A stretch of DNA of 64,000 bases from Acidobacteria bacterium RIFCSPLOWO2_12_FULL_68_19 (GTDB taxonomy: Bacteria > Acidobacteriota > Vicinamibacteria > Vicinamibacterales > UBA2999). The stretch is taken from the NCBI GenBank assembly GCA_001767525.1, contig MELF01000029.1, forward strand, positions 25,500-89,499, given 5' to 3'. Shown piece by piece: positions 1-64,000 of this stretch. Position numbers and translations under genes: made by a program. The notes below the pieces were generated by a model that saw only the letters and a program-made list of their open reading frames with translations, did no database searches and had not been told where the DNA came from. Each line of letters opens with the position of its first letter. Within the stretch, counting starts at the first letter, position 1.

Positions 1-210
1 TTCTACCTGTCCTTGCCGATGAAGCCCCTGTGCCGCGATGACTGCCGGGGGCTCTGCCCGCAGTGCGGGGCGAACCTGAACCTGGCCGCGTGCGCCTGCT
101 CGTCCACCTGGGAGGAGTCGCGGCTTGCGGCGCTCGAGGCGCTGGCGGGGGATCGTTCGGATCGTTCGAACCGTTCGGACCGTTCGAACCAACGAACCCC
201 TGAGAGGTGA
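1..210 (+). CDS. yceD: DUF177/YceD family protein, 5'-partial
   Basis: Frame 1 reads FYLSLPMKPLCRDDCRGLCPQCGANLN, the YceD Cys motif; sits directly upstream of rpmF as in the conserved cluster. The C-terminus runs into a DNA repeat. Confidence 0.9.
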   Translation, partial: FYLSLPMKPLCRDDCRGLCPQCGANLNLAACACSSTWEESRLAALEALAGDRSDRSNRSDRSNQRTPER

Positions 211-240
211 ACCAGAAGGATCCGAACGACCTGAACGACG
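150..240. repeat. 9-bp tandem repeat (GATCGTTCG/AACCGTTCG) with a degenerate inverted arm
   Basis: gatcgttcg gatcgttcg aaccgttcg gaccgttcg at about 151-186, followed by ccgaacgacc/tgaacgacg at about 220-240. Confidence 0.7.
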
Positions 241-252
241 ACATAGACACGT

Positions 253-435
253 ATGCCAAATCCAAAACGCCGACACTCCAAGACACGGACCGCCAAGCGG
301 CGCACGCACGACGCGCTGCGGCCGGCGACGACCGGTCTGTGTCCCCAGTGCCACGAACCCAAGGCGCCGCATCGCGTGTGTCCCCACTGCGGCTACTACC
401 GGGAGCGGCAGGTCCGGCCCGTCGACGAGGAGTAA
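253..435 (+). CDS. rpmF: 50S ribosomal protein L32
   Basis: MPNPKRRHSKTRTAKRR with CPQC/CPHCGYY zinc motif. Confidence 0.98.
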   Translation: MPNPKRRHSKTRTAKRRTHDALRPATTGLCPQCHEPKAPHRVCPHCGYYRERQVRPVDEE

Positions 436-480
436 CCCGACCGCGTGTCGGTGCCCCCAGGCGCCGAAGGCGTCCACGCC

Positions 481-1491
481 ATGACCCGCATCGCCGTTGA
501 CGCGATGGGCGGCGACCATGCGCCGTCGGCGGTGGTCGACGGGGCGGTGTCCGCCGCGCGCCATCTTGCCGTCCGCATTGCGCTCGTCGGGCCGACCTCC
601 GCGCTCGAGGAGGCGCTCGCATCCCATCCGGACTGGCGCGCGCTCGGGCTGGAGATCGTCGAGGCTCCCGAGGCGGTGGAGATGGCCGAACCGGCCGCGG
701 CGGCGCTCCGGCGCAAGCCGCGCGCGTCGATCCGGGTTGCCGCCGATCTGGTGGCGCGGCGCGAGGCGGCCGCCCTGTTCAGCGCCGGCCATACCGGCGC
801 GACGGTGCTGGCCGCGCATGCCGCGTTCGGCATGATGCCGGGTGTCGATCGGCCGGCGCTCGTGGCCACGATCCCGACGCGCGCCCGCCCGGCGGTGCTC
901 GTCGACGCCGGCGCCACCGTCGACTGCCGCCCGCAGCACCTCCTGCAGTTTGCCGTCATGGGCAGCGTCTACGCGCGCGTGGCGCTCGGCGTCGATCGCC
1001 CCCGCGTGGGCCTGCTGTCGATTGGCGAGGAGGAGACCAAGGGAAACGAGCTGACGCGCGAGGCGCATCGGCTGCTCAAGGGGTCGCCGGTGCACTTCAT
1101 CGGCAACGTCGAGGGGCGCGAGATCTACAGTGGCATTGCGGACGTCGTCGTCTGCGACGGTTTTACGGGCAACGTCGTGCTCAAGACGAGCGAAGGACTC
1201 GTCGACGCCGTAGAGACACTGCTCGGCGACGAGCTGAAGGGAACCTTCTCGAGCCACGTGGGCTACCTCCTGTCGCGCCGGGCGTTCCGGCGATTCCGCC
1301 GCCGCGTGGATTATTCCGAGTACGGCGGCGCGCCGCTGCTCGGCCTCGCGCAGCTGGCGATCGTCGGCCACGGGCGCTCTTCGGCCAAAGCGGTGCGGAA
1401 CGCGATTGCCGTGGCGTCCCGGTTCGCCACGAGCGACTTCCTGCGCCGGGTCGAGCGCGAGATCGCCCTTGCCGCAGTGGCCGACCGATGA
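481..1491 (+). CDS. plsX: Phosphate acyltransferase PlsX
   Basis: RIAVDAMGGDHAP N-terminus, DRPAL, GNVEG, DVVVCDGFTGNVVLK and YGGAPLLG motifs. ATG 481 chosen over GTG 445. Confidence 0.97.
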   Translation: MTRIAVDAMGGDHAPSAVVDGAVSAARHLAVRIALVGPTSALEEALASHPDWRALGLEIVEAPEAVEMAEPAAAALRRKPRASIRVAADLVARREAAALFSAGHTGATVLAAHAAFGMMPGVDRPALVATIPTRARPAVLVDAGATVDCRPQHLLQFAVMGSVYARVALGVDRPRVGLLSIGEEETKGNELTREAHRLLKGSPVHFIGNVEGREIYSGIADVVVCDGFTGNVVLKTSEGLVDAVETLLGDELKGTFSSHVGYLLSRRAFRRFRRRVDYSEYGGAPLLGLAQLAIVGHGRSSAKAVRNAIAVASRFATSDFLRRVEREIALAAVADR

Positions 1492-2447
1492 TTGCGTTCA
1501 TCTTTCCGGGCCAGGGTTCTCAGACGGTTGGCATGGGGAAGGCGCTGGCCCACGTGTTTCCCGAGGCGCGCGCCGCCTTCGACGAAGCCGACGCGGCGTT
1601 TGCCGCGGCGGCGGCCGGGACGACGGCCCCGAACCGCTCGCTGCGGCAGCTATGCTTCGAGGGGCCGGAGGATCAGCTGACGCTCACCGAGCATACCCAG
1701 CCGGCGATCCTGGCCGTCAGCATCGCTGCCGCCCGCGTCCTCGAGGCCCGGGGCATCCGTCCGCAGATCGTCGCCGGTCACAGCCTGGGGGAGTATTCGG
1801 CGAACGTGGCAGCCGGCACGTTCTCCTTTGCCGACGCCGTCGGCATCGTGCGCCGCCGCGGCCGCTACATGCAGGAAGCGGTGCCGCCCGGGCTGGGCGC
1901 CATGGCGGCCATCCTCGGTCTCGACGCCGCCCAGGTGCGCGGCGCGTGCGAGGCGGCCTCCGGCGGTGAGGTCGTCGGTCCCGCCAACATCAACAGTCCG
2001 GGACAAATCGTGATCGCCGGCGCCGCCGCCGCGGTCGACCGGGCGGCAGCGCACGCCGTGGCGCTGGGCGCCAGGCGCGTCGTGCCGCTGCAGGTCAGCG
2101 CGCCGTTCCACTGCGCGCTGATGAAGCCGGCGGAGGCGCGGCTCGAGCCGGAGCTGCGCGCGCTCGCCGTGCGCGACCCGGGAGTGCCGATCGTCGCCAA
2201 CGTCGACGCCCAGCCGAAGCGGGACGCGCGCGCCGCCATCGACGCGCTGATCGGCCAGGTGTCGGCGCCGGTGCTGTGGGAGGGCGTCGTACGCCGCCTT
2301 GCGTCGGAGGGCGTCACCACGTATGTTGAGGTGGGTCCGGGGCGCGTGCTCGGCGGACTGGTGAAGAAGATCCAGAAGGACGCGCAGATCCTGGCGTTCG
2401 CGGAGCCGGGGGATCTGGACGCGGTTCTTCGAGCGGGAAAGAAGTAG
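1488..2447 (+). CDS. fabD: Malonyl CoA-ACP transacylase
   Basis: FPGQGSQ, GHSLGEY catalytic Ser, VSAPFHC. Confidence 0.97.
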   Translation: MIAFIFPGQGSQTVGMGKALAHVFPEARAAFDEADAAFAAAAAGTTAPNRSLRQLCFEGPEDQLTLTEHTQPAILAVSIAAARVLEARGIRPQIVAGHSLGEYSANVAAGTFSFADAVGIVRRRGRYMQEAVPPGLGAMAAILGLDAAQVRGACEAASGGEVVGPANINSPGQIVIAGAAAAVDRAAAHAVALGARRVVPLQVSAPFHCALMKPAEARLEPELRALAVRDPGVPIVANVDAQPKRDARAAIDALIGQVSAPVLWEGVVRRLASEGVTTYVEVGPGRVLGGLVKKIQKDAQILAFAEPGDLDAVLRAGKK

Positions 2448-2647
2448 ACGAAGTAGAAGAAGTGGAAAAGTGGAAGAAGTAGACGAAGTAGGACAAGTGC
2501 AGAGAGTGGAAGACGTGGAACCGTGGATTGGCGAGACCGTGGACGCATGCCACGCCGGACCCGGCGTCACTTGTCAACTTACTTTTCCACTTTTCCACTT
2601 CTTCCACTTCGTCTACTTCGTCTACTTCTTCCACTTGTTCCACTTCT
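2442..2647. repeat. Microsatellite-armed inverted repeat (8-9 bp units AAGT[AG]GA[AC]G and their complement)
   Basis: About 8 units at 2442-2520 and about 8 complementary units at 2583-2647, with a spacer of about 60 nt; starts at the fabD stop codon. Confidence 0.9.
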
Positions 2648-2662
2648 CCCCCCCGGGCCGTC

Positions 2663-3403
2663 ATGTTCTCCCTGTCCGGTAAGGTGGCCATCGTGACCGG
2701 GGCGTCGCGGGGGATCGGGCGCGCCGTGGCGACGCTGCTCGCCGAGCGCGGCGCACATGTCGTTGCGGTGGCCAGAGGCGATCACGCCGCCGACACGGCG
2801 GCGACCGTCCGCTCGACGGGCGGGCGCGCGGAGGCGGCCGCCGTCGATGTGACCGACGCGGGCGCCGTCGAGGCGATGGTCGCCGACGCCCTCGAGCGCC
2901 ACGGCCGGATCGACATCCTGGTGAACAACGCCGGAATCGCCCGTGACCAGCTGCTGCTGCGCATGAAGCGCGAAGAGTGGGATCAGGTAATCGCGACCAA
3001 CCTGACAGCCGCCTACGTCTGCGCGCAGGCGGTGCTCAGACCGATGATCAAGCAGCGCCGCGGTCGGATCGTCAGCATCAGCTCGGTCGTCGGGCAGACC
3101 GGGAATGCCGGCCAGGCGAACTACGCGGCCTCGAAGGCGGGGCTGATCGGGTTCAGCAAGGCGCTGGCGCGCGAGGTCGCCTCGCGGAACATCACGGTCA
3201 ACGTCGTCGCCCCCGGACTGATCGAGACCGACATGACGCGCGCCCTCACCGAGAAGGCCCAGGGGGACTGGGCCGCGCAGATCCCGCTTGGACGGCTCGG
3301 GGAGACGACCGACGTGGCGGCGGCAGTCTGTTTTCTCGCCTCGGACGAGGCATCGTATATTACAGGGCAAGTCCTGGCCGTCAACGGCGGGATGTACATG
3401 TGA
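2663..3403 (+). CDS. fabG: 3-oxoacyl-ACP reductase
   Basis: TGASRGIG, NNAGI and YAASK SDR motifs. True ATG at 2663; the ORF-track extension to 2528 is repeat-derived. Confidence 0.97.
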   Translation: MFSLSGKVAIVTGASRGIGRAVATLLAERGAHVVAVARGDHAADTAATVRSTGGRAEAAAVDVTDAGAVEAMVADALERHGRIDILVNNAGIARDQLLLRMKREEWDQVIATNLTAAYVCAQAVLRPMIKQRRGRIVSISSVVGQTGNAGQANYAASKAGLIGFSKALAREVASRNITVNVVAPGLIETDMTRALTEKAQGDWAAQIPLGRLGETTDVAAAVCFLASDEASYITGQVLAVNGGMYM

Positions 3404-3436
3404 GTGACGTGGTGGCCGAGAGGCGGTCGTTGGTGG

Positions 3437-3478
3437 CGACCGACTGACCGCCGACTACCGACTACCGACTACCGACTG
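3437..3478. repeat. 7-bp tandem repeat (CCGACTA)n
   Basis: ccgacta x3 plus ccgactg at 3451-3478, abutting the acpP RBS (GGAGG 3478-3482). Confidence 0.85.
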
Positions 3479-3486
3479 GAGGCGTG

Positions 3487-3729
3487 ATGGCGGTTGCAGA
3501 CAAGGTGAAGAGCATCATCGTGGAACAGCTCGGCGTGGACGAGGAAGAGGTGACGCCGGACGCGTCCTTCGTTGACGACCTCGGTGCCGATTCGCTCGAC
3601 ACGGTGGAGCTCGTCATGGCGTTCGAGGAAGAGTTCGGGATCGAGATTCCCGACGAGGACGCCGAGAAGATTACCCGCGTGAAGGAAGCGATCGATTACA
3701 TCGACGCTCACGCCAAAGGAAAGAAGTAG
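3487..3729 (+). CDS. acpP: Acyl carrier protein
   Basis: [20 protein letters not shown] phosphopantetheine motif. Confidence 0.98.
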
Positions 3730-3735
3730 CGCGGT

Positions 3736-4977
3736 GTGAGCAGGCGGGTCGTCATCACCGGCATCGGGCTGGTGTCGTCGCTCGGCATTGGCACCGGCGC
3801 GAACTGGGTTGCGCTGCTGGCTGGCAGGAGCGGCGTCGGACGGATCACGAAATTCGACCCGAGTGAGTTCGCCGCGCAGATCGCGGCAGAGGTCACCGGA
3901 TTCGATCCCCTGCGGTTCGTCGACAGGAAGGACGTCAAGAAGATGGACGTCTTCATCCAGTACGCCATCGCCGCCACCCAGTTCGCGATGGACGATTCCC
4001 GCCTCACGATCACTCCGGAGCGCGCGCCGCGCACCGGCGTCTTCATCGCGTCGGGCATCGGCGGATTCACCACGATCGAGCGCGAGCACCGGGCGCTCAT
4101 CGAAGGCGGTCCGCGGAAGATCTCGCCGTTCTTCATTCCGTCGGCGATCATCAACCTGGCGGCCGGCCAGGTGTCGATCCGCTTCGGCGCCAAGGGCCCG
4201 AACTCCGCGACGTGCACCGCCTGCTCCGCCTCGGCGCACGCCATCGGCGACGCCTTCGAGATCATCCGCCGCGGCGACGCGGACGCGATGATTGCCGGCG
4301 GCTCCGAGGCGGCGATTACGCCGATGGGCGTCGGCGGGTTTGCGGCGCTTCGCGCGCTGTCGACGCGCAACGACGAGCCCGAGCGCGCCAGCCGGCCGTT
4401 CGACCGCGACCGCGACGGCTTCATCATCGGCGAAGGCTCGGGGATCGTGGTGCTCGAGGAGCTCGAGCAGGCCCGGCAGCGCGGCGCTCCGATCTATGCC
4501 GAGCTGGTCGGGTACGGCATGTCGGCCGACGCCTACCACATCACCGCGCCCTCCGAGGACGGCGACGGCGCGGTGCGCGTCATGCACCTGGCGCTCGAGA
4601 AGGCCCGCGTCCGCCCGGACGAGGTCGATTACATCAACGCCCACGGCACGTCGACGCCCCACAACGATCGGCTGGAGACGCTCGCCATCAAGCGGCTGTT
4701 CGGCGACCACGCGCGCAGGCTGGCCATCTCGTCGACCAAATCGATGACCGGCCACTTGCTCGGCGCGGCCGGCGGAGTGGAGGCGGGCATCACGGCGCTC
4801 GCGGTGCACCATCAGGAGATGCCGCCGACGATCAACCTCGACACTCCCGATCCGGCGTGCGACCTCGACTACGTGCCGCATCGGAGCCGCCGCAGTCCGA
4901 TCCGGTATGCGCTCTCCAACTCGTTCGGCTTCGGCGGTACCAACGCGGCGCTGCTGTTCAAGAGATACGAGGGGTGA
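3736..4977 (+). CDS. fabF: 3-oxoacyl-ACP synthase II
   Basis: [11 protein letters not shown] (Cys), [29 protein letters not shown]. Confidence 0.97.
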
Positions 4978-4994
4978 GCGCTCGGAGGAACACC

Positions 4995-5070
4995 CCACCG
5001 GAACACCGAGACACCGAGGCACGGAGAAGAACTATGATTCCTTTTTCTCGGTGTCTCGGTGTCTCGGTGG
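4995..5070. repeat. Hairpin element family B (ACACCGAG/ACAGAG-type 9-bp units), copy 1
   Basis: acaccgagacaccgaggcacggaga ... tctcggtgtctcggtgtctcggtgg; similar to 28205-28275 and 56024-56089. Confidence 0.85.
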
Positions 5071-5080
5071 TACGTCATCG

Positions 5081-5838
5081 ATGAAGATCGCCGTCTGCAT
5101 CAAGCAGGTCCCCACCCGCGAGTGGCAGCCCCGGATTCGCGACGACAAGCGGTGGATCCGCGGCGAAGACGTCGCCTACGAGATGAACGAGCCGGACGCC
5201 TACGCGCTCGAGGAGGCGCTGCGCCTCCGCGAGCAGCACGGCGGCGAGGTGGTCGTCTGCTCGGCCGGACCGGCGCGCGTCCAGCAGGTGCTGCGCGAGG
5301 CGCTCGCCCGCGGCGCCGATCGGGCGCTCCACGTGGAGGATGAGTCGCTCGCCGTCTCCGACGCCTTCGTGAGCGCCGGCGCGCTGGCGGCGGCGATGGC
5401 GGTGGAGCAGTTCGACCTCGTGCTGACCGGCCTGCAGTCAGACGACCAGGGGCACGCGCAGACGGGCGTCGTCCTCGCCGAGCGGCTCGGAATCCCGCAC
5501 TCCACGATCATCATGGAGGTCCAGGTGCAGCCCTCGGGCGTTCGCGTCAAACGCGAGCTCGAAGGCGGCTGGTTCCAGTGGATATCGCTGCCGCTGCCGG
5601 CCCTGCTCACGATTCAGAGCGGCATCAATCAGCTCCGCTACGCGACGCTGAAAGGGATCATGGCGGCCAAGAAGAAGGAGATCCGCCGGGTGCCGCTCGC
5701 CGCCGGCCTCCAGCCCGCGCAGGAAATCGTGTCGCTGGCGCTCCCCTCGCGAGCCAAGCAGACGCAGATCATCGACGGCTCACCCCAGGAGGCCGCCCGC
5801 GAGCTCGTGCGGCGGCTCCGCGAAGAGGCGAGGGCGCT

Positions 5839-5842
<4 letters not shown>
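5081..5842 (+). CDS. etfB: Electron transfer flavoprotein beta subunit
   Basis: MKIAVCIKQVP, NEPDAYALEEAL, ALARGAD, GLQSDDQG motifs. Confidence 0.95.
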
Positions 5843-6803
<961 letters not shown>

Positions 6804-6804
<1 letters not shown>

Positions 6805-8507
6805 TGCAGCGTGAGACCCTCGATGTCGACGTCCTGATCGTCGGCGGCGGCCCGGCAGGACTGTCGGCAGCGCTTCGCCTGGTGCAGCTTCAGGAACAGC
6901 GTAGGCCGGGTCCTTCGGGACCCGGCGACGCGCCGTTGTCGATCGCCGTGCTCGAGAAGGCGCGCGACGCGGGGGCGCACGTGCTGTCGGGTGCGGTGCT
7001 CGATCCGTCCGCGCTTCGGGATCTGATTCCGGACTTCCGCGAGAAAGGGGCGCCGCTCGCCGCCGCGGTGCGGCGGGATCGCGTCTACTTCCTGACGGAG
7101 CGGTCGAAGCTGCCGTTCCCCGTCATTCCGCCGCCGCTCAGCAATCACGGCAACTACATCGTGTCGCTGAACCGGCTGGTGCGCTGGCTGGCCGAGCAGA
7201 TGGAAGGGCAGGGCGTCGATCTCTTCAGCGGTATCGCCGGGCAGCACGTGCTCACCGACGGCGACCGGGTCATCGGCGTACGGACGGGCGATCGCGGGGT
7301 CGACCGGCAAGGGGTGCGGAAACCGGCCTTCGAACCGGGCGTCGACATCCGGGCGAAGGTGACGATCTTCTGCGACGGCGTGCGCGGCAACCTCACCAAG
7401 GAGCTGCTGCGGCGGTTCCATCTCGGGCGCCTCCGCCAGAGGGAGCAGTTTGCCGTCGGCCTGAAGGAGATCTGGGAGGTTCCCGCCGGCCGGCTCGACC
7501 CGGGCACCGTCGTCCACACGATGGGGTACCCGCTGCGGCACGACGAATTCGGCGGGGGATTCATCTACGCGACGGGTGACGGACAGTTGTCGGTCGGACT
7601 GGTCGTGGGCCTCGACTACAAGGACCCGCTGTTCGATCCGCACACGGCGTTCAACCGCTTCAAGCGGCACCGGTTCGTCCGCGGGTTGCTCGAGGGCGGA
7701 CAGCGGATCCGCTACGGTGCGAAGGCGCTGCCCGAAGGCGGCTGGAACGCGATTCCCCGGCCGTATCTCCACGGCGCCCTCATTGCCGGCGATGCCGGAG
7801 GCTTCCTCAATTCGATGCGGCTCAAGGGCATTCACCTCGCCATGCGTACCGGCATGCTCGCCGCCGAATCGGCGTTCGAGGCGATTCGGGCCGGCGACAC
7901 GTCGGCCTCCGGCCTCTCGCGCTACCAGGACAAGATCGACCGCAGCCCCGTCAAGGCGGAGCTCTATCGCGTGCGCAACGTACATCAGGCGTTCGAGTAC
8001 GGCCTGTTCGCGGGGCTGGCGTTCGCCGGACTGACGATGCTCACGCGCGGCCGGTGGGCAAAGGATCTGCACGGGCAGGCGGGTCACGAGCGGATGAAGA
8101 CGCTCGGCTCGTACTACGGGGCCCCTCCAGCCTCCGCTGACGCGTCGGCGGGCCAGCCTGGTTCGCCTGCGCCGAGCAACGCCACGGAGGTCGACCGGCG
8201 GCTCACGTTCGACAAGCCGACCAACGTCCACTATTCGGGGACGGCGCACGGCGAGGACCAGCCGGCGCACCTGCTGGTGCATACCGAGGTGTGCAGCACG
8301 ATCTGCGGGGCCGAGTACGGGCACCCGTGCACACGCTTCTGTCCCGCCAACGTCTACGAGATCGTGCAGCAGCCGGACGGCCCCCGCCTGCAGATCAACG
8401 CGTCGAACTGCGTACACTGCAAGACGTGCGACATCATGGACCCCTACGGTGTGATCACCTGGGTGCCGCCCGAGGGCGGCGGGGGACCTCAGTACAGTGG
8501 CATGTGA
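6804..8507 (+). CDS. ETF:ubiquinone oxidoreductase (FAD domain plus C-terminal 4Fe-4S)
   Basis: DVLIVGGGPAGLSAA, LSGAVLDP, KGIHLAM, C-terminal FCPANVYE...NCVHCKTCDI; follows etfBA. Confidence 0.93.
6899..6930 (+). repeat. GTAG-type REP-like palindrome, in-frame inside ETF:QO
   Basis: GCGTAG GCCGGGTCC TTCG GGACCCGGC GACG; matches the minus-strand copy at 9949-9980 except for 2 loop bases. Confidence 0.8.
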
Positions 8508-9177
8508 GGACTGGCGGGCATCGGCGGTCAAGCGCTTCCAGGTGTCCGCGATCGCCGCGCTCGGCTATCCGCTGATCGCGGCGCTCGGCCATACGCTGCG
8601 CTGGCGCGTCGAGGGGCTGCACCACCTCGAGGCGATTCGCGCCGCCGGACGGCAGCCGGTGATGGCGTTCTGGCATGGCCGCATCCTGCCCGCCACCGTC
8701 TACTTCCGCCGCCGCGGGATCGTCGTCATCACGAGCGAGAACTTCGACGGCGAGTGGATCGCGCGGATCATCGAGCGCTTCGGCTACGGGACGGCGCGCG
8801 GATCGACCTCCCGCGGGGCGCGCAAGGCGATGCTGCAGCTCGTGCGCGAGATGCAGCAGGGGAGACCCGCCGGGTTCACCCTCGACGGCCCACGGGGGCC
8901 GGCGCTCGTGGCGCAGCCCGGTGCGATCTGGCTCGCCCGGACCACGGGCAACCCCCTCCTCCCGTTTCATCTCGAGGCGTCGCGCCACTGGTCGCTCCGG
9001 AGCTGGGACCGCACCCAGATTCCGAAGCCGTTCAGCACGGTGGCGCTGGTTGTCGGCGAACCGATGCCGGTGCCCGCGGATACCTCGGACGCCGACCTCG
9101 AGCGTTGGCGCGTCGAGCTGGAGATCAGGCTGCGGGCGCTCGAGCGTCGAGCCCTCGCGCTGGTCGGACGGGCGTAA
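8497..9177 (+). CDS. DUF374 / lysophospholipid acyltransferase-like protein
   Basis: AFWHGRIL, SENFDGEWIA, RGSTSRG, FTLDGPRGP, SWDRTQIPKPFS. Confidence 0.85.
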   Translation: MACEDWRASAVKRFQVSAIAALGYPLIAALGHTLRWRVEGLHHLEAIRAAGRQPVMAFWHGRILPATVYFRRRGIVVITSENFDGEWIARIIERFGYGTARGSTSRGARKAMLQLVREMQQGRPAGFTLDGPRGPALVAQPGAIWLARTTGNPLLPFHLEASRHWSLRSWDRTQIPKPFSTVALVVGEPMPVPADTSDADLERWRVELEIRLRALERRALALVGRA

Positions 9178-9183
9178 CCGCAG

Positions 9184-9432
9184 CTACGGGACCGCCGTGC
9201 CGCTGGCGTCGTGGTAGTGGCCGTGCTCGGTCGACCAGACGCGCGTTGGGCCGGTGGCCCGCTCGCCGGTGAACGAGGCGATGCCGACGATGATCGCCCC
9301 AAGCACCGCGGCGCCCACCAGCATCATCAGCAGCCGTCCGTTCGACTGGCGGCGTTCCTTCGACTCGCAGCACTTCTTGTACTTCCGGCCGCTGCCGCAG
9401 GGGCACAGGTCGTTGCGTCCAGTTTTGGCCAT
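9184..9432 (-). CDS. Small SEC-C motif membrane protein with His-rich C-terminus
   Basis: [18 protein letters not shown], then a hydrophobic helix, then WSTEHGHYH; GAGG RBS upstream. Confidence 0.85.
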
Positions 9433-9572
9433 GGGTGGTCCTCGGGCCATGAAGTCTACGATGGTGTGGAGGATTTTGCCAGTGCAAGGCACCGGCCCGA
9501 ACCCCGTCAGCCAGGGCGCCACGCGTACTCGGACATGGTGTCGGACTACAATCAGCGCCTATCGAGGTGCCT

Positions 9573-9947
9573 ATGGCCCACGTCGCGACCGACCTCGCCG
9601 TCACCCTGCCGGAGGATCGCCCGGGCATGCTGTCCAAGGCCGTCAATGCCGTCGGCAAAGCCGGCCTCAATCTCGAGGGGCACGCGGAAATGGAAGGAGT
9701 CGTGCACATCCTGATTACCGCCGCGGACGCGGCGCGCGCCGCCCTCGAGGGAGCAGGCTTCCGGATCGTCAAGGAGCAGCAAGTGGTGCTCGTGCCGGTT
9801 GAGGATCGGCCCGGGTCCGCCGCGGGCGTGTTCCGGCGAATCGCGGATGCGAAGGTGAACATCCGGTTCAGTTATCTCGCCACGCGCAACCGGCTGGTGA
9901 TTGCCGCCGACGATCTGGGGGATCTGATTGCGGCGCTCTCGGATTAG
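9573..9947 (+). CDS. Tandem ACT-domain protein
   Basis: Two ACT-like repeats, EDRPGMLSKA and EDRPGSAAGV; GAGG RBS. Confidence 0.8.
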   Translation: MAHVATDLAVTLPEDRPGMLSKAVNAVGKAGLNLEGHAEMEGVVHILITAADAARAALEGAGFRIVKEQQVVLVPVEDRPGSAAGVFRRIADAKVNIRFSYLATRNRLVIAADDLGDLIAALSD

Positions 9948-9948
9948 A

Positions 9949-9980
9949 CGTCGCCGGGTCCAAAAGGACCCGGCCTACGC
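9949..9980 (-). repeat. GTAG-type REP-like palindrome, intergenic copy
   Basis: Minus strand reads GCGTAG GCCGGGTCC TTTT GGACCCGGC GACG. Confidence 0.8.
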
Positions 9981-9986
9981 GATCTC

Positions 9987-11015
9987 GTGCCATTGACGAT
10001 CTTCACGTCCGACCGGTGGGCCGACCATCTCACGCCGCCGGGTCATCCCGAACGCGTCGAGCGCGCGGAGGTGATGCAGGTGGTCGCCTCGGAGTTCCGG
10101 AGGCGCGGCGGGGCGGTGGTGGCGCCGCGCCCGGCCACGGAGGACGAGATTGGCCGAATCCACGATCGGGAGTACGTCGCGCTCATCAGGGAAACGGCGG
10201 GACGCGCGGTGGCGCTCGATCCGGACACGTTCACCTCCCCGGAGACCTACGACGTGGCGCGCCTGGCCGCAGGGGCGGCGGTCGGCGCGGTCGATCACGT
10301 GCTGGACGCGGGAGGCGGCGCCAGGGCGCTGGCGATGGTGCGGCCGCCCGGACACCACGCCGAGCGAAACCGCGCGATGGGATTCTGCGTCTTCAACAAC
10401 GCGGCGATTGCCGCCGCCCACGCCCGGGCCCGCGGCCTGGCGCGCGTCGCCGTCGTCGACTACGACGTGCACCACGGCAATGGCACCGAGCGGTCCTTCT
10501 ATCAGGATCCGTCGGTGCTGTACGTGTCTTCGCACCAGTTCCCCTTCTATCCCGGGACCGGCGCGGCCGACGAGATCGGGTCGGGGAAGGGCGCGGGTTT
10601 CACCGTGAACTTTCCGATGGACGCCGGCTCGACCGACGCCGACTACGAGCGCATCTGGGCTGCGGTGGCCGCCATCCTGCGCCAGTTCCGTCCGCAGTTG
10701 ATTCTGATCTCTGCGGGATTCGACGCGCACGCCGACGATCCGCTGGGCGGCATGCGCGTGACGACGCCGCAGTTCGGACGGCTCACGGCGGTGATTGCCG
10801 AGGCGGCCGACCGGTGCTGCGAGGGACGTCTCGTGGCGGTGACCGAGGGCGGATACGATCTGGCCGCGCTGGCGGGATCGCTGCGCCTGGTCATCGATGT
10901 GCTGGATGGGGCGACGCCCCGCGGCGCGCTGGCGGTGCCAATCGGCCCGACGCCGCGCGCCGACGCCGCGCTCGCCGCCGTCCGTCCCCATCTGAGCAAG
11001 TTCTGGCAGATATAA
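9987..11015 (+). CDS. Histone deacetylase / AcuC family Zn-dependent deacetylase
   Basis: [45 protein letters not shown]. Confidence 0.93.
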
Positions 11016-11020
11016 TTGAC

Positions 11021-11148
11021 CTGCCGTTCGCACTTCTGAGTTCTCGGTTCTCGGTTCGCGTTCAGGTTCGTGTGCGGGTTCGGGTCCACACCCCGAACCG
11101 AACCTGAACACGAACCGAGAAGCAAGAACGGAGAAGCGTGAACGACAG
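11021..11148. repeat. Hairpin element family A (GAACC-unit arms, terminal AGAAGCGTGAACGACAG), copy 1
   Basis: Left end ctgccgttcgcacttct pairs at 14/17 with right end agaagcgtgaacgacag; internal GGTTC/GAACC units. Confidence 0.85.
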
Positions 11149-11157
11149 TTCCTCTCT

Positions 11158-13725
11158 ATGTCCGAGTACCGCCCTCGAGATCTCGATCGGAAATGGCAGC
11201 AGCGCTGGGCGTCGTCCCGCGCCTTCGAGGTGGACGTCGATCCGTCGCGCCCCAAGTTCTACTGCCTGGAGATGTTCGCCTACCCCTCCGGGCACGCGCA
11301 CGTCGGCCACGTGCGCAACTACATCATCGGCGACGTGATCGCCCGTACGAAGCGGATGCGGGGGTACAACGTGCTGCACCCGTTCGGGTGGGATGCCTTC
11401 GGCCTGCCCGCCGAGAACGCCGCCATCAAGGGGGGACTGCATCCGGAAGTCTCGACCCGCGGCAACATCGCGCACATGAAGGGGCAGCTCCAGCGGCTCG
11501 GCATCAGCTACGCCTGGGAGCGCGAGCTGGCCACCTGCGACGCCGAGTACTACAAGTGGAACCAGTGGCTCTTCGTCCGGATGTTCGAGAAGGGGCTCGC
11601 CTACCGCCGCCGGTCGTCCGTGAACTGGTGCCCGAGCTGCCAGACCGTGCTGGCCAACGAGCAGGTGGTCGACGGCGGCTGCTGGCGCTGCGGCATACCG
11701 GTCGAGAGGCGCGATCTCGAACAGTGGTTCTTCCGGATTACGGCGTACGCCGACGAACTGCTCGACGGGACGGACGCGCTCTCGCGGTGGCCCGACAAGG
11801 TGCTGACGATGCAGCGGAACTGGATCGGGCGCTCGGAGGGCGCGCGCGTCACGTATCCGCTCGAACACCCACCGGGATCCGGGGTCGGGGATTCGGCATC
11901 CGCGATCGAGGTCTTCACGACGCGCATCGATACGATCTACGGCGCCACCTTCGTGCTGCTGGCGCCGGAGCATCCGCTCGTGGCCGGCCTGGCCGAGCAG
12001 TCGAAGGATCCGGCGTCGTTCCGGCGACAGGTGCAGGCGTTCCGCGCGCAGGACCGGGCCGCGCGGATGAGCGGGGAGATCGAGAAGCAGGGGTTCGACA
12101 CCGGCTTTCGCGCCATCAACCCCTTCACGAACCAGCCGGTTCCGATCTGGGTCGCGAACTTCGTGCTCGGCGAGTACGGCACGGGCGCCGTCATGGGCGT
12201 CCCGGCGCACGACCAGCGCGACTTCGAGTTCGCCCGCAAGTTCAATCTGCCGATTCGCGTCGTGATTACGCCGGACGGCCGGCCGCTGGACGCCGACGGC
12301 CTGGCCGAGGCGGCCGAGGCGTACGGGACGCTCGTCGACTCCGGCGAGTACTCCGGCCTGAGGTCGGCGGAGGCGCAGCCACGCATGGTGGCCGCCGCCC
12401 GGGCCCGCGGGCTGGGCGAGGCGACGGTGCAGTACCGCCTCAAGGACTGGGGCATCTCCCGACAGCGGTACTGGGGAACGCCGATCCCGATGATCTACTG
12501 CGACACCGACGGGATCGTCCCTGTGCCGGACGGGCAGCTCCCCGTGGTGCTCCCGACGGTCGCGCAGTTCACCGGCCGCGGCGACTCGCCGCTCGCGCAG
12601 GTGCCCGAGTTCGTCGACGTCAACTGCCCGACGTGCGGCGGTCCCGCTCGGCGCGAGACCGACACGATGGACACCTTCGTCGACTCGTCCTGGTACTTCT
12701 ACCGATTCGCCGATCCGCGCAACGACCGCCAGGCGTTCGATCCGGCCGTGGTCAGGTACTGGCTGCCGGTCGATTTCTACAGCGGCGGCGTCGAGCACGC
12801 CATCCTGCACCTGATCTACTCGCGCTTCTTCGCGCGGGTCTTCCGCGACCTCGGGATGGTCGATCACAGCGAGCCGTTCACGCAGCTCCTCACCCAGGGC
12901 ATGGTGCTGAAGGACGGCGCCGTCATGTCGAAGTCGAGGGGGAACGTCGTCGATCCGGACACGATGATCCAGAAGTACGGCGCCGACGCGCTGCGGCTGT
13001 ACGTGATGTTCGTGGCGCCGCCGGAAAAGGAAGTCGAGTGGACCGACGCGGGTCTCGAGGGGAGCTTCCGCTTCCTCGCGCGCGTGTGGAGGCTCGTGGA
13101 CCACTGGGTGGACGCGATCGGAGGCGAAGGTGTCGCACGCGGCGACGTCTACCTGACCGTGAACGCCGCGGAACGGACGCTGCGGCGCAAGACGCACGAG
13201 ACCATCCGCCGCGTCACCTCCGACATCGAGGAGCGGCAGCAGCTCAACACCGCCGTCTCGGCGATGATGGAGCTGGTCAACGAGCTGTATGCGTTCAGCG
13301 ATCGGGCGGTCACCGGTGCGCCCGGGCGCCGCGCCGGCGAGGACGTGGCGCACGCCGGGGGGATGGAGCGGCGCGAGACGATTTGTGTCGTGCGCGAGGC
13401 GGTGGAGGCGCTCGTCCGCATGCTGGCGCCGTTTGCGCCGCACACGGCCGAGGAGATGTGGGAGCGACTCGGCCGTTCGACCGGCCTCGGCGCCGCCGCG
13501 TGGCCGGCCTGCGATGCCGACGTCGCCAGGGCCGAAGAAATCGTCGTGCCAGTGCAGGTCAACGGCAAGGTTCGGAGCCGACTGACGGTGCCGGCCGACG
13601 TGTCCGAGCAGGAATTGGAGCGGCTGGCCCTCGCCGATTCGGCGGTGCGAACCTACACGACCGGGAAGGCCGTCAAGAAGGTCGTCGTCGCCAAAGGGCG
13701 CCTCGTCTCGCTCGTGGTTCAATAG
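11158..13725 (+). CDS. leuS: Leucyl-tRNA synthetase
   Basis: MFAYPSG-HVGH (HIGH), GWDAFGLPAENAAI, DWGISRQRYWG, MSKS (KMSKS). Confidence 0.98.
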   Translation: MSEYRPRDLDRKWQQRWASSRAFEVDVDPSRPKFYCLEMFAYPSGHAHVGHVRNYIIGDVIARTKRMRGYNVLHPFGWDAFGLPAENAAIKGGLHPEVSTRGNIAHMKGQLQRLGISYAWERELATCDAEYYKWNQWLFVRMFEKGLAYRRRSSVNWCPSCQTVLANEQVVDGGCWRCGIPVERRDLEQWFFRITAYADELLDGTDALSRWPDKVLTMQRNWIGRSEGARVTYPLEHPPGSGVGDSASAIEVFTTRIDTIYGATFVLLAPEHPLVAGLAEQSKDPASFRRQVQAFRAQDRAARMSGEIEKQGFDTGFRAINPFTNQPVPIWVANFVLGEYGTGAVMGVPAHDQRDFEFARKFNLPIRVVITPDGRPLDADGLAEAAEAYGTLVDSGEYSGLRSAEAQPRMVAAARARGLGEATVQYRLKDWGISRQRYWGTPIPMIYCDTDGIVPVPDGQLPVVLPTVAQFTGRGDSPLAQVPEFVDVNCPTCGGPARRETDTMDTFVDSSWYFYRFADPRNDRQAFDPAVVRYWLPVDFYSGGVEHAILHLIYSRFFARVFRDLGMVDHSEPFTQLLTQGMVLKDGAVMSKSRGNVVDPDTMIQKYGADALRLYVMFVAPPEKEVEWTDAGLEGSFRFLARVWRLVDHWVDAIGGEGVARGDVYLTVNAAERTLRRKTHETIRRVTSDIEERQQLNTAVSAMMELVNELYAFSDRAVTGAPGRRAGEDVAHAGGMERRETICVVREAVEALVRMLAPFAPHTAEEMWERLGRSTGLGAAAWPACDADVARAEEIVVPVQVNGKVRSRLTVPADVSEQELERLALADSAVRTYTTGKAVKKVVVAKGRLVSLVVQ

Positions 13726-13726
13726 G

Positions 13727-14266
13727 GTGGCTGTGAAGAAGCTCCTCTGCCTGCTCGCGCTCGCGAGCGTGACGAGCGCCGGGTGCGGCTACGCTCTGGC
13801 CGGGCGGGGGTCCTTTCTGCCGACCTACATCACCGTCGTCGGCATCCCGCCGCTCGTGAACAACACCGCGTTCTTCCAGGTGGAGCAGATTCTCACCGAG
13901 AAGATTCGCACCGAATTCATCGGCCGGGGCCGCTACACGGTGATCCCGGTGCCGGAAGGCGCCGACGCGGTGGTGACCGGCACGGTCACGTCCATTTCGG
14001 TCCAGCCGATCGGCTTCACCGAGCAGCAGCTCGCCTCCCGCTACCAGTTCACGCTGATGATGAACGTGCAGTTCACCGACACGCGCACGAACCAGGCGCT
14101 CTGGTCGAACAGCGCGCTGACCTTCCGCGAGGAATACGAGCTCAGCACCCGCAGCAACGTGGCGCTCGAAGGGGCCACCTTCCTCAGCCAGGAGCGGAGC
14201 TCGTTCGACCGCATCGCCGACGACGTGGCGCGCACGGTCGTCACCGCCATCCTCGAAGCGTTCTGA
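13727..14266 (+). CDS. lptE: LptE family LPS-assembly lipoprotein
   Basis: Lipobox SAGC-GY after a hydrophobic stretch; conserved position downstream of leuS. Confidence 0.85.
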   Translation: MAVKKLLCLLALASVTSAGCGYALAGRGSFLPTYITVVGIPPLVNNTAFFQVEQILTEKIRTEFIGRGRYTVIPVPEGADAVVTGTVTSISVQPIGFTEQQLASRYQFTLMMNVQFTDTRTNQALWSNSALTFREEYELSTRSNVALEGATFLSQERSSFDRIADDVARTVVTAILEAF

Positions 14267-14424
14267 TTACAACCGCTCTTACCGTCGTGAGGGACGCCCT
14301 GGTGCGGAAATTGTCGCGAGATGCAGGGCACTGCGTACCCGCGCCGTCGGCGACTGCGAACGTAGGCTAGAATCCAGCTGTCCAGTCACGAATGTTCACT
14401 CTGCGTCGAAGGAGGTCTTCGGCC

Positions 14425-15690
14425 ATGCGCGTCGTTCCGAGAACCCAGCGGTTGGCACTGGCGGCTTGCGTTGCCGTCTGCGTCGTCGTCTCCCCTGGAC
14501 CCGAGGCCGGGGCACAGGGCGCATTCACGCTCCTGCGCAGCGTGCCGGCGGATACGGGCGGATTCTTTGCCGGTGACGTCTCCGAGGCGTTCGACCTCAT
14601 CGCGATCGGCCCGCATCTACCCGGCCAGGCGTCGAGGCCCGGCCAACCGCTGACGACCAGGGGCTACATCACCTTCTTCAATGCCGACGGCGACGTGCTG
14701 TCGCGCACGCAGGTCGGCGGCACCGTCTGGGCGCTCGCCATGACGCCGGACGGCTCTCGCACCGTCGCGGGCTCCGACGATGAAAAGCTCTACGTGTTCA
14801 ACCGGACCACGCTGGTGGCGTCCGGTGTGCCCGTGACGGAGGATCACGAGATCCGCGGCATCGCCGTCAGCAACGACGGGCGGTATGCGGGCGTGGGCGG
14901 GGCGTGGTTCACGCTGCACGATCTCTCGGCCGTCGATCCCATCCGGCCGATCTACACCGACACCACTTCCACGCAAACGCGGGCCGTGGCCTTCTCGGCC
15001 AACGGACGCTACGTCGCCTACGGCGGGTGGAACAACACGGAAGCGGCGCGCGGCGCGGCGCCGACGATGTACCTGGCCGTGTATGACGTGCAGGTGCGGC
15101 AGCGGATCTTCACGTACCGGATCGCGTACCCGACCGGTACGATCGCCGAGCTCCGGCACGTGTCGATCTCGTCGGACGGGAACAAGATCGTGGCGGGCAA
15201 CTGGGCGAACCACGTGCTGTACTTCGTTCGATCGGATCCGGCGTCGACGACGTGGGCGCTGATGCAGGACATCCCGTTTCCGCAACGCCTCTACTGGACC
15301 GCCATGGATCCGGCCGACTCGGTGGTTGCCGTGGGCGAGCAGAGCGGGGTGGTGCTCCTTTACGCCATGGAGGAGTCCGCGCTGACCCCGCTCTGGGAGC
15401 GGCGAGAGGGTTTCAACGGCGGGCCCCGCACGGTAGGCATCTCCGCCGACGGCGCATACGTCACGGCGACCACCCGTGGAAGCTGCGGCGAACCCGGCAG
15501 CGGGGGCCGATTCCTGGTGTGGTCGCGGGAAGGCGAAGAGGTGTTCAACGGCGCGAGCGCCGAAGCCGCGTGCGGCGGCCCGAGCCCACCCGCCGAATCG
15601 TGGTTCGGAGCGATCGCTTCAGGAGGGTCGCGTCTGGTGTACGCCGGTTGGGGCGGTCTGGCGCTCTTCTACCAACTCGCATCCCCGTAA
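14425..15690 (+). CDS. Exported WD40/YVTN-like beta-propeller protein
   Basis: Signal peptide ending AGA-Q; repeated blade motifs (LAMTPDG, IAVSNDG, VAFSANG, VSISSDG, VGISADG); AAGGAGG RBS. Confidence 0.7.
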   Translation: MRVVPRTQRLALAACVAVCVVVSPGPEAGAQGAFTLLRSVPADTGGFFAGDVSEAFDLIAIGPHLPGQASRPGQPLTTRGYITFFNADGDVLSRTQVGGTVWALAMTPDGSRTVAGSDDEKLYVFNRTTLVASGVPVTEDHEIRGIAVSNDGRYAGVGGAWFTLHDLSAVDPIRPIYTDTTSTQTRAVAFSANGRYVAYGGWNNTEAARGAAPTMYLAVYDVQVRQRIFTYRIAYPTGTIAELRHVSISSDGNKIVAGNWANHVLYFVRSDPASTTWALMQDIPFPQRLYWTAMDPADSVVAVGEQSGVVLLYAMEESALTPLWERREGFNGGPRTVGISADGAYVTATTRGSCGEPGSGGRFLVWSREGEEVFNGASAEAACGGPSPPAESWFGAIASGGSRLVYAGWGGLALFYQLASP

Positions 15691-15714
15691 CACGGATTGA
15701 CGTCGGAGGAGACG

Positions 15715-16677
15715 ATGAGCATGCGACTGGCTACTGCGCTCGCGGGAGTCCTTGTCCTCGCGTCGGCGGCGCTGCCGGCGCAGGTCGCCGAGCAGCGGCT
15801 CCATCTGAGTCCCGTCGTCGCCAAGCTGGCCGAAGGACGGACGGTCTACGGTCTCCAGGCGGCCAACGACCTCTCGATCGGATCGGCCCGGACCGCGGCC
15901 CGCGCGCCGGCCGACTACATCTACGTCGACATGGAGCACAACCCGCTCGACCTGCCCGGGCTCTACCAGTTCCATCTGTCGATGATCGACCGGGCGCTGG
16001 TCCTGAAGAAGGGTAACCTCCAGCCGAACGTCGCGCTGATGGCGCGCTTTCCGCCCGAGGCGGATGACTCGGGGTGGGTGGTCAAGCAGGCGCTCGACAT
16101 GGGGCTGCACGGCGTCTTCTTCAACGGCGTCGACACGCCGGAGCAGGCGCGCGCGGCCGTGAGCTTCATGCGTTATCCGCCGAGGCGCGACGCGAAGTAC
16201 CCGCAGCCAAGAGGCGTCCGGGGCGCGGGACCGGCGAACGCGACGTGGATCTGGGGGGTGACCACCGACGAGTACGAGCGCCACGCCGACCTCTGGCCGC
16301 TCAATCCCGACGGCGACCTGCTCGCGACGATGATGATTGAATCGGCCGACGGGCTGGCCAACGTCGATCGGATCGCCGCCGTCGCCGGCGTCGGCGCGCT
16401 CTTCATCGGGAACGCGAACGATCTGGCCCACGGCCTGGGCGTGCCGCAGAATCATCCCGACGTGGAAGCCGCCCGCCAGAAGATCCTGGCGGCGTGCAAG
16501 GCGCACAAGGTCGCCTGCAACATCACCGCGAACAGCGCCGACGAGATCGTCCGGCGCGTGGGCGAAGGGTGGCAGATGATTCGCACGACCGTCGCGGCCA
16601 TCAACGCGGCGCGGCCGCGGCTGACCGATCCGAAGACGGCGCCGCCGCCGGCCGATCCTTTTGTCTTTCCCCGCTGA
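15715..16677 (+). CDS. HpcH/HpaI class II aldolase family protein with N-terminal signal peptide
   Basis: DMEH, ARFP, VKQALDMG, MIES and FIG..DL motifs, preceded by MSMRLATALAGVLVLASAALPA. Confidence 0.8.
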   Translation: MSMRLATALAGVLVLASAALPAQVAEQRLHLSPVVAKLAEGRTVYGLQAANDLSIGSARTAARAPADYIYVDMEHNPLDLPGLYQFHLSMIDRALVLKKGNLQPNVALMARFPPEADDSGWVVKQALDMGLHGVFFNGVDTPEQARAAVSFMRYPPRRDAKYPQPRGVRGAGPANATWIWGVTTDEYERHADLWPLNPDGDLLATMMIESADGLANVDRIAAVAGVGALFIGNANDLAHGLGVPQNHPDVEAARQKILAACKAHKVACNITANSADEIVRRVGEGWQMIRTTVAAINAARPRLTDPKTAPPPADPFVFPR

Positions 16678-16715
16678 ATCGTCTAGACTCCGGCCAGATC
16701 GCGCAGGGAGCTGAT

Positions 16716-17336
16716 ATGGCGGACGAAGATCGCGACCACTCCGACCTGTCGGTGACACGACGGGCGTTTCTGAAGGGCGGCGCCCTGGCGACCGGCGCCC
16801 TGTCGTCCACGCTCATCCCCACACCCGCGGACGCGCAGCTCCCCGTTGCGACCGAGTCCGACCCGCGGCGCTCGGTCGTCGAGATGACGGTGAACGGCGT
16901 GGCGTACCGGAAGGAAGTCCCGAACCGGACGACGCTGCTCCAGTTCCTGCGCGAGCACCTCACGCTGACCGGCGCGAAGATGGGATGCGACCGCGCCCAG
17001 TGCGGCGCGTGCACGGTCGTCGTCAACGGCCGCAACGTGTACTCCTGCACGACGCTGGCGGTCGAGGCCACCGGCGCCGAGGTGCTCACGATCGAAGGGC
17101 TCGCCAAAGGCGACGCACTTCACCCGATCCAGCAGGCGTTCATCCAGCACAGCGGCTTCCAGTGCGGGTTCTGCACGTCGGGCCAGATCATGACGACCAA
17201 GGCGTTCCTCGACCGCGTGCCCCGGCCGACCGAGGACGAGGCCCGCCGCGCGATGAGCGGCAACCTGTGCCGCTGCGCCGCCTACAAGCGCATCCTCGAA
17301 TCGGTCATGACGGCGTCGCGCCTGATGCAGGCATAG
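16716..17336 (+). CDS. 2Fe-2S subunit of a xanthine dehydrogenase-family enzyme with Tat signal (PaoA-like)
   Basis: TRRAFLK twin-arginine motif; GCDRAQCGACT, QCGFCTSG, GNLCRC. Confidence 0.9.
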   Translation: MADEDRDHSDLSVTRRAFLKGGALATGALSSTLIPTPADAQLPVATESDPRRSVVEMTVNGVAYRKEVPNRTTLLQFLREHLTLTGAKMGCDRAQCGACTVVVNGRNVYSCTTLAVEATGAEVLTIEGLAKGDALHPIQQAFIQHSGFQCGFCTSGQIMTTKAFLDRVPRPTEDEARRAMSGNLCRCAAYKRILESVMTASRLMQA

Positions 17337-17345
17337 GGAGGCGCC

Positions 17346-19616
17346 ATGGCGCAGCAGCAGAACACCACACGCACTCTGAGGGTGATCGGCGGGGACGGAC
17401 CGGTCATCGACGCCGTCGAGCGCGTCACCGGCCAGGCGAAGTACACGGGCGACCTCGAGCTGCCGGGCATGCTCGTCGCCCGCGTCCTCCGCAGCCCCCA
17501 CGCGCACGCCCGCATCGCCGGCATCGACACGAGCCGGGCCGAGGCGCTCCCGGGCGTCAAGGCGGTGGTGACGCACAAGGATGCGGCGAAGGTTCCGATC
17601 TGGGGGAACCGGCAGCGGGCGCTGAACGAGCAGGTCCGCTTCGCCGGCGAGGCGGTGGCGGCCATCGCCGCCGTCGACGAGGAGACCGCGGCGAAGGCGC
17701 TGCCTCTGATCGACGTGAAGTACGAGGTGCTGCCGTTCGTGCTCGATCCCGAGAAGGCGCTCGAACCGGGCGCGCCGCAGCTCTTTGCCGACGGCAATCT
17801 CGAGGGACAGCCGCGCGTGCTGATCCGCGGCGACGTCGAGCGCGGCCTGGCCGAGTGCGACCGGGTGATCGAGCGCGTCTACCACACGCCGACGATGTGG
17901 AGCGGCAGCATGGAGCCGCGGGCGGCCATCGCGCAGTGGGAAGGGAACAAGCTGACGGTGTGGGCGTCGACGCAGGCGCCGTGCCGCGTGCAGACGAACC
18001 TGACGGGACAGTTCAACCTGCCGGACAGCCAGGTGCGCGTCATCGCCAGCTACGTCGGCGGCGGCTTCGGCACCAAGAGCGCCGCCCACGTCGACGAAAC
18101 GATCGCGGCGCTGCTCTCGCGCAAGGCGCGCCGTCCGGTCAAGCTGCAGTACTCGCGGGAAGAGGAGATTCTCGATTCGAACACCCGGTTCGAGACGCGC
18201 GTCTACGTGAAGGTCGGCGTCAAGCGCGACATGACGCTCCACGCGATGGACGTCAAGGCCTACATCAACCAGGGGGCGTACCACGTGCGTCTCGGCGGCC
18301 TCGGGAACCAGGCGACGCACATCTACAGGATTCCGCATCTGCGCACGGTCCAGTACCGGGTGCACACCAACGTGCCGAACACCGGCCCGACGCGCGGGGT
18401 CGGCGATCCGCAGGAGACGTTCGCCATCGATTCGGCGCTCGACGAGATGGCCGTCGAGATGGGGTGGGATCCGGTCGAGTTCCGCCTGAAGAACGTCAAG
18501 CGCAACGGCGATCCGATTGCCCGCGGCGGCAGCGGCGCCGAGGACGGCCGGCTGGTCGCGCAGGTGACCGACCGGTGCCTCGAGGAGGGCGCGGCGCGCA
18601 TCGACTGGTCGCGCCGCAGCACGCTGCCCGGCGGCGGCCAGACGGGACCCCGGGCGCGCGGTCTGGGCGTCGCGGTGACCGAGCGCGGCAACGGCGGCGG
18701 GCTCGCCGGCGCCTCCGTGACGGTGAACCTGGACGGCTCGGTCGTCGTGTTCTATGCCTCGACGGACATCGGCACGGGGAGCCGGACCACCTTGTCGATG
18801 ATTGCCGCGGAAACGCTGGGGGTGCCGCTCGCCAGCGTCCGCGCCGTGGCCGGCGACACCGAAGTCGCGCCCTACGACGGCGGCAGCTACGGCAACCGCA
18901 CGCTCTACAGCACGGGGCGCGCCGTCGAGGCGGCCGCTCGCGACTGCCTGGACGACATTCTGGCGACCGCGGCGCCGATGCTGAAGGCATCGCCTGCCGA
19001 GGTCGAGCTAGGCGACGCGGTCGTGCGCGTGAAGGCCGATGCGAGCCGCAGCCTCCCGCTGCGGGACGTGATGCAGCGCCGCGGGCGGAGCGTCGTGGGC
19101 GACGGGAGCGTGACGCAGTCGCAGGCCGAGACGAACGTGGAGCGCGCCGCCGGCGCCCATTTCGTGGAGGTCGAGGTCGACCGGGAGACCGGCAAGATCC
19201 GGATCCTCCGCTACGTGTCGGCCCACGACGTGGGGCAGCCGATCAATGTCACCGTCGTCGAGAACCAGATTGAAGGCGGGACGATTCAGGGGCTGGCGCT
19301 CACGCAGGCCGAGGAGCTGCGCTTCGATGCGCGCGACGGCCGCTGCTTGAATGCCAGCTTCCTCGACCTGAAGCCGCCGACGATGCTCGATTTCGACGCG
19401 CGGCGCATCGAGCCCATCGTCATTGCCAATATCGGCGAACAAGGGCCGTACGGGGCCAAGGGGCTTGGCGAGAACCCGTGCCATGCGGGGATGGCGGCCG
19501 TCGCCAACGCCGTGTACAACGCCGTCGGCATCCGGCTGCGGCGGGTGCCGTTCACGCGCGCCGAGGTGCTGCGCGCGCTTGCGGAGCAGCGCCCGGCGTC
19601 CAGCCGCACCGCGTGA
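17346..19616 (+). CDS. Molybdopterin-binding subunit, xanthine dehydrogenase family (PaoC/CoxL-like)
   Basis: KVTG-like RVTGQAKY, SPHAHARI, GGGFGTK, DIGTGSRT, GAKGLGE (catalytic Glu). Confidence 0.92.
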   Translation: MAQQQNTTRTLRVIGGDGPVIDAVERVTGQAKYTGDLELPGMLVARVLRSPHAHARIAGIDTSRAEALPGVKAVVTHKDAAKVPIWGNRQRALNEQVRFAGEAVAAIAAVDEETAAKALPLIDVKYEVLPFVLDPEKALEPGAPQLFADGNLEGQPRVLIRGDVERGLAECDRVIERVYHTPTMWSGSMEPRAAIAQWEGNKLTVWASTQAPCRVQTNLTGQFNLPDSQVRVIASYVGGGFGTKSAAHVDETIAALLSRKARRPVKLQYSREEEILDSNTRFETRVYVKVGVKRDMTLHAMDVKAYINQGAYHVRLGGLGNQATHIYRIPHLRTVQYRVHTNVPNTGPTRGVGDPQETFAIDSALDEMAVEMGWDPVEFRLKNVKRNGDPIARGGSGAEDGRLVAQVTDRCLEEGAARIDWSRRSTLPGGGQTGPRARGLGVAVTERGNGGGLAGASVTVNLDGSVVVFYASTDIGTGSRTTLSMIAAETLGVPLASVRAVAGDTEVAPYDGGSYGNRTLYSTGRAVEAAARDCLDDILATAAPMLKASPAEVELGDAVVRVKADASRSLPLRDVMQRRGRSVVGDGSVTQSQAETNVERAAGAHFVEVEVDRETGKIRILRYVSAHDVGQPINVTVVENQIEGGTIQGLALTQAEELRFDARDGRCLNASFLDLKPPTMLDFDARRIEPIVIANIGEQGPYGAKGLGENPCHAGMAAVANAVYNAVGIRLRRVPFTRAEVLRALAEQRPASSRTA

Positions 19617-19624
19617 GGTCGTCC

Positions 19625-20596
19625 ATGCACAACTTCGCCTACATCCGCCCCACGACGCTGCGAGACGCCGCCGCCCAACTCGGCAAGGAGCACGGCAAGG
19701 TGATGCTCCTGGCCGGCGGCACCGATCTGCTCGGCGAGATGAAGGACGACCTCCGCGTTCCTGAGAAGCTCGTGGCCATCAGGCAGCTTCGCGAGCTGCA
19801 GGGGATCCGGCCGGGCAGGGGAGGGCTTCGCATCGGCGCCGCCACGCTGCTCTCCGACATCGCCGAGAGCGCTCCGGTGCGCGAGCAGGCGCCGCTGCTG
19901 GCGATGGCCGCCGAGACGGTCGGCACGCCGCAGATCCGCAACATGGCGACCATCGGCGGCAACCTCTGTCAGCGTCCCCGCTGCTGGTACTACCGGAACA
20001 ACTATCCGTGCTTCAAGCACGGCGGCAGCGTCTGCTACTCGGTGACGGGCGAGAACGAGTACCACGCCATCCTCGAGGGCGGGCCGTCCTACATCGTGCA
20101 TCCGTCGGACACGGCGCCGGCGCTCGTGGCGCTCGGGGCGACGGTGAGGATCTCGACCGGCGGGCGCGAGCGGGGCGTCCCGATCGAGAAGTTCTTCGTC
20201 GGCCCGCGGCAGGACCCCGCGCGCGAGAACATCCTGCAGCCGAACGAGATTCTCACGGAGATCGAAGTGCCGAGCGCGCCTGCGGGATCGAAGGCGGTGT
20301 ACGTCAAGGAGATGGTGCGGGAGGTCTGGGACTTCGCCCTGTGCAGCGTGGCTGCGATGGTCACGACGAGCGGCGGGATCGTCGGGGACGCGCGCATCGT
20401 GCTCGGCGGAGTGGCGCCGTTCCCGTACCGGGCTTTGAAAGCCGAGGCGGTGCTGAAGGGGAGGCGCCTGGACGAGGCGGCGGCGGCCGCAGCCGGCGCC
20501 GCCGCAGTCGACGGCGCCCGGCCGCTCTCGAAGAACGCCTACAAGGTTCCGCTGACGCAGGCCGTCGTCACGCGCGCGCTGCTCTCGCTGGCGTGA
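19625..20596 (+). CDS. FAD-binding subunit with 4Fe-4S insert (PaoB-like)
   Basis: AGGTDL, QIRNMATIGGNLCQRPRCWYYR...CFK...C, HPSDTAPAL, NAYKV. Confidence 0.92.
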   Translation: MHNFAYIRPTTLRDAAAQLGKEHGKVMLLAGGTDLLGEMKDDLRVPEKLVAIRQLRELQGIRPGRGGLRIGAATLLSDIAESAPVREQAPLLAMAAETVGTPQIRNMATIGGNLCQRPRCWYYRNNYPCFKHGGSVCYSVTGENEYHAILEGGPSYIVHPSDTAPALVALGATVRISTGGRERGVPIEKFFVGPRQDPARENILQPNEILTEIEVPSAPAGSKAVYVKEMVREVWDFALCSVAAMVTTSGGIVGDARIVLGGVAPFPYRALKAEAVLKGRRLDEAAAAAAGAAAVDGARPLSKNAYKVPLTQAVVTRALLSLA

Positions 20597-21069
20597 CCAC
20601 CGACGCCTGGGTGGCGCTCCTGCGGGAATCGGTCGACGCCTTCAACGCCTACCGCGCGGCCCATCCGGAGGCCGCCGTCACGCTGTTCGAGGCCGATCTG
20701 TCGTTTCTGAAGCTGCCGCGCGCCAATTTCGAAGGCGCGGATCTTCGCCGCTGCTGTCTGGAGCGGTGCGACCTGGCGGAGGCGCGCTTCGACGAGGCGC
20801 TGATGGACTACGCGAACCTCCGCAGCGCGCTCCTGCCGGGCGCCACGCTGCGCCGGGCGTCGCTCGTCGCGGTCATTCTGAACGGCGCTGATCTTCGAGA
20901 CGCGCGCCTGGACGAAGCGAAGCTCGCCCGCGCCTCCTGCTGCGACGCGGACCTGCGCGGCGCGAGCCTGCGCGGCGCCGACCTGACCGAGGCCGACCTG
21001 CGCTGGGCAACGTACGAGGTCAGCGCCATGGCGGACGTCGATCTCACCGGCGCGCGCATACGGACGTAA
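20593..21069 (+). CDS. Pentapeptide repeat protein
   Basis: A(D/N)Lxx-type repeats (ADLRR, ANLRS, ADLRD, ADLRG, ADLTE); start overlaps the upstream stop. Confidence 0.85.
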   Translation: MTTDAWVALLRESVDAFNAYRAAHPEAAVTLFEADLSFLKLPRANFEGADLRRCCLERCDLAEARFDEALMDYANLRSALLPGATLRRASLVAVILNGADLRDARLDEAKLARASCCDADLRGASLRGADLTEADLRWATYEVSAMADVDLTGARIRT

Positions 21070-21217
21070 TCTCGGCTTATTTCCTCCGCAGAGCCTTGCG
21101 ATAATCTTGGGTGCCGGAATCGCGCCTGGGCTGGCCTGGGCACGTCGAGGACGTACAGACGTGTGCAAGAAAACTACAAGCAACAGCCCAACACGAATTC
21201 CGATTGACTCGATCTTC

Positions 21218-22102
21218 TTATTGGGGGCCTATGGGTGCTGTCTGGCGCAATGTAATACTGCCTTGACGTGAAAAAGCGCTGCGCCGCAATAGTTCTGGCG
21301 CAGAGACGAGTGGCACTAGTGTGGTCGTTCGAAACGTCCGCTCACTCGTGGTCACCCAGGCGACCGGCAAGACCAGCTCTTGTGAGGTGCGATCCCCGAA
21401 GTAGTAACCGATTTCGATCTTTGAATCGCCACCCATGGAAATCCCGCTCGCTCGCAGGACGGCGAAAGGGTCTTCAGGGCGAACGGTACCAATCGGCCGG
21501 AGGCTCCGCCATGCGACATCCGCACCTACCACAGACCGGTCCGCGCCCACGTATATCGCCACGTGTGCGCCCGGCCCGATTGCCTCAAAGCCATCGATGT
21601 TGCGACCGAATATCGCAATCGCTGTGTTGACTCTCTCCGAGCTGACACCGGTGAGCGTGTCAAAGAATTCATCGACGACATGGCGTACTCCGGTAGTCTT
21701 CAGTTCGTCACGGCCGACAGACACATCCAGAAGCAGGTGCCCTTTCAAGAATGTGAGCGCAATCTGTACAGCTTCACTGTCTGTGAGGTTGAAAGAGCGA
21801 CCGGCAATCCCCTTGTACTTGAGCTGCTCTCGAGAAATTATGAGATCGCCCGTCCGCGGGTATCGTAAGAAGGACCAACCGGAAGTGTCCCATCGCTCAT
21901 ACGAAGCTCGCACCTTGATGGGATTGTCGGCTCCGGCGAGGGAAATCCCCACTGCGGATGCCCAGCGTGACAATACTGGCGCAAACGCCTCTGGGACGAC
22001 TTCGTAGAGCACCATCGACGCCGGGAGAACTGGAGTTTGTGCGATGGCAGTCCGGCCAATCAGGGCAACCCCAACGATCGTCCAAAGCAGGAGTCTCTTC
22101 AT
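21218..22102 (-). CDS. Secreted hypothetical protein, possibly PepSY/YcdB-like; partner of the upstream giant protein
   Basis: Signal peptide MKRLLLWTIVGVALIGRTAIA-Q; ATG 8 nt after the upstream stop; motifs AVQIALTFL and FGRNIDG. Confidence 0.65.
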   Translation of the reverse strand: MKRLLLWTIVGVALIGRTAIAQTPVLPASMVLYEVVPEAFAPVLSRWASAVGISLAGADNPIKVRASYERWDTSGWSFLRYPRTGDLIISREQLKYKGIAGRSFNLTDSEAVQIALTFLKGHLLLDVSVGRDELKTTGVRHVVDEFFDTLTGVSSERVNTAIAIFGRNIDGFEAIGPGAHVAIYVGADRSVVGADVAWRSLRPIGTVRPEDPFAVLRASGISMGGDSKIEIGYYFGDRTSQELVLPVAWVTTSERTFRTTTLVPLVSAPELLRRSAFSRQGSITLRQTAPIGPQ

Positions 22103-22110
22103 GATGAGGG

Positions 22111-25100
22111 CTAACGGATAAATCTGCGCACCAGATACCGGGGACTGGGAATATCCGCGACAGTCGTGCCAGTTCCATGGAAATGATCTGTGTCCATGGT
22201 TTGCGTCGACGTCTCCGATGTTTCCGCAGAGATAACGGCCGGGAAGTTTTCGCCAAAGAACCGGGTCCATGCGTTGGTTGCGACATCAAGCCAGGCAGCA
22301 GAAATTGTATCGCCGTCAACAAGTCGGTCTGCTAGGTCGGGACCGATGTCCGGCAAGGAGAATGTTATAAGTCCCCAGCGGTCGATCGATGTTGTCCTGA
22401 AACCCATAACCATATGGAGTCCTCGAAAATTTCCGGAGGACCACGCCGTGCGCCAACCCGCGTCAGTGAGAACTTCGCAGGCGTCAAGAGCAAGCCACTC
22501 CAGGTCCTGGTCTCCCAATCGCATGAGGCCGCTCAGGGCTAAGGCATCACCTGGACTTTCTCTGGGCTCGGCGACGAATACCACCGCATCTTCACCAATA
22601 GTGGCTCCATGGCCTGAAAAAAAGGCGAAGTCCACAGCATCGACGAAACGATCTTCCACTCCACCAAACCTCGCATCAAGAAAGTGGGTGCCTCGAGCGG
22701 CCGCATCGCCGAGGTTGAAATTCACAGCCGTGGAAGGAAGCCGCTGTCGAAGACGCGTTACGAAACCTGACGCATTGTCGTCAGATCGAACGAGGTCGAT
22801 CAACCCATTCACGCCGCCGTAGTTATTGACCCAGATCGCTCCAACCTCCGTGGAATCGTCGTCGCCAGTCGTCTGTTGCGTTGTTCCCGTAACATTGTTC
22901 ACACGAAAACCATACCCGGTTACACTGCCGTCGCTGGTCAATCGGATTCGAACGGTACGTCCCGACACTTGCTTTGTCTGACCCGCCAAACTCGTGCCCG
23001 TGAACGGACTGCCAGCGATGTCGTTTCCGTTGCCGTCCATGACGTAGATGTAGTCATAACCAGGTTCGACCCACGTCTGGCCATCAAAGGTGACGTTGAT
23101 GGCCGACACGGCTTCGGAGAACGTGTACGTCCATGTGTTGTCGTAATTGTCCGGATAGGGATGCGGCGATTCCGGCAGCTGCAATGCCGTCGTCGTGAAA
23201 CTCTGCACGCTGCCGTACACGATCGTATTCCCACCGCCCTGTGCCGCCGCCCGGTAGTAGTACGTCGTACCGGAAGTCAGATTCGACAACTGCTGCTGGT
23301 AGCTGACACTTGTCGCTCCACTTCCGATATTCTGGACGCTCGTCTGAGTCGTCGGCGGGTTCGTGGTTCCCCACAGGAACCATCCGGTCGTCGAGCTTCC
23401 GTTGGGGTTGACGGAGCCGCGGAGTGTCGCGTTCGTTTGGCCGACGTTTGTAGCGCTATCTGTTGTAACGGTTGGTGGGATGACAGAAGTCACCGTCGTG
23501 ACACTTTGCACGCTGCCATAGACAATGGTGCCGCCTGCACCCTGCGCCACAGCCCGGAAGTAATAGGTGGTATTGGGGTTCAGGTTTGATAACTGCTGTT
23601 CGTAGCTCAGGGCTGACGTGCCGCTCCCAATATTTCGGATCGAGGTTTGCGTCGTCGGCGAGCTGCTTGTACCCCAGACAAACCACGCCGTTGTGGACGT
23701 CCCATTCGGGTTAACCGTCCCCCTCAGCGTCGCCGTTGACTGACCAATCCCCGTCGCCGCGTCTGTCGTGATGCTCGGTGGCAGCAGCGGCGCAGCCGAC
23801 ACGCTCGTCACGCGAAACCCGTAGTCAGTGATACTCCCGTCGGTTATCAGCCGGATGCGGACGGTCCGCCCAGATACCCGTTTCGTCTGACCCGCCAAAC
23901 TCGTGCCCGTGAACGGACTGCCGGCGATGTCGTTTCCGTTGCCGTCCATGACGTAGATGAAGTCGTAGTCCTGTTCGACCGACGTCCTGCTGTCAAAGGC
24001 GACATCGATCGCATTCGCGGCACCGGAGACGGTATACGTCCACGTGTTGTCGAAGTTGTCGGGATACGGATGCGGCGATTCGGGTAACTGGGGGGCGGCT
24101 GTCGTGAAACTCCGCACGCTGCCGTAGACGATCGTATTCCCCCCGCCCTGCGCCGCTGCCCGGTAGTAGTACGTAGCGCTTGGCGCGAGACTAGACAGCT
24201 GCTGCTGATAGCTGACGGTCGTCGTCCCGCTCCCGAGGCCCTGGATCCCGGTCTGGGTCGTAGGAGGGTTCGTTGTTCCCCACAGGAACCAACCCGTAGT
24301 CGACGTGCCGTTGGCGTTCACAGACGCTCGCAGTACCGCGCCGGTCGAAGTGACGTTCGTGGCACTTTCGGTCGTCACCGTCGGCGGCGTCACCGCACTT
24401 GTCCTGAAGCTCTGGATGCTGCCGTAGACGATCGTCCCGCCTCCCCCCTGAGCCGCCACTCGGAAGTAATACGTCGTATTCGCTGTTAGTCCCGACAAGG
24501 CCTGCTCGTAGCTCACCGTCGTCGTGCCGCTCCCGACGCTCCTCACGCCCGACTGTGTCCCTGGCGGGCTGCTCGTGCCCCACAGAAACCATGCCGTCGT
24601 TGAACTCCCATTCGGATTGACCAAGCCTCGCAGCGTCGCCGTAACCTGACCCACTCCGGTCGCAGCCGACGTGGTAACCGTTGGCGGCAGCACGGTCTGG
24701 CTGGTCCTGAAGCTCTGGACGTTGCCGTAGACGATGGAACCCCCGGCCCCTTGGGCCGCCGCTCGAAAGTAATACGTCGTATTGGGGGTGAGGTTCGACA
24801 ATTGCTGATCGTAATTGACGGTGGAGGCACCGCTTCCGACACTTCGTACGCCAGTCTGAATGGTCGGCGAGCTGCTCGTTCCCCAGAGAAACCACGCAGT
24901 CGTCGAACCTCCATTCGGATTGACCGAACCGCGCAACGTCGCCGTCGTTTGACCAATCGCCGTTGCGCTGGAAGTCGTGACGGTTGGTTGAGCGGTCGTT
25001 GCAGCTCGGACGTTCGTGACTCGAAAGCCATATCCGGTCACGCTCCCGTCGCTCGTCAACCGGATCCGCACTGTCCGTCCCGTTACCCGTTTCGTTTGCC

Positions 25101-25752
25101 CCGCAAGACTGGAACCTGTGAACGGACTGCCCGAGATATTGTTCCCATTCCCATCCATTACGTAGACGAAGTCGTAGTCGGTCTCAACCCACGTCTGGGC
25201 ATCGAAGATCACATCGATCGCCGCCGCAGAGCCATCCAGGGTGTACGTCCACGTGTTGTCGTAGTTGTTTTGGTAGGGATGCTGTGATTCGGGGTACGAC
25301 GTCGACGTGCCCGCAGCCGTAATACTCGTAACTCGAAAACCATAGCCGGTGACACTGTAGTCACTTGTCAGACGGATGCGAACCGTTCGTCCGGATATCC
25401 GTTTCGTCTGACCCGCGAGACTCGTTCCGGTGAACGGACTCCCCGAGATATTGTTGCCGTTGCCGTCCATCACGTAGATGTAGTCCCAGCCGGCTTCAAC
25501 CCAGGTCCGGGCGTCGAAGGTGACGTCGATTGCTGTGGCCGTATCCGAGAGTGTGTAGGTCCAGGTGTTGTTGTAGTTGTCTGGATACGGATGCGGCGAT
25601 TCAGGAAGCGATTGCGCGTATCCGCGATTGGCTCCCCCCAGCACAATGACGAACAGGAGCAGACTGCGCGCGCACCCTCGCAGAGCCTGAGCCCTGTTCT
25701 TGGATCCGTCTGGACTGCGTCTACATCGAGGCGCGAGTAGGTCTATTCGCAT
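22111..25752 (-). CDS. Large secreted modular protein: 4 CUB-like repeats, 5 FN3-like repeats and a C-terminal DUF6345-like putative clan CD cysteine peptidase
   Basis: Repeats PESxHPYxxNxxNTWTYT (x4) and PTVTT..ATLRGxVNPNG.STT.WF.WGT (x5); C-terminal FFSGHG and LALDACEVL; hydrophobic signal LLLFVIVLGG..YAQ. Start uncertain. Confidence 0.8.
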   Translation of the reverse strand: MRIDLLAPRCRRSPDGSKNRAQALRGCARSLLLFVIVLGGANRGYAQSLPESPHPYPDNYNNTWTYTLSDTATAIDVTFDARTWVEAGWDYIYVMDGNGNNISGSPFTGTSLAGQTKRISGRTVRIRLTSDYSVTGYGFRVTSITAAGTSTSYPESQHPYQNNYDNTWTYTLDGSAAAIDVIFDAQTWVETDYDFVYVMDGNGNNISGSPFTGSSLAGQTKRVTGRTVRIRLTSDGSVTGYGFRVTNVRAATTAQPTVTTSSATAIGQTTATLRGSVNPNGGSTTAWFLWGTSSSPTIQTGVRSVGSGASTVNYDQQLSNLTPNTTYYFRAAAQGAGGSIVYGNVQSFRTSQTVLPPTVTTSAATGVGQVTATLRGLVNPNGSSTTAWFLWGTSSPPGTQSGVRSVGSGTTTVSYEQALSGLTANTTYYFRVAAQGGGGTIVYGSIQSFRTSAVTPPTVTTESATNVTSTGAVLRASVNANGTSTTGWFLWGTTNPPTTQTGIQGLGSGTTTVSYQQQLSSLAPSATYYYRAAAQGGGNTIVYGSVRSFTTAAPQLPESPHPYPDNFDNTWTYTVSGAANAIDVAFDSRTSVEQDYDFIYVMDGNGNDIAGSPFTGTSLAGQTKRVSGRTVRIRLITDGSITDYGFRVTSVSAAPLLPPSITTDAATGIGQSTATLRGTVNPNGTSTTAWFVWGTSSSPTTQTSIRNIGSGTSALSYEQQLSNLNPNTTYYFRAVAQGAGGTIVYGSVQSVTTVTSVIPPTVTTDSATNVGQTNATLRGSVNPNGSSTTGWFLWGTTNPPTTQTSVQNIGSGATSVSYQQQLSNLTSGTTYYYRAAAQGGGNTIVYGSVQSFTTTALQLPESPHPYPDNYDNTWTYTFSEAVSAINVTFDGQTWVEPGYDYIYVMDGNGNDIAGSPFTGTSLAGQTKQVSGRTVRIRLTSDGSVTGYGFRVNNVTGTTQQTTGDDDSTEVGAIWVNNYGGVNGLIDLVRSDDNASGFVTRLRQRLPSTAVNFNLGDAAARGTHFLDARFGGVEDRFVDAVDFAFFSGHGATIGEDAVVFVAEPRESPGDALALSGLMRLGDQDLEWLALDACEVLTDAGWRTAWSSGNFRGLHMVMGFRTTSIDRWGLITFSLPDIGPDLADRLVDGDTISAAWLDVATNAWTRFFGENFPAVISAETSETSTQTMDTDHFHGTGTTVADIPSPRYLVRRFIR

Positions 25753-26003
25753 ACCCCTGCAAACTCCGACGTCGTGCCTATCCCGACGAGCCACGAATCG
25801 GGGACCTCACCTCAAAGAGATTCAGTTCTCGTTGAAGGCGTTGATTATTCCGGCTTTCGGGGCCGAACGCCGCCGACCGTGACAGTGACCGAGAGCCTGG
25901 CATGGAATCGACCGGAGGTTCCGTCCCCTTCCCTCTCGAAAAGGTTCGGGACACGCTAATGCCTATCGGACTCTCTGGATCTACTGTCCGGCGAAGCGTC
26001 CAA

Positions 26004-26959
26004 TCACTCCAGTCGAAACGTGTACATCTTTCCCAGCTGCGCCGATGCGTTCGAGCTGACGACGGCCCCTGGCGCGAGGATTCCGTATTCGCCCGGGGTC
26101 AGATTTGGGAGTACGAGCGCATAAGTGCGGACGGCAATTCTCCTGGACTCGACAGGCACCAAGTCACGAGTTGCCCCACCGGACTGATGGAACACACCAC
26201 CTGTGACCGTGCGGAACTCTCGAGCGCCCCTGTTGGGCCGAAGCCGGAGCAGCTGGTACTCGGTAATCCCGATGCCCTCAGCCGCATAGACCAGGATTTC
26301 GACCGGCATCTTGAGGGTCGTCTTGCTGGTCGGTGCGTTGACCGTACCATTAACGTCGCCCTTCAGTACCCCAGCCGTAGCCAGACGCTTGAGGACGCCA
26401 CCAGTTTTCCAGTTCACTACTTCCGGTAGCAGATCCACCCATTCACCCTCGCGCCGTAGTACACACCGATCTCGGGAACTACTGGGGCGTTCGCAGGTGA
26501 TGGGGGAGCGACCACGGCAGATGTGGACGGCGGCGCCGCGGCGGCCGGATCTGTCGCAACGGGCGCCGGCGGAGGCGTTGGCGCGCTTGGTGTCGGCGGA
26601 GCCGCGGGATTCAGCATCACCGCGATGATCGAATCCGTTACTCCGCCCTTCTTCAGGGCAATCAGGCCATTCGGTGTCAGGTCGAAGTTCCGCAGCTTCG
26701 CGTCGCGGATGGCCGACATGACAATCTGTTCGGACAACCCGGCGCCGACCATATTCACGATATCGCCATTCGTCATGCCGGAGGGTGCGGCGGGTTGAGC
26801 AGCAGGTGGCCGGCCACCCGCTCGCGCTGGCGTGCCGGGACGAGACGGCTGTTGCCCCGCCTCGGTCGCTGGCGCAACAAGGGTCAATAGGCTCAAAAGG
26901 ACTGAAGGAAAAGTGAGTGCCGTCGAAACGCGGCCCCGAGACCCAGAGGGAACGGCCAT
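26004..26959 (-). pseudogene. Exported hypothetical protein split by a one-base frameshift
   Basis: ORF 26959-26417 (GGAGG RBS, signal, MTNGDIVNMVGAGLSE domain, Pro-rich linker, GVYY) continues in the next frame as EGEWVDLLPEVVNWKTGG to the stop at 26004. Confidence 0.7.
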
Positions 26960-27190
26960 GACGTCCTCCATTGGAACCTGGTTGACGGGATCGCCGATTG
27001 ATGGAATGCGCGGCAATTCGTACCCGAAAAGCAGTGCGATTTCAAGACGGAAATGCAATCGGGACGTATTGGTTCGCCGACTGCACGGTCAGATTGTCCG
27101 TTGATGTCGTAATAACTACCAGCGGGAGCTGGCGAATATTGAGCAAAGCCTGCACTTCTTCGATTGACGGTTGCGTACTCAGGTACGCAG

Positions 27191-27216
27191 GACGGGTGCG
27201 GTCAAGCACACCCGTC
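27191..27216. other. 8-bp stem hairpin near the right edge of the accessory region
   Basis: GACGGGTG-N10-CACCCGTC. Confidence 0.4.
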
Positions 27217-27240
27217 AGAGATGCGATGCAGACCCGCCGG

Positions 27241-27246
27241 TAGAAT
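27241..27246 (+). promoter_or_regulatory. -10 box of probable leaderless holA promoter
   Basis: TAGAAT 6 nt before GTG 27253; no Shine-Dalgarno. Confidence 0.55.
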
Positions 27247-27252
27247 GAGTCC

Positions 27253-28182
27253 GTGCCCCCGCTGACCCCCGCCGCGCTCCGGAAGCAGATTGCGTCGGCA
27301 GACACCGGGCCCCTCTATCTGCTCCTTGGCGAAGACGACGCGGAGAAAGCCGCCGTCGCCGGAGAATTCGCCGAGACCGTCGAGGAAGGGCTGCGGGCGT
27401 TCAACGTCGATCGGCTCTACGGCGCCGAGTCGACCGTCGACGACCTGACGCAGACGGCGGCGACGCTGCCGATGATGGCGCCGCGGCGGATCGTGCTGGT
27501 GCTCGCGGCGGAAGGGCTCCTCATCCCGAAGCGCGAGTCGAAAGCCGCGGAGGACGATCAGGAGCGGCTGGAGCGGTTCATCCAGGCGCCGCCGGCCCAC
27601 GCGACGGTCGTCTTCGTCTGCGGTCCGCTCGACATGCGCCGCCGCGTCGTCAAGCTGCTCGTGAAGGAGGCGCAGGTCGTCGACTGCGGGACGATTGGCG
27701 ACGAGGCCGACGCGGAGCGTTGGGTGAAGACGCGGGCCGCTCGCCTGGGAGCTCCGCTCGATGCCGGCGCCGTGCGGGCGCTCGTCCGGCGCGCGGGCGC
27801 CGATCTCGCCAGGCTGCGCGCGGGGCTGGATCGTCTGGCGCTGTACGCGATGGGGCAGCCGGCGATCACCGCCGAGGACGTGCGGCAGGCGGTCCCCGCC
27901 GGGCCGGAGGCGCAGGCCGAATGGGGCATCGCCAAGGCAATCTCCCGCAACGACGCGGCCGAGGCGCTCCACGAGCTGCACCTCACGCTCGACGCGGGCG
28001 CGCAGCCGGTCTTCGTGCTGGGGCAGCTCCGGACGGCCGCCGAACGGCTCCCGCCCTCGCGCGTCCGGCACGGCATCGACGCCGTGTTCCGGACCGATCT
28101 GGCGCTCAAGTCGTCGGGTGGCGAACCGCGGGTGCTGCTGGAGCGGCTGGTGGTGGAGCTCTGTGAACGGAGGCGGCGGTGA
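27253..28182 (+). CDS. holA: DNA polymerase III delta subunit
   Basis: PLYLLLGED, FNVDRLYG, TLPMMAPRRIV, DLALKSSGG; convergent with rpsT as is typical. Confidence 0.92.
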   Translation: MPPLTPAALRKQIASADTGPLYLLLGEDDAEKAAVAGEFAETVEEGLRAFNVDRLYGAESTVDDLTQTAATLPMMAPRRIVLVLAAEGLLIPKRESKAAEDDQERLERFIQAPPAHATVVFVCGPLDMRRRVVKLLVKEAQVVDCGTIGDEADAERWVKTRAARLGAPLDAGAVRALVRRAGADLARLRAGLDRLALYAMGQPAITAEDVRQAVPAGPEAQAEWGIAKAISRNDAAEALHELHLTLDAGAQPVFVLGQLRTAAERLPPSRVRHGIDAVFRTDLALKSSGGEPRVLLERLVVELCERRRR

Positions 28183-28204
28183 CCGCGGCGCCTTTCGCTC
28201 CGCC

Positions 28205-28275
28205 GGGCCACAGAGACGCAGAGACACAGAGACCGAACAATCGGTTTCCTCCGTGTCTCCGTGTCTCTGTGGCCC
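28205..28275. repeat. Hairpin element family B, copy 2; probable bidirectional terminator
   Basis: gggccacagagacgcagagacacagag ... ctccgtgtctccgtgtctctgtggccc between convergent holA and rpsT. Confidence 0.85.
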
Positions 28276-28290
28276 GTGGAGGCGGGAGTC

Positions 28291-28560
28291 TCAGGCGGCG
28301 GGCTTGCTGAAGCGCGCCGAGAGACGCGACTTGTAGCGCGCCGCGGTGTTCCGGTGAATGATTCCCTTGGTCGCCATCTTGTCGACAATCGACACCGTGC
28401 GGCTGAGGGCCGCCTTTGCGCCGTCGAGGTCGCTCTCGTCGAGGCGCGCGCGGATCGCCTTGAGGGTCGTGCGCAGCCGCGACCGCAGCTGCCGGTTGTG
28501 CTCCCGGCGGCGGACGTTCTGTCGATTTGCCTTGAGGGCGGACTTGGTTCGCTTGGCCAT
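28291..28560 (-). CDS. rpsT: 30S ribosomal protein S20
   Basis: KSALKANRQ, DKMATKGIIHRNTAARYKSRL. Confidence 0.97.
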   Translation of the reverse strand: MAKRTKSALKANRQNVRRREHNRQLRSRLRTTLKAIRARLDESDLDGAKAALSRTVSIVDKMATKGIIHRNTAARYKSRLSARFSKPAA

Positions 28561-28576
28561 GAACTCCGATTCTACC

Positions 28577-29281
28577 CTACCGCTGCACCACCTCGTAGGT
28601 CCCCGACGCGGGACGCTCGGTCGAATAGCGCACGACGGGGCGGCCGTCGATGATGTCGACGATCTTGTAGATCACCCGCTTGCCCGGGCCCGGTGAGGGG
28701 GTCTGGTCGGCGACCGAGCCGACCTTCCGCACGTAGTGCTGCGTCTCCGCATACGGTGGCACGCGGCCGCCGTGCCGGTCGACCGCGTCGAAGCCCGCGT
28801 TGTAGGCGGCAAGCGCCAGCTCTTCGTTTCCCTCGTACCGGTCGAGCAGTTGCCGCAGATAGGCGGTCCCGCCGCGGATGTTCTCGGCCGGGTCGTAGGC
28901 GTTGCGAACGCCCAGCTTCTGCGCCGTGGCGGGCATCAGTTGCATCAGCCCCATCGCCCCTTTCGGCGAACGCGCGTACGGGTTGAAGCCCGATTCCACC
29001 TGAACGACGGCGCGCACGAGGTCGGGGCGGAGCCCGTGGCGCGCCGCGTACTCCTGGACGAGCGGCTCGAATCGCTGGCCGGCGCCGTCCGGCGCCGCGG
29101 GGCGTGTGGATCGGAAAGCCGGTGCGTTCGGCACGGCGTAGGTGATGGCGCTCGGGTCGAGGCGGCGGTTCGAGAGCACCAGGTTGCCGCCGGCGTCGCG
29201 CCAGGCGTAGATCTGCGCCGACGCCACGGTCGGCCAGAGAACGGCCGCGCACGAGCTGACGAGAAGGAGTCGAACGAGCAT
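28577..29281 (-). CDS. Lytic transglycosylase (SLT) with N-terminal DUF4124-like segment
   Basis: Signal peptide, QIYAWRDAGG, VESGFNPYARSPKGAMGLMQLMP, ALAAYNAG. Start uncertain. Confidence 0.9.
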   Translation of the reverse strand: MLVRLLLVSSCAAVLWPTVASAQIYAWRDAGGNLVLSNRRLDPSAITYAVPNAPAFRSTRPAAPDGAGQRFEPLVQEYAARHGLRPDLVRAVVQVESGFNPYARSPKGAMGLMQLMPATAQKLGVRNAYDPAENIRGGTAYLRQLLDRYEGNEELALAAYNAGFDAVDRHGGRVPPYAETQHYVRKVGSVADQTPSPGPGKRVIYKIVDIIDGRPVVRYSTERPASGTYEVVQR

Positions 29282-29315
29282 CCGGTGCAAATGGCTGAGC
29301 AATGAGAGTTTACTC

Positions 29316-29350
29316 TACTGGGGGTCAGACCCCGGGTCTGACCCCCAGTA
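29316..29350. repeat. Near-perfect 35-bp palindrome (GGGGTCAGACCCC-type REP)
   Basis: TACTGGGGGTCAGACCC-C-GGGTCTGACCCCCAGTA, 17-bp perfect arms, between divergent genes. Confidence 0.85.
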
Positions 29351-29400
29351 TCGGCCGGATAGGACAGGAAGGTTAGCTCCCTGCTACGATCTCGACGCGC

Positions 29401-30369
29401 ATGAACGTCTGGCAGGAGTGGCTTCGAAAGCCGCGGACGGTGCTGCTGCGGAAGGTGGCGTTCCAGCTCCACCTCTGGATCGGCCTGGCGACGGGGCTCT
29501 ACGTCCTCATGCTCAGCGTGACGGGCAGCGCGCTCGTGTTCCGGCGCGAGATGGACCGGGCGGCCCGCCCGCAGGGGCCACCGCTCGAGCAAAGCAGGCC
29601 GGTGCTGCCGAAGGAAGAACTGGCGCGCCGGGCCCTGCGCGCGTACCCGGGATCCACGGTGGAGCGCGTCGGCGATCCGCAGCGCCGAATGGCGCTCGTG
29701 CGCGTCGCGCTCTCCCGCGACGGCCGGCAAATCGAGCGCGACTTCAACGCCTACACGGGCGAGGATCTCGGCCCACCCTGGCCATGGCAGGCCGAGGCGG
29801 TGCTCAAGCTGGCCGAGTTGCACGACGATCTCCTCCTGGTGGACGACCGGCGGGGCCGCTCCTGGAACGGGATCGGCAGCATCCTGGTCACGGTGCTCTG
29901 CCTCACCGGCCTCGTGCTCTGGTGGCGAGGGCTCAAGGTCTGGCCTCGCGGTCTCACGTTCACGTGGCGGGCGGCGTGGCCCCGCTTCAACTTCGACGCG
30001 CACAGCGCGCTCGGCTTCTGGTTCTTCACGATTCTGATGATCTGGGCGGTGACCGGCATCTACATGGCGTTTCCGGATCCGTTCACCCGCGCCGTGGACT
30101 GGTACTGGGGCCCGATCGACACCTTCGAGCAGGAGCGGACCGGCGACGTGCTGATCCGCTGGGCGGTGCGGCTGCACTTCGGCCGCTGGCGCAGCCATAC
30201 GCTGAAGGCGGTCTGGGTCGTCCTGGGACTCCTTCCCGCCGTGATGCTCGTCACCGGCGCGGCGATGTGGTGGCGGCGCGTCGTCGTTCCCCGCCGCCGC
30301 GCGGCGGAAGCGCCGCGGGCCGCGGATCGCGTCATGGCGCTCGGACGGGAGCCGCAGCAGGTAGAATGA
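29401..30369 (+). CDS. PepSY-associated TM helix protein
   Basis: FQLHLWIGL, SVTGSALVF, LHDDLL, FDAHSALG, LHFG His-containing helices. Confidence 0.85.
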   Translation: MNVWQEWLRKPRTVLLRKVAFQLHLWIGLATGLYVLMLSVTGSALVFRREMDRAARPQGPPLEQSRPVLPKEELARRALRAYPGSTVERVGDPQRRMALVRVALSRDGRQIERDFNAYTGEDLGPPWPWQAEAVLKLAELHDDLLLVDDRRGRSWNGIGSILVTVLCLTGLVLWWRGLKVWPRGLTFTWRAAWPRFNFDAHSALGFWFFTILMIWAVTGIYMAFPDPFTRAVDWYWGPIDTFEQERTGDVLIRWAVRLHFGRWRSHTLKAVWVVLGLLPAVMLVTGAAMWWRRVVVPRRRAAEAPRAADRVMALGREPQQVE

Positions 30370-30430
30370 CCTTTCGACGGGCTCAGGGTCGTTCCGATCG
30401 AGAGCCGAAGGACGGCTTCGGAGGCACACG

Positions 30431-31441
30431 ATGCGCAGGCGAGACTTTCTGAAAACGTCGGCCGCGGCGGGCACGGGGGTGCTCGGCTCCGCAGTGGCGG
30501 CGCCTCTGGCGCAGACGCGCAAGCCGATCCGCATCGTGCTCGGCGGCTACGCGCCGGCCAAGAACGGCTTCAGCGTCTCGCTGAAGCGGATCGGCGATCG
30601 GATCGCCGCCAGGTTCAAGGGCGACGTGGAGGTCCGGTACGTCTACAACATCCTCGACCTCGGCTACCGCGCCGACGACATCCTATGGCTGGTCGAAAGC
30701 GGAGTGCTGACGCTCGGCTATCAGTCGAGCAGCTACTTCACCGAGCGGGTGCCGGAGGTCGGCATCGCGGACCTCCCGTTCATCTTCTCGAGCACGCCGG
30801 CCGCGCGGGCCGCGATGGACGGCCGCTTCGGCCGCATCCTCGCCGAGCGGATCGAGGCGGGCATGGACCTGCGGGTGCTCGGCTGGTTCGAGAACGGGTT
30901 CCGGCACGTGTCCAACCGCGTGCGCCCGATCCGCGTTCCCGCCGATATGAAGGGGCTCACCATCCGCGTGCTGCCGAGCAAGGTGCAGGCGCGGACCTTC
31001 GAGCTGCTCGGTGCGATCCCGAAGATCATGGACCTCACCGAGGCGATTGCGGCGGTGAAGGCCGGCACGCTCGACGCCCAGGAGAACCCGTTCCTGAACA
31101 CGGTGACCTACGGCGTGCACAACTTCCACAAGTTTCACACCGCGAGCAACCACTTCTACCTGTCGCGGCCCATCTTCCTTCACCGGCCGTCCTTCGACGC
31201 GTGGCCGCGCGAGCTGCAGCAGGAGCTGCGCGCGGCGATCGCCGACACGGTCGCCTACCAGCGCGAGCTGCACGTCCGGGAAGAGGACGAGTCGGCCGAG
31301 GCGATCCGGAAGTCGGGAGGCGAGATCATCGAGCTGACGCCGGAGCAGCACAAGGCCTTTGTCGCCGCCGTCAGCCCGATCTACGACGAAGCCCGCACGC
31401 AGTACGGCCGGGAGCTGCTGGGGCTGGTGAATCTGACGTAG
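30431..31441 (+). CDS. dctP: TRAP transporter substrate-binding protein (DctP family), Tat signal
   Basis: MRRRDFLK; ENGFRH, DMKGLTIRV, LDAQENP. Confidence 0.88.
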   Translation: MRRRDFLKTSAAAGTGVLGSAVAAPLAQTRKPIRIVLGGYAPAKNGFSVSLKRIGDRIAARFKGDVEVRYVYNILDLGYRADDILWLVESGVLTLGYQSSSYFTERVPEVGIADLPFIFSSTPAARAAMDGRFGRILAERIEAGMDLRVLGWFENGFRHVSNRVRPIRVPADMKGLTIRVLPSKVQARTFELLGAIPKIMDLTEAIAAVKAGTLDAQENPFLNTVTYGVHNFHKFHTASNHFYLSRPIFLHRPSFDAWPRELQQELRAAIADTVAYQRELHVREEDESAEAIRKSGGEIIELTPEQHKAFVAAVSPIYDEARTQYGRELLGLVNLT

Positions 31442-31443
31442 CT

Positions 31444-31519
31444 GGCTCTGGGCTTCCGGCGTCAGTCAGGCTTCGGCGGACGCCCAAGACCCAACGCCCA
31501 ACTCCCAACGCCCAGAGCC
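31444..31519. repeat. 10-bp inverted repeat enclosing (CCCAACG)-type 7-bp units; probable terminator
   Basis: ggctctgggc ... gcccagagcc between convergent genes; units cccaaga/cccaacg/cccaact. Confidence 0.7.
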
Positions 31520-31536
31520 CACAGTCCAAAGTCGGT

Positions 31537-32580
31537 CTACTCGAGCACATCCGACAGGTCGTAGGAGGCGACGGTGTTCTCGTTCATGTGCGGAACGAGG
31601 AGCACGTTGCCCGCCGCCACGAACCCGATGTCAGCGGAGCCGGGCTTGAACTGGCGCAGCTCCCGCACCTCGCCCTTGGCGGACACCTGCATCACCTTGC
31701 CCGCGAGATAGTCGCTCACGATGTAGCCGCCGCGCCCGTCCGCCTCGACGCCGTCGATGTTGGCGAACGGCTTCGGCGTAATCGGCGCCTTCTGCTTGGT
31801 CTGCAGGTCGAGCGCGAACAGCCGCCCCGGGACGTCGGTCGAGAAATCGGGCTTCGGCTTGCCCCAGCCGCCGACAATCAACCGAGCCCCGTCGACGAGC
31901 AGCCCGTTCGGCCATTCGAGCTGCTCGCCCTCGGCAAAGACCGCCGCCTTCCCGTCGCGCACCGCGTAGATGCGGTTGGCCATCATGTCCGACACGTAGA
32001 CCGTGCCGTCGGATCCCACGGCGACATCGTTCAAGAACTGCGCGCCGTCGATCTTCGTCCGCGACGTGACCGTGGCGGTGGCAATGTCGATCCCCACGAC
32101 CTCGTCGAGATCCGCCGTCCACAGCGTGCCGTTGTGGCTGCGGAGGCCCTTGGGGGCGTTGAGCCCGGTCACCCAGGTGGACGACACGACGTGGCCGTCG
32201 CCGCCGAGCTGGACGATGCGTCCGTTGCCGTCCCGGCCGTCGGGGGCGCCGGCGATCTGCGACGTGAAGATGAAGCCGGACGCCGCGTCGGCGTACACGC
32301 TTTCCGGCGTCTCGATGCCGTCGGTGACCGACCAGCCGGCGGTCATCGGCGCGGCATGCACCGCCGGGTCGTGCGCCTCAGCGGCCGGCCGCGGTTCCGC
32401 CGGCGCTTCGCTGCGGCCGCAGGAGGCGAGCAGCGTGCCCATGGCGAGCACGCAAACAAGGGTGCGAGGTGCGACGGTGCGACGGTGCGAGGGTGCGTCC
32501 GACGGTGCGAGGGTGCGCGGTGCGTCCGACGGTGCGAGGGTGCGAGAGTGCGAGGTGCAACGAGCAACGGATCGAATCAT
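31537..32580 (-). CDS. SMP-30/gluconolactonase-like beta-propeller lipoprotein with repeat-expanded signal region
   Basis: GAGGAG RBS before ATG 32580; lipobox LLASC; TPESV, GLNAPKG, FLNDVAV, PNGL, DGVEADG. Confidence 0.8.
   Translation of the reverse strand: MIRSVARCTSHSRTLAPSDAPRTLAPSDAPSHRRTVAPRTLVCVLAMGTLLASCGRSEAPAEPRPAAEAHDPAVHAAPMTAGWSVTDGIETPESVYADAASGFIFTSQIAGAPDGRDGNGRIVQLGGDGHVVSSTWVTGLNAPKGLRSHNGTLWTADLDEVVGIDIATATVTSRTKIDGAQFLNDVAVGSDGTVYVSDMMANRIYAVRDGKAAVFAEGEQLEWPNGLLVDGARLIVGGWGKPKPDFSTDVPGRLFALDLQTKQKAPITPKPFANIDGVEADGRGGYIVSDYLAGKVMQVSAKGEVRELRQFKPGSADIGFVAAGNVLLVPHMNENTVASYDLSDVLE
32460..32561. repeat. GTGCG-core 7-12 bp tandem repeat inside a coding region
   Basis: About 12 GTGCG(A) cores; translates on the minus strand as RTLAPSDAP x2 / SHRRTVAP. 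Confidence 0.85.
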
Positions 32581-32589
32581 AGGTCTCCT

Positions 32590-35277
32590 CTACGTGAGCA
32601 ATGTCTCGATGATGCCGCGGCTGGCGGCGAGCATTTCGCCAATCTTCGACGGATCCTTGCCGCCCGCCTCGGCGAAGTCGGGCCGCCCGCCGCCGCCGCC
32701 GCCGACGATGGGCGCAATCTGCTTGACGATCTGACCGGCCGGCGCTCTCTTCGTCAGGTCCGGCGTGACGCCGACGACGATCGCCACTTTGCCGTCGGAC
32801 GATTGGGCCAGGATGACAATCCCGCTCTGGAGGCGCGAGCGGTGCTCGTCGACCAGCGAGCGCAGGCCGTCTCTGTCGAGGCCGCTGACCTCACGGGCGA
32901 TCAGCGTAACCCCGGCCACCTCCGTTGCTTCCTCGGTTGGGCCGCTGGCGCCGCCCCCCAGGGCGGCCTTCATCCGCGCCTGCTGCAGGTCGCGGGCGAG
33001 CTTCCTGTTCTCGTTCTGCAGGGCGGCGATCCGCGCGGCCAGCTCGCCGGGCCTTGCGCCGAGCGCCGCCGCCAGTTGCGCCAGCTCGCCGCGGGCGCGC
33101 TCGAAGGCGGAGAGCGACTCCAGGCCCGTAAGCGCCTCGATGCGCCGGACGCCCGCCGCGATGCCTCCCTCCGAGACGATCGCGAACAGGCCGATGTCGC
33201 CGGTCGCGCGGACGTGGGTGCCGCCGCACAGCTCCACGCTGAACCCGGGCACCGAGACCACCCGGACGCGGTCGCCGTACTTCTCGCCGAAGAGCGCCAT
33301 CGCGCCGGCGGCGATCGCCTCCTGCGTATTGCTGACGTCGGTCTGGACCGCGACGTTCCCGACAACGCGCTCGTTGACGAGACGTTCGATATCGGCGAGC
33401 TCGTCGGGCGTGAGCGCGGCGAAGTGGACGAAGTCGAAGCGCAGCCGGTCCGGCGCGACGAGCGACCCTGCCTGCTTGACGTGTCCGCCGAGCACCTGCC
33501 GCAGGGCGGCGTGGAGCAGGTGGGTCGCCGTGTGATTCCGGCGCGTCGCGTCGCGCTTGGCGGCGTCGACCTCGGCCGCGATCGTGTCGCGCCAGGCGAG
33601 CGCCCCGCGCGTCACCGTGATCGCATGGAAGCGCGGGAGTTCGGCGGGGCCTTTCACGACGCTTGTCACGGTGGCCTCGCCGCGCGGGCCGCTCAGCCGG
33701 CCGGTGTCGGACACCTGACCGCCCGATTGCAGGTAGAAGGGCGTCTCCGCGAGGGCCGCGAAGCCGTCGTTGCCTGCGTCCAGCTGCTCGACGGGCTGGC
33801 GGCTCCCGTCCAGCAGCTCGACGATCTGCGTGTTGACGGCGGTCGTGTCGTATCCGCGAAACACGTCTGGGACCTGGCCGAGATGAGGCCGCGTCCGCCA
33901 CGCCGGCCGCTCGCCCGCGGCGGGGGCGCCGAACTTGCTCTTGGCGCGCGCCTTGTCGCGCTGCGCCTCCATGGCGCGCTCGAACCGCTCGCGGTCGAGC
34001 GTGAGCCGGCGCTCGTCGATCATGTCCTCGATGAAGTCGCGCGGCAGGCCGTAGGTGTCGTACAGCCGGAAGGCCGCGTCGCCCGGCACGAGACCCCCGG
34101 CCGCCGCGGCCGTGTCGAGCACCTCCTCGAGACGAGGGAGGCCGCCCGCGAGTACCGCGTCGAACCGCTCCTCCTCGCTGTGGATGACCCGCACGATCGC
34201 CTCGCGGCCCGTCTTCAGCTCGGGGTAGGCGCCGCCGAAGTCGCGGACCAGCGTATCGACGAGGGCGTACAAGAAGGGCTCCCTCATCCCGAGGCGCATG
34301 CCGTGCCGCATCGCCCGCCGCATGATCTTGCGAAGCACGTAGCCGCGCCACTCGTTGGACGGCACGACGCCGTCGGCGATGAGGAACGTCATCGCCCGGA
34401 GGTGGTCGGCGATCACGCGCATGGAGACGTCCGGCGGCGCCATCGAGCCGCCGTGCCGGGTGCCGGCGCGCTCGCCGATGGCCGCGAGCAGCGGCGTGAA
34501 GAGGTCGGTGTCGTAGTTCGACAGGTGCCCCTGGAGCACGGCGGTGATGCGCTCGAGCCCCATGCCGGTGTCGATCGAGGGGGCCGGCAGCGGCCTGAGC
34601 GTGCCGTCGGCCTGCCGGTCGAATTCCATGAAGACGTTGTTCCAGATCTCGATGTAGCGGTCGCAACTGCACTCGAGGCCGCGGCAGCCGCCCGCGCCCT
34701 CCTCGCTGCAGGCGGTCTCCGGGCCGCGGTAGTAGTAGATCTCGGAGCAGCGGCCGCACGGGCCGGTGTCGCCCATCTGCCAGAAGTTGTCCGAGGTGCC
34801 GAGCTCGCCAATCCGATCGGACGGCAGGTACCGGGCCCACGCGTCGTACGCCTCGGCGTCGCGCGGAACGGCCGCCTCGCCCCTGAATACGGTGGCGTAG
34901 AGCCGGTCCGGCGGCAGCGCCCACTGCTTCGTCAGCAGGTCCCAGGCGAACGTGATCGCCTCCTGCTTGAAATAGTCGCCGAAGGAGAAGTTGCCGAGCA
35001 TCTCGAAGAACGTGTGATGCCGCAGCGACGGTCCGACGTTGTCGAGGTCGTTGTGCTTGCCGCTGACGCGCATGCACTTCTGCGCGGTGGCGGCGCGCCT
35101 GTAGTCGCGCGTCTCGCGGCCGAGGAACGCGTCCTTGAACTGGTTCATCCCCGCGTTGGTGAAGAGCAGGGTCGGATCGTCGTGCGGCACGAGGGGCGAG
35201 CTGGCGACGACCCGGTGGCCGTGCCGCTCGAAGTAGGCGAGGAACGAGCGGCGGATCTCGTTCGCGCTAATCGTCAT
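32590..35277 (-). CDS. alaS: Alanyl-tRNA synthetase
   Basis: LLFTNAGMNQFK, HHTFFEMLGNFSFGDYFK, IDTGMGLER, RNHTATHLL, ELCGGTHV, GGGGGRP. Confidence 0.98.
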   Translation of the reverse strand: MTISANEIRRSFLAYFERHGHRVVASSPLVPHDDPTLLFTNAGMNQFKDAFLGRETRDYRRAATAQKCMRVSGKHNDLDNVGPSLRHHTFFEMLGNFSFGDYFKQEAITFAWDLLTKQWALPPDRLYATVFRGEAAVPRDAEAYDAWARYLPSDRIGELGTSDNFWQMGDTGPCGRCSEIYYYRGPETACSEEGAGGCRGLECSCDRYIEIWNNVFMEFDRQADGTLRPLPAPSIDTGMGLERITAVLQGHLSNYDTDLFTPLLAAIGERAGTRHGGSMAPPDVSMRVIADHLRAMTFLIADGVVPSNEWRGYVLRKIMRRAMRHGMRLGMREPFLYALVDTLVRDFGGAYPELKTGREAIVRVIHSEEERFDAVLAGGLPRLEEVLDTAAAAGGLVPGDAAFRLYDTYGLPRDFIEDMIDERRLTLDRERFERAMEAQRDKARAKSKFGAPAAGERPAWRTRPHLGQVPDVFRGYDTTAVNTQIVELLDGSRQPVEQLDAGNDGFAALAETPFYLQSGGQVSDTGRLSGPRGEATVTSVVKGPAELPRFHAITVTRGALAWRDTIAAEVDAAKRDATRRNHTATHLLHAALRQVLGGHVKQAGSLVAPDRLRFDFVHFAALTPDELADIERLVNERVVGNVAVQTDVSNTQEAIAAGAMALFGEKYGDRVRVVSVPGFSVELCGGTHVRATGDIGLFAIVSEGGIAAGVRRIEALTGLESLSAFERARGELAQLAAALGARPGELAARIAALQNENRKLARDLQQARMKAALGGGASGPTEEATEVAGVTLIAREVSGLDRDGLRSLVDEHRSRLQSGIVILAQSSDGKVAIVVGVTPDLTKRAPAGQIVKQIAPIVGGGGGGRPDFAEAGGKDPSKIGEMLAASRGIIETLLT

Positions 35278-35743
35278 GGTGTGCACCCGTGAGGCGGCTC
35301 CGGATCGCGGCCATGACGCGGCCCGGGTCGAAGCCCTGCGCGAGCAGATACCGGTGGAGGCGCCCGAAGGCCGCCGTGGTCGGCTCCGGAACGCCGCCGC
35401 CGCGGCGCAGCCGGCGCTCGAGGGCCTCCGCGATGAGCGCATCCTCGTCCAGGTCGGCGAACGCCTCGGCGACCGCCGCCCGGGCGATGCCGCGGGGAAT
35501 GCCGATCGCCTCGACCTGCCGGAGCGCGCGGAGGCGGCCGTGCCGCTTGAGGTGCGCTTCGGTGCGGGCGCAGGCGAGCGCGGTCCGGCGATCGTCGAGC
35601 GCTCCTTCGCGCCGGAGCCGGGCCAGGGCGGCGTCGACCTCCTCGTCGTCGAACCGCCGCCGCCGCAGACGCGCGCCGAGTTGCGCCTCGCTCAGCTCGC
35701 GGCGCGCCAGCAGCTTCAGGCCGGCCACGTACGCGTCCGCCAT
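35267..35743 (-). CDS. recX: Regulatory protein RecX
   Basis: LKLLARRELSEAQL, LDDRRTA, RYLLAQGF. Confidence 0.88.
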   Translation of the reverse strand: MADAYVAGLKLLARRELSEAQLGARLRRRRFDDEEVDAALARLRREGALDDRRTALACARTEAHLKRHGRLRALRQVEAIGIPRGIARAAVAEAFADLDEDALIAEALERRLRRGGGVPEPTTAAFGRLHRYLLAQGFDPGRVMAAIRSRLTGAHHDD

Positions 35744-35836
35744 CCTGTCATTGTGTAACTCGAGACGCCGGAGTCACAACTCGAAAACGACGGGACCCGT
35801 CCACGGCGTGCGTGTCGAGCTGCGGCGAAGACCGCG

Positions 35837-36985
35837 TCAGCCGCCGAGCCGCGTGATCCGCGGCGCGGCGCCGCCGGCGCCGGCGCGCGCCATCTCGTCG
35901 CGCGCCATGTCGGAGGTGGTCGTGATCCCCTGCATCCGCAGCTTGAACTCGTCGGGGTTCGTGGCCCAGCGGAGCGCCTCCTCCGCGGTCACGAACTTCT
36001 GCTCGTACAGGAAGAAGATCGACTGGTCGAAGGTCTGCATCCCGTACTGCGACGTGCCCTGGGCGATGGCGCCGCGGATCTGACTGGTCTTGTCGCGGTC
36101 GAGAATGCAGTCGCGGATGAACGGGGTGGCGATCATCACCTCGACCGCCGGCACGCGCCCCTTGCCGTCGGCCCGCGGCATTAGGCGCTGGGAGATCACC
36201 GCCTTGAGGACGCTGGCGAGCTGGATGCGCACCTGCTGCTGCTGATGGGTCGGGAAGACGGTGATGATGCGGTTGATCGTCTCGGTCGCGTCGAGCGTGT
36301 GCAGCGTCGAGAACACCAGGTGCCCCGTCTCGGCGGCCAGGAGCGCCGTCTCGATCGTCTCGAAATCGCGCATCTCGCCGACGAGAATGACGTCGGGATC
36401 CTGCCGGAGCGCGCTCCGGAGCGCCTGGGCGAACGAGGTGGTGTCGGTGCCCACCTCGCGCTGGCAGATGATCGACCGCTTGTCCCGATGGAGGTACTCG
36501 ATCGGGTCCTCGATGGTCATGATGTTGACCGTCGCCGTGGTGTTGATCTCGTCGATCATCGAAGAGAGCGTCGTCGTCTTGCCCGAGCCGGTCGTGCCGG
36601 TGACGAGCACGAGCCCGCGTTCCTCGTGGGCGACCCTCTTGAGGACCGGCGGGAGCATCAGCTCCGCAATGGTGAGGACGCGCATCGGGATGACCCGAAA
36701 GGTCATCCCGAGCGTGCCGCGCTGCTGGAAGATGTTGCAGCGGAATCGCCCCAGCCCGGCGATGCCGTAGGCGAGGTCCACCTCGTGCGTGTCGGCGAAC
36801 TTCTCGCGCACCTCCGCCGGCAGGACCGTCTGGGAGATCGCCACCATGTCGTCGTGGCTGAGGCGCTCCTGGGAGAGCGGCGCCAGGTCGCCCCGCACCC
36901 GAACCATCGGGTAGCTCCCGGCCTTGAGGTGCAGGTCCGAGGCGCCGCGCTCGACGGCCGCCTTCAGCAGATCGTTGACGTGCAT
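35837..36985 (-). CDS. pilT: Type IV pilus twitching motility ATPase (PilT/PilU)
   Basis: ASDLHL, GRFRCNIFQQRG, GTTGSGKTTT, ALRQDPDVILVGEMRD, AETGHLVFSTLHT. Confidence 0.93.
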   Translation of the reverse strand: MHVNDLLKAAVERGASDLHLKAGSYPMVRVRGDLAPLSQERLSHDDMVAISQTVLPAEVREKFADTHEVDLAYGIAGLGRFRCNIFQQRGTLGMTFRVIPMRVLTIAELMLPPVLKRVAHEERGLVLVTGTTGSGKTTTLSSMIDEINTTATVNIMTIEDPIEYLHRDKRSIICQREVGTDTTSFAQALRSALRQDPDVILVGEMRDFETIETALLAAETGHLVFSTLHTLDATETINRIITVFPTHQQQQVRIQLASVLKAVISQRLMPRADGKGRVPAVEVMIATPFIRDCILDRDKTSQIRGAIAQGTSQYGMQTFDQSIFFLYEQKFVTAEEALRWATNPDEFKLRMQGITTTSDMARDEMARAGAGGAAPRITRLGG

Positions 36986-36996
36986 CGCTCCTGGAT

Positions 36997-37959
36997 CTAT
37001 CGGCGCGATCCGCCTCCCGATGTAGTCGAGGCCGCGGCGTGCACGTACTGCAGCCAGCCGTGGGTATCGGGCGCCTCTCCCCGGACGATCTGGAAGAAGC
37101 GCTGCTGGATCGCCTCGGTCACCGGGCCGCGCCGGCCGCGGCCGACCGTGATCCGGTCGACCGACCGGATGGGCGTCACCTCGACCGCCGTTCCGACGAA
37201 GAACACCTCCTCGGCCAGGTAGAGCGTCTCCCGGGGCATCGTCTGCTCGCGGACCTCGAAGCCCAGGTCGCGGGCGATCGTCATCGCCGAGTCACGCGTG
37301 ATCCCCCACAGCACGGAGGAGGCGATCGGGGGCGTGTAGACCACGCCGTCGCGCACGATGAAGACGTTCTGGCCGCTGCCTTCGCTGATGTTGCCGGTGG
37401 TGTCGAGGGCGATCCCCTCGGCATAGCCGTCGGTGACCGCTTCCATCTTGATGAGCTGGGCGTTGGCGTAGTTGGCGACGCTCTTGGCCATGGCGGGCGT
37501 CGTGTTCGGCGCGTTCCGTACCCAGGTGCTCACCTTCACGTCGAGGCCCTCCTCGATCGCGTCCTTCGTGAAGTACGCCCCCCACTCCCAGACGAGGATG
37601 GCGACGTCGATGGGGCAGGCGCCGGCATGGACGCCGAGCGTGTCGTAGCCGCGGTAGACGAGCGGCCGGATGTAGCAGGCCCGGAACCCGTTCGCCTGAA
37701 TGGTCTCGATGACCGCGTTGGCGAGCGCCGGCTGGTCGTACGGGATCTCCATCCGGTAGATGCGCGAGGAATCGACGAGGCGGCGCAGGTGGGCGTCGAG
37801 GCGGAAGCAGGCGGGCCCCTGCCGCGTGTCGTAGCACCGGGCGCCCTCGAAGACGCCGCTCCCGTAGTGCACGACGTGCGAGGCGATGTGGATCTTCGCG
37901 TCCTTCCACTCGACCAACGACCCGTTCATCCAGATCTTGCCCGTGCCGGGAAAAGACAT
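36997..37959 (-). CDS. ilvE: Branched-chain amino acid aminotransferase
   Basis: HYGSGVFEGAR, KSVANY (PLP Lys), EGSGQNVF, GITR, FFVGTAVEVTP. Confidence 0.96.
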   Translation of the reverse strand: MSFPGTGKIWMNGSLVEWKDAKIHIASHVVHYGSGVFEGARCYDTRQGPACFRLDAHLRRLVDSSRIYRMEIPYDQPALANAVIETIQANGFRACYIRPLVYRGYDTLGVHAGACPIDVAILVWEWGAYFTKDAIEEGLDVKVSTWVRNAPNTTPAMAKSVANYANAQLIKMEAVTDGYAEGIALDTTGNISEGSGQNVFIVRDGVVYTPPIASSVLWGITRDSAMTIARDLGFEVREQTMPRETLYLAEEVFFVGTAVEVTPIRSVDRITVGRGRRGPVTEAIQQRFFQIVRGEAPDTHGWLQYVHAAASTTSGGGSRR

Positions 37960-37986
37960 CGCGCTGCTCCTTCGCCCGATCGTACC

Positions 37987-38073
37987 CTATTGGCCTTCGC
38001 CGCAGAAGGGGCAGCGGTCGGTGCGGGCGTGCAGCGGCTTCCGGCAGTGCCAGCAGAAGCGCGGTTGCGGCGT
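37987..38073 (-). other. In-frame zinc-ribbon tail beyond the kinase TAG
   Basis: After TAG 38074-38076 the same frame reads TPQPRFCWHCRKPLHARTDRCPFCGEGQ*. Confidence 0.75.
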
Positions 38074-38970
38074 CTAGCGCGCCCGCAGCCGCGACTGGAT
38101 CTCGGACACGCTGGTTTCGACCGGCCCGGCGGCCGGCGCCGGGCCGCGCCGGTGCGGCGTGCGGCGGGGCGGCCTGGTCCGAGCCGCCAGCGCCTCATCG
38201 AGCAGCTCCGACGCCCGCTGGTACCGCTTCGTCAGGTCCGGGGCGAGCGCTTTCAGCACGATGTCGTTGATCGCCCTCGGAATGCGGCCGTTCCGCAGGC
38301 GCGGGGCGGTGACGAGCTCGCCGCGCATCAGGCGCTCGATGTCGCCGGGCGCCGGCGTGTCGTACGGCAGCGTTCCGGTCAGCATCTGGTACATCGTGAT
38401 GCCGATGGAGTAGACGTCGCTGGCAAACACCGCCTTGCCGTGGAACTGTTCGGGCGCCATGTACGGCGGGCTGCCGATGACGGTCGTGCCGTGCGCGGCG
38501 ATTTCGAGGAACCGCGACGTCCCGAAGTCGGTGACCTTGAGCAGACCCGTGTCGGAGACGAGCATGTTGCCGGGCCGCAGGTCCCGGTGGAGGATGCCGG
38601 CGCGGTGCGCGTGATCGACGGCGTTGCAGATCTGACAGGTGAAATCGAGGGCGCGCGTCAACTCGAGCGCCCCGTCGCGAAGGATGGTCTGCTCGAGCGT
38701 CTCGCCCTGCACGTACTCCATCACGATGAAGAACACGTCGTCCTGCTTCTCCGCGGTGAGCACCGTGACGATGTTCGGGTGGCTCATCGAGGCGAGCAGG
38801 CGCGGTTCCTTCAGCATCTCGCTGAAGTCGAGGTTCTGCTTGTGCGGGACCTTGAGGGCGACCTTCTTGTCGATCCACGTGTCTTCCGCCAGATAGACCG
38901 TACCGAACCCGCCGCTCCCGAGCGAAGAGACGACGCGGTACTTGCCGATGGTCTGACCGCGGAAGAACAT
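38074..38970 (-). CDS. Hanks-type Ser/Thr protein kinase
   Basis: LGSGGFGTVY, VALK, HRDLRPGN, VTDFG, GSPPYMAPE, SDVYSIG. Confidence 0.95.
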   Translation of the reverse strand: MFFRGQTIGKYRVVSSLGSGGFGTVYLAEDTWIDKKVALKVPHKQNLDFSEMLKEPRLLASMSHPNIVTVLTAEKQDDVFFIVMEYVQGETLEQTILRDGALELTRALDFTCQICNAVDHAHRAGILHRDLRPGNMLVSDTGLLKVTDFGTSRFLEIAAHGTTVIGSPPYMAPEQFHGKAVFASDVYSIGITMYQMLTGTLPYDTPAPGDIERLMRGELVTAPRLRNGRIPRAINDIVLKALAPDLTKRYQRASELLDEALAARTRPPRRTPHRRGPAPAAGPVETSVSEIQSRLRAR

Positions 38971-38997
38971 CTGAAGGTGCGTCGAGTATAGCAGCGC

Positions 38998-39747
38998 TCA
39001 GAATTCGCGCCAGGCCGCGTAGAGCGCGGCGAGCGCGACGAGTCCCATCACGTCGGCCCGCAGCGTGCGGCCGCCGAGCGTCACGAGGCGGCAGGCGGCC
39101 GCGGCGCGCTCGATCTCGGCGGCGTCCCAGCCGCCTTCAGGTCCAATGACGATGGTCGTCTCGCGGGGCGGAGCGACGTCCAGCTCGGCGAGCGGCTGCG
39201 CCCCGTCTGCGAAGGACGGTTCGACCAACATCAGCCCGGGGCCGGGGAGCGACATGTGGGCGAGCGCGGCGGCGACCTCGGCGAAGAGGCGCGGCTCGAG
39301 GATCGGCGGCACCGTGGCGCGGCCGCACTGCTTGGCCGAGGAGACGGCGATGCGCGCCCAGCGCTCGCGGCGGCGGCTGCGCCGGAGCGTCGCCAGGCCG
39401 ACCTCGGTGCGCGCGGTGACCATCGGCTGGACGGCCGCGACGCCCATCATGACCCCGTCGCGCACGACCTGGTCCATGCGATCGCCTTTGAGGACCGCCT
39501 GGGCGAGCGTCACCGCGACCCGCGGTTCCGGGGCGGGCGCGCGCGCGGCGCCGAGCCGCAGGTGGACGCGCCCTCTCCGGGCGGCCTCCACCACCGCCTC
39601 GAACTCGCTCCCGCGGCCGTTGAACACGCGGACCACTGCGCCGGCCCCGAGGCGCAGCACCCGGGTGAGGTGCGCCGCCTCCTCCTCGGGGAGCCCGACG
39701 AGGTCGCCGGGCCTCTCGGCGTCCGGACCGTAGAATCGCGGCGTCAC
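38998..39747 (-). CDS. rsmE: 16S rRNA m3U1498 methyltransferase
   Basis: HLTRVLRL, SSAKQCGR, VIGPEGGW, LGGRTLRADV (SPOUT). GTG 39747 chosen. Confidence 0.93.
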   Translation of the reverse strand: MTPRFYGPDAERPGDLVGLPEEEAAHLTRVLRLGAGAVVRVFNGRGSEFEAVVEAARRGRVHLRLGAARAPAPEPRVAVTLAQAVLKGDRMDQVVRDGVMMGVAAVQPMVTARTEVGLATLRRSRRRERWARIAVSSAKQCGRATVPPILEPRLFAEVAAALAHMSLPGPGLMLVEPSFADGAQPLAELDVAPPRETTIVIGPEGGWDAAEIERAAAACRLVTLGGRTLRADVMGLVALAALYAAWREF

Positions 39748-39753
39748 AGGGCG

Positions 39754-39759
39754 ATTATG
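39754..39759 (-). promoter_or_regulatory. -10 box of probable leaderless rsmE promoter
   Basis: CATAAT 6 nt before GTG. Confidence 0.5.
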
Positions 39760-39964
39760 TGGCATGCCCACAGACGGCGGTGAGCCGTGAGGAAGATTCC
39801 GCGCCCAGAAACGGGTTCCGGGCGTGACTGCCGGTGCGCCGGCAGAACGGGAGGCGCGAATGTGTGTGGTTCGCCTGGCTCTTGATTCCCACACCAAACG
39901 ACGGCACGATCTGGGCACCTCGGACGGCTCTCGTGTGGGGTCGGCCGCGAACAGGAGGCAGGCA

Positions 39965-41902
39965 ATGAGACGGCTCCTCTTCCAGATGGCGCAGTCGGTC
40001 GTCGTGATGCTCACGCTGCCGGCGCTCGCCGCCGCGGAGGTCACCCGCGTCGAGATCGCGTCGCGGCGGGACGTGGCCAACGGGCGCACCTTCGGCGCGG
40101 TCGGCGTCTACGAGCGGCTGGCCGGCACGATCTACTTCACGATCGATCCCGCCAATCGGCGGAACCAGGTGATTGCGGATCTCGACAAGACGCCGCGTAA
40201 CGCCGCCGGCAAGGTGGAGATGTCCGCAGATCTCGTCATCTTCCGGCCCCGTGACGCCGCCCGGGGCAACGGCATCGCGCTCTTCGACATCGTCAATCGC
40301 GGCGGCACGGTGGCGTTCAACGTGTTCAGCGGACCGGTGACGAACACGCCCGACGGGGAAGCCGGCGACGGCTTCCTGCTCGCCCGCGGCTTCACGGTCG
40401 TGCAGGTCGGCTGGGAGTTCGACGCCAGGCGCGAGGGCGCGGTGCGCATCAACGTCCCGAGCGCGGCCGGCGTCACCGGCCACGTGCGCGCCCGCTTCGT
40501 CCCGAACAGCCGCGAGAAAGTCACCGTCGGCGACCTCGTGGGCTACTCGCCGGGCGATCCCGCGTCGGCGCAGAACACGCTGCGCGTCCGGCCGCGGCTC
40601 GGCGCCGAGTGGACGACCGTTCCGCGGGAGAAGTGGACGCTCGCCGCCGACAACACCGTGACGCTCGAAGGGGGATTCGAGCCGGGGCAGACCTACGAGG
40701 TGGCGTACGTGCCGGCGAGCGTCCCGGTGGCGGGGCTCGGGTTCGCCGCCGTCCGCGACGCGGCCTCGTGGGTACGATACGGGCCCGACGCGGTCGTCTC
40801 GGCGAAGTACACGATGGCGTTCGGATCGTCGCAGACGGGGCGGTGGCTGCGTGATTTCCTGTACGAGGGCTTCAACGCCGACGAGCGCAATCGCCGGGTG
40901 TTCGACGGCGTGATCCCGCACATCGGCGGCGGCGGCGCCGTCCTGCTCAACGAGCGCTGGTCGACGCCGACATCGCTGCTGATGGAAACGGCCACGCGAT
41001 TTCCGTTCGCCGACAGGAAGCAGCGCGATCCGGTGACGGGCGCCGAGGACGCGCTGCTCGAGAACCCGCGCGCGGCCGAGCACCAGCCGAAGGTGTTCCA
41101 CACGATGTCGGACACCGAATACTGGGAGCGCGGCGGCGCGCTGGTGCACACCACACCGGACGGGACGCGGGACATCGCGCTCTCCGACAACGTGCGGCTG
41201 TATCACTTCGCGAGCGCGCCGCACAACATCGGCCAGTTTCCGCCGGTCGTGGGTAGTGGCGAGGTGGCCAGCAACCCGTTCGATCTCCGGATCGGCATGC
41301 GCGCGTTGCTGGTGGCGATGGAGCGCTGGGTGCGCGACGGCATGGCGCCGCCGGCCAGCCGCTATTCGCGGCTCCAGGACGGCACGCTCGTCCGTGCCGC
41401 CGACGTGGCGTTTCCCGCGCTCCGCGGCGTGACGTCCCCACGCACGGCGTATCCGGGCGTCCGCGGCGCGAATCCGCGGTTGCCGCGTGAGGGAGGCGCG
41501 GGCGCTCCGCTCCCGCTGCTCGTGCCGCAGGTCGACCGCGACGGGAACGGCCGGGGCGGCATCCGCCTGCCGGACATCGCCGTCCCTCTGGCCACCCACA
41601 CGGGGTGGATCTTCCGCAACGCGAAGATCGGCGGTACCGAGCAGTTCTTCCCGCTGAACGGCTCCTACATCCCGTTTGCCCGGACCAGGGCGGAGCGGGA
41701 GCGGACCGGTGACCCGCGGCCCTCGATCGAGGAGCGCTACCAGTCGCGCGAGCACTACCTGAAACTCGTCGAGGAGGCCGCCGCGCCGCTCGTCAAGGAC
41801 GGGTACCTGCTCGCAGAGGACGTGGCCCGCGTCCTACGGCGCGCCGGCGAGCACTGGGACGTGGTGACGCGGCCGGCGACGACGACCGCCAGGGCGGAGT
41901 AG
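39965..41902 (+). CDS. Exported alpha/beta hydrolase-domain protein (tannase-like, Abhydrolase_10-type)
   Basis: Signal ending ALAA-A; nucleophile elbow GSSQTGR; YWERG, PQVDRDGN, PDIAVPLAT; AGGAGG RBS. Confidence 0.75.
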   Translation: MRRLLFQMAQSVVVMLTLPALAAAEVTRVEIASRRDVANGRTFGAVGVYERLAGTIYFTIDPANRRNQVIADLDKTPRNAAGKVEMSADLVIFRPRDAARGNGIALFDIVNRGGTVAFNVFSGPVTNTPDGEAGDGFLLARGFTVVQVGWEFDARREGAVRINVPSAAGVTGHVRARFVPNSREKVTVGDLVGYSPGDPASAQNTLRVRPRLGAEWTTVPREKWTLAADNTVTLEGGFEPGQTYEVAYVPASVPVAGLGFAAVRDAASWVRYGPDAVVSAKYTMAFGSSQTGRWLRDFLYEGFNADERNRRVFDGVIPHIGGGGAVLLNERWSTPTSLLMETATRFPFADRKQRDPVTGAEDALLENPRAAEHQPKVFHTMSDTEYWERGGALVHTTPDGTRDIALSDNVRLYHFASAPHNIGQFPPVVGSGEVASNPFDLRIGMRALLVAMERWVRDGMAPPASRYSRLQDGTLVRAADVAFPALRGVTSPRTAYPGVRGANPRLPREGGAGAPLPLLVPQVDRDGNGRGGIRLPDIAVPLATHTGWIFRNAKIGGTEQFFPLNGSYIPFARTRAERERTGDPRPSIEERYQSREHYLKLVEEAAAPLVKDGYLLAEDVARVLRRAGEHWDVVTRPATTTARAE

Positions 41903-41906
41903 ACGG

Positions 41907-42401
41907 ATGCGGACGACGCTGGCTACCCTCGTGGCGATCGGTCTGGCGGTCCTCACGGCCGATCGCGCGCTCGCCCAGGGAGTCGTGATGCAGCGCAACG
42001 TCTCGCTCGGCATGGCGAGGACGATGGCCGACGCCGCGCTCGCCGCGTGCAAGGCCAAGGGCTACAACACGTCGGTCGCCGTCGTCGATCGGGCTGGCCA
42101 GGTGCTCGTCATCATGCGCAGCGAGCAGGCGACCGCGCAGACGGCCGAGATGGCGCGGCGGAAGGCGTACACGGCGCGCATGTTCCGGATTCCGACGGCG
42201 GAGTTCCAGAAGCGCACCGACGAGGACTCCGCGCGGGAGGCGCAGCGGGACCTGGCCGATATCCTCGCGCTGAGCGGCGGCGTGCCGATCCAGATCGGCA
42301 CCGACACGATCGGCGCGGTCGGCAGCGCCGGCTCCACGCTCGAGACCGACGACGCCTGCGCGAAGGCGGGGGTTGCGGCGGTGGCGGATCTGCTGAAATG
42401 A
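41907..42401 (+). CDS. GlcG/HbpS family heme-binding protein, exported
   Basis: VAVVDRAG, ARRKAYTA, GGVPI, GAVGSAG, DDACA. Confidence 0.88.
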   Translation: MRTTLATLVAIGLAVLTADRALAQGVVMQRNVSLGMARTMADAALAACKAKGYNTSVAVVDRAGQVLVIMRSEQATAQTAEMARRKAYTARMFRIPTAEFQKRTDEDSAREAQRDLADILALSGGVPIQIGTDTIGAVGSAGSTLETDDACAKAGVAAVADLLK

Positions 42402-42428
42402 ACCGAGCGGAGTCCTGGGGGGCGCCTG

Positions 42429-43754
42429 CTACCGTCGCCGGAGCGAGAGCAGCGCCTCGACGTCTTTCGGCGCCTCGGCGGTGAGCACCTCCGCGCCGGT
42501 GGGGGTCACGACGATCGTGTCCTCGATCCGGATGTGCAGCTGCTCGTCGGGGATGTCGAGGATCGGCTCGATCGCCATCGCCATGCCCGCCTCGAAGGGG
42601 AGCGACCAGTCGCCGACGTCGTGCACCGACAGGCCGACGTAGTGGCCGACGTAGGCGTAGCGCGGATCGAAGCCGTGCCTGCGGAAGACGTCCTCGGCGA
42701 CCGTGCGAACCGCCTCGCGCGCGACGCCAGGCCGGATCGCCGCGATGATCGCCTTCTGCGCCTCCAGGACCGCGCGATACGCCCGGAGCTGCGCATCGGT
42801 GAACCGGCCCGACACCGGCCAGGTCCGCGTGATATCCACGGTCAGGTAGTCGAGCGAGCCGGCGTAGTCCATCACCACGAGTTCGCCGGCGTTCATCTGC
42901 CGCCCGCTGTCCTCGTAATGCCAGCGGTTCCCCATCGGCCCCGACGCGACGATCGCCGGGTAGGCGGCGCCCTGGAGGCCGTGTGCGAGCAGCCAGTAGG
43001 TCGCTTCGGCCTCCAGTTCGTACTCGAAGCGCCCCGGCGCCGCCACTGCAATCGCGCGCCGGATCGCTTCGGCGCTCACCCGGCCGTTGTAGCGGAGGAT
43101 CTCGATCTCCCGCGGCGTCTTGACGAGCCGCAGGCGGTCGAGGTGGGGCGTGACGTCCTGGAGCGTGTAGTAGGGGAACTGCTCCCTGAGTGCGGCCACC
43201 CGCAGCGCGTCCTCGGTCGGGTGCTGCGCGAACGGGTTCGTCAGGCGCCGCGCCGTGGAGATCGCGGCATCGGTTCGGCCGTGGTTCACGGTGTCGCGCT
43301 CGGAGAGCCGCGTCCAGAGCAGTTCGCTGCCGGCGTTGCCGCGGCGGCGCGCCAGGAACTCGGGCATCGCCGCGAGCGGCTGAATCGACCGAAAGCCGTA
43401 GAGGCGCGGGGCGTCCGGCGCCTCGAGCCAGTTCGGCCCCTCGTACCGGATCTCGGTCGGGCTGAGCTTCGGCAGGAAGAGATGCGCCTCCGCGGTGGCG
43501 CCGTCCATCACGAGCGCCGCGTTGAGCGACTCGTTGCCGGTGAGATAGAAGAAGTCGTTGTCCTGGCGGAAGCGAACGCCTGGTGACGGCGTCGTCGCGC
43601 CGAACAGCACGACGGTCCCCCGCTGGAGCGCCTTCGCCAGCCGTGCCCGGCGGGCGGCGAACTCGTCCGGCGGGTAGCCCATGCGCTCGGCCGAGGGCCC
43701 CGACCCCCAGGCGAGCGCCAGGACGAGGACGGCGGCCGCTCGGTGGAGGGTCAA
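42429..43754 (-). CDS. Xaa-Pro aminopeptidase (M24B), probably exported
   Basis: RQDNDFFYLTG; metal ligands D..D (MDYAG, VDITRT), GHYVGLSVHD, AIEP, RIED. Start uncertain (TTG 43754). Confidence 0.88.
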   Translation of the reverse strand: MTLHRAAAVLVLALAWGSGPSAERMGYPPDEFAARRARLAKALQRGTVVLFGATTPSPGVRFRQDNDFFYLTGNESLNAALVMDGATAEAHLFLPKLSPTEIRYEGPNWLEAPDAPRLYGFRSIQPLAAMPEFLARRRGNAGSELLWTRLSERDTVNHGRTDAAISTARRLTNPFAQHPTEDALRVAALREQFPYYTLQDVTPHLDRLRLVKTPREIEILRYNGRVSAEAIRRAIAVAAPGRFEYELEAEATYWLLAHGLQGAAYPAIVASGPMGNRWHYEDSGRQMNAGELVVMDYAGSLDYLTVDITRTWPVSGRFTDAQLRAYRAVLEAQKAIIAAIRPGVAREAVRTVAEDVFRRHGFDPRYAYVGHYVGLSVHDVGDWSLPFEAGMAMAIEPILDIPDEQLHIRIEDTIVVTPTGAEVLTAEAPKDVEALLSLRRR

Positions 43755-43774
43755 CGTCCGCCCGGCACGCCGCG

Positions 43775-44638
43775 CTAGGGCCGCTGCAGCGTCACGCACA
43801 GCCATTCCTCTTCCTCCGTCCGGCCCTTCACGGGGAGACTGCCAAACGGGGCGAGGACGTCGGCTTCCTCATGGCGCATGAAGCCGCTCAGGATCAGGTG
43901 ACCGCCGGGCGCCGTCAGGTCGCGCAGCCGCACGGCGACGCCGCGCAGCAGGGCGCCGGTGAGATTGGCCAGCACGATGTCGAAGGCGCCGCTGGCATCG
44001 CCGCGCACGTCGGCCGTGCGGAGCGTGACGTCGGCGCCGCGGTTCAGCCCGAGGTTCTCCTCGGCCGCGTGAATCGCGTTCGGGTCGTCGTCGAGGGCCA
44101 GGACGCGCCCGGCGCCGAGCCGGCTGGCGGCAATGGCCAGCAGACCCGAGCCTGTGCCGACGTCCACGACGCTGCGCCCGTGCACCCCGACCTGCTGCAG
44201 CGCCGCCAGGCACAGCCTCGTCGTCGCGTGGTGGCCTGTTCCGAATCCCATGGACGGGCGGATGACGATGACGAGCGGCCGGCGGAGTCCGGTGGCGCCG
44301 GCCTCGACCGCGGTGAGCGGCCTCAGCCGTCCCGTGTGCGGGACGTCCCACGGCGGCGCGACGATGATGCCGCCCACCTGCACGGCCCGGAGCGTCGCCT
44401 GCGACCGCGCCACCCAGTCCTCGTCCGGGACGTCCACCGGCCGGATGACCGCGCCGGGAAACTGCCGCGTCAGCGCCGCCGCGGCGGCGTCGCGCTCCAC
44501 CGCGCTCCGGAAGACGACGCGCCAGAAGTCGGGCTCGCTGGTCTCGTCAATCGCGGTGATGGCGTAATCGACGAGCGCCGCCTGGACGAGTTCCTCCCGT
44601 TCGAGCGACGCGAGTTCAAGGGCAGGCCAGGTTCGCAT
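43775..44638 (-). CDS. prmA: Ribosomal protein L11 methyltransferase
   Basis: PSMGFGTGHHATT, DVGTGSGLLAI, ANL, ILSG; follows dnaJ. Confidence 0.93.
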   Translation of the reverse strand: MRTWPALELASLEREELVQAALVDYAITAIDETSEPDFWRVVFRSAVERDAAAAALTRQFPGAVIRPVDVPDEDWVARSQATLRAVQVGGIIVAPPWDVPHTGRLRPLTAVEAGATGLRRPLVIVIRPSMGFGTGHHATTRLCLAALQQVGVHGRSVVDVGTGSGLLAIAASRLGAGRVLALDDDPNAIHAAEENLGLNRGADVTLRTADVRGDASGAFDIVLANLTGALLRGVAVRLRDLTAPGGHLILSGFMRHEEADVLAPFGSLPVKGRTEEEEWLCVTLQRP

Positions 44639-44642
44639 AGGG

Positions 44643-45779
44643 TCAGCCGAAGATGTCCTTGACGCGATCGAGCAGCCCTTTGTCCTCCTGCTCGCCGACC
44701 GGAGTGGGCTCGAATCGTTCCGCCGGCAGCGACGCTCCCAGTTGCTGCAGCAGCTTCTTCTGTTCGCGCGTGAGCTTGGTCGGCGTCACCACCTTGACCG
44801 TGACGAGCAGGTCGCCGCGGCCGCGTCCGCTCACGTCGGGCAGCCCGCGGCCGCGCAGCCGGAACGTCGCGCCGCTCTGCGTCCCTTCCGGGATGGTGAA
44901 GGTCTCTTCGCCCTCGAGCGTGGGGACCCTCATCTCGCGCCCGAGCGCGAGCGAGGGAAAGTTCACCGGGACTTCACAGTACAGATCGTTGCCGTCGCGC
45001 TGGAAGAACGGGTGGGCCTGTACGTGGATGACGACGTAGAGATCGCCGGGCGGGCCGCCGGCGGGCCCTCCCTCGCCCTCGCCGCTCAGGCGCAGCCGCT
45101 GGAGGGTGGCGATGCCGGCAGGAATGCGCACGGTCAGCTTGCGCTCCTTTTCCACGCGGCCGGCGCCGCGGCACGCCGGGCACGGCTTGGTGACGATCGA
45201 GCCGGCGCCGCGGCAGTAGCCACAGGTGCGGGCGAGCATGAACGGCCCCTGCTGCGTCCGGATCTGTCCGCGCCCGTGGCACTGCGGGCAGGTCGACGTC
45301 TTGGAGCCGGGCGCCGAGCCGCTGCCGTGGCAGGCCTCGCACGCCTCCTGTCTCGGAATCTGGATGGTCGTTTCGGCGCCGCGCGCGGCTTCCTCGAACG
45401 AGATCTCCAGGTCGTAGCGGAGGTCCGCACCCCGCTGCGGGCCCCGCCGCCGGGCGCCGCCGAAGATGTCGCCCAAGCCGAAGATGTCGCCGAGCCCGCC
45501 GAGGATGTCCTCGAAGCCGGTGAACACCGTCGGATCGAAGCCGGTGGCGGCGCTGCCCAGTCCGGCGTGGCCGAAGCGGTCGTACATGTGGCGCTTGTCG
45601 GCGTCGGCGAGCACCGCGTAGGCCTCGGCGGCTTCCTTGAACTTCTCCTCGGCGTCCTTGCTGCCGGGATTGCGATCCGGGTGGTACTTGAACGCGAGCT
45701 TGCGGTAGGCGCTCTTGACGTCCTGTTCGCTGGCGTTCCGGGGGACGCCGAGCGTCTCGTAGTAGTCGCGCTTACTCAC
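44643..45779 (-). CDS. dnaJ: Chaperone DnaJ
   Basis: J-domain HPD; four CxxCxGxG repeats. Confidence 0.98.
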
Positions 45780-46347
45780 GCCGGGCCACCTTGACCATCG
45801 CCGGCCGCAGCAGGCGGCCGCCCAGCATGTAGCCCCGGCGGAGCTCTTCCATCACTTCCCCGTCCCGGTGCTCGGCGCTGACCTCGCGCATCACCGCCTG
45901 GTGGAACCGCGGGTCGAAGTCGGCGCCGACCGCCTCGATCGGCGTGACGCCGCGCTTGCGGAGCAGGTCGGTCATCTGGCGGTGGATGAGTTCCACTCCC
46001 CTCCGATAGACCTCCATGTCGTTGCCCGACGGCGTCTCGAGCGCGCGGTCCAGGTCGTCGACGATCGGGAGCAGATCCTCGAGCGCCGCGGCCATGGCGG
46101 CCTCGGCCTGGTCGCGCCGGTCGCGATCGACGCGCTTGCGATAGTTGTCGAACTCGGCGGCCAGGCGCAGCAGCCGATCCTGCAGCGCGTCCCGCTCGCG
46201 CTCGAGCGCATCGATCGCGCCCGCGTCGGCGGACCCCGCCGGGTCGGCCGGCGCCGCCTCGCGCGGGGCGTCCGCCGGCGGGTCAGTTACCGCCTGGTCG
46301 GCGGCCGTCGGCCGATTCAGGTCCTGGTCGTCGAAGGACTCAGGCAT
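45772..46347 (-). CDS. grpE: Nucleotide exchange factor GrpE
   Basis: [34 protein letters not shown]. Confidence 0.97.
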
Positions 46348-46350
46348 GGG

Positions 46351-47400
46351 TCAGCTCGCGGCGCGCAGCACGCGCGAGACCGCCTGCGTCGTGCCGTCCA
46401 CGAAGGCGATGGTGCGGGAGTAGTGCATCCGCGTCGGACCGATGACGCCCACGGTCCGGATGCCCGTGGCGTCCGACGCGGTGGAGGCGACCAGGCTGAA
46501 CGGGCGCAGGCCGGGCATGGCGTGCTCGGCTCCAATCACGACCGTCAGCCCCGGTCCGTCGATGTACTGGTTCAGGAGGTGCACCATCCGCTCTTTCTGT
46601 TCGAGCATCTCGAGCAGCGCGCGCAGCGTGGCGAGCGAGGCGCCCCCCTGCGCCGGACGGTCGAGCAGCGACGCCGCCCCCTCGACATGGAACGTGTGCG
46701 GATTCGGCATCTCCTCCAGGGTCGAGTGGGCCAGCCTGAGCGCGCGCGCGAGCAGCCGGTCGTACAGCGTACGCTCCTGCTGGAGGCGCGCCAGCACCGC
46801 CGCGCGCACCTCGGCGAGCGGCAGGCCGCCGAATTCGGTATTCAGGTAATTGGCGGCGCGTACGAGTTCGTCGGGCGACACCTCCTCCTCGACGTCCACG
46901 ACCTTCTGCCCGACCTGGTTGCCGCACGAAACGACGACGACCAGGACGCGCGAGCCGCCGAGCGGCACGAACTCCAGGCGCTGGAGCACCGCGGAGGGGC
47001 TGTCGCCGAGGGCGAACCCGACATATCGCACGGCCCGCGACACCAGGTGCGACGCACTCGCGAGCAGGTCGTCCACGAGCGGCGACCGCTCGGCCTGCTC
47101 GCGCAGCCGATGCTCGACGACCACCGAGGCGCGCGTCGGCTTGCGGCTCTCGAGCAGCAGATCCACGAACACGCGGTAGCCGCGATCGGTCGGCACGCGC
47201 CCGGCGGAGGTGTGCGGCTGATGCACGTAGCCGGCGTCCTCGAGCTGGGCCAGCACGGTGCGCACCGTCGCCGACGAGACGCCGAGCCCGCTGCGGCGGG
47301 CCAGGAGCTGCGAGGCGACCGGCCCGCCCGTCTCGACGTACTCGCGGACGAGGGTGGCCAGCAGGCGGCGCGAGCGATCCGAGAGGTCGAAGGAACCCAT
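46351..47400 (-). CDS. hrcA: Heat-inducible transcription repressor
   Basis: VSSATVR, QPHTSAGRVPTDRGYR, GVIGPTRMHY. Confidence 0.96.
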   Translation of the reverse strand: MGSFDLSDRSRRLLATLVREYVETGGPVASQLLARRSGLGVSSATVRTVLAQLEDAGYVHQPHTSAGRVPTDRGYRVFVDLLLESRKPTRASVVVEHRLREQAERSPLVDDLLASASHLVSRAVRYVGFALGDSPSAVLQRLEFVPLGGSRVLVVVVSCGNQVGQKVVDVEEEVSPDELVRAANYLNTEFGGLPLAEVRAAVLARLQQERTLYDRLLARALRLAHSTLEEMPNPHTFHVEGAASLLDRPAQGGASLATLRALLEMLEQKERMVHLLNQYIDGPGLTVVIGAEHAMPGLRPFSLVASTASDATGIRTVGVIGPTRMHYSRTIAFVDGTTQAVSRVLRAAS

Positions 47401-47430
47401 TGCGCGTCAAACGCTTAGCGTATCTTCGGA

Positions 47431-48933
47431 TTATAGCCCAGCGTCGGCGCCCGCCCCGCGTTGGGGTGGCGGCAGAACGGCGTAGAAGTACACGCGCCGC
47501 GCGGCGACAAGCAGCGGTGGTTCGTCGAGCCACGACAGGTCGGCGACCTTCGCGTAGCGCGCCCGGAAGACGTCGCGCTCCCAGTCGTCGAGCACGACGT
47601 AGACCGGCCGGCCGAGCCGGCGGAAATGGTCGATCGCCTCGCCGTACATCTCCGGCTCGAGCCACTCGAAGCGCATCGTGATCCGGTTCGCGTAGTACCG
47701 CAGGCTGCCGCTGTGCTGGTTGCAGAGGATGACGGCGTCCTCGGGCAGCTCCCGGGCGAAGCGTCCGGCGGCGACGTAGCGCGCCTCCTCGCCGCGCACG
47801 CGAAACGCCGGGCGTCCCGTCCAGAGACCCCACGCTGCGAGGACGACCGCCACGGCCAGGAAGGCACCGGCGCGGGCGCGGGGCGCCGACGGCGCGAGCG
47901 CGACGAAGACGGCCGAGGCCAGCGCGAGCATCACCGGAAAGGCCGGCAGCAGGAAACGCAGGAACGTCCAGTGATCGAACGGCGTGTATGCGAGATACGA
48001 GAGCGCCACCAGCGCGGCGGCGCCGAGGCCGAGGCGCACGACCGGACGCGCGTCGGATGGAGCGCGCCGCCCGATCACCCACGGCGCGGCCAGACCGAGA
48101 AAGATGAACGGTGTCTGCGTCTGGAGGAGCCACGTCGTGTAGTTCGCCAGGTTCGGCAGCACGTAGCGGCCCGCGTAGATGGTCGAGAACGTGCCGTAGC
48201 CGGAGGCGAGGGCGGACCCGTAGAGATGTCGATCGATGGCGGCGACCGCGATCGGTCCCGGAAGCATGGCCGCCGTGAAGAGCGCCGCCCGGCCGATCCG
48301 GGTGCCCGGCGTGCCGGGCCGCATCGCAATGAACGCGAGGATCGGCGCGGCGATCACGACGAGGTTCGGCCGCGTCAGGACCGCCAGGGCGGCGGCCAGA
48401 CCGGCGGCGCCCGCGCCGGCCGCCGTGCCGCGCACGGCGGCCACGATCGCGACGAGCCACCACGTCGTGGCCGGCACGTCGCTCATGGGCCACATCAGTT
48501 GGAACAGGAACGGCGGGCTGACCAGCAGCGCCAGGGCGGCGAGCAGGCCGGCCGGCGCCCCGCCGAGGATCGCGCCGAGCCGGAAGGTGAGCCAGACGGC
48601 GAGCGCCCCGAGCAGCGGCACGACCCAGAAGACGGCCGTCCCGCCTGCCGCCGCCTTGAACGCCGCCATCACGATCGGCAGCCCCGGCGCGTAGGTCGGC
48701 ACCATCGTTCCGCGCTCGTCGCCGGGCCGGTAGCCGAACGGCGTCAGCGTCCAGTTCGCGTTCTGCCAGGAGGCGTCCTCGGCGAGCGGCTCGTCCACGA
48801 TCAGCCGTCCCTCGAGCCAGAGATCGGCCTGGCTGAGGTAGCCGTAGGCGTCGGCGCCGCTGGCGGCCCAGGTGCCGAACCGCAGCCCGAGAGCGGCCGC
48901 CACGAGCGCCAGCGCGAGGGCGACGCGGGTCAC
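47431..48933 (-). CDS. Polytopic membrane protein, GT-C/ArnT-like glycosyltransferase
   Basis: Many TM helices; ADAYGY N-terminal loop, MSDVP, LTRPN, RFLLPAFP. Confidence 0.6.
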   Translation of the reverse strand: MTRVALALALVAAALGLRFGTWAASGADAYGYLSQADLWLEGRLIVDEPLAEDASWQNANWTLTPFGYRPGDERGTMVPTYAPGLPIVMAAFKAAAGGTAVFWVVPLLGALAVWLTFRLGAILGGAPAGLLAALALLVSPPFLFQLMWPMSDVPATTWWLVAIVAAVRGTAAGAGAAGLAAALAVLTRPNLVVIAAPILAFIAMRPGTPGTRIGRAALFTAAMLPGPIAVAAIDRHLYGSALASGYGTFSTIYAGRYVLPNLANYTTWLLQTQTPFIFLGLAAPWVIGRRAPSDARPVVRLGLGAAALVALSYLAYTPFDHWTFLRFLLPAFPVMLALASAVFVALAPSAPRARAGAFLAVAVVLAAWGLWTGRPAFRVRGEEARYVAAGRFARELPEDAVILCNQHSGSLRYYANRITMRFEWLEPEMYGEAIDHFRRLGRPVYVVLDDWERDVFRARYAKVADLSWLDEPPLLVAARRVYFYAVLPPPQRGAGADAGL

Positions 48934-49776
48934 TTATCGCTGGGCTTTGGAGAGCGCCCCTTCCCACCGCATGCTGATGGCGGGCGCGTTCACGTCGGTC
49001 ACCTTGCCGTGCTTGACGGCAATCAGCTCGGCGACGATGCTGACGGCGATCTCCTGCGGCGTGATCGCGCCGATGTCGAGGCCGATGGGCGCATGGACGC
49101 GCCGGAGCGCGTCGGAGGAGACCCCCTCCTCGAGGAGCGCGTCGAAGATGCGCCGGATCTTGGCCTTGCTGCCGATGAGGCCGAGGTACCGCAGCGGCCG
49201 GGCGGCGAGCGCCCGCATCGTCTCGAGATCGTAGGTATGGCCGCGGGTCACGATGACCGCGTACGCGGTCGGCGGGAACCGGTGATCCTCGATCCAGGTC
49301 GGAATGTGATCGACGACGACGTCGATGCCGTCGCCGAAGCGCCCGGTGCTGGCGAACTTTTCCCGGTCGTCGACGACGTGCACCTGAAAGCCGACCTCCT
49401 GGGCCATCTTCGCCACGTGATAGCCGACGTGTCCGGCGCCGAAGACGTACACCTCCGGCGACGCCTCGATCGGTTCGACGAACACTTCCATCTGGCCTCC
49501 GCAGATGAGCCCCGTCTCCTGCGCGAAGTCGTCGTTCAGTTCGAACTTCAGCGTGAGCGGCTTGCGCGTGGTAATCGCTTCGCGGGCCTTCCAGAACGCC
49601 TCGTTCTCGTAGCAGCCGCCGCCGATCGTCCCGACCGTCCGGCCGTCCGCGTAGACGAGCATCTTGGAGCCGACGCGCTGCGGGGTGGACCCGACCGACG
49701 AGACGATGGTGACGAGCGCCACCTGGTCGCCCCGCTGGAGCGCCTCGTTGAGGGCGGCGAAGACCTCCTGGTTCAT
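48934..49776 (-). CDS. xdhC: XdhC/CoxI family molybdenum cofactor insertion chaperone
   Basis: GSTPQRVGSKMLV, GTIGGGC, CGG, FGAGHVG, APIGLDIGA.TPQEIAVSI. Confidence 0.93.
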   Translation of the reverse strand: MNQEVFAALNEALQRGDQVALVTIVSSVGSTPQRVGSKMLVYADGRTVGTIGGGCYENEAFWKAREAITTRKPLTLKFELNDDFAQETGLICGGQMEVFVEPIEASPEVYVFGAGHVGYHVAKMAQEVGFQVHVVDDREKFASTGRFGDGIDVVVDHIPTWIEDHRFPPTAYAVIVTRGHTYDLETMRALAARPLRYLGLIGSKAKIRRIFDALLEEGVSSDALRRVHAPIGLDIGAITPQEIAVSIVAELIAVKHGKVTDVNAPAISMRWEGALSKAQR

Positions 49777-49782
49777 GGCTCG

Positions 49783-49788
49783 ATTATA
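49783..49788 (-). promoter_or_regulatory. -10 box of probable leaderless xdhC promoter
   Basis: TATAAT 6 nt before ATG 49776. Confidence 0.6.
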
Positions 49789-49793
49789 AGACC

Positions 49794-50049
49794 GTGTCGT
49801 TCACACTTCTAACTTCTTGGTTCTGGGTTCGTGTTCTGGGTTCGGTTCACGGTTCACCGTTCGGGGTTCGATGTTCGAGGGTCCGGATTCGGCGTTTCGA
49901 AGGAAACAGGCGGAACCCGAACGAAGAGCCCGACGTCAGAATCGGAACCCGGAACCCCGAACCCGGAACGCGGAACCCGGAACGCGGAACCCCGAACACG
50001 AACTCCGAACACGAACCCAGAAGTGAGAAGGCAGAAGCGTGAACGACAG
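49794..50049. repeat. Hairpin element family A, copy 2 (256 bp)
   Basis: Left end gtgtcgttcacacttct; right end agaagcgtgaacgacag (identical to copy 1); arms of GGTTC/GAACC 6-8 bp units. Confidence 0.9.
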
Positions 50050-50063
50050 GTTCGTCTCAGCCC

Positions 50064-52367
50064 TCACCAGCGATGCAGCTCGCAGTACTCGGTCGGCTCG
50101 GTGCCCGCCAGGAACGACTCGGTGTAGACGCGCGGGCAGGTGGGGAGCGCGAGCGTGCCGGTGTCGCGGTCGATGTCGGCGACGGTGACGCCGTCGGGGA
50201 CGGTGAACGGGACGCTCGGCCGGCCGGCGAGCGCGCTCTTCATGAACTCGGTCCAGATCGGCAGCGCCGCCTGCGTGCCGGTGAGCGAGAGCGGCTGGTT
50301 GTCGTCGTACCCAACCCAGACGACCGTGAGCAGCTCCGGCGTGAAGCCGACGAACCAGGCGTCGCGCAGATCGTTGGTGGTGCCGGTCTTGCCCGCCGCG
50401 TCGAGGACGAACCCGGCGCTGCGCGCAGAGGCCGCCGTTCCTTCGTCGATCACGCTCCGCATCATGCTCGTGACGAGGTACGTCGTCTCCTCCCGTGCCG
50501 CGACGCGCGGGGGCGACGCCTTCGGCCGCAGCGTCCCGTCGGGCGCGGCGATCTGTCGAATCGCCCGGGGCGGACGGACGCGGCCGCCGTTGACGAAGAG
50601 CGTGTAGGCCTGCGCCACGTCGAGCGGCGTCAGCTCGAAGACGCCGAGCGTGATCGCCGGGAACGCCTTCGGCGGCGTGCCGACGCCGACGCGCCGCCAG
50701 AGCGCCGCGATGCGGTCGAAGCCGACCGTCTCGCCGACATGGACGGTGCCGAGGTTGCGCGACATGGCGAGCGCCCGCCTCCACGTGATCTCGCCGTCGT
50801 ACTCGTCGTAGTTGCGCGGCTCCCAGACCCGGTCGTCGAAGGTGAAGGTCGCCGGCTCGTCGACCGTCAGCGACGCCGGCGTCAGGTCGGTGCGCCCCTC
50901 CTCGGCGGCGAGCTCGAACGCCGCCAGGTACACGAACGGCTTGAAGACGGAGCCGGGCTGCCGGCGCGCGGCGATGGCGCGGTTGTACTGCGACTGGTGG
51001 TACGAGCGGCCGCCGATCATGGCGAGGATGTCGCCGCTGCGCGGGTCGACGGCGATGAGCGCGGCCTGCGCCGGCTGGGCGCGCTTGCGCCGGGCGAGCA
51101 GCCGATCGACGTTGGCGAGGCCGGCGCGCACCGCCGCGATGGCGGCACGCTGCATCGTGAGATCCAGCGTGGTGAAGACGTCCACCTGGCCCGGCTGCGC
51201 CGTGACGCCGGGAAACGCCTCGGCCACCTGTGCGGAGACGAGGTCGACGAAGTAGGGCGCCTCGTTGTCGACGGCCAGCGCGACCACCCGGAGCGGCTCG
51301 CGCGAGGCGCGCTCGGCCACGTCCGGCGTCAGGTACTCCTCGTCCGCCATCGCCCGCAGCACGACGTTCCGGCGCTCGACGGCGCGCTCGGGATGGGTGA
51401 ACGGCGAGTGCAGCCCCGGGCTCTGAATGACGCCGGCAACGAGCGCCGCCTCGGCCAGCGAGAGGTTGCTCACGTCCTTGCCGAAGAAGAGGCGCGCCGC
51501 TTCGGCCACGCCGTGGATCGCGAACGACCCCCGCTGCCCGAGGTAGACGTCGTTCAGGTACAGCTCCAGAATCTCGTCCTTGGTGGCGCGCCGCTCGAGC
51601 ACGAGCGACATGAGCGCTTCCCGGACCTTCCGCCCGTAGGAGCGCTCGCCGGCCTGGAGCTCCGCGTTGAACTCGTCCGCCAGGAAGAACATCCGCGCCA
51701 GCTGCTGCGTGATCGTGCTGTAGCCGACCAGGTGCCCCTTGTCCCCGAAGATGTTGGTCACCGCGGCGGCGAGCATGCGGAGCGGGTTGATGCCCGGATG
51801 CGCGTAGAACCCCTGGTCCTCGATCGCCAGCACCGCCCGCTGCATGTAGGCGGGAATGGTCGAGAGCGGCACGGTGCGTCGCTTCTGCCGTCCGCCGCTC
51901 GCCATCAGCGCGGTGAGGAGCGGAGGATCGAGCTCGACCGAGTCCCGCGGGCCCCGCCCTTCGATGTCGATGCTCTGGATCGCCCGGGTGAAACGGATCC
52001 GCACGGCGGCGCCGCCCAGATCGCCCGCCCTCGGCCGGATGGTCACCGCCGTGCGCTCGAGGGCGAACTCGCCCGGAGCGTCCGCCTGCGGCCGCTCGGT
52101 GTAGCCGAGGTCGTTGAGGAGCGCGACGAGCTCCTGCTGGCCGGCGGCCTGTCCGCGCCGGAGCACGACGGGGCGCGCAAAGACGCGCGGCAGCGTCCGC
52201 TCGCGCTCGCCGTGGAGCCGTTCGTCGATCTGCCTGGCGAAGGAAACAGAGGCGTACCCGCCGGCCGCCACCGCCGCCACGGCCGCCGCCGCGGCGGCAT
52301 ACGCCGCCAACCGCCGCCAGGAGCGACCGGCGGGTCGGGCCTTACGCGCTGAAGAGGACTCTGTCAT
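50064..52367 (-). CDS. Class A penicillin-binding protein (PBP1A/1B)
   Basis: N-terminal TM; transglycosylase EDxxF, STITQQL, RKVRE; transpeptidase SVFK, SRN, KTGT. Confidence 0.95.
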   Translation of the reverse strand: MTESSSARKARPAGRSWRRLAAYAAAAAAVAAVAAGGYASVSFARQIDERLHGERERTLPRVFARPVVLRRGQAAGQQELVALLNDLGYTERPQADAPGEFALERTAVTIRPRAGDLGGAAVRIRFTRAIQSIDIEGRGPRDSVELDPPLLTALMASGGRQKRRTVPLSTIPAYMQRAVLAIEDQGFYAHPGINPLRMLAAAVTNIFGDKGHLVGYSTITQQLARMFFLADEFNAELQAGERSYGRKVREALMSLVLERRATKDEILELYLNDVYLGQRGSFAIHGVAEAARLFFGKDVSNLSLAEAALVAGVIQSPGLHSPFTHPERAVERRNVVLRAMADEEYLTPDVAERASREPLRVVALAVDNEAPYFVDLVSAQVAEAFPGVTAQPGQVDVFTTLDLTMQRAAIAAVRAGLANVDRLLARRKRAQPAQAALIAVDPRSGDILAMIGGRSYHQSQYNRAIAARRQPGSVFKPFVYLAAFELAAEEGRTDLTPASLTVDEPATFTFDDRVWEPRNYDEYDGEITWRRALAMSRNLGTVHVGETVGFDRIAALWRRVGVGTPPKAFPAITLGVFELTPLDVAQAYTLFVNGGRVRPPRAIRQIAAPDGTLRPKASPPRVAAREETTYLVTSMMRSVIDEGTAASARSAGFVLDAAGKTGTTNDLRDAWFVGFTPELLTVVWVGYDDNQPLSLTGTQAALPIWTEFMKSALAGRPSVPFTVPDGVTVADIDRDTGTLALPTCPRVYTESFLAGTEPTEYCELHRW

Positions 52368-52371
52368 CGAC

Positions 52372-52451
52372 GAACCCGACCATCGACCCCGGAACCCGAA
52401 CCGAACCCGCACACGAACCGGGAACCGGGAACGGAGAAGCGCGAACGACAC
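52372..52451. repeat. Hairpin element family A, copy 3 (single arm)
   Basis: GAACC units ending gagaagcgcgaacgacac; no complementary arm seen. Confidence 0.75.
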
Positions 52452-52466
52452 GTCGCCGGTTCGGCA

Positions 52467-54086
52467 TCAGATCGTGATCACCCAGTGCGTGCCCTGGTCG
52501 AGCGGGAGATCGTCGCCCAGCCGGTCGACGAGCGCGCTGCCGTGCCGGTTGACGAAGTACACGAAGCCGATCGCCCGTTCCTGTGGATGGCCGCCGGGAA
52601 ACGCCTGCGCCTGGGCGTGATGGAACTGGCGCCGCAGCGTCTCGTCCTTGCGCTTGACGGCCTGGATGATCTTCGCGTGGAGCTTCTTGAGGTCGTCCTG
52701 CATGCGTCCGGCCGTCGAGCGCACCGCGCCTTCGAGCGTCGGGTCGATCCGGGCGACCGCGCGGCCGAGCGCCTCCATGCGCTCGGCGATCTCCCGCACC
52801 ACCTCCTCGTGCGACACCTGCACCGAGGTCGGAATCTGCGCTTCGAGCAGCTGGTTGAGCGCGCCTTCGTCCCGTGCCCGCAGCGCTTCGAGCGGAAGCT
52901 CGTGGCGGGCCAGGAAACGCGCGGCGCTGGAGTCGACGATGGTGGCCGTCGCGCGGTGGTACATCAGCGGCATCGGCACGCCGAACAGGTCGTAGACGCC
53001 GCGCAACTGGGCCAGGTAGGCGAGCTCGTTCGGTCCGGCGACGTAGCACGCGGTGGGGAAGAGCGTGTCCTGCACGAGCGGGCGCAGCAGCACGCTGGGA
53101 CTGAACTCGGCCGGCCGCGCGCGCACCCGCTCGAGCAGCGCCGCCGCGTCGCCGACGTGAATGCCCGCGCGGACGGCGCCGAGGCGGAACAGCGCCAGAT
53201 GGTCGAGCCCGGGCGCGACCTGCGCGTGGTAGCCCTGCGCCACGAGCGCGGCGCCCGCCTCCGCCGCCAGCCGCGGCGTGGCACCCGCCTGCTCGACCTC
53301 GCGCGCGAAGATCGGTTCGGCCAGCGGTTTGGCCGCCGGGTCGGCCGCGTCGAAGACGACGAGGCCCCGCGGCCCCAGGATCGACTCGAGCAGCCGGCCA
53401 AAAGCCTCCACCATGCCGCTGCCCGGCCGGTACGCGGCGCCGACCATCTCGATCACGGCAGGGCTGAACTCGGTCGGCGGCAGCTTCGAGGCGAGGTCCG
53501 CCACGGTCTCGGCAATCGAGGCGTCCAGGCGAAGGCGCGCGACGGGGCCCTCGCCCGCGCCCGGAAGGCGTCGGAGCGTCACCTCGACGAAATTCAGCTC
53601 GGCGTCGAGGACGCCGCACGCCTTCACTTCGTCCCAGTCGTGGTCCTCGGCGTCGATCCAGAACAGGGCGACCGCGGGAACGCGATGTTCGGCCGCGACG
53701 CGTTCGGCCAGGCGAATCGCCGTGAGCGCCTTGAGCAGCGTGAAGAGCGGCCCGCCGAAGAGCCCCGCCTGCTGGCCGGTGACGATGGCGACCGCCGCCG
53801 GATCGCGCAGCCGGGCCGCCGCCGCCAGCGCCGCCGGCGGCGCGCCGCGGCGGCGCTGCTGCGCGTCGACGATGTCGGCCATCGCGTCGCGCCGGCGTGG
53901 ATGCCGCTGCGCGCGGGCGATCGCCTGGCGCCATGCAGACGGGTCCGCGGGGTCGCCGGCAAAGAAGTCGGCCAGCCGCGCGTAGTCGAAGGCGTAATCG
54001 GCCGCCAGGCGTTTGATCCAGGGCAGACGGCGAATCTCGACTGGCAGGCGCGTGCCGGTGGCGGAGAGGCCAGTCTGCGGGAGCAC
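52467..54086 (-). CDS. bshC: Bacillithiol biosynthesis cysteine-adding enzyme
   Basis: [53 protein letters not shown]. Confidence 0.92.
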
Positions 54087-54218
54087 CGGAGGCTACTGTC
54101 GCAGAGCGCTCGGCGGAGTGTCAAGCAACGTGCTACGATCAGCGCGCACCACGCCTTCACCGCGACGTTTCCGCTCAAAGGAGTTCCGCCACTGACCCGG
54201 GACGGATCCGAGTTCGAT

Positions 54219-54875
54219 GTGCGCACCGACGCGACCGAGTCGGAGCCGCCGATCGATCTGCCGCTGCACGACCGCGCGCCTGTCTTCGAGGAGCCGTCGC
54301 CGCTAGGAGACACCGTCGCCGCCGCCGAGATCTCGTCGGTGTCCTCTGGCGGCAGCCGCGGCTTCGCCATCGGTCTACTCGTCCTCGGCCTGCTCGCCGG
54401 CTTCGGCGCCGGCTTCGTCGTCGGGCAGCGTCTGGCGCCGCCGGAGCCGCCGCGGGCGGTCGAAGTGCCGCGGCCGGCGCCTGTCGTGCCCGCACCACCC
54501 GTGGCGCCGATCGCTCCGGCGCTCGAGCCGGCGCTGGCGCCGGCCCGGAATGCCGTCTCCGAGCCTCCCGTTGTCGAAGCGCCCGTGGACGTTCGGGCAC
54601 CGGACGTGCCGCCCGCTCCTGCAGTGGCCAAGGCGCCGGTGGCGCGCCCTGCGCCTCCAGCCGTGCCGACGGCTACCATCCGCTTCGACTCACGCCCCGC
54701 CGGGGCGACAATCTACCTGGACGACGGCCGCATCGGCGTCACCCCGCTGACGCTCACTACGGTGACGCCCGGCGTGCACCAGGTGCGGATGGAGATGCTC
54801 GGACACGAGACGTGGCGGACATCGGTGACCGTGAAGGAAGGGGAGCAGTTCTTCGTCGGAGCCTCGCTCGAATGA
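54219..54875 (+). CDS. Membrane-anchored PEGA domain protein with Pro-rich linker
   Basis: [20 protein letters not shown]; C-terminal [21 protein letters not shown] motif. Start uncertain (a CTG at 54192 follows an AAAGGAG). Confidence 0.75.
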
Positions 54876-56011
54876 ACGCCATCCTCGCACTCGAAGACGG
54901 CACCTGGTACCGCGGCGTGGCCGCGGGCGCGCAGGGGGAGAGGTCGGGAGAGGTCGTCTTCAACACGAGCATGACCGGCTATCAGGAGGTGCTCACCGAT
55001 CCGTCCTACGCGGGGCAGATTGTCACGATGACCGCGCCGCTCATCGGCAACTACGGCGTGGCCGCGGGCGACGCCGAGTCGCAGGCGCCGCAGGTGGCCG
55101 GCTTCGTGATGCGGGAGGAGTCGCCGCTCTCGAGCAACTGGCGCGCGGACGGGACGCTCCGGGACTACCTCGTCCGCCACCACGTCGTGGCCATCGCCGA
55201 TATCGACACACGTGCGCTCACCCGGGTGCTGCGGTCGGCGGGGGTCATGCGCGGCGTGATGGCCACCGGGCAGGTCGATCCCGACGAGCTGGTGGCGAAG
55301 GCGCGGGCCGTTCCGAAGATGGAGGGGTCGGACCTCGTGCGCGGCGTCACGTGCGCTCGCGCGTACCGGTGGCGCGAGCGCGCGTCCGCCGAGGGCGACG
55401 CGGCGCATGCGGAGTTCGGGATGCCGCCGTGCCGCCGTGCCTCGCGCCGGCTGCGGGTGGCGGCCTACGACTTCGGCGTCAAGTGGAACATCCTGCGGCG
55501 GCTCGATGCCTACGGCTGCGACGTGCAGGTGTTTCCGGCGGCGACGCCGGCGCGGGAGCTGCTGGCGATCGAGCCGGACGGCATCTTCCTCAGCAACGGT
55601 CCGGGCGATCCGGCGGCGCTCCACTACGCCATCGACAACGTGCGGCAGCTGGTCGCGGCCGGCCGGCCGTTGTTCGGCATCTGTCTCGGCCACCAGATCC
55701 TCGGCCTGGCGGTCGGGGGCGAGACCTTCAAGCTGAAGTTCGGCCATCGCGGCGCGAACCATCCGGTGAAGGATCTCGACTCGGGCAAGGTCGAGATCAC
55801 GTCCCAGAACCACGGGTTCGCCGTGAACCCTGATTCGCTGCCCGCCGACGTCCGCGTGACGCACCTGAACCTGTACGACGGGACGGTGGAGGGCTTCCGG
55901 CACACGACGCGGCCGGTCTTCTCGGTGCAGTATCATCCCGAGGCGTCGCCCGGCCCGCACGACGCCGACTACCTGTTCCAGCAGTTCCTCGAGTCGATGG
56001 AGGAGCGCTGA
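54872..56011 (+). CDS. carA: Carbamoyl-phosphate synthase small subunit
   Basis: [40 protein letters not shown]. Confidence 0.98.
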
Positions 56012-56023
56012 TCCCATGAGACA

Positions 56024-56089
56024 GGCCACAGAGACACAGAGCACACGGAGGGGATTGATCGTCTCTGTGCCCTCTGTGTCCCTGTGGCC
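56024..56089. repeat. Hairpin element family B, copy 3
   Basis: ggccacagagacacagagcacacggag ... ctctgtgccctctgtgtccctgtggcc between carA and carB. Confidence 0.85.
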
Positions 56090-56112
56090 CGATCTCGTCC
56101 GATGTCGTTCCC

Positions 56113-59354
<3,242 letters not shown>

Positions 59355-59382
<28 letters not shown>

Positions 59383-59549
59383 GCCCGCGATCGTACGACG
59401 ACCTTGGCCGGGTCGGCCGCCATCGCCTCGATCGCCGCGTCGGCGCTCGCCGCCTCGGTGACGCGGTAGTTCCATCGCGTCAGCCAGCGCGTGAGCAGCG
59501 CGCGGACGAGATCCTCGTCGTCGACGATCAGAACGAGCGGGTCCGCCAT
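59355..59549 (-). pseudogene. Truncated receiver domain
   Basis: VLIVDDEDLVR...AASADAA then loses homology before the phospho-Asp and reads into the carB 3' end. Confidence 0.65.
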
Positions 59550-59555
59550 GGACGA

Positions 59556-60146
59556 TCAGCCTCCTTCCTGGCGCACGACCTGCTCGAAGCACTCGGGGCA
59601 GATCCCGTGCGTGAAGGTCGCGTCGGTGTGCTCGGCGATGTAGCTCTCGACTTGCTGCCAGTAGTCGGGGCCGCTCCGGATGCGCTTGCAGTAGGCGCAG
59701 ATTGGCAGCAGCCCCTGGAGCTGCTTCACCTGCGCGAGCGCGGTTTCGAGCGCCCCGACGCGATCGGCCAGCGCCTGGTGCAGCGCCACTATCCGCTCGC
59801 CGACCTTCACGCGGGCCCTCAGCTCCGCGGCGTCGAACGGCTTGAACACGTAATCGTCGGCGCCAGCGGAGAATCCCTCCACGAGATCTTCGGGCCGGTT
59901 CCGCGAGGTGAGCAGGATGAGGTATGGCACGATCGGGCGCGGCGCCGCGCGGACGCGGCGGCACACCTCGGGGCCGGTGAGGCCGGGCATGACCCAGTCG
60001 AGCACCGCGACGAGCGGCCCGTCGGCCGCCTCGAGCGCCTCGCGCGCCGCGTCGCCGTCGGCCACCAGACGCACGTCGCGTCCCGCGAGCGCCGCCTCCA
60101 CCGCCCGGCGCACCAACGGGTCGTCGTCGGCGACGAGGATCGTCAT
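59556..60146 (-). CDS. Response regulator with C-terminal Cys/His putative zinc-binding domain
   Basis: ILVADDD, VLDWVMPG, DDYVFKPF; tail PICAYCKRIR...THGICPEC. Confidence 0.88.
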   Translation of the reverse strand: MTILVADDDPLVRRAVEAALAGRDVRLVADGDAAREALEAADGPLVAVLDWVMPGLTGPEVCRRVRAAPRPIVPYLILLTSRNRPEDLVEGFSAGADDYVFKPFDAAELRARVKVGERIVALHQALADRVGALETALAQVKQLQGLLPICAYCKRIRSGPDYWQQVESYIAEHTDATFTHGICPECFEQVVRQEGG

Positions 60147-60240
60147 GGAGTGGCGTCGATCCAATTCCGGTGCTCCTCCTCCTCGATGCGGCGCCGAAGC
60201 TGTCCTGGCTCGCGGGGAATCACGCCCCCTGCACGGCGCC

Positions 60241-60273
60241 AGTATCGGGGAAACGATCGCGAGGCTGCAAGAA
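60241..60273 (-). promoter_or_regulatory. Putative sigma70-type promoter
   Basis: TTC-TTGCAG-N18-GATACT-GGCG; same motif as at 61998-62029. Confidence 0.55.
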
Positions 60274-60379
60274 GAATGCGCGCCAGCGTGGCGCGCAGGC
60301 GGACCAATGATGACGAAGTGCGTCATCGTGGACCTTTGTATGACATGGGCGTGCGTGCGGAAGACCGCACGGGGGGCGT

Positions 60380-61756
60380 CTATCGAAGCCCGAACGAATC
60401 GAGCCGGCGATAGAGCGCCCGGCGGCTGATGCCGAGCAGCCGCGCGGCCGCCGAGCGGTTGCCGCCGACCTGCTGTAGCACCTGCTCGACCGTGCGGCGG
60501 TTGTGCGCCGGCTCGGCGGGCGTGTCACCCGGCGTCGGCAGTGCGGGGGCGCGGGGGCGCGCGGGTCGCGGCGCGCCGGCCCCGAGCACGGAGAGCACGT
60601 CGCGCTCGCTCAGGATGCGCCCCTCGCTCAGCATGCAGGCGCGCTCGATGACGTTCCGCAGCTCGCGCACGTTGCCGGGCCACGGCGCGTTGTGCAGCAG
60701 CCGCTCGGCGCCGGGGCTCACGCCGGCGAGCGCCTTGCCGAAACGTCCGGCGAACTCGCCGACGAACGCCGCCGTGAGGCACGGGATGTCCTCGGGCCGC
60801 TCGTGGAGCGACGGCAGGTTGATTTCCACCACGTTGAGCCGGTAGTAGAGATCCTGCCTGAACCGGCCGGCCACGACCTCATCGAAGAGCTGGCGGTTGG
60901 TCGCCGCGATGGTCCGTACGTCGACCGTGCGCCCCGCGGCGGCGCCGACCCGCTGCACCTCGCCGTACTCGATGACGCGCAGCAGTTTCGCCTGCACCGG
61001 CGCCGGCAGCTCGCCCACCTCGTCGAGGAAGATCGTGCCGCCGTCGGCCACTTCGAAGAGCCCCGCCTTGGCCTCGACGGCGCCAGTGAACGCGCCGCGC
61101 GTGTGGCCGAAGAGCTCGCTCTCGAACAGCGTCTCGACCACGGCCGCGCAGTTGAAGGCGACGAACTTCCTGTCCCGGCGCGGCCCCAGTGTGTGGAGCG
61201 CCCGGGCGACGAGCTCCTTGCCGGTGCCGGTCTCGCCCGTAATGAGCGCCGTCCGCGCGTGGGGCGCCAGGCGGCGGACCAGGTCGAACAGCTCCTGCAT
61301 CACCGGGCTGCGGCCGATCATCCCGCAGAACTCGAAACGGCTCGCCAGCTCGCTGTCGGCCACGAGCAGCCGCCGCCGCCGGTCGCGCCGGAACCGGACG
61401 GTATCGAGCAGTTCGCGCAGGCGGCCAAAGTCGAGCGGCTTGCTGAGATAGTCGAGCGCCCCGAGCTTCACCGCCTCGATCGCCGAATCGACGGTCGCGT
61501 ACGCGGTCATCAGGATCACCAGGCAGTCGGGATCGATTTCCCGGATGAGGCGCAGGACGTCGAGACCGCCCACCTCGGGCATGTTGCGATCGACGAGCGC
61601 CACGTCGGGCTTGAGCGCGGGAAGCTCGGTGAGGAGCGCATGGCCGCCGGTGCGGGTCACCACCTCGAAATCCTCGGCGGCGGCAAACCGCTCGACGACC
61701 GCGAGCATGCCCGGCTCGTCGTCGATCACCAGGAGGCGCGGCCGTTCCTCAGGCAT
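60380..61756 (-). CDS. Sigma54-dependent NtrC-family response regulator
   Basis: Receiver (IDDE, VDRNMP), GETGTGKE, GAFTGA, FLDEVGE, WPGNVRELRN, Fis-type HTH. Confidence 0.95.
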   Translation of the reverse strand: MPEERPRLLVIDDEPGMLAVVERFAAAEDFEVVTRTGGHALLTELPALKPDVALVDRNMPEVGGLDVLRLIREIDPDCLVILMTAYATVDSAIEAVKLGALDYLSKPLDFGRLRELLDTVRFRRDRRRRLLVADSELASRFEFCGMIGRSPVMQELFDLVRRLAPHARTALITGETGTGKELVARALHTLGPRRDRKFVAFNCAAVVETLFESELFGHTRGAFTGAVEAKAGLFEVADGGTIFLDEVGELPAPVQAKLLRVIEYGEVQRVGAAAGRTVDVRTIAATNRQLFDEVVAGRFRQDLYYRLNVVEINLPSLHERPEDIPCLTAAFVGEFAGRFGKALAGVSPGAERLLHNAPWPGNVRELRNVIERACMLSEGRILSERDVLSVLGAGAPRPARPRAPALPTPGDTPAEPAHNRRTVEQVLQQVGGNRSAAARLLGISRRALYRRLDSFGLR

Positions 61757-61967
61757 CGGTGGCCGAGGCGTGGCCCGGGAGCTCGGGGAGCAGCGCCACC
61801 GCCGCAAGCGCCGCCCGCTGGATCTGGGCGAGGTCGGCGCGCTTGGCGTCACCCTCGGGCAGCTCGCGCAGCAGCACGTCGCAGAAGCCGACGATCACCG
61901 ACAGGTGGTTCTTGAATTCGTGAACCAGACGTTCCCGCGGCGTCTCCGGCAGGGTCGACTCCGTCAT
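61749..61967 (-). CDS. Stand-alone HisKA/DHp-like mini-protein (72 aa)
   Basis: LVHEFKNHLSVIVGFCDVL H-box helix-hairpin; no ATPase or sensor domain; overlaps the NtrC start. Confidence 0.75.
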   Translation of the reverse strand: MTESTLPETPRERLVHEFKNHLSVIVGFCDVLLRELPEGDAKRADLAQIQRAALAAVALLPELPGHASATDA

Positions 61968-61997
61968 GAGAATCCGACTGCTCGACGAGGCGCCGCC

Positions 61998-62029
61998 AGT
62001 ATCGCAATGGGATCCCGGAAATGCAAGAA
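61998..62029 (-). promoter_or_regulatory. Putative sigma70-type promoter
   Basis: TTC-TTGCAT-N17-GATACT-GGCG, 30 nt upstream of ATG 61967. Confidence 0.6.
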
Positions 62030-62124
62030 AACAAACGAGATGCGCCGTCGCCAGAGGTGTCGTCGAACGGACGTACTGACTCACCGTATGCCTCGCTGTG
62101 CCGGGAACGGACAAAGGCGGCGGT

Positions 62125-62167
62125 CAGAAATTGCCGCGTGGGCTGACCTCCGCGTCGGCAATTTCTG
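62125..62167. other. Long inverted repeat in the divergent intergenic region
   Basis: CAGAAATTGCCG ... CGGCAATTTCTG, perfect 12-bp arms around a 19-nt spacer. Confidence 0.7.
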
Positions 62168-62237
62168 CCATCGACCCTCGTAACTCGTTGCTGCGGGCAC
62201 GGGCGGCGCTGTCGGTCCGTTTGCAGTCGTCGGCGTC

Positions 62238-64000
62238 ATGGGTCCGGTGGCGCTCGTGCCGGCGGTGGCGCTCGGCGCAGGCGCGGCATGTGCGCTCGTC
62301 ACCGATCGCGTCGCGACGGCGGGATGGGTCCTCGCTGCGCTGACCCTTGCCGGCTGGATCTCGTGGCGCTTCCATCAGCGCCTTACGATGCTCGTCCTGG
62401 CGGCGGGATTCTTCTGCGCGTCAGCGGCGCTCGGCGTCGGCGCCCGCAGTGCGGCACTGCACACGCCACTCCGGGCGGTGCTCAACCGGGAGATCGGCGA
62501 CTTCGACCTGGACACGATCGGACCGGGTGCGCGCCACGACCCGATGCGTGTCCGGGCGTTGCTCGTCGAGGACGCCTCACGCGAAGCCGGCTTCATCGCC
62601 CTGCGCGCGCGCGTCACCGCGATCGGGACGTCCGGCGGATGGGAGCCGGCAGAGGGAGGTGTGACGCTGGCGGTTGGCGGCACGGCGACCCACGCGGACA
62701 CGTGGCGCGCAGGCCGCACGGTCGAGACGTTTGCGACATTCCGCCGGCCGGCGCAGTACCTGAACGACGGCGTGCCCGATGTCGAGCGCCAGCTCGCGCT
62801 CGACGGGACGACGCTCTTCGGGTCGGTCAAGAGCGCGCTGCTCGTCGACGTGGTGGCGCGCGGCACCCCGATCGAGGAAGCGGCGGCCGAGGTGCGCCAG
62901 CACGCGCGGCGCAGCATCGAGCGCCACGTGGCGCCCCACGGCGCCGTGTCGGCAGCCATCGTGGCGGCGGTGCTCATTGGCGATCGGACCGGTCTTCCCG
63001 ACCCGATCCGGCTGCGGCTCCAGGCGGCCGGGACCTATCATGTCATCGCCATTTCCGGCGGCAACATCGCGATCCTTGCCGCGCTCGTCGTCCTCGCGCT
63101 CCGGGTGTTCGGCATCAGCGGACGTCCAACGGCGTGCCTGACGCTGCTGCTCCTCGGGGCCTACGCCCAGGTCGTCACGACGAGCCCATCGGTGTGGCGG
63201 GCGACGCTGATGGCGGGGCTGTATTTCGCGGCGCGGCTCGCCGGCCATCGCAGTCCTCCGTGGCAGGCGGTGGGCATGGCGGCCGCGCTGGTTGTCTGCG
63301 CGCGGCCGCTCGAGGTCCGCAGCGCCGGCTTCCTCCTCACGTTCGGCGCGACGGCGGCGCTGCTCGAGACGGCACGGCGGGCGTCGGCGGCCGGTACGCG
63401 CCACCGCGTCGCCGCCTGGGTTCTCGCATCGATCTCCGCCTCGCTGGCTGTCGAGCTCGTGCTGCTGCCGGTCAACGCCTCGACGTTCTCGCGCGTCACG
63501 GCGGCCGGGCTCGCACTGAATCTGGCCGCGGTGCCGCTGATGGGCGTGGTGCAGATCGGCGGGGTGCTTGTCGCCGCGCTCGACCGCGTCGATCTGGTGG
63601 CCGCGCCGGCGGGATGGGTGGCGCACGCCGCGGCATCGGCGCTCGTCGCGAGCGCGCGGTTGGTGGAGATTGCGCCGTGGCTCGTCGTGCGCGTGCCGCC
63701 CCCGCCGGCCGCGCTGATTGGCGCCTACTACCTTGGCCTCGGCGTGGCGCTCGCCGGCCGCGGCGCGGTCCCTCTGGCCGGGGTGACGGCCGTGGCGGCG
63801 GCGGCCGTCGCGATCGTCAGCGGGCAGCCCGCGGGCTGGCTCCGCGAGGACCATGCCGCGTCCATCCTGCGGGTGACGGCGTTCGACGTGGGGCAGGGCG
63901 ATGCGACGCTGGTGCAGCTTCCTGGCGGTTCGGCGCTGCTCGTCGACGCGGGCGGCCTCCCGTTCGGTGGCGGCAGCTTCGATGTCGGCAGCCGGGTGCT
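62238..64000 (+). CDS. comEC: ComEC/Rec2 DNA uptake channel, 3'-partial
   Basis: Not in the ORF track because it runs off the window. In-frame AGTYHVIAISGGNIA at about 63027 and VTAFDVGQGDAT metallo-beta-lactamase start near 63870. Confidence 0.92.
   Translation, partial: MGPVALVPAVALGAGAACALVTDRVATAGWVLAALTLAGWISWRFHQRLTMLVLAAGFFCASAALGVGARSAALHTPLRAVLNREIGDFDLDTIGPGARHDPMRVRALLVEDASREAGFIALRARVTAIGTSGGWEPAEGGVTLAVGGTATHADTWRAGRTVETFATFRRPAQYLNDGVPDVERQLALDGTTLFGSVKSALLVDVVARGTPIEEAAAEVRQHARRSIERHVAPHGAVSAAIVAAVLIGDRTGLPDPIRLRLQAAGTYHVIAISGGNIAILAALVVLALRVFGISGRPTACLTLLLLGAYAQVVTTSPSVWRATLMAGLYFAARLAGHRSPPWQAVGMAAALVVCARPLEVRSAGFLLTFGATAALLETARRASAAGTRHRVAAWVLASISASLAVELVLLPVNASTFSRVTAAGLALNLAAVPLMGVVQIGGVLVAALDRVDLVAAPAGWVAHAAASALVASARLVEIAPWLVVRVPPPPAALIGAYYLGLGVALAGRGAVPLAGVTAVAAAAVAIVSGQPAGWLREDHAASILRVTAFDVGQGDATLVQLPGGSALLVDAGGLPFGGGSFDVGSRV

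Follow-up and report, generated by a model that had tools for sequence, protein, structure and literature searches.

A variable slot in a housekeeping gene cluster of an acidobacterium probably holds three independent extracytoplasmic modules, among them a predicted exported HpcH/HpaI aldolase

Background

The 64,000-nucleotide stretch of DNA analysed here (the window), apparently from a Vicinamibacteria-like acidobacterium, carries a run of six genes in a slot inside the housekeeping leuS-lptE-holA cluster. This run is probably a mosaic of three independently distributed extracytoplasmic modules that share a variable lptE–holA slot, and not a pathway operon. The first module would be a rare exported WD40-like propeller, and the second a Sec-exported class II (HpcH/HpaI) divalent-metal aldolase with the full catalytic set, from a predominantly leader-bearing clade. 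The third would be a Tat-exported molybdo-iron-sulfur-flavoprotein of the PaoABC/4-HBCR subgroup, with its genes in the order small, large and medium subunit. The modules are tightly packed and probably co-transcribed in this lineage; the aldolase and the molybdoenzyme would nevertheless be independent. Tight co-directional packing within the variable slot of a housekeeping cluster would then have mimicked a pathway operon.

A first-pass annotation of the same DNA had proposed a coupled extracytoplasmic route, in which the aldolase cleaves a substrate and the molybdoenzyme oxidises the aldehyde product. That reading is partly supported: the periplasmic aldolase stands, the label 'PaoABC-type' is roughly right and the coupled pathway is unsupported.

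Locus organisation

The genes for the propeller, the aldolase, the FeS, Mo large and FAD subunits of the molybdoenzyme and the pentapeptide-repeat protein were all confirmed (Table 1). The co-directional run described earlier at 14425-21069 was recovered with all six genes on the + strand; the genes had been placed correctly, and small coordinate corrections were needed (the 2Fe-2S subunit starts at 16716, not 16713). The propeller has an alternative ATG start at 14392, and the aldolase is preceded by a Shine-Dalgarno sequence (GGAGGAG, 15705-15711). From the propeller through the pentapeptide gene, the intergenic gaps are 24, 38, 9, 8 and -4 nt. Searches of the locus for terminators, promoters and riboswitches, and of the module borders for repeats and mobility genes, returned none. 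Given the small gaps and the lack of a detected terminator, the genes are probably co-expressed in this lineage, and a lineage-specific functional link between the aldolase and the molybdoenzyme may therefore exist.

Table 1. Features of the window, with positions, strands and supporting evidence
Feature	Position	Strand	Evidence
leuS (leucyl-tRNA synthetase)	11158..13725	+	ORF, translation; upstream anchor of leuS-lptE-holA cluster
lptE lipoprotein (LPS assembly)	13727..14266	+	PF04390, 51.8 bits
Predicted exported WD40-like beta-propeller	14425..15690	+	Weak beta-propeller/WD40 Pfam matches
Aldolase, predicted Sec-type signal peptide	15715..15783	+	MSMR / hydrophobic core / ..LPAQ
HpcH/HpaI-family class II metal-dependent aldolase	15715..16677	+	PF03328, PDB sequence matches, AlphaFold, Foldseek
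2x[2Fe-2S] small subunit, Tat leader	16716..17336	+	PF01799, PF00111
Molybdopterin-binding large subunit, XDH family	17346..19616	+	PF01315, PF02738, PF20256
FAD medium subunit, four-cysteine insert	19625..20596	+	PF00941, PF03450
Pentapeptide-repeat protein	20593..21069	+	PF00805, 92.6 bits
holA (DNA polymerase III delta)	27253..28182	+	ORF; downstream anchor of variable slot
xdhC-family Moco chaperone	48934..49776	-	PF02625, PF13478

The anchors of the slot recur in related genomes. Matches to leuS in syntenic loci were 84-91% identical (tblastn), lptE is syntenic in L004-L006, L008, L012, L086, L122, L128, L135 and L170, and the window holA matched L004:8278-9210, itself a PF06144 match, at 81% (tblastn). 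The genes between the anchors vary: leuS-lptE-aldolase-holA, with no Mo genes, in L005 and L012; leuS-lptE-aldolase-three Mo genes-pentapeptide-holA in L004 and L086; and leuS-lptE-three small ORFs-Mo module, with the aldolase missing, in L135. L170 reads lptE-propeller-aldolase-FeS-MoL, and the propeller lies between lptE and the aldolase as in the window, where an additional 6-kb low-GC island precedes holA.

The propeller carries an N-terminal leader and is missing from 160 related loci. Only 18 homologues were found, many of them fused to Big_2 or dockerin domains, and one copy (68% identical) sits in an unrelated context. On these sequence matches, the propeller appears to be a lineage-specific insertion that also occurs alone elsewhere.

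Molybdoenzyme module

The Tat signal previously noted on the 2Fe-2S subunit was confirmed by the motif TRRAFLK and by a TIGR01409 score of 20.7 (cut-off 16.7), and the translated Mo large and FAD medium subunits have no leader of their own. The periplasmic aldehyde oxidoreductase PaoABC of E. coli (paoABCD; PDB 5g5g) is likewise a three-subunit Mo/FeS/FAD enzyme with a Tat leader on the 2Fe-2S subunit only, and it provides a precedent for the export of such a heterotrimer (PMC3958847). The window complex would be exported folded, by means of the leader of its small subunit.

The label 'PaoABC-type' holds for the three subunits and for the single Tat leader, and fails on gene order, equivalog scores and the lack of a PaoD in the operon. 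PaoABC genes run small-medium-large, whereas the window genes run small-large-medium, and the fourth gene encodes the XdhC-type chaperone PaoD in the former and a pentapeptide-repeat protein in the latter. PaoA is the best PDB and NCBIfam match of the 2Fe-2S subunit, with an alignment that spans the leader region. For the large subunit, the best matches are 4-HBCR alpha (1rm6_A, 351 bits) and XdhA, with PaoC lower (238 bits). The NCBIfam equivalog cut-offs for PaoA (202.6 vs 322) and PaoC (349.7 vs 1180) were not reached, nor was any NCBIfam equivalog threshold by any subunit. The enzyme is accordingly described here as a predicted Tat-exported, three-subunit XDH-family member of the PaoABC/4-HBCR subgroup and not as a PaoABC equivalog.

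The FAD subunit contains an insert of about 45 residues with four cysteines (C-x4-C-x8-C-x7-C). Its best PDB matches are 5y6q_B (173 bits), 5g5g_B and 1rm6_B, and in the alignments three of its cysteines coincide with cysteines of these proteins, while the fourth position is displaced. The insert, which resembles the cysteine-rich insert of PaoB apart from this displacement, is a candidate [4Fe-4S] site of the kind present in PaoB, 4-HBCR beta and the Methylobacillus aldehyde oxidase. The Methylobacillus sp. enzyme (5y6q) and 4-HBCR (1rm6) belong to the same XDH subgroup, and their FAD subunits also carry a cysteine-rich insert; sequence identity is too low for their substrate specificity to be transferred to the window enzyme. 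The substrate of 4-HBCR, a cytoplasmic enzyme, is a CoA thioester, which would be implausible for the window enzyme with its predicted Tat export. The Tat leader, together with the catalytic-Glu motif GLGENP in the translation, makes a CO dehydrogenase or 4-HBCR function unlikely.

Co-occurrence of the aldolase and the molybdoenzyme

Comparative genomics did not support a coupled extracytoplasmic route of aldol cleavage and Mo-dependent oxidation. Adjacency of the aldolase and Mo genes is confined to a narrow clade: besides the window, about eight related loci show it (L004, L008, L086, L089, L122, L128, L170, and L006 at 3.3 kb). Elsewhere the two rarely occur together. Most aldolase loci lack Mo genes, and of 17 orthologous Mo modules only 4 are preceded by the aldolase. 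A search that scored 26 candidates per genome detected no orthologue of the Mo large subunit in 38 of the 45 genomes with the aldolase, a count from which incompleteness of the MAGs could hide some orthologues. Both modules are present but unlinked in G404 and G405, where no aldolase, leuS or lptE is near the Mo and pentapeptide genes.

A recently assembled pathway restricted to this lineage, from cleavage of a 4-hydroxy-2-oxo acid by the aldolase to oxidation of the aldehyde to a carboxylate by the molybdoenzyme, is the stronger of two alternatives to the mosaic, and we regard it as improbable. Both proteins are predicted for the same compartment, the 38-nt gap between the aldolase and FeS genes contains no terminator, and the adjacency has been retained in the loci listed above. 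L076 provides a second and independent juxtaposition: its aldolase, 57% identical to that of the window, is followed after about 0.9 kb by an XDH-family enzyme of another kind, Tat-exported (leader RRNFLK) and with fused small and large subunits. One subclade (L039, L040, L048-L050) has a TonB-receptor-like gene, a PQQ dehydrogenase and the aldolase on one strand. Of 80 loci, about 14 carry a gene for a PQQ or XDH-family enzyme within about 2 kb of the aldolase, against a rough chance estimate of 3-7%. However, each genome contains 25-83 PQQ matches and about nine XDH large subunits, so the background rate of adjacency is high; adjacency to PQQ dehydrogenases was downgraded as strong support for a cleave-and-oxidise route on these grounds, and the loci are phylogenetically non-independent. 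Synteny is already lost among aldolase orthologues that are still 80-86% identical (L005, L007, L009-L012), and the Mo module travels with the pentapeptide gene, not with the aldolase. Aldehyde oxidoreductases are also more distant from the large subunit than 4-HBCR and XdhA are.

Aldolase family and fold

The assignment of the second gene to the HpcH/HpaI family with intact catalytic motifs was upheld by a PF03328 match (74.2 bits, cut-off 25, residues 64-300), the DxEH motif, the catalytic Arg, the Glu/Asp ligands and a TIM-barrel fold. The AlphaFold model (pLDDT 92.3, pTM 0.87) was matched best by Foldseek to 4mf4, HpaI, GarL, YfaU and SwHKA, with a probability of 1.00 and a TMt of about 0.8 for 4mf4, 7v8t, 1dxe, 2v5k, 4b5s and 2vws. 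Residues E74, H75, R111, E209 and D236 are conserved in 135-141 of 146 relatives (at least 92%), and the motif columns align with those of 4mf4 and 7v8t in the PDB sequence matches; in HpaI numbering they correspond to the catalytic residues. The 4mf4 protein is itself uncharacterised. An ESM Atlas search returned solely HpcH/HpaI clusters, commonest in Acidobacteriota. The clade comprises more than 1,300 close homologues and about 130 clusters (50% identity, E <= 1e-30), and is mainly acidobacterial.

The window aldolase shares with HpaI/HpcH, GarL and YfaU (PDB 2v5j, 4b5s, 1dxe, 2vws) and 4mf4 the (beta/alpha)8 fold (TM 0.79-0.83, target-normalised), the DxEH motif, the catalytic Arg and the Glu/Asp ligands of the metal. 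Yet identity to these proteins is only 22-29%, and the window aldolase is set apart by its predicted export leader, by additional segments that follow the RYPP motif and by a conserved pair of cysteines. The pair, C261 and C268 as exactly two cysteines, occurs in 103 of 125 leader-bearing relatives versus 9 of 21 leaderless ones. None of the NCBIfam equivalog cut-offs was reached (GarL 72.6/406.8, HpaI 69.1/368.8, YfaU 56.8/441 bits), which places the aldolase outside every characterised specificity group. The shared fold and catalytic residues lead us to expect metal-dependent enolate chemistry with a 2-oxo acid as substrate. In the periplasm, the enzyme would make or break the bond between C3 and C4 of a 4-hydroxy-2-oxo acid, and cleavage would yield pyruvate and an aldehyde or aldose. 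A CitE or malyl-CoA-lyase-type function was rejected, as Foldseek ranks those proteins far below HpaI-type aldolases and the periplasm is not expected to contain CoA esters.

Leader and predicted export of the aldolase

The window aldolase is predicted to be Sec-exported and is probably periplasmic, and it represents a large, unstudied and predominantly leader-bearing family. Its leader consists of an n-region (MSMR), an h-region (LATALAGVLVLASAAL) and a c-region (PAQ), and the Sec-type signal proposed by the first-pass annotation is reinforced by the retention of this n-h-c pattern across homologues. Among the 120 closest homologues, the sequence and length of the leader vary while the charged–hydrophobic–AQ pattern is kept, as is the mature N-terminus (QRLHLNPVIAKL). 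Past codon 3, the reading frame offers no ATG, GTG or TTG until the conserved core is reached, so the gene does not start downstream of the leader. By a hydrophobicity heuristic, 124 of 146 family representatives bear a leader. Leader status is clustered on the aldolase tree (7 changes vs 20 in shuffles), and the window protein falls within a supported set of 59 tree rows, every one leader-bearing. In the AlphaFold model, the leader is a detached low-confidence helix (residues 2-23), with pLDDT <50 at 22-26. A lipoprotein signal was ruled out, there being no lipobox cysteine, and Tat export is unlikely with a single Arg in the n-region, though 31 of 124 relatives have RR.

The weaker alternative, that the N-terminus is an uncleaved inner-membrane anchor or is functionless and that the aldolase is an ordinary cytoplasmic enzyme, is very unlikely. 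It draws on the fact that export is argued from sequence, on the unusual Gln at -1 of the c-region (..PAQ) and on the position of the other candidate site (ASA|A) inside the hydrophobic core. Furthermore, all characterised HpcH/HpaI family members are to our knowledge cytoplasmic, including the HpaI-, GarL- and YfaU-type enzymes, and a literature search on exported HpcH/HpaI or class II aldolases found nothing relevant. Against it, the n-h-c architecture survives complete turnover of the leader sequence in more than 100 homologues, about a quarter of the leaders contain RR, and the leaderless relatives (15-21 of them) begin at the RLN motif, precisely where the leader ends. Besides the window aldolase, the source genome itself encodes a second leader-bearing paralogue (L003) and an ordinary HpcH paralogue that lacks a leader (L002). 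In other genomes, the neighbours of the aldolase overwhelmingly encode exported proteins; the recurrent ones, all exported or outer-membrane proteins, are TonB-receptor-like genes (20 of 80 loci), PQQ dehydrogenases (14) and DUF6152 (13).

Pyruvate-aldolase C-C cleavage is regarded as cytoplasmic. Acidobacteriota are dominant and poorly understood soil bacteria whose genomes are rich in TonB receptors and in periplasmic PQQ and molybdenum dehydrogenases. We tentatively suggest, at somewhat less than even likelihood, that the clade consists of truly periplasmic class II pyruvate aldolases, which would cleave 2-keto-3-deoxy sugar acids imported through TonB receptors, or other 4-hydroxy-2-oxo acids, and pass the aldehyde or aldose products to the abundant periplasmic PQQ or molybdenum dehydrogenases. 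Part of carbon catabolism would then have moved into the periplasm of Acidobacteriota. We know of no extracytoplasmic aldolases so far, and the clade would be the first. It would also offer disulfide-stabilised, secretion-competent class II aldolases for biocatalysis.

Pentapeptide partner and xdhC

The pentapeptide gene reported after the Mo subunits is present; its GTG start and the stop codon of the FAD gene share the sequence GTGA. All 39 orthologous Mo loci have such a gene after the FAD gene, versus 0 of 16 paralogous ones; it is the constant, conserved fourth member of the Mo module. The protein has no signal peptide and would act as a translationally coupled, cytoplasmic partner of the exported enzyme.

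The xdhC gene was also found where it had been annotated, on the minus strand. It lies 28 kb from the Mo module, unlinked to it, next to genes for a glycosyltransferase and PBP1, and is the single copy in a genome with about nine XDH-family large subunits. A role as the dedicated chaperone of the module was not supported, in view of the sole copy for about nine paralogues and of the unrelated neighbours. The strict pairing with a pentapeptide-repeat protein rather than with a chaperone of the XdhC type points to a partner in molybdoenzyme maturation or regulation that is so far unstudied.

Gene organisation of the run

The run of genes from the propeller to the pentapeptide-repeat gene was confirmed as first described, with corrections to the starts of the 2x[2Fe-2S] and pentapeptide genes and to the order of the subunit genes. 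The G+C content was ~70% over the whole window. Intergenic gaps from the propeller through the pentapeptide gene were 24, 38, 9, 8 and -4 nt, and no promoter-like sites, convincing intergenic terminators or Rfam elements were found in this run.

Positions of the genes considered and of the variable slot in the window
Feature	Position	Strand	Remark
leuS	11158-13725	+	
lptE	13727-14266	+	
Variable slot	14267-27252		lptE to holA
WD40-like propeller	14425-15690	+	with leader
HpcH/HpaI-family protein (aldolase)	15715-16677	+	
2x[2Fe-2S] (FeS, small) subunit	16716-17336	+	corrected start 16716
Molybdopterin large subunit	17346-19616	+	
FAD (medium) subunit	19625-20596	+	
Pentapeptide-repeat protein	20593-21069	+	corrected start; the GTG overlaps the stop codon of the FAD gene
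holA	27253-28182		past the low-GC island
xdhC	48934-49776		

Linkage of the aldolase and molybdenum genes

The first-pass annotation had read this run as possibly a periplasmic aldolase coupled to a PaoABC-type aldehyde oxidoreductase in a cleave-and-oxidise route. Such an operon was not borne out, as the molybdenum genes accompanied the aldolase in few relatives and form a separable module. Among 80 genome loci encoding aldolase relatives (up to 10 kb of flank each), the molybdenum genes directly followed the aldolase only at L004 and L008, and a TonB-receptor-like gene stood between them at L006. Equally close aldolase orthologues (80-86% identity; L005, L007 and L009-L012) had no molybdenum genes nearby. 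At the 71 more distant loci, a same-strand XDH-family operon was found only at L076, where it came right after the aldolase, and at L074, at a distance of 5 kb, each being another paralogue. Large-subunit orthologues (at least 70% identity) were present in 7 of 45 aldolase-bearing genomes, linked in three and unlinked in four; one unlinked case is the unpublished genome of L011 (G413), and only that single count depends on it.

For the converse comparison, the FAD subunit served as query and gave 80 metagenome loci, 52 of them orthologous. The pentapeptide gene directly followed the FAD gene in all 39 orthologous loci having enough downstream DNA and in none of the 16 paralogous loci, whereas the aldolase lay upstream of the module in 4 of 17 loci, all from a clade with FAD subunits at least 85% identical. 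In two genomes (G404 and G405), the FeS-large-FAD-pentapeptide unit stood well away from aldolase, leuS and lptE genes, and at L135 leuS-lptE was followed by three small ORFs and the module, with no aldolase. Therefore, the conserved unit is the molybdenum enzyme plus the pentapeptide protein.

Variable slot and neighbourhoods of the aldolase family

The gene right after the aldolase was holA at L005 and L012; together with the position of the window's own holA, this delimits the classic leuS-lptE-holA cluster and, within it, a variable slot. That slot contained the aldolase alone, the aldolase with the molybdenum module, or propeller, aldolase and module (the window and L170); in further relatives it held small exported ORFs with the module, or a TonB-receptor-like gene. 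The window's slot additionally carried a 6-kb low-GC island, and neither repeats nor mobility genes were observed at the borders of the slot. The propeller was rare (18 homologues only); many of its relatives were fusions with Big_2 or dockerin domains, and one copy of 68% identity occurred in an unrelated context. A stack of independent cassettes in the variable slot of a housekeeping cluster accounts better for these genes than the supposed cleave-and-oxidise operon does; the observation of the first-pass annotation was confirmed and its interpretation partly supported.

The aldolase and the adjacent molybdenum enzyme could instead form a lineage-specific pathway, which we consider unlikely. 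The aldolase family elsewhere sits amid exported and outer-membrane proteins: its neighbours included TonB-receptor-like genes (20 of 80 loci), PQQ dehydrogenases (14/80) and DUF6152 (13/80), as well as NHL and Vgb-lyase-like propellers, metallo-beta-lactamase-fold proteins and ankyrin proteins. At five loci (L039, L040 and L048-L050), a TonB-receptor-like gene (CarboxypepD_reg), a PQQ dehydrogenase, an exported aldolase and an exported protein of ~300 aa lay on one strand, with DUF6152 and a Vgb-lyase/cytochrome-c-like gene nearby, an arrangement that looks like a periplasmic nutrient-utilisation locus. At L076, a gene with fused small and large XDH-family subunits (11741-14827; one frame of ~1,000 aa, Tat leader SRRNFLK) immediately followed an exported aldolase of 57% identity. 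This juxtaposition and the receptor-PQQ dehydrogenase-aldolase subclade favour the pathway and hint that aldolase and periplasmic oxidoreductases are recurrently paired. However, genomes of aldolase relatives each held 25-83 PQQ matches and ~nine XDH large subunits, and such neighbours may exceed the chance level by 2.5- to 5-fold, on a rough estimate from related genomes.

Export leader of the aldolase

The first-pass annotation had allowed that translation of the aldolase might begin downstream of the signal. A Shine-Dalgarno sequence (GGAGGAG) was located 3 nt 5' of the ATG at 15715, and in-frame ATG, GTG or TTG codons past codon 3 were absent until well within the conserved core; a start downstream of the hydrophobic segment is therefore impossible, and the leader is genuine. 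Across the best 120 of more than 1,375 homologues, the N-terminal stretch varied freely in sequence and length, yet always comprised basic residues, a core rich in Ala, Leu and Val, and a c-region with ..AQ at its end; the near-invariant mature start QRLHLNPVIAKL came directly after it.

For the aldolase family, 1.84 billion representatives were searched exhaustively, which returned 130 clusters (E <= 1e-30). Leaders were present in 124 of 146 full-length members in the alignment; the 15-21 leaderless members began no more than a few residues from the RLN motif, so the leader is not part of the aldolase fold. On a tree built with the leader columns excluded, leader status changed 7 times, versus 20 for shuffled labels, and the window's protein fell inside a supported set of 59 rows, all with leaders. 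In the AlphaFold2 model, the barrel had a pLDDT of 92.3, and the first 23 residues formed a detached low-confidence helix (pLDDT <50 at residues 22-26). The mature domain contained exactly two cysteines, C261 and C268, and this pair occurred in 103 of 125 leader-bearing versus 9 of 21 leaderless members, a pattern that fits a possible periplasmic disulfide. Based on start codons, the leader pattern in relatives, the tree and the model, the predicted export of the aldolase stands and probably extends to a large clade of uncharacterised relatives. Literature searches found no report of an exported HpcH/HpaI aldolase.

The source genome also encodes an additional leaderless HpcH paralogue of ordinary form (L002) and a second leader-bearing HpcH/HpaI paralogue (L003, G000:C20:42593-46219, ORF 790-2286; 36% identical), in which a Pro/Ala/Gly-rich low-complexity linker of ~70 residues separates signal peptide and barrel. 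One family representative, P0135 (598 aa), has one signal peptide followed by two HpcH/HpaI-like halves, with Pfam matching two stretches and the N-terminal half also opening with an HLNRVI motif; it is predicted to be a tandem-duplicated exported form.

Catalytic identity of the aldolase

The aldolase was assigned to PF03328, and its best PDB matches in sequence and fold searches were 4mf4, Pseudomonas and Acinetobacter HpaI, GarL, YfaU and SwHKA; CitE and malyl-CoA lyase types ranked far lower. At least 92% of relatives shared E74 and H75 (DxEH motif), R111, E209 and D236, and the protein looks like a functioning class II aldolase. It approached none of the NCBIfam equivalogs, so a substrate is not transferable from a known enzyme.

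Molybdoenzyme and its pentapeptide partner

The small subunit carried a TRRAFLK motif, passed the Tat-signal model and matched PaoA best, leader region included; the large and medium subunits had no leaders. A leader on the small subunit alone is as in PaoABC, where the folded enzyme reaches the periplasm by means of the PaoA leader (PMC3958847). The gene order small-large-medium is unlike that of paoABC. The nearest matches of the medium subunit were the Methylobacillus aldehyde oxidase, PaoB and 4-HBCR beta, with whose cysteines three of the four in its insert aligned; those of the large subunit were, in order, 4-HBCR alpha, a CoxL-like protein and PaoC. The label 'PaoABC-type' is thus fair for the architecture but not for membership, as the subunits missed all equivalog cut-offs.

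The pentapeptide-repeat protein of the module was leaderless (window 16716-21069; L084, L085 and L086-L138). Its gene holds the place of the XdhC-type chaperone PaoD in paoABCD, so the protein could act in maturation or regulation of the molybdenum enzyme, as a partner not studied so far. The xdhC gene reported elsewhere in the window is real; it has unrelated neighbours and is the only copy in a genome with ~nine XDH-family large subunits. In another genome, a 57% identical copy of the large subunit (G428:C8:1032982-1034883) contained six in-frame TGA codons, and may be a pseudogene or lie on a recoded or mis-binned contig.
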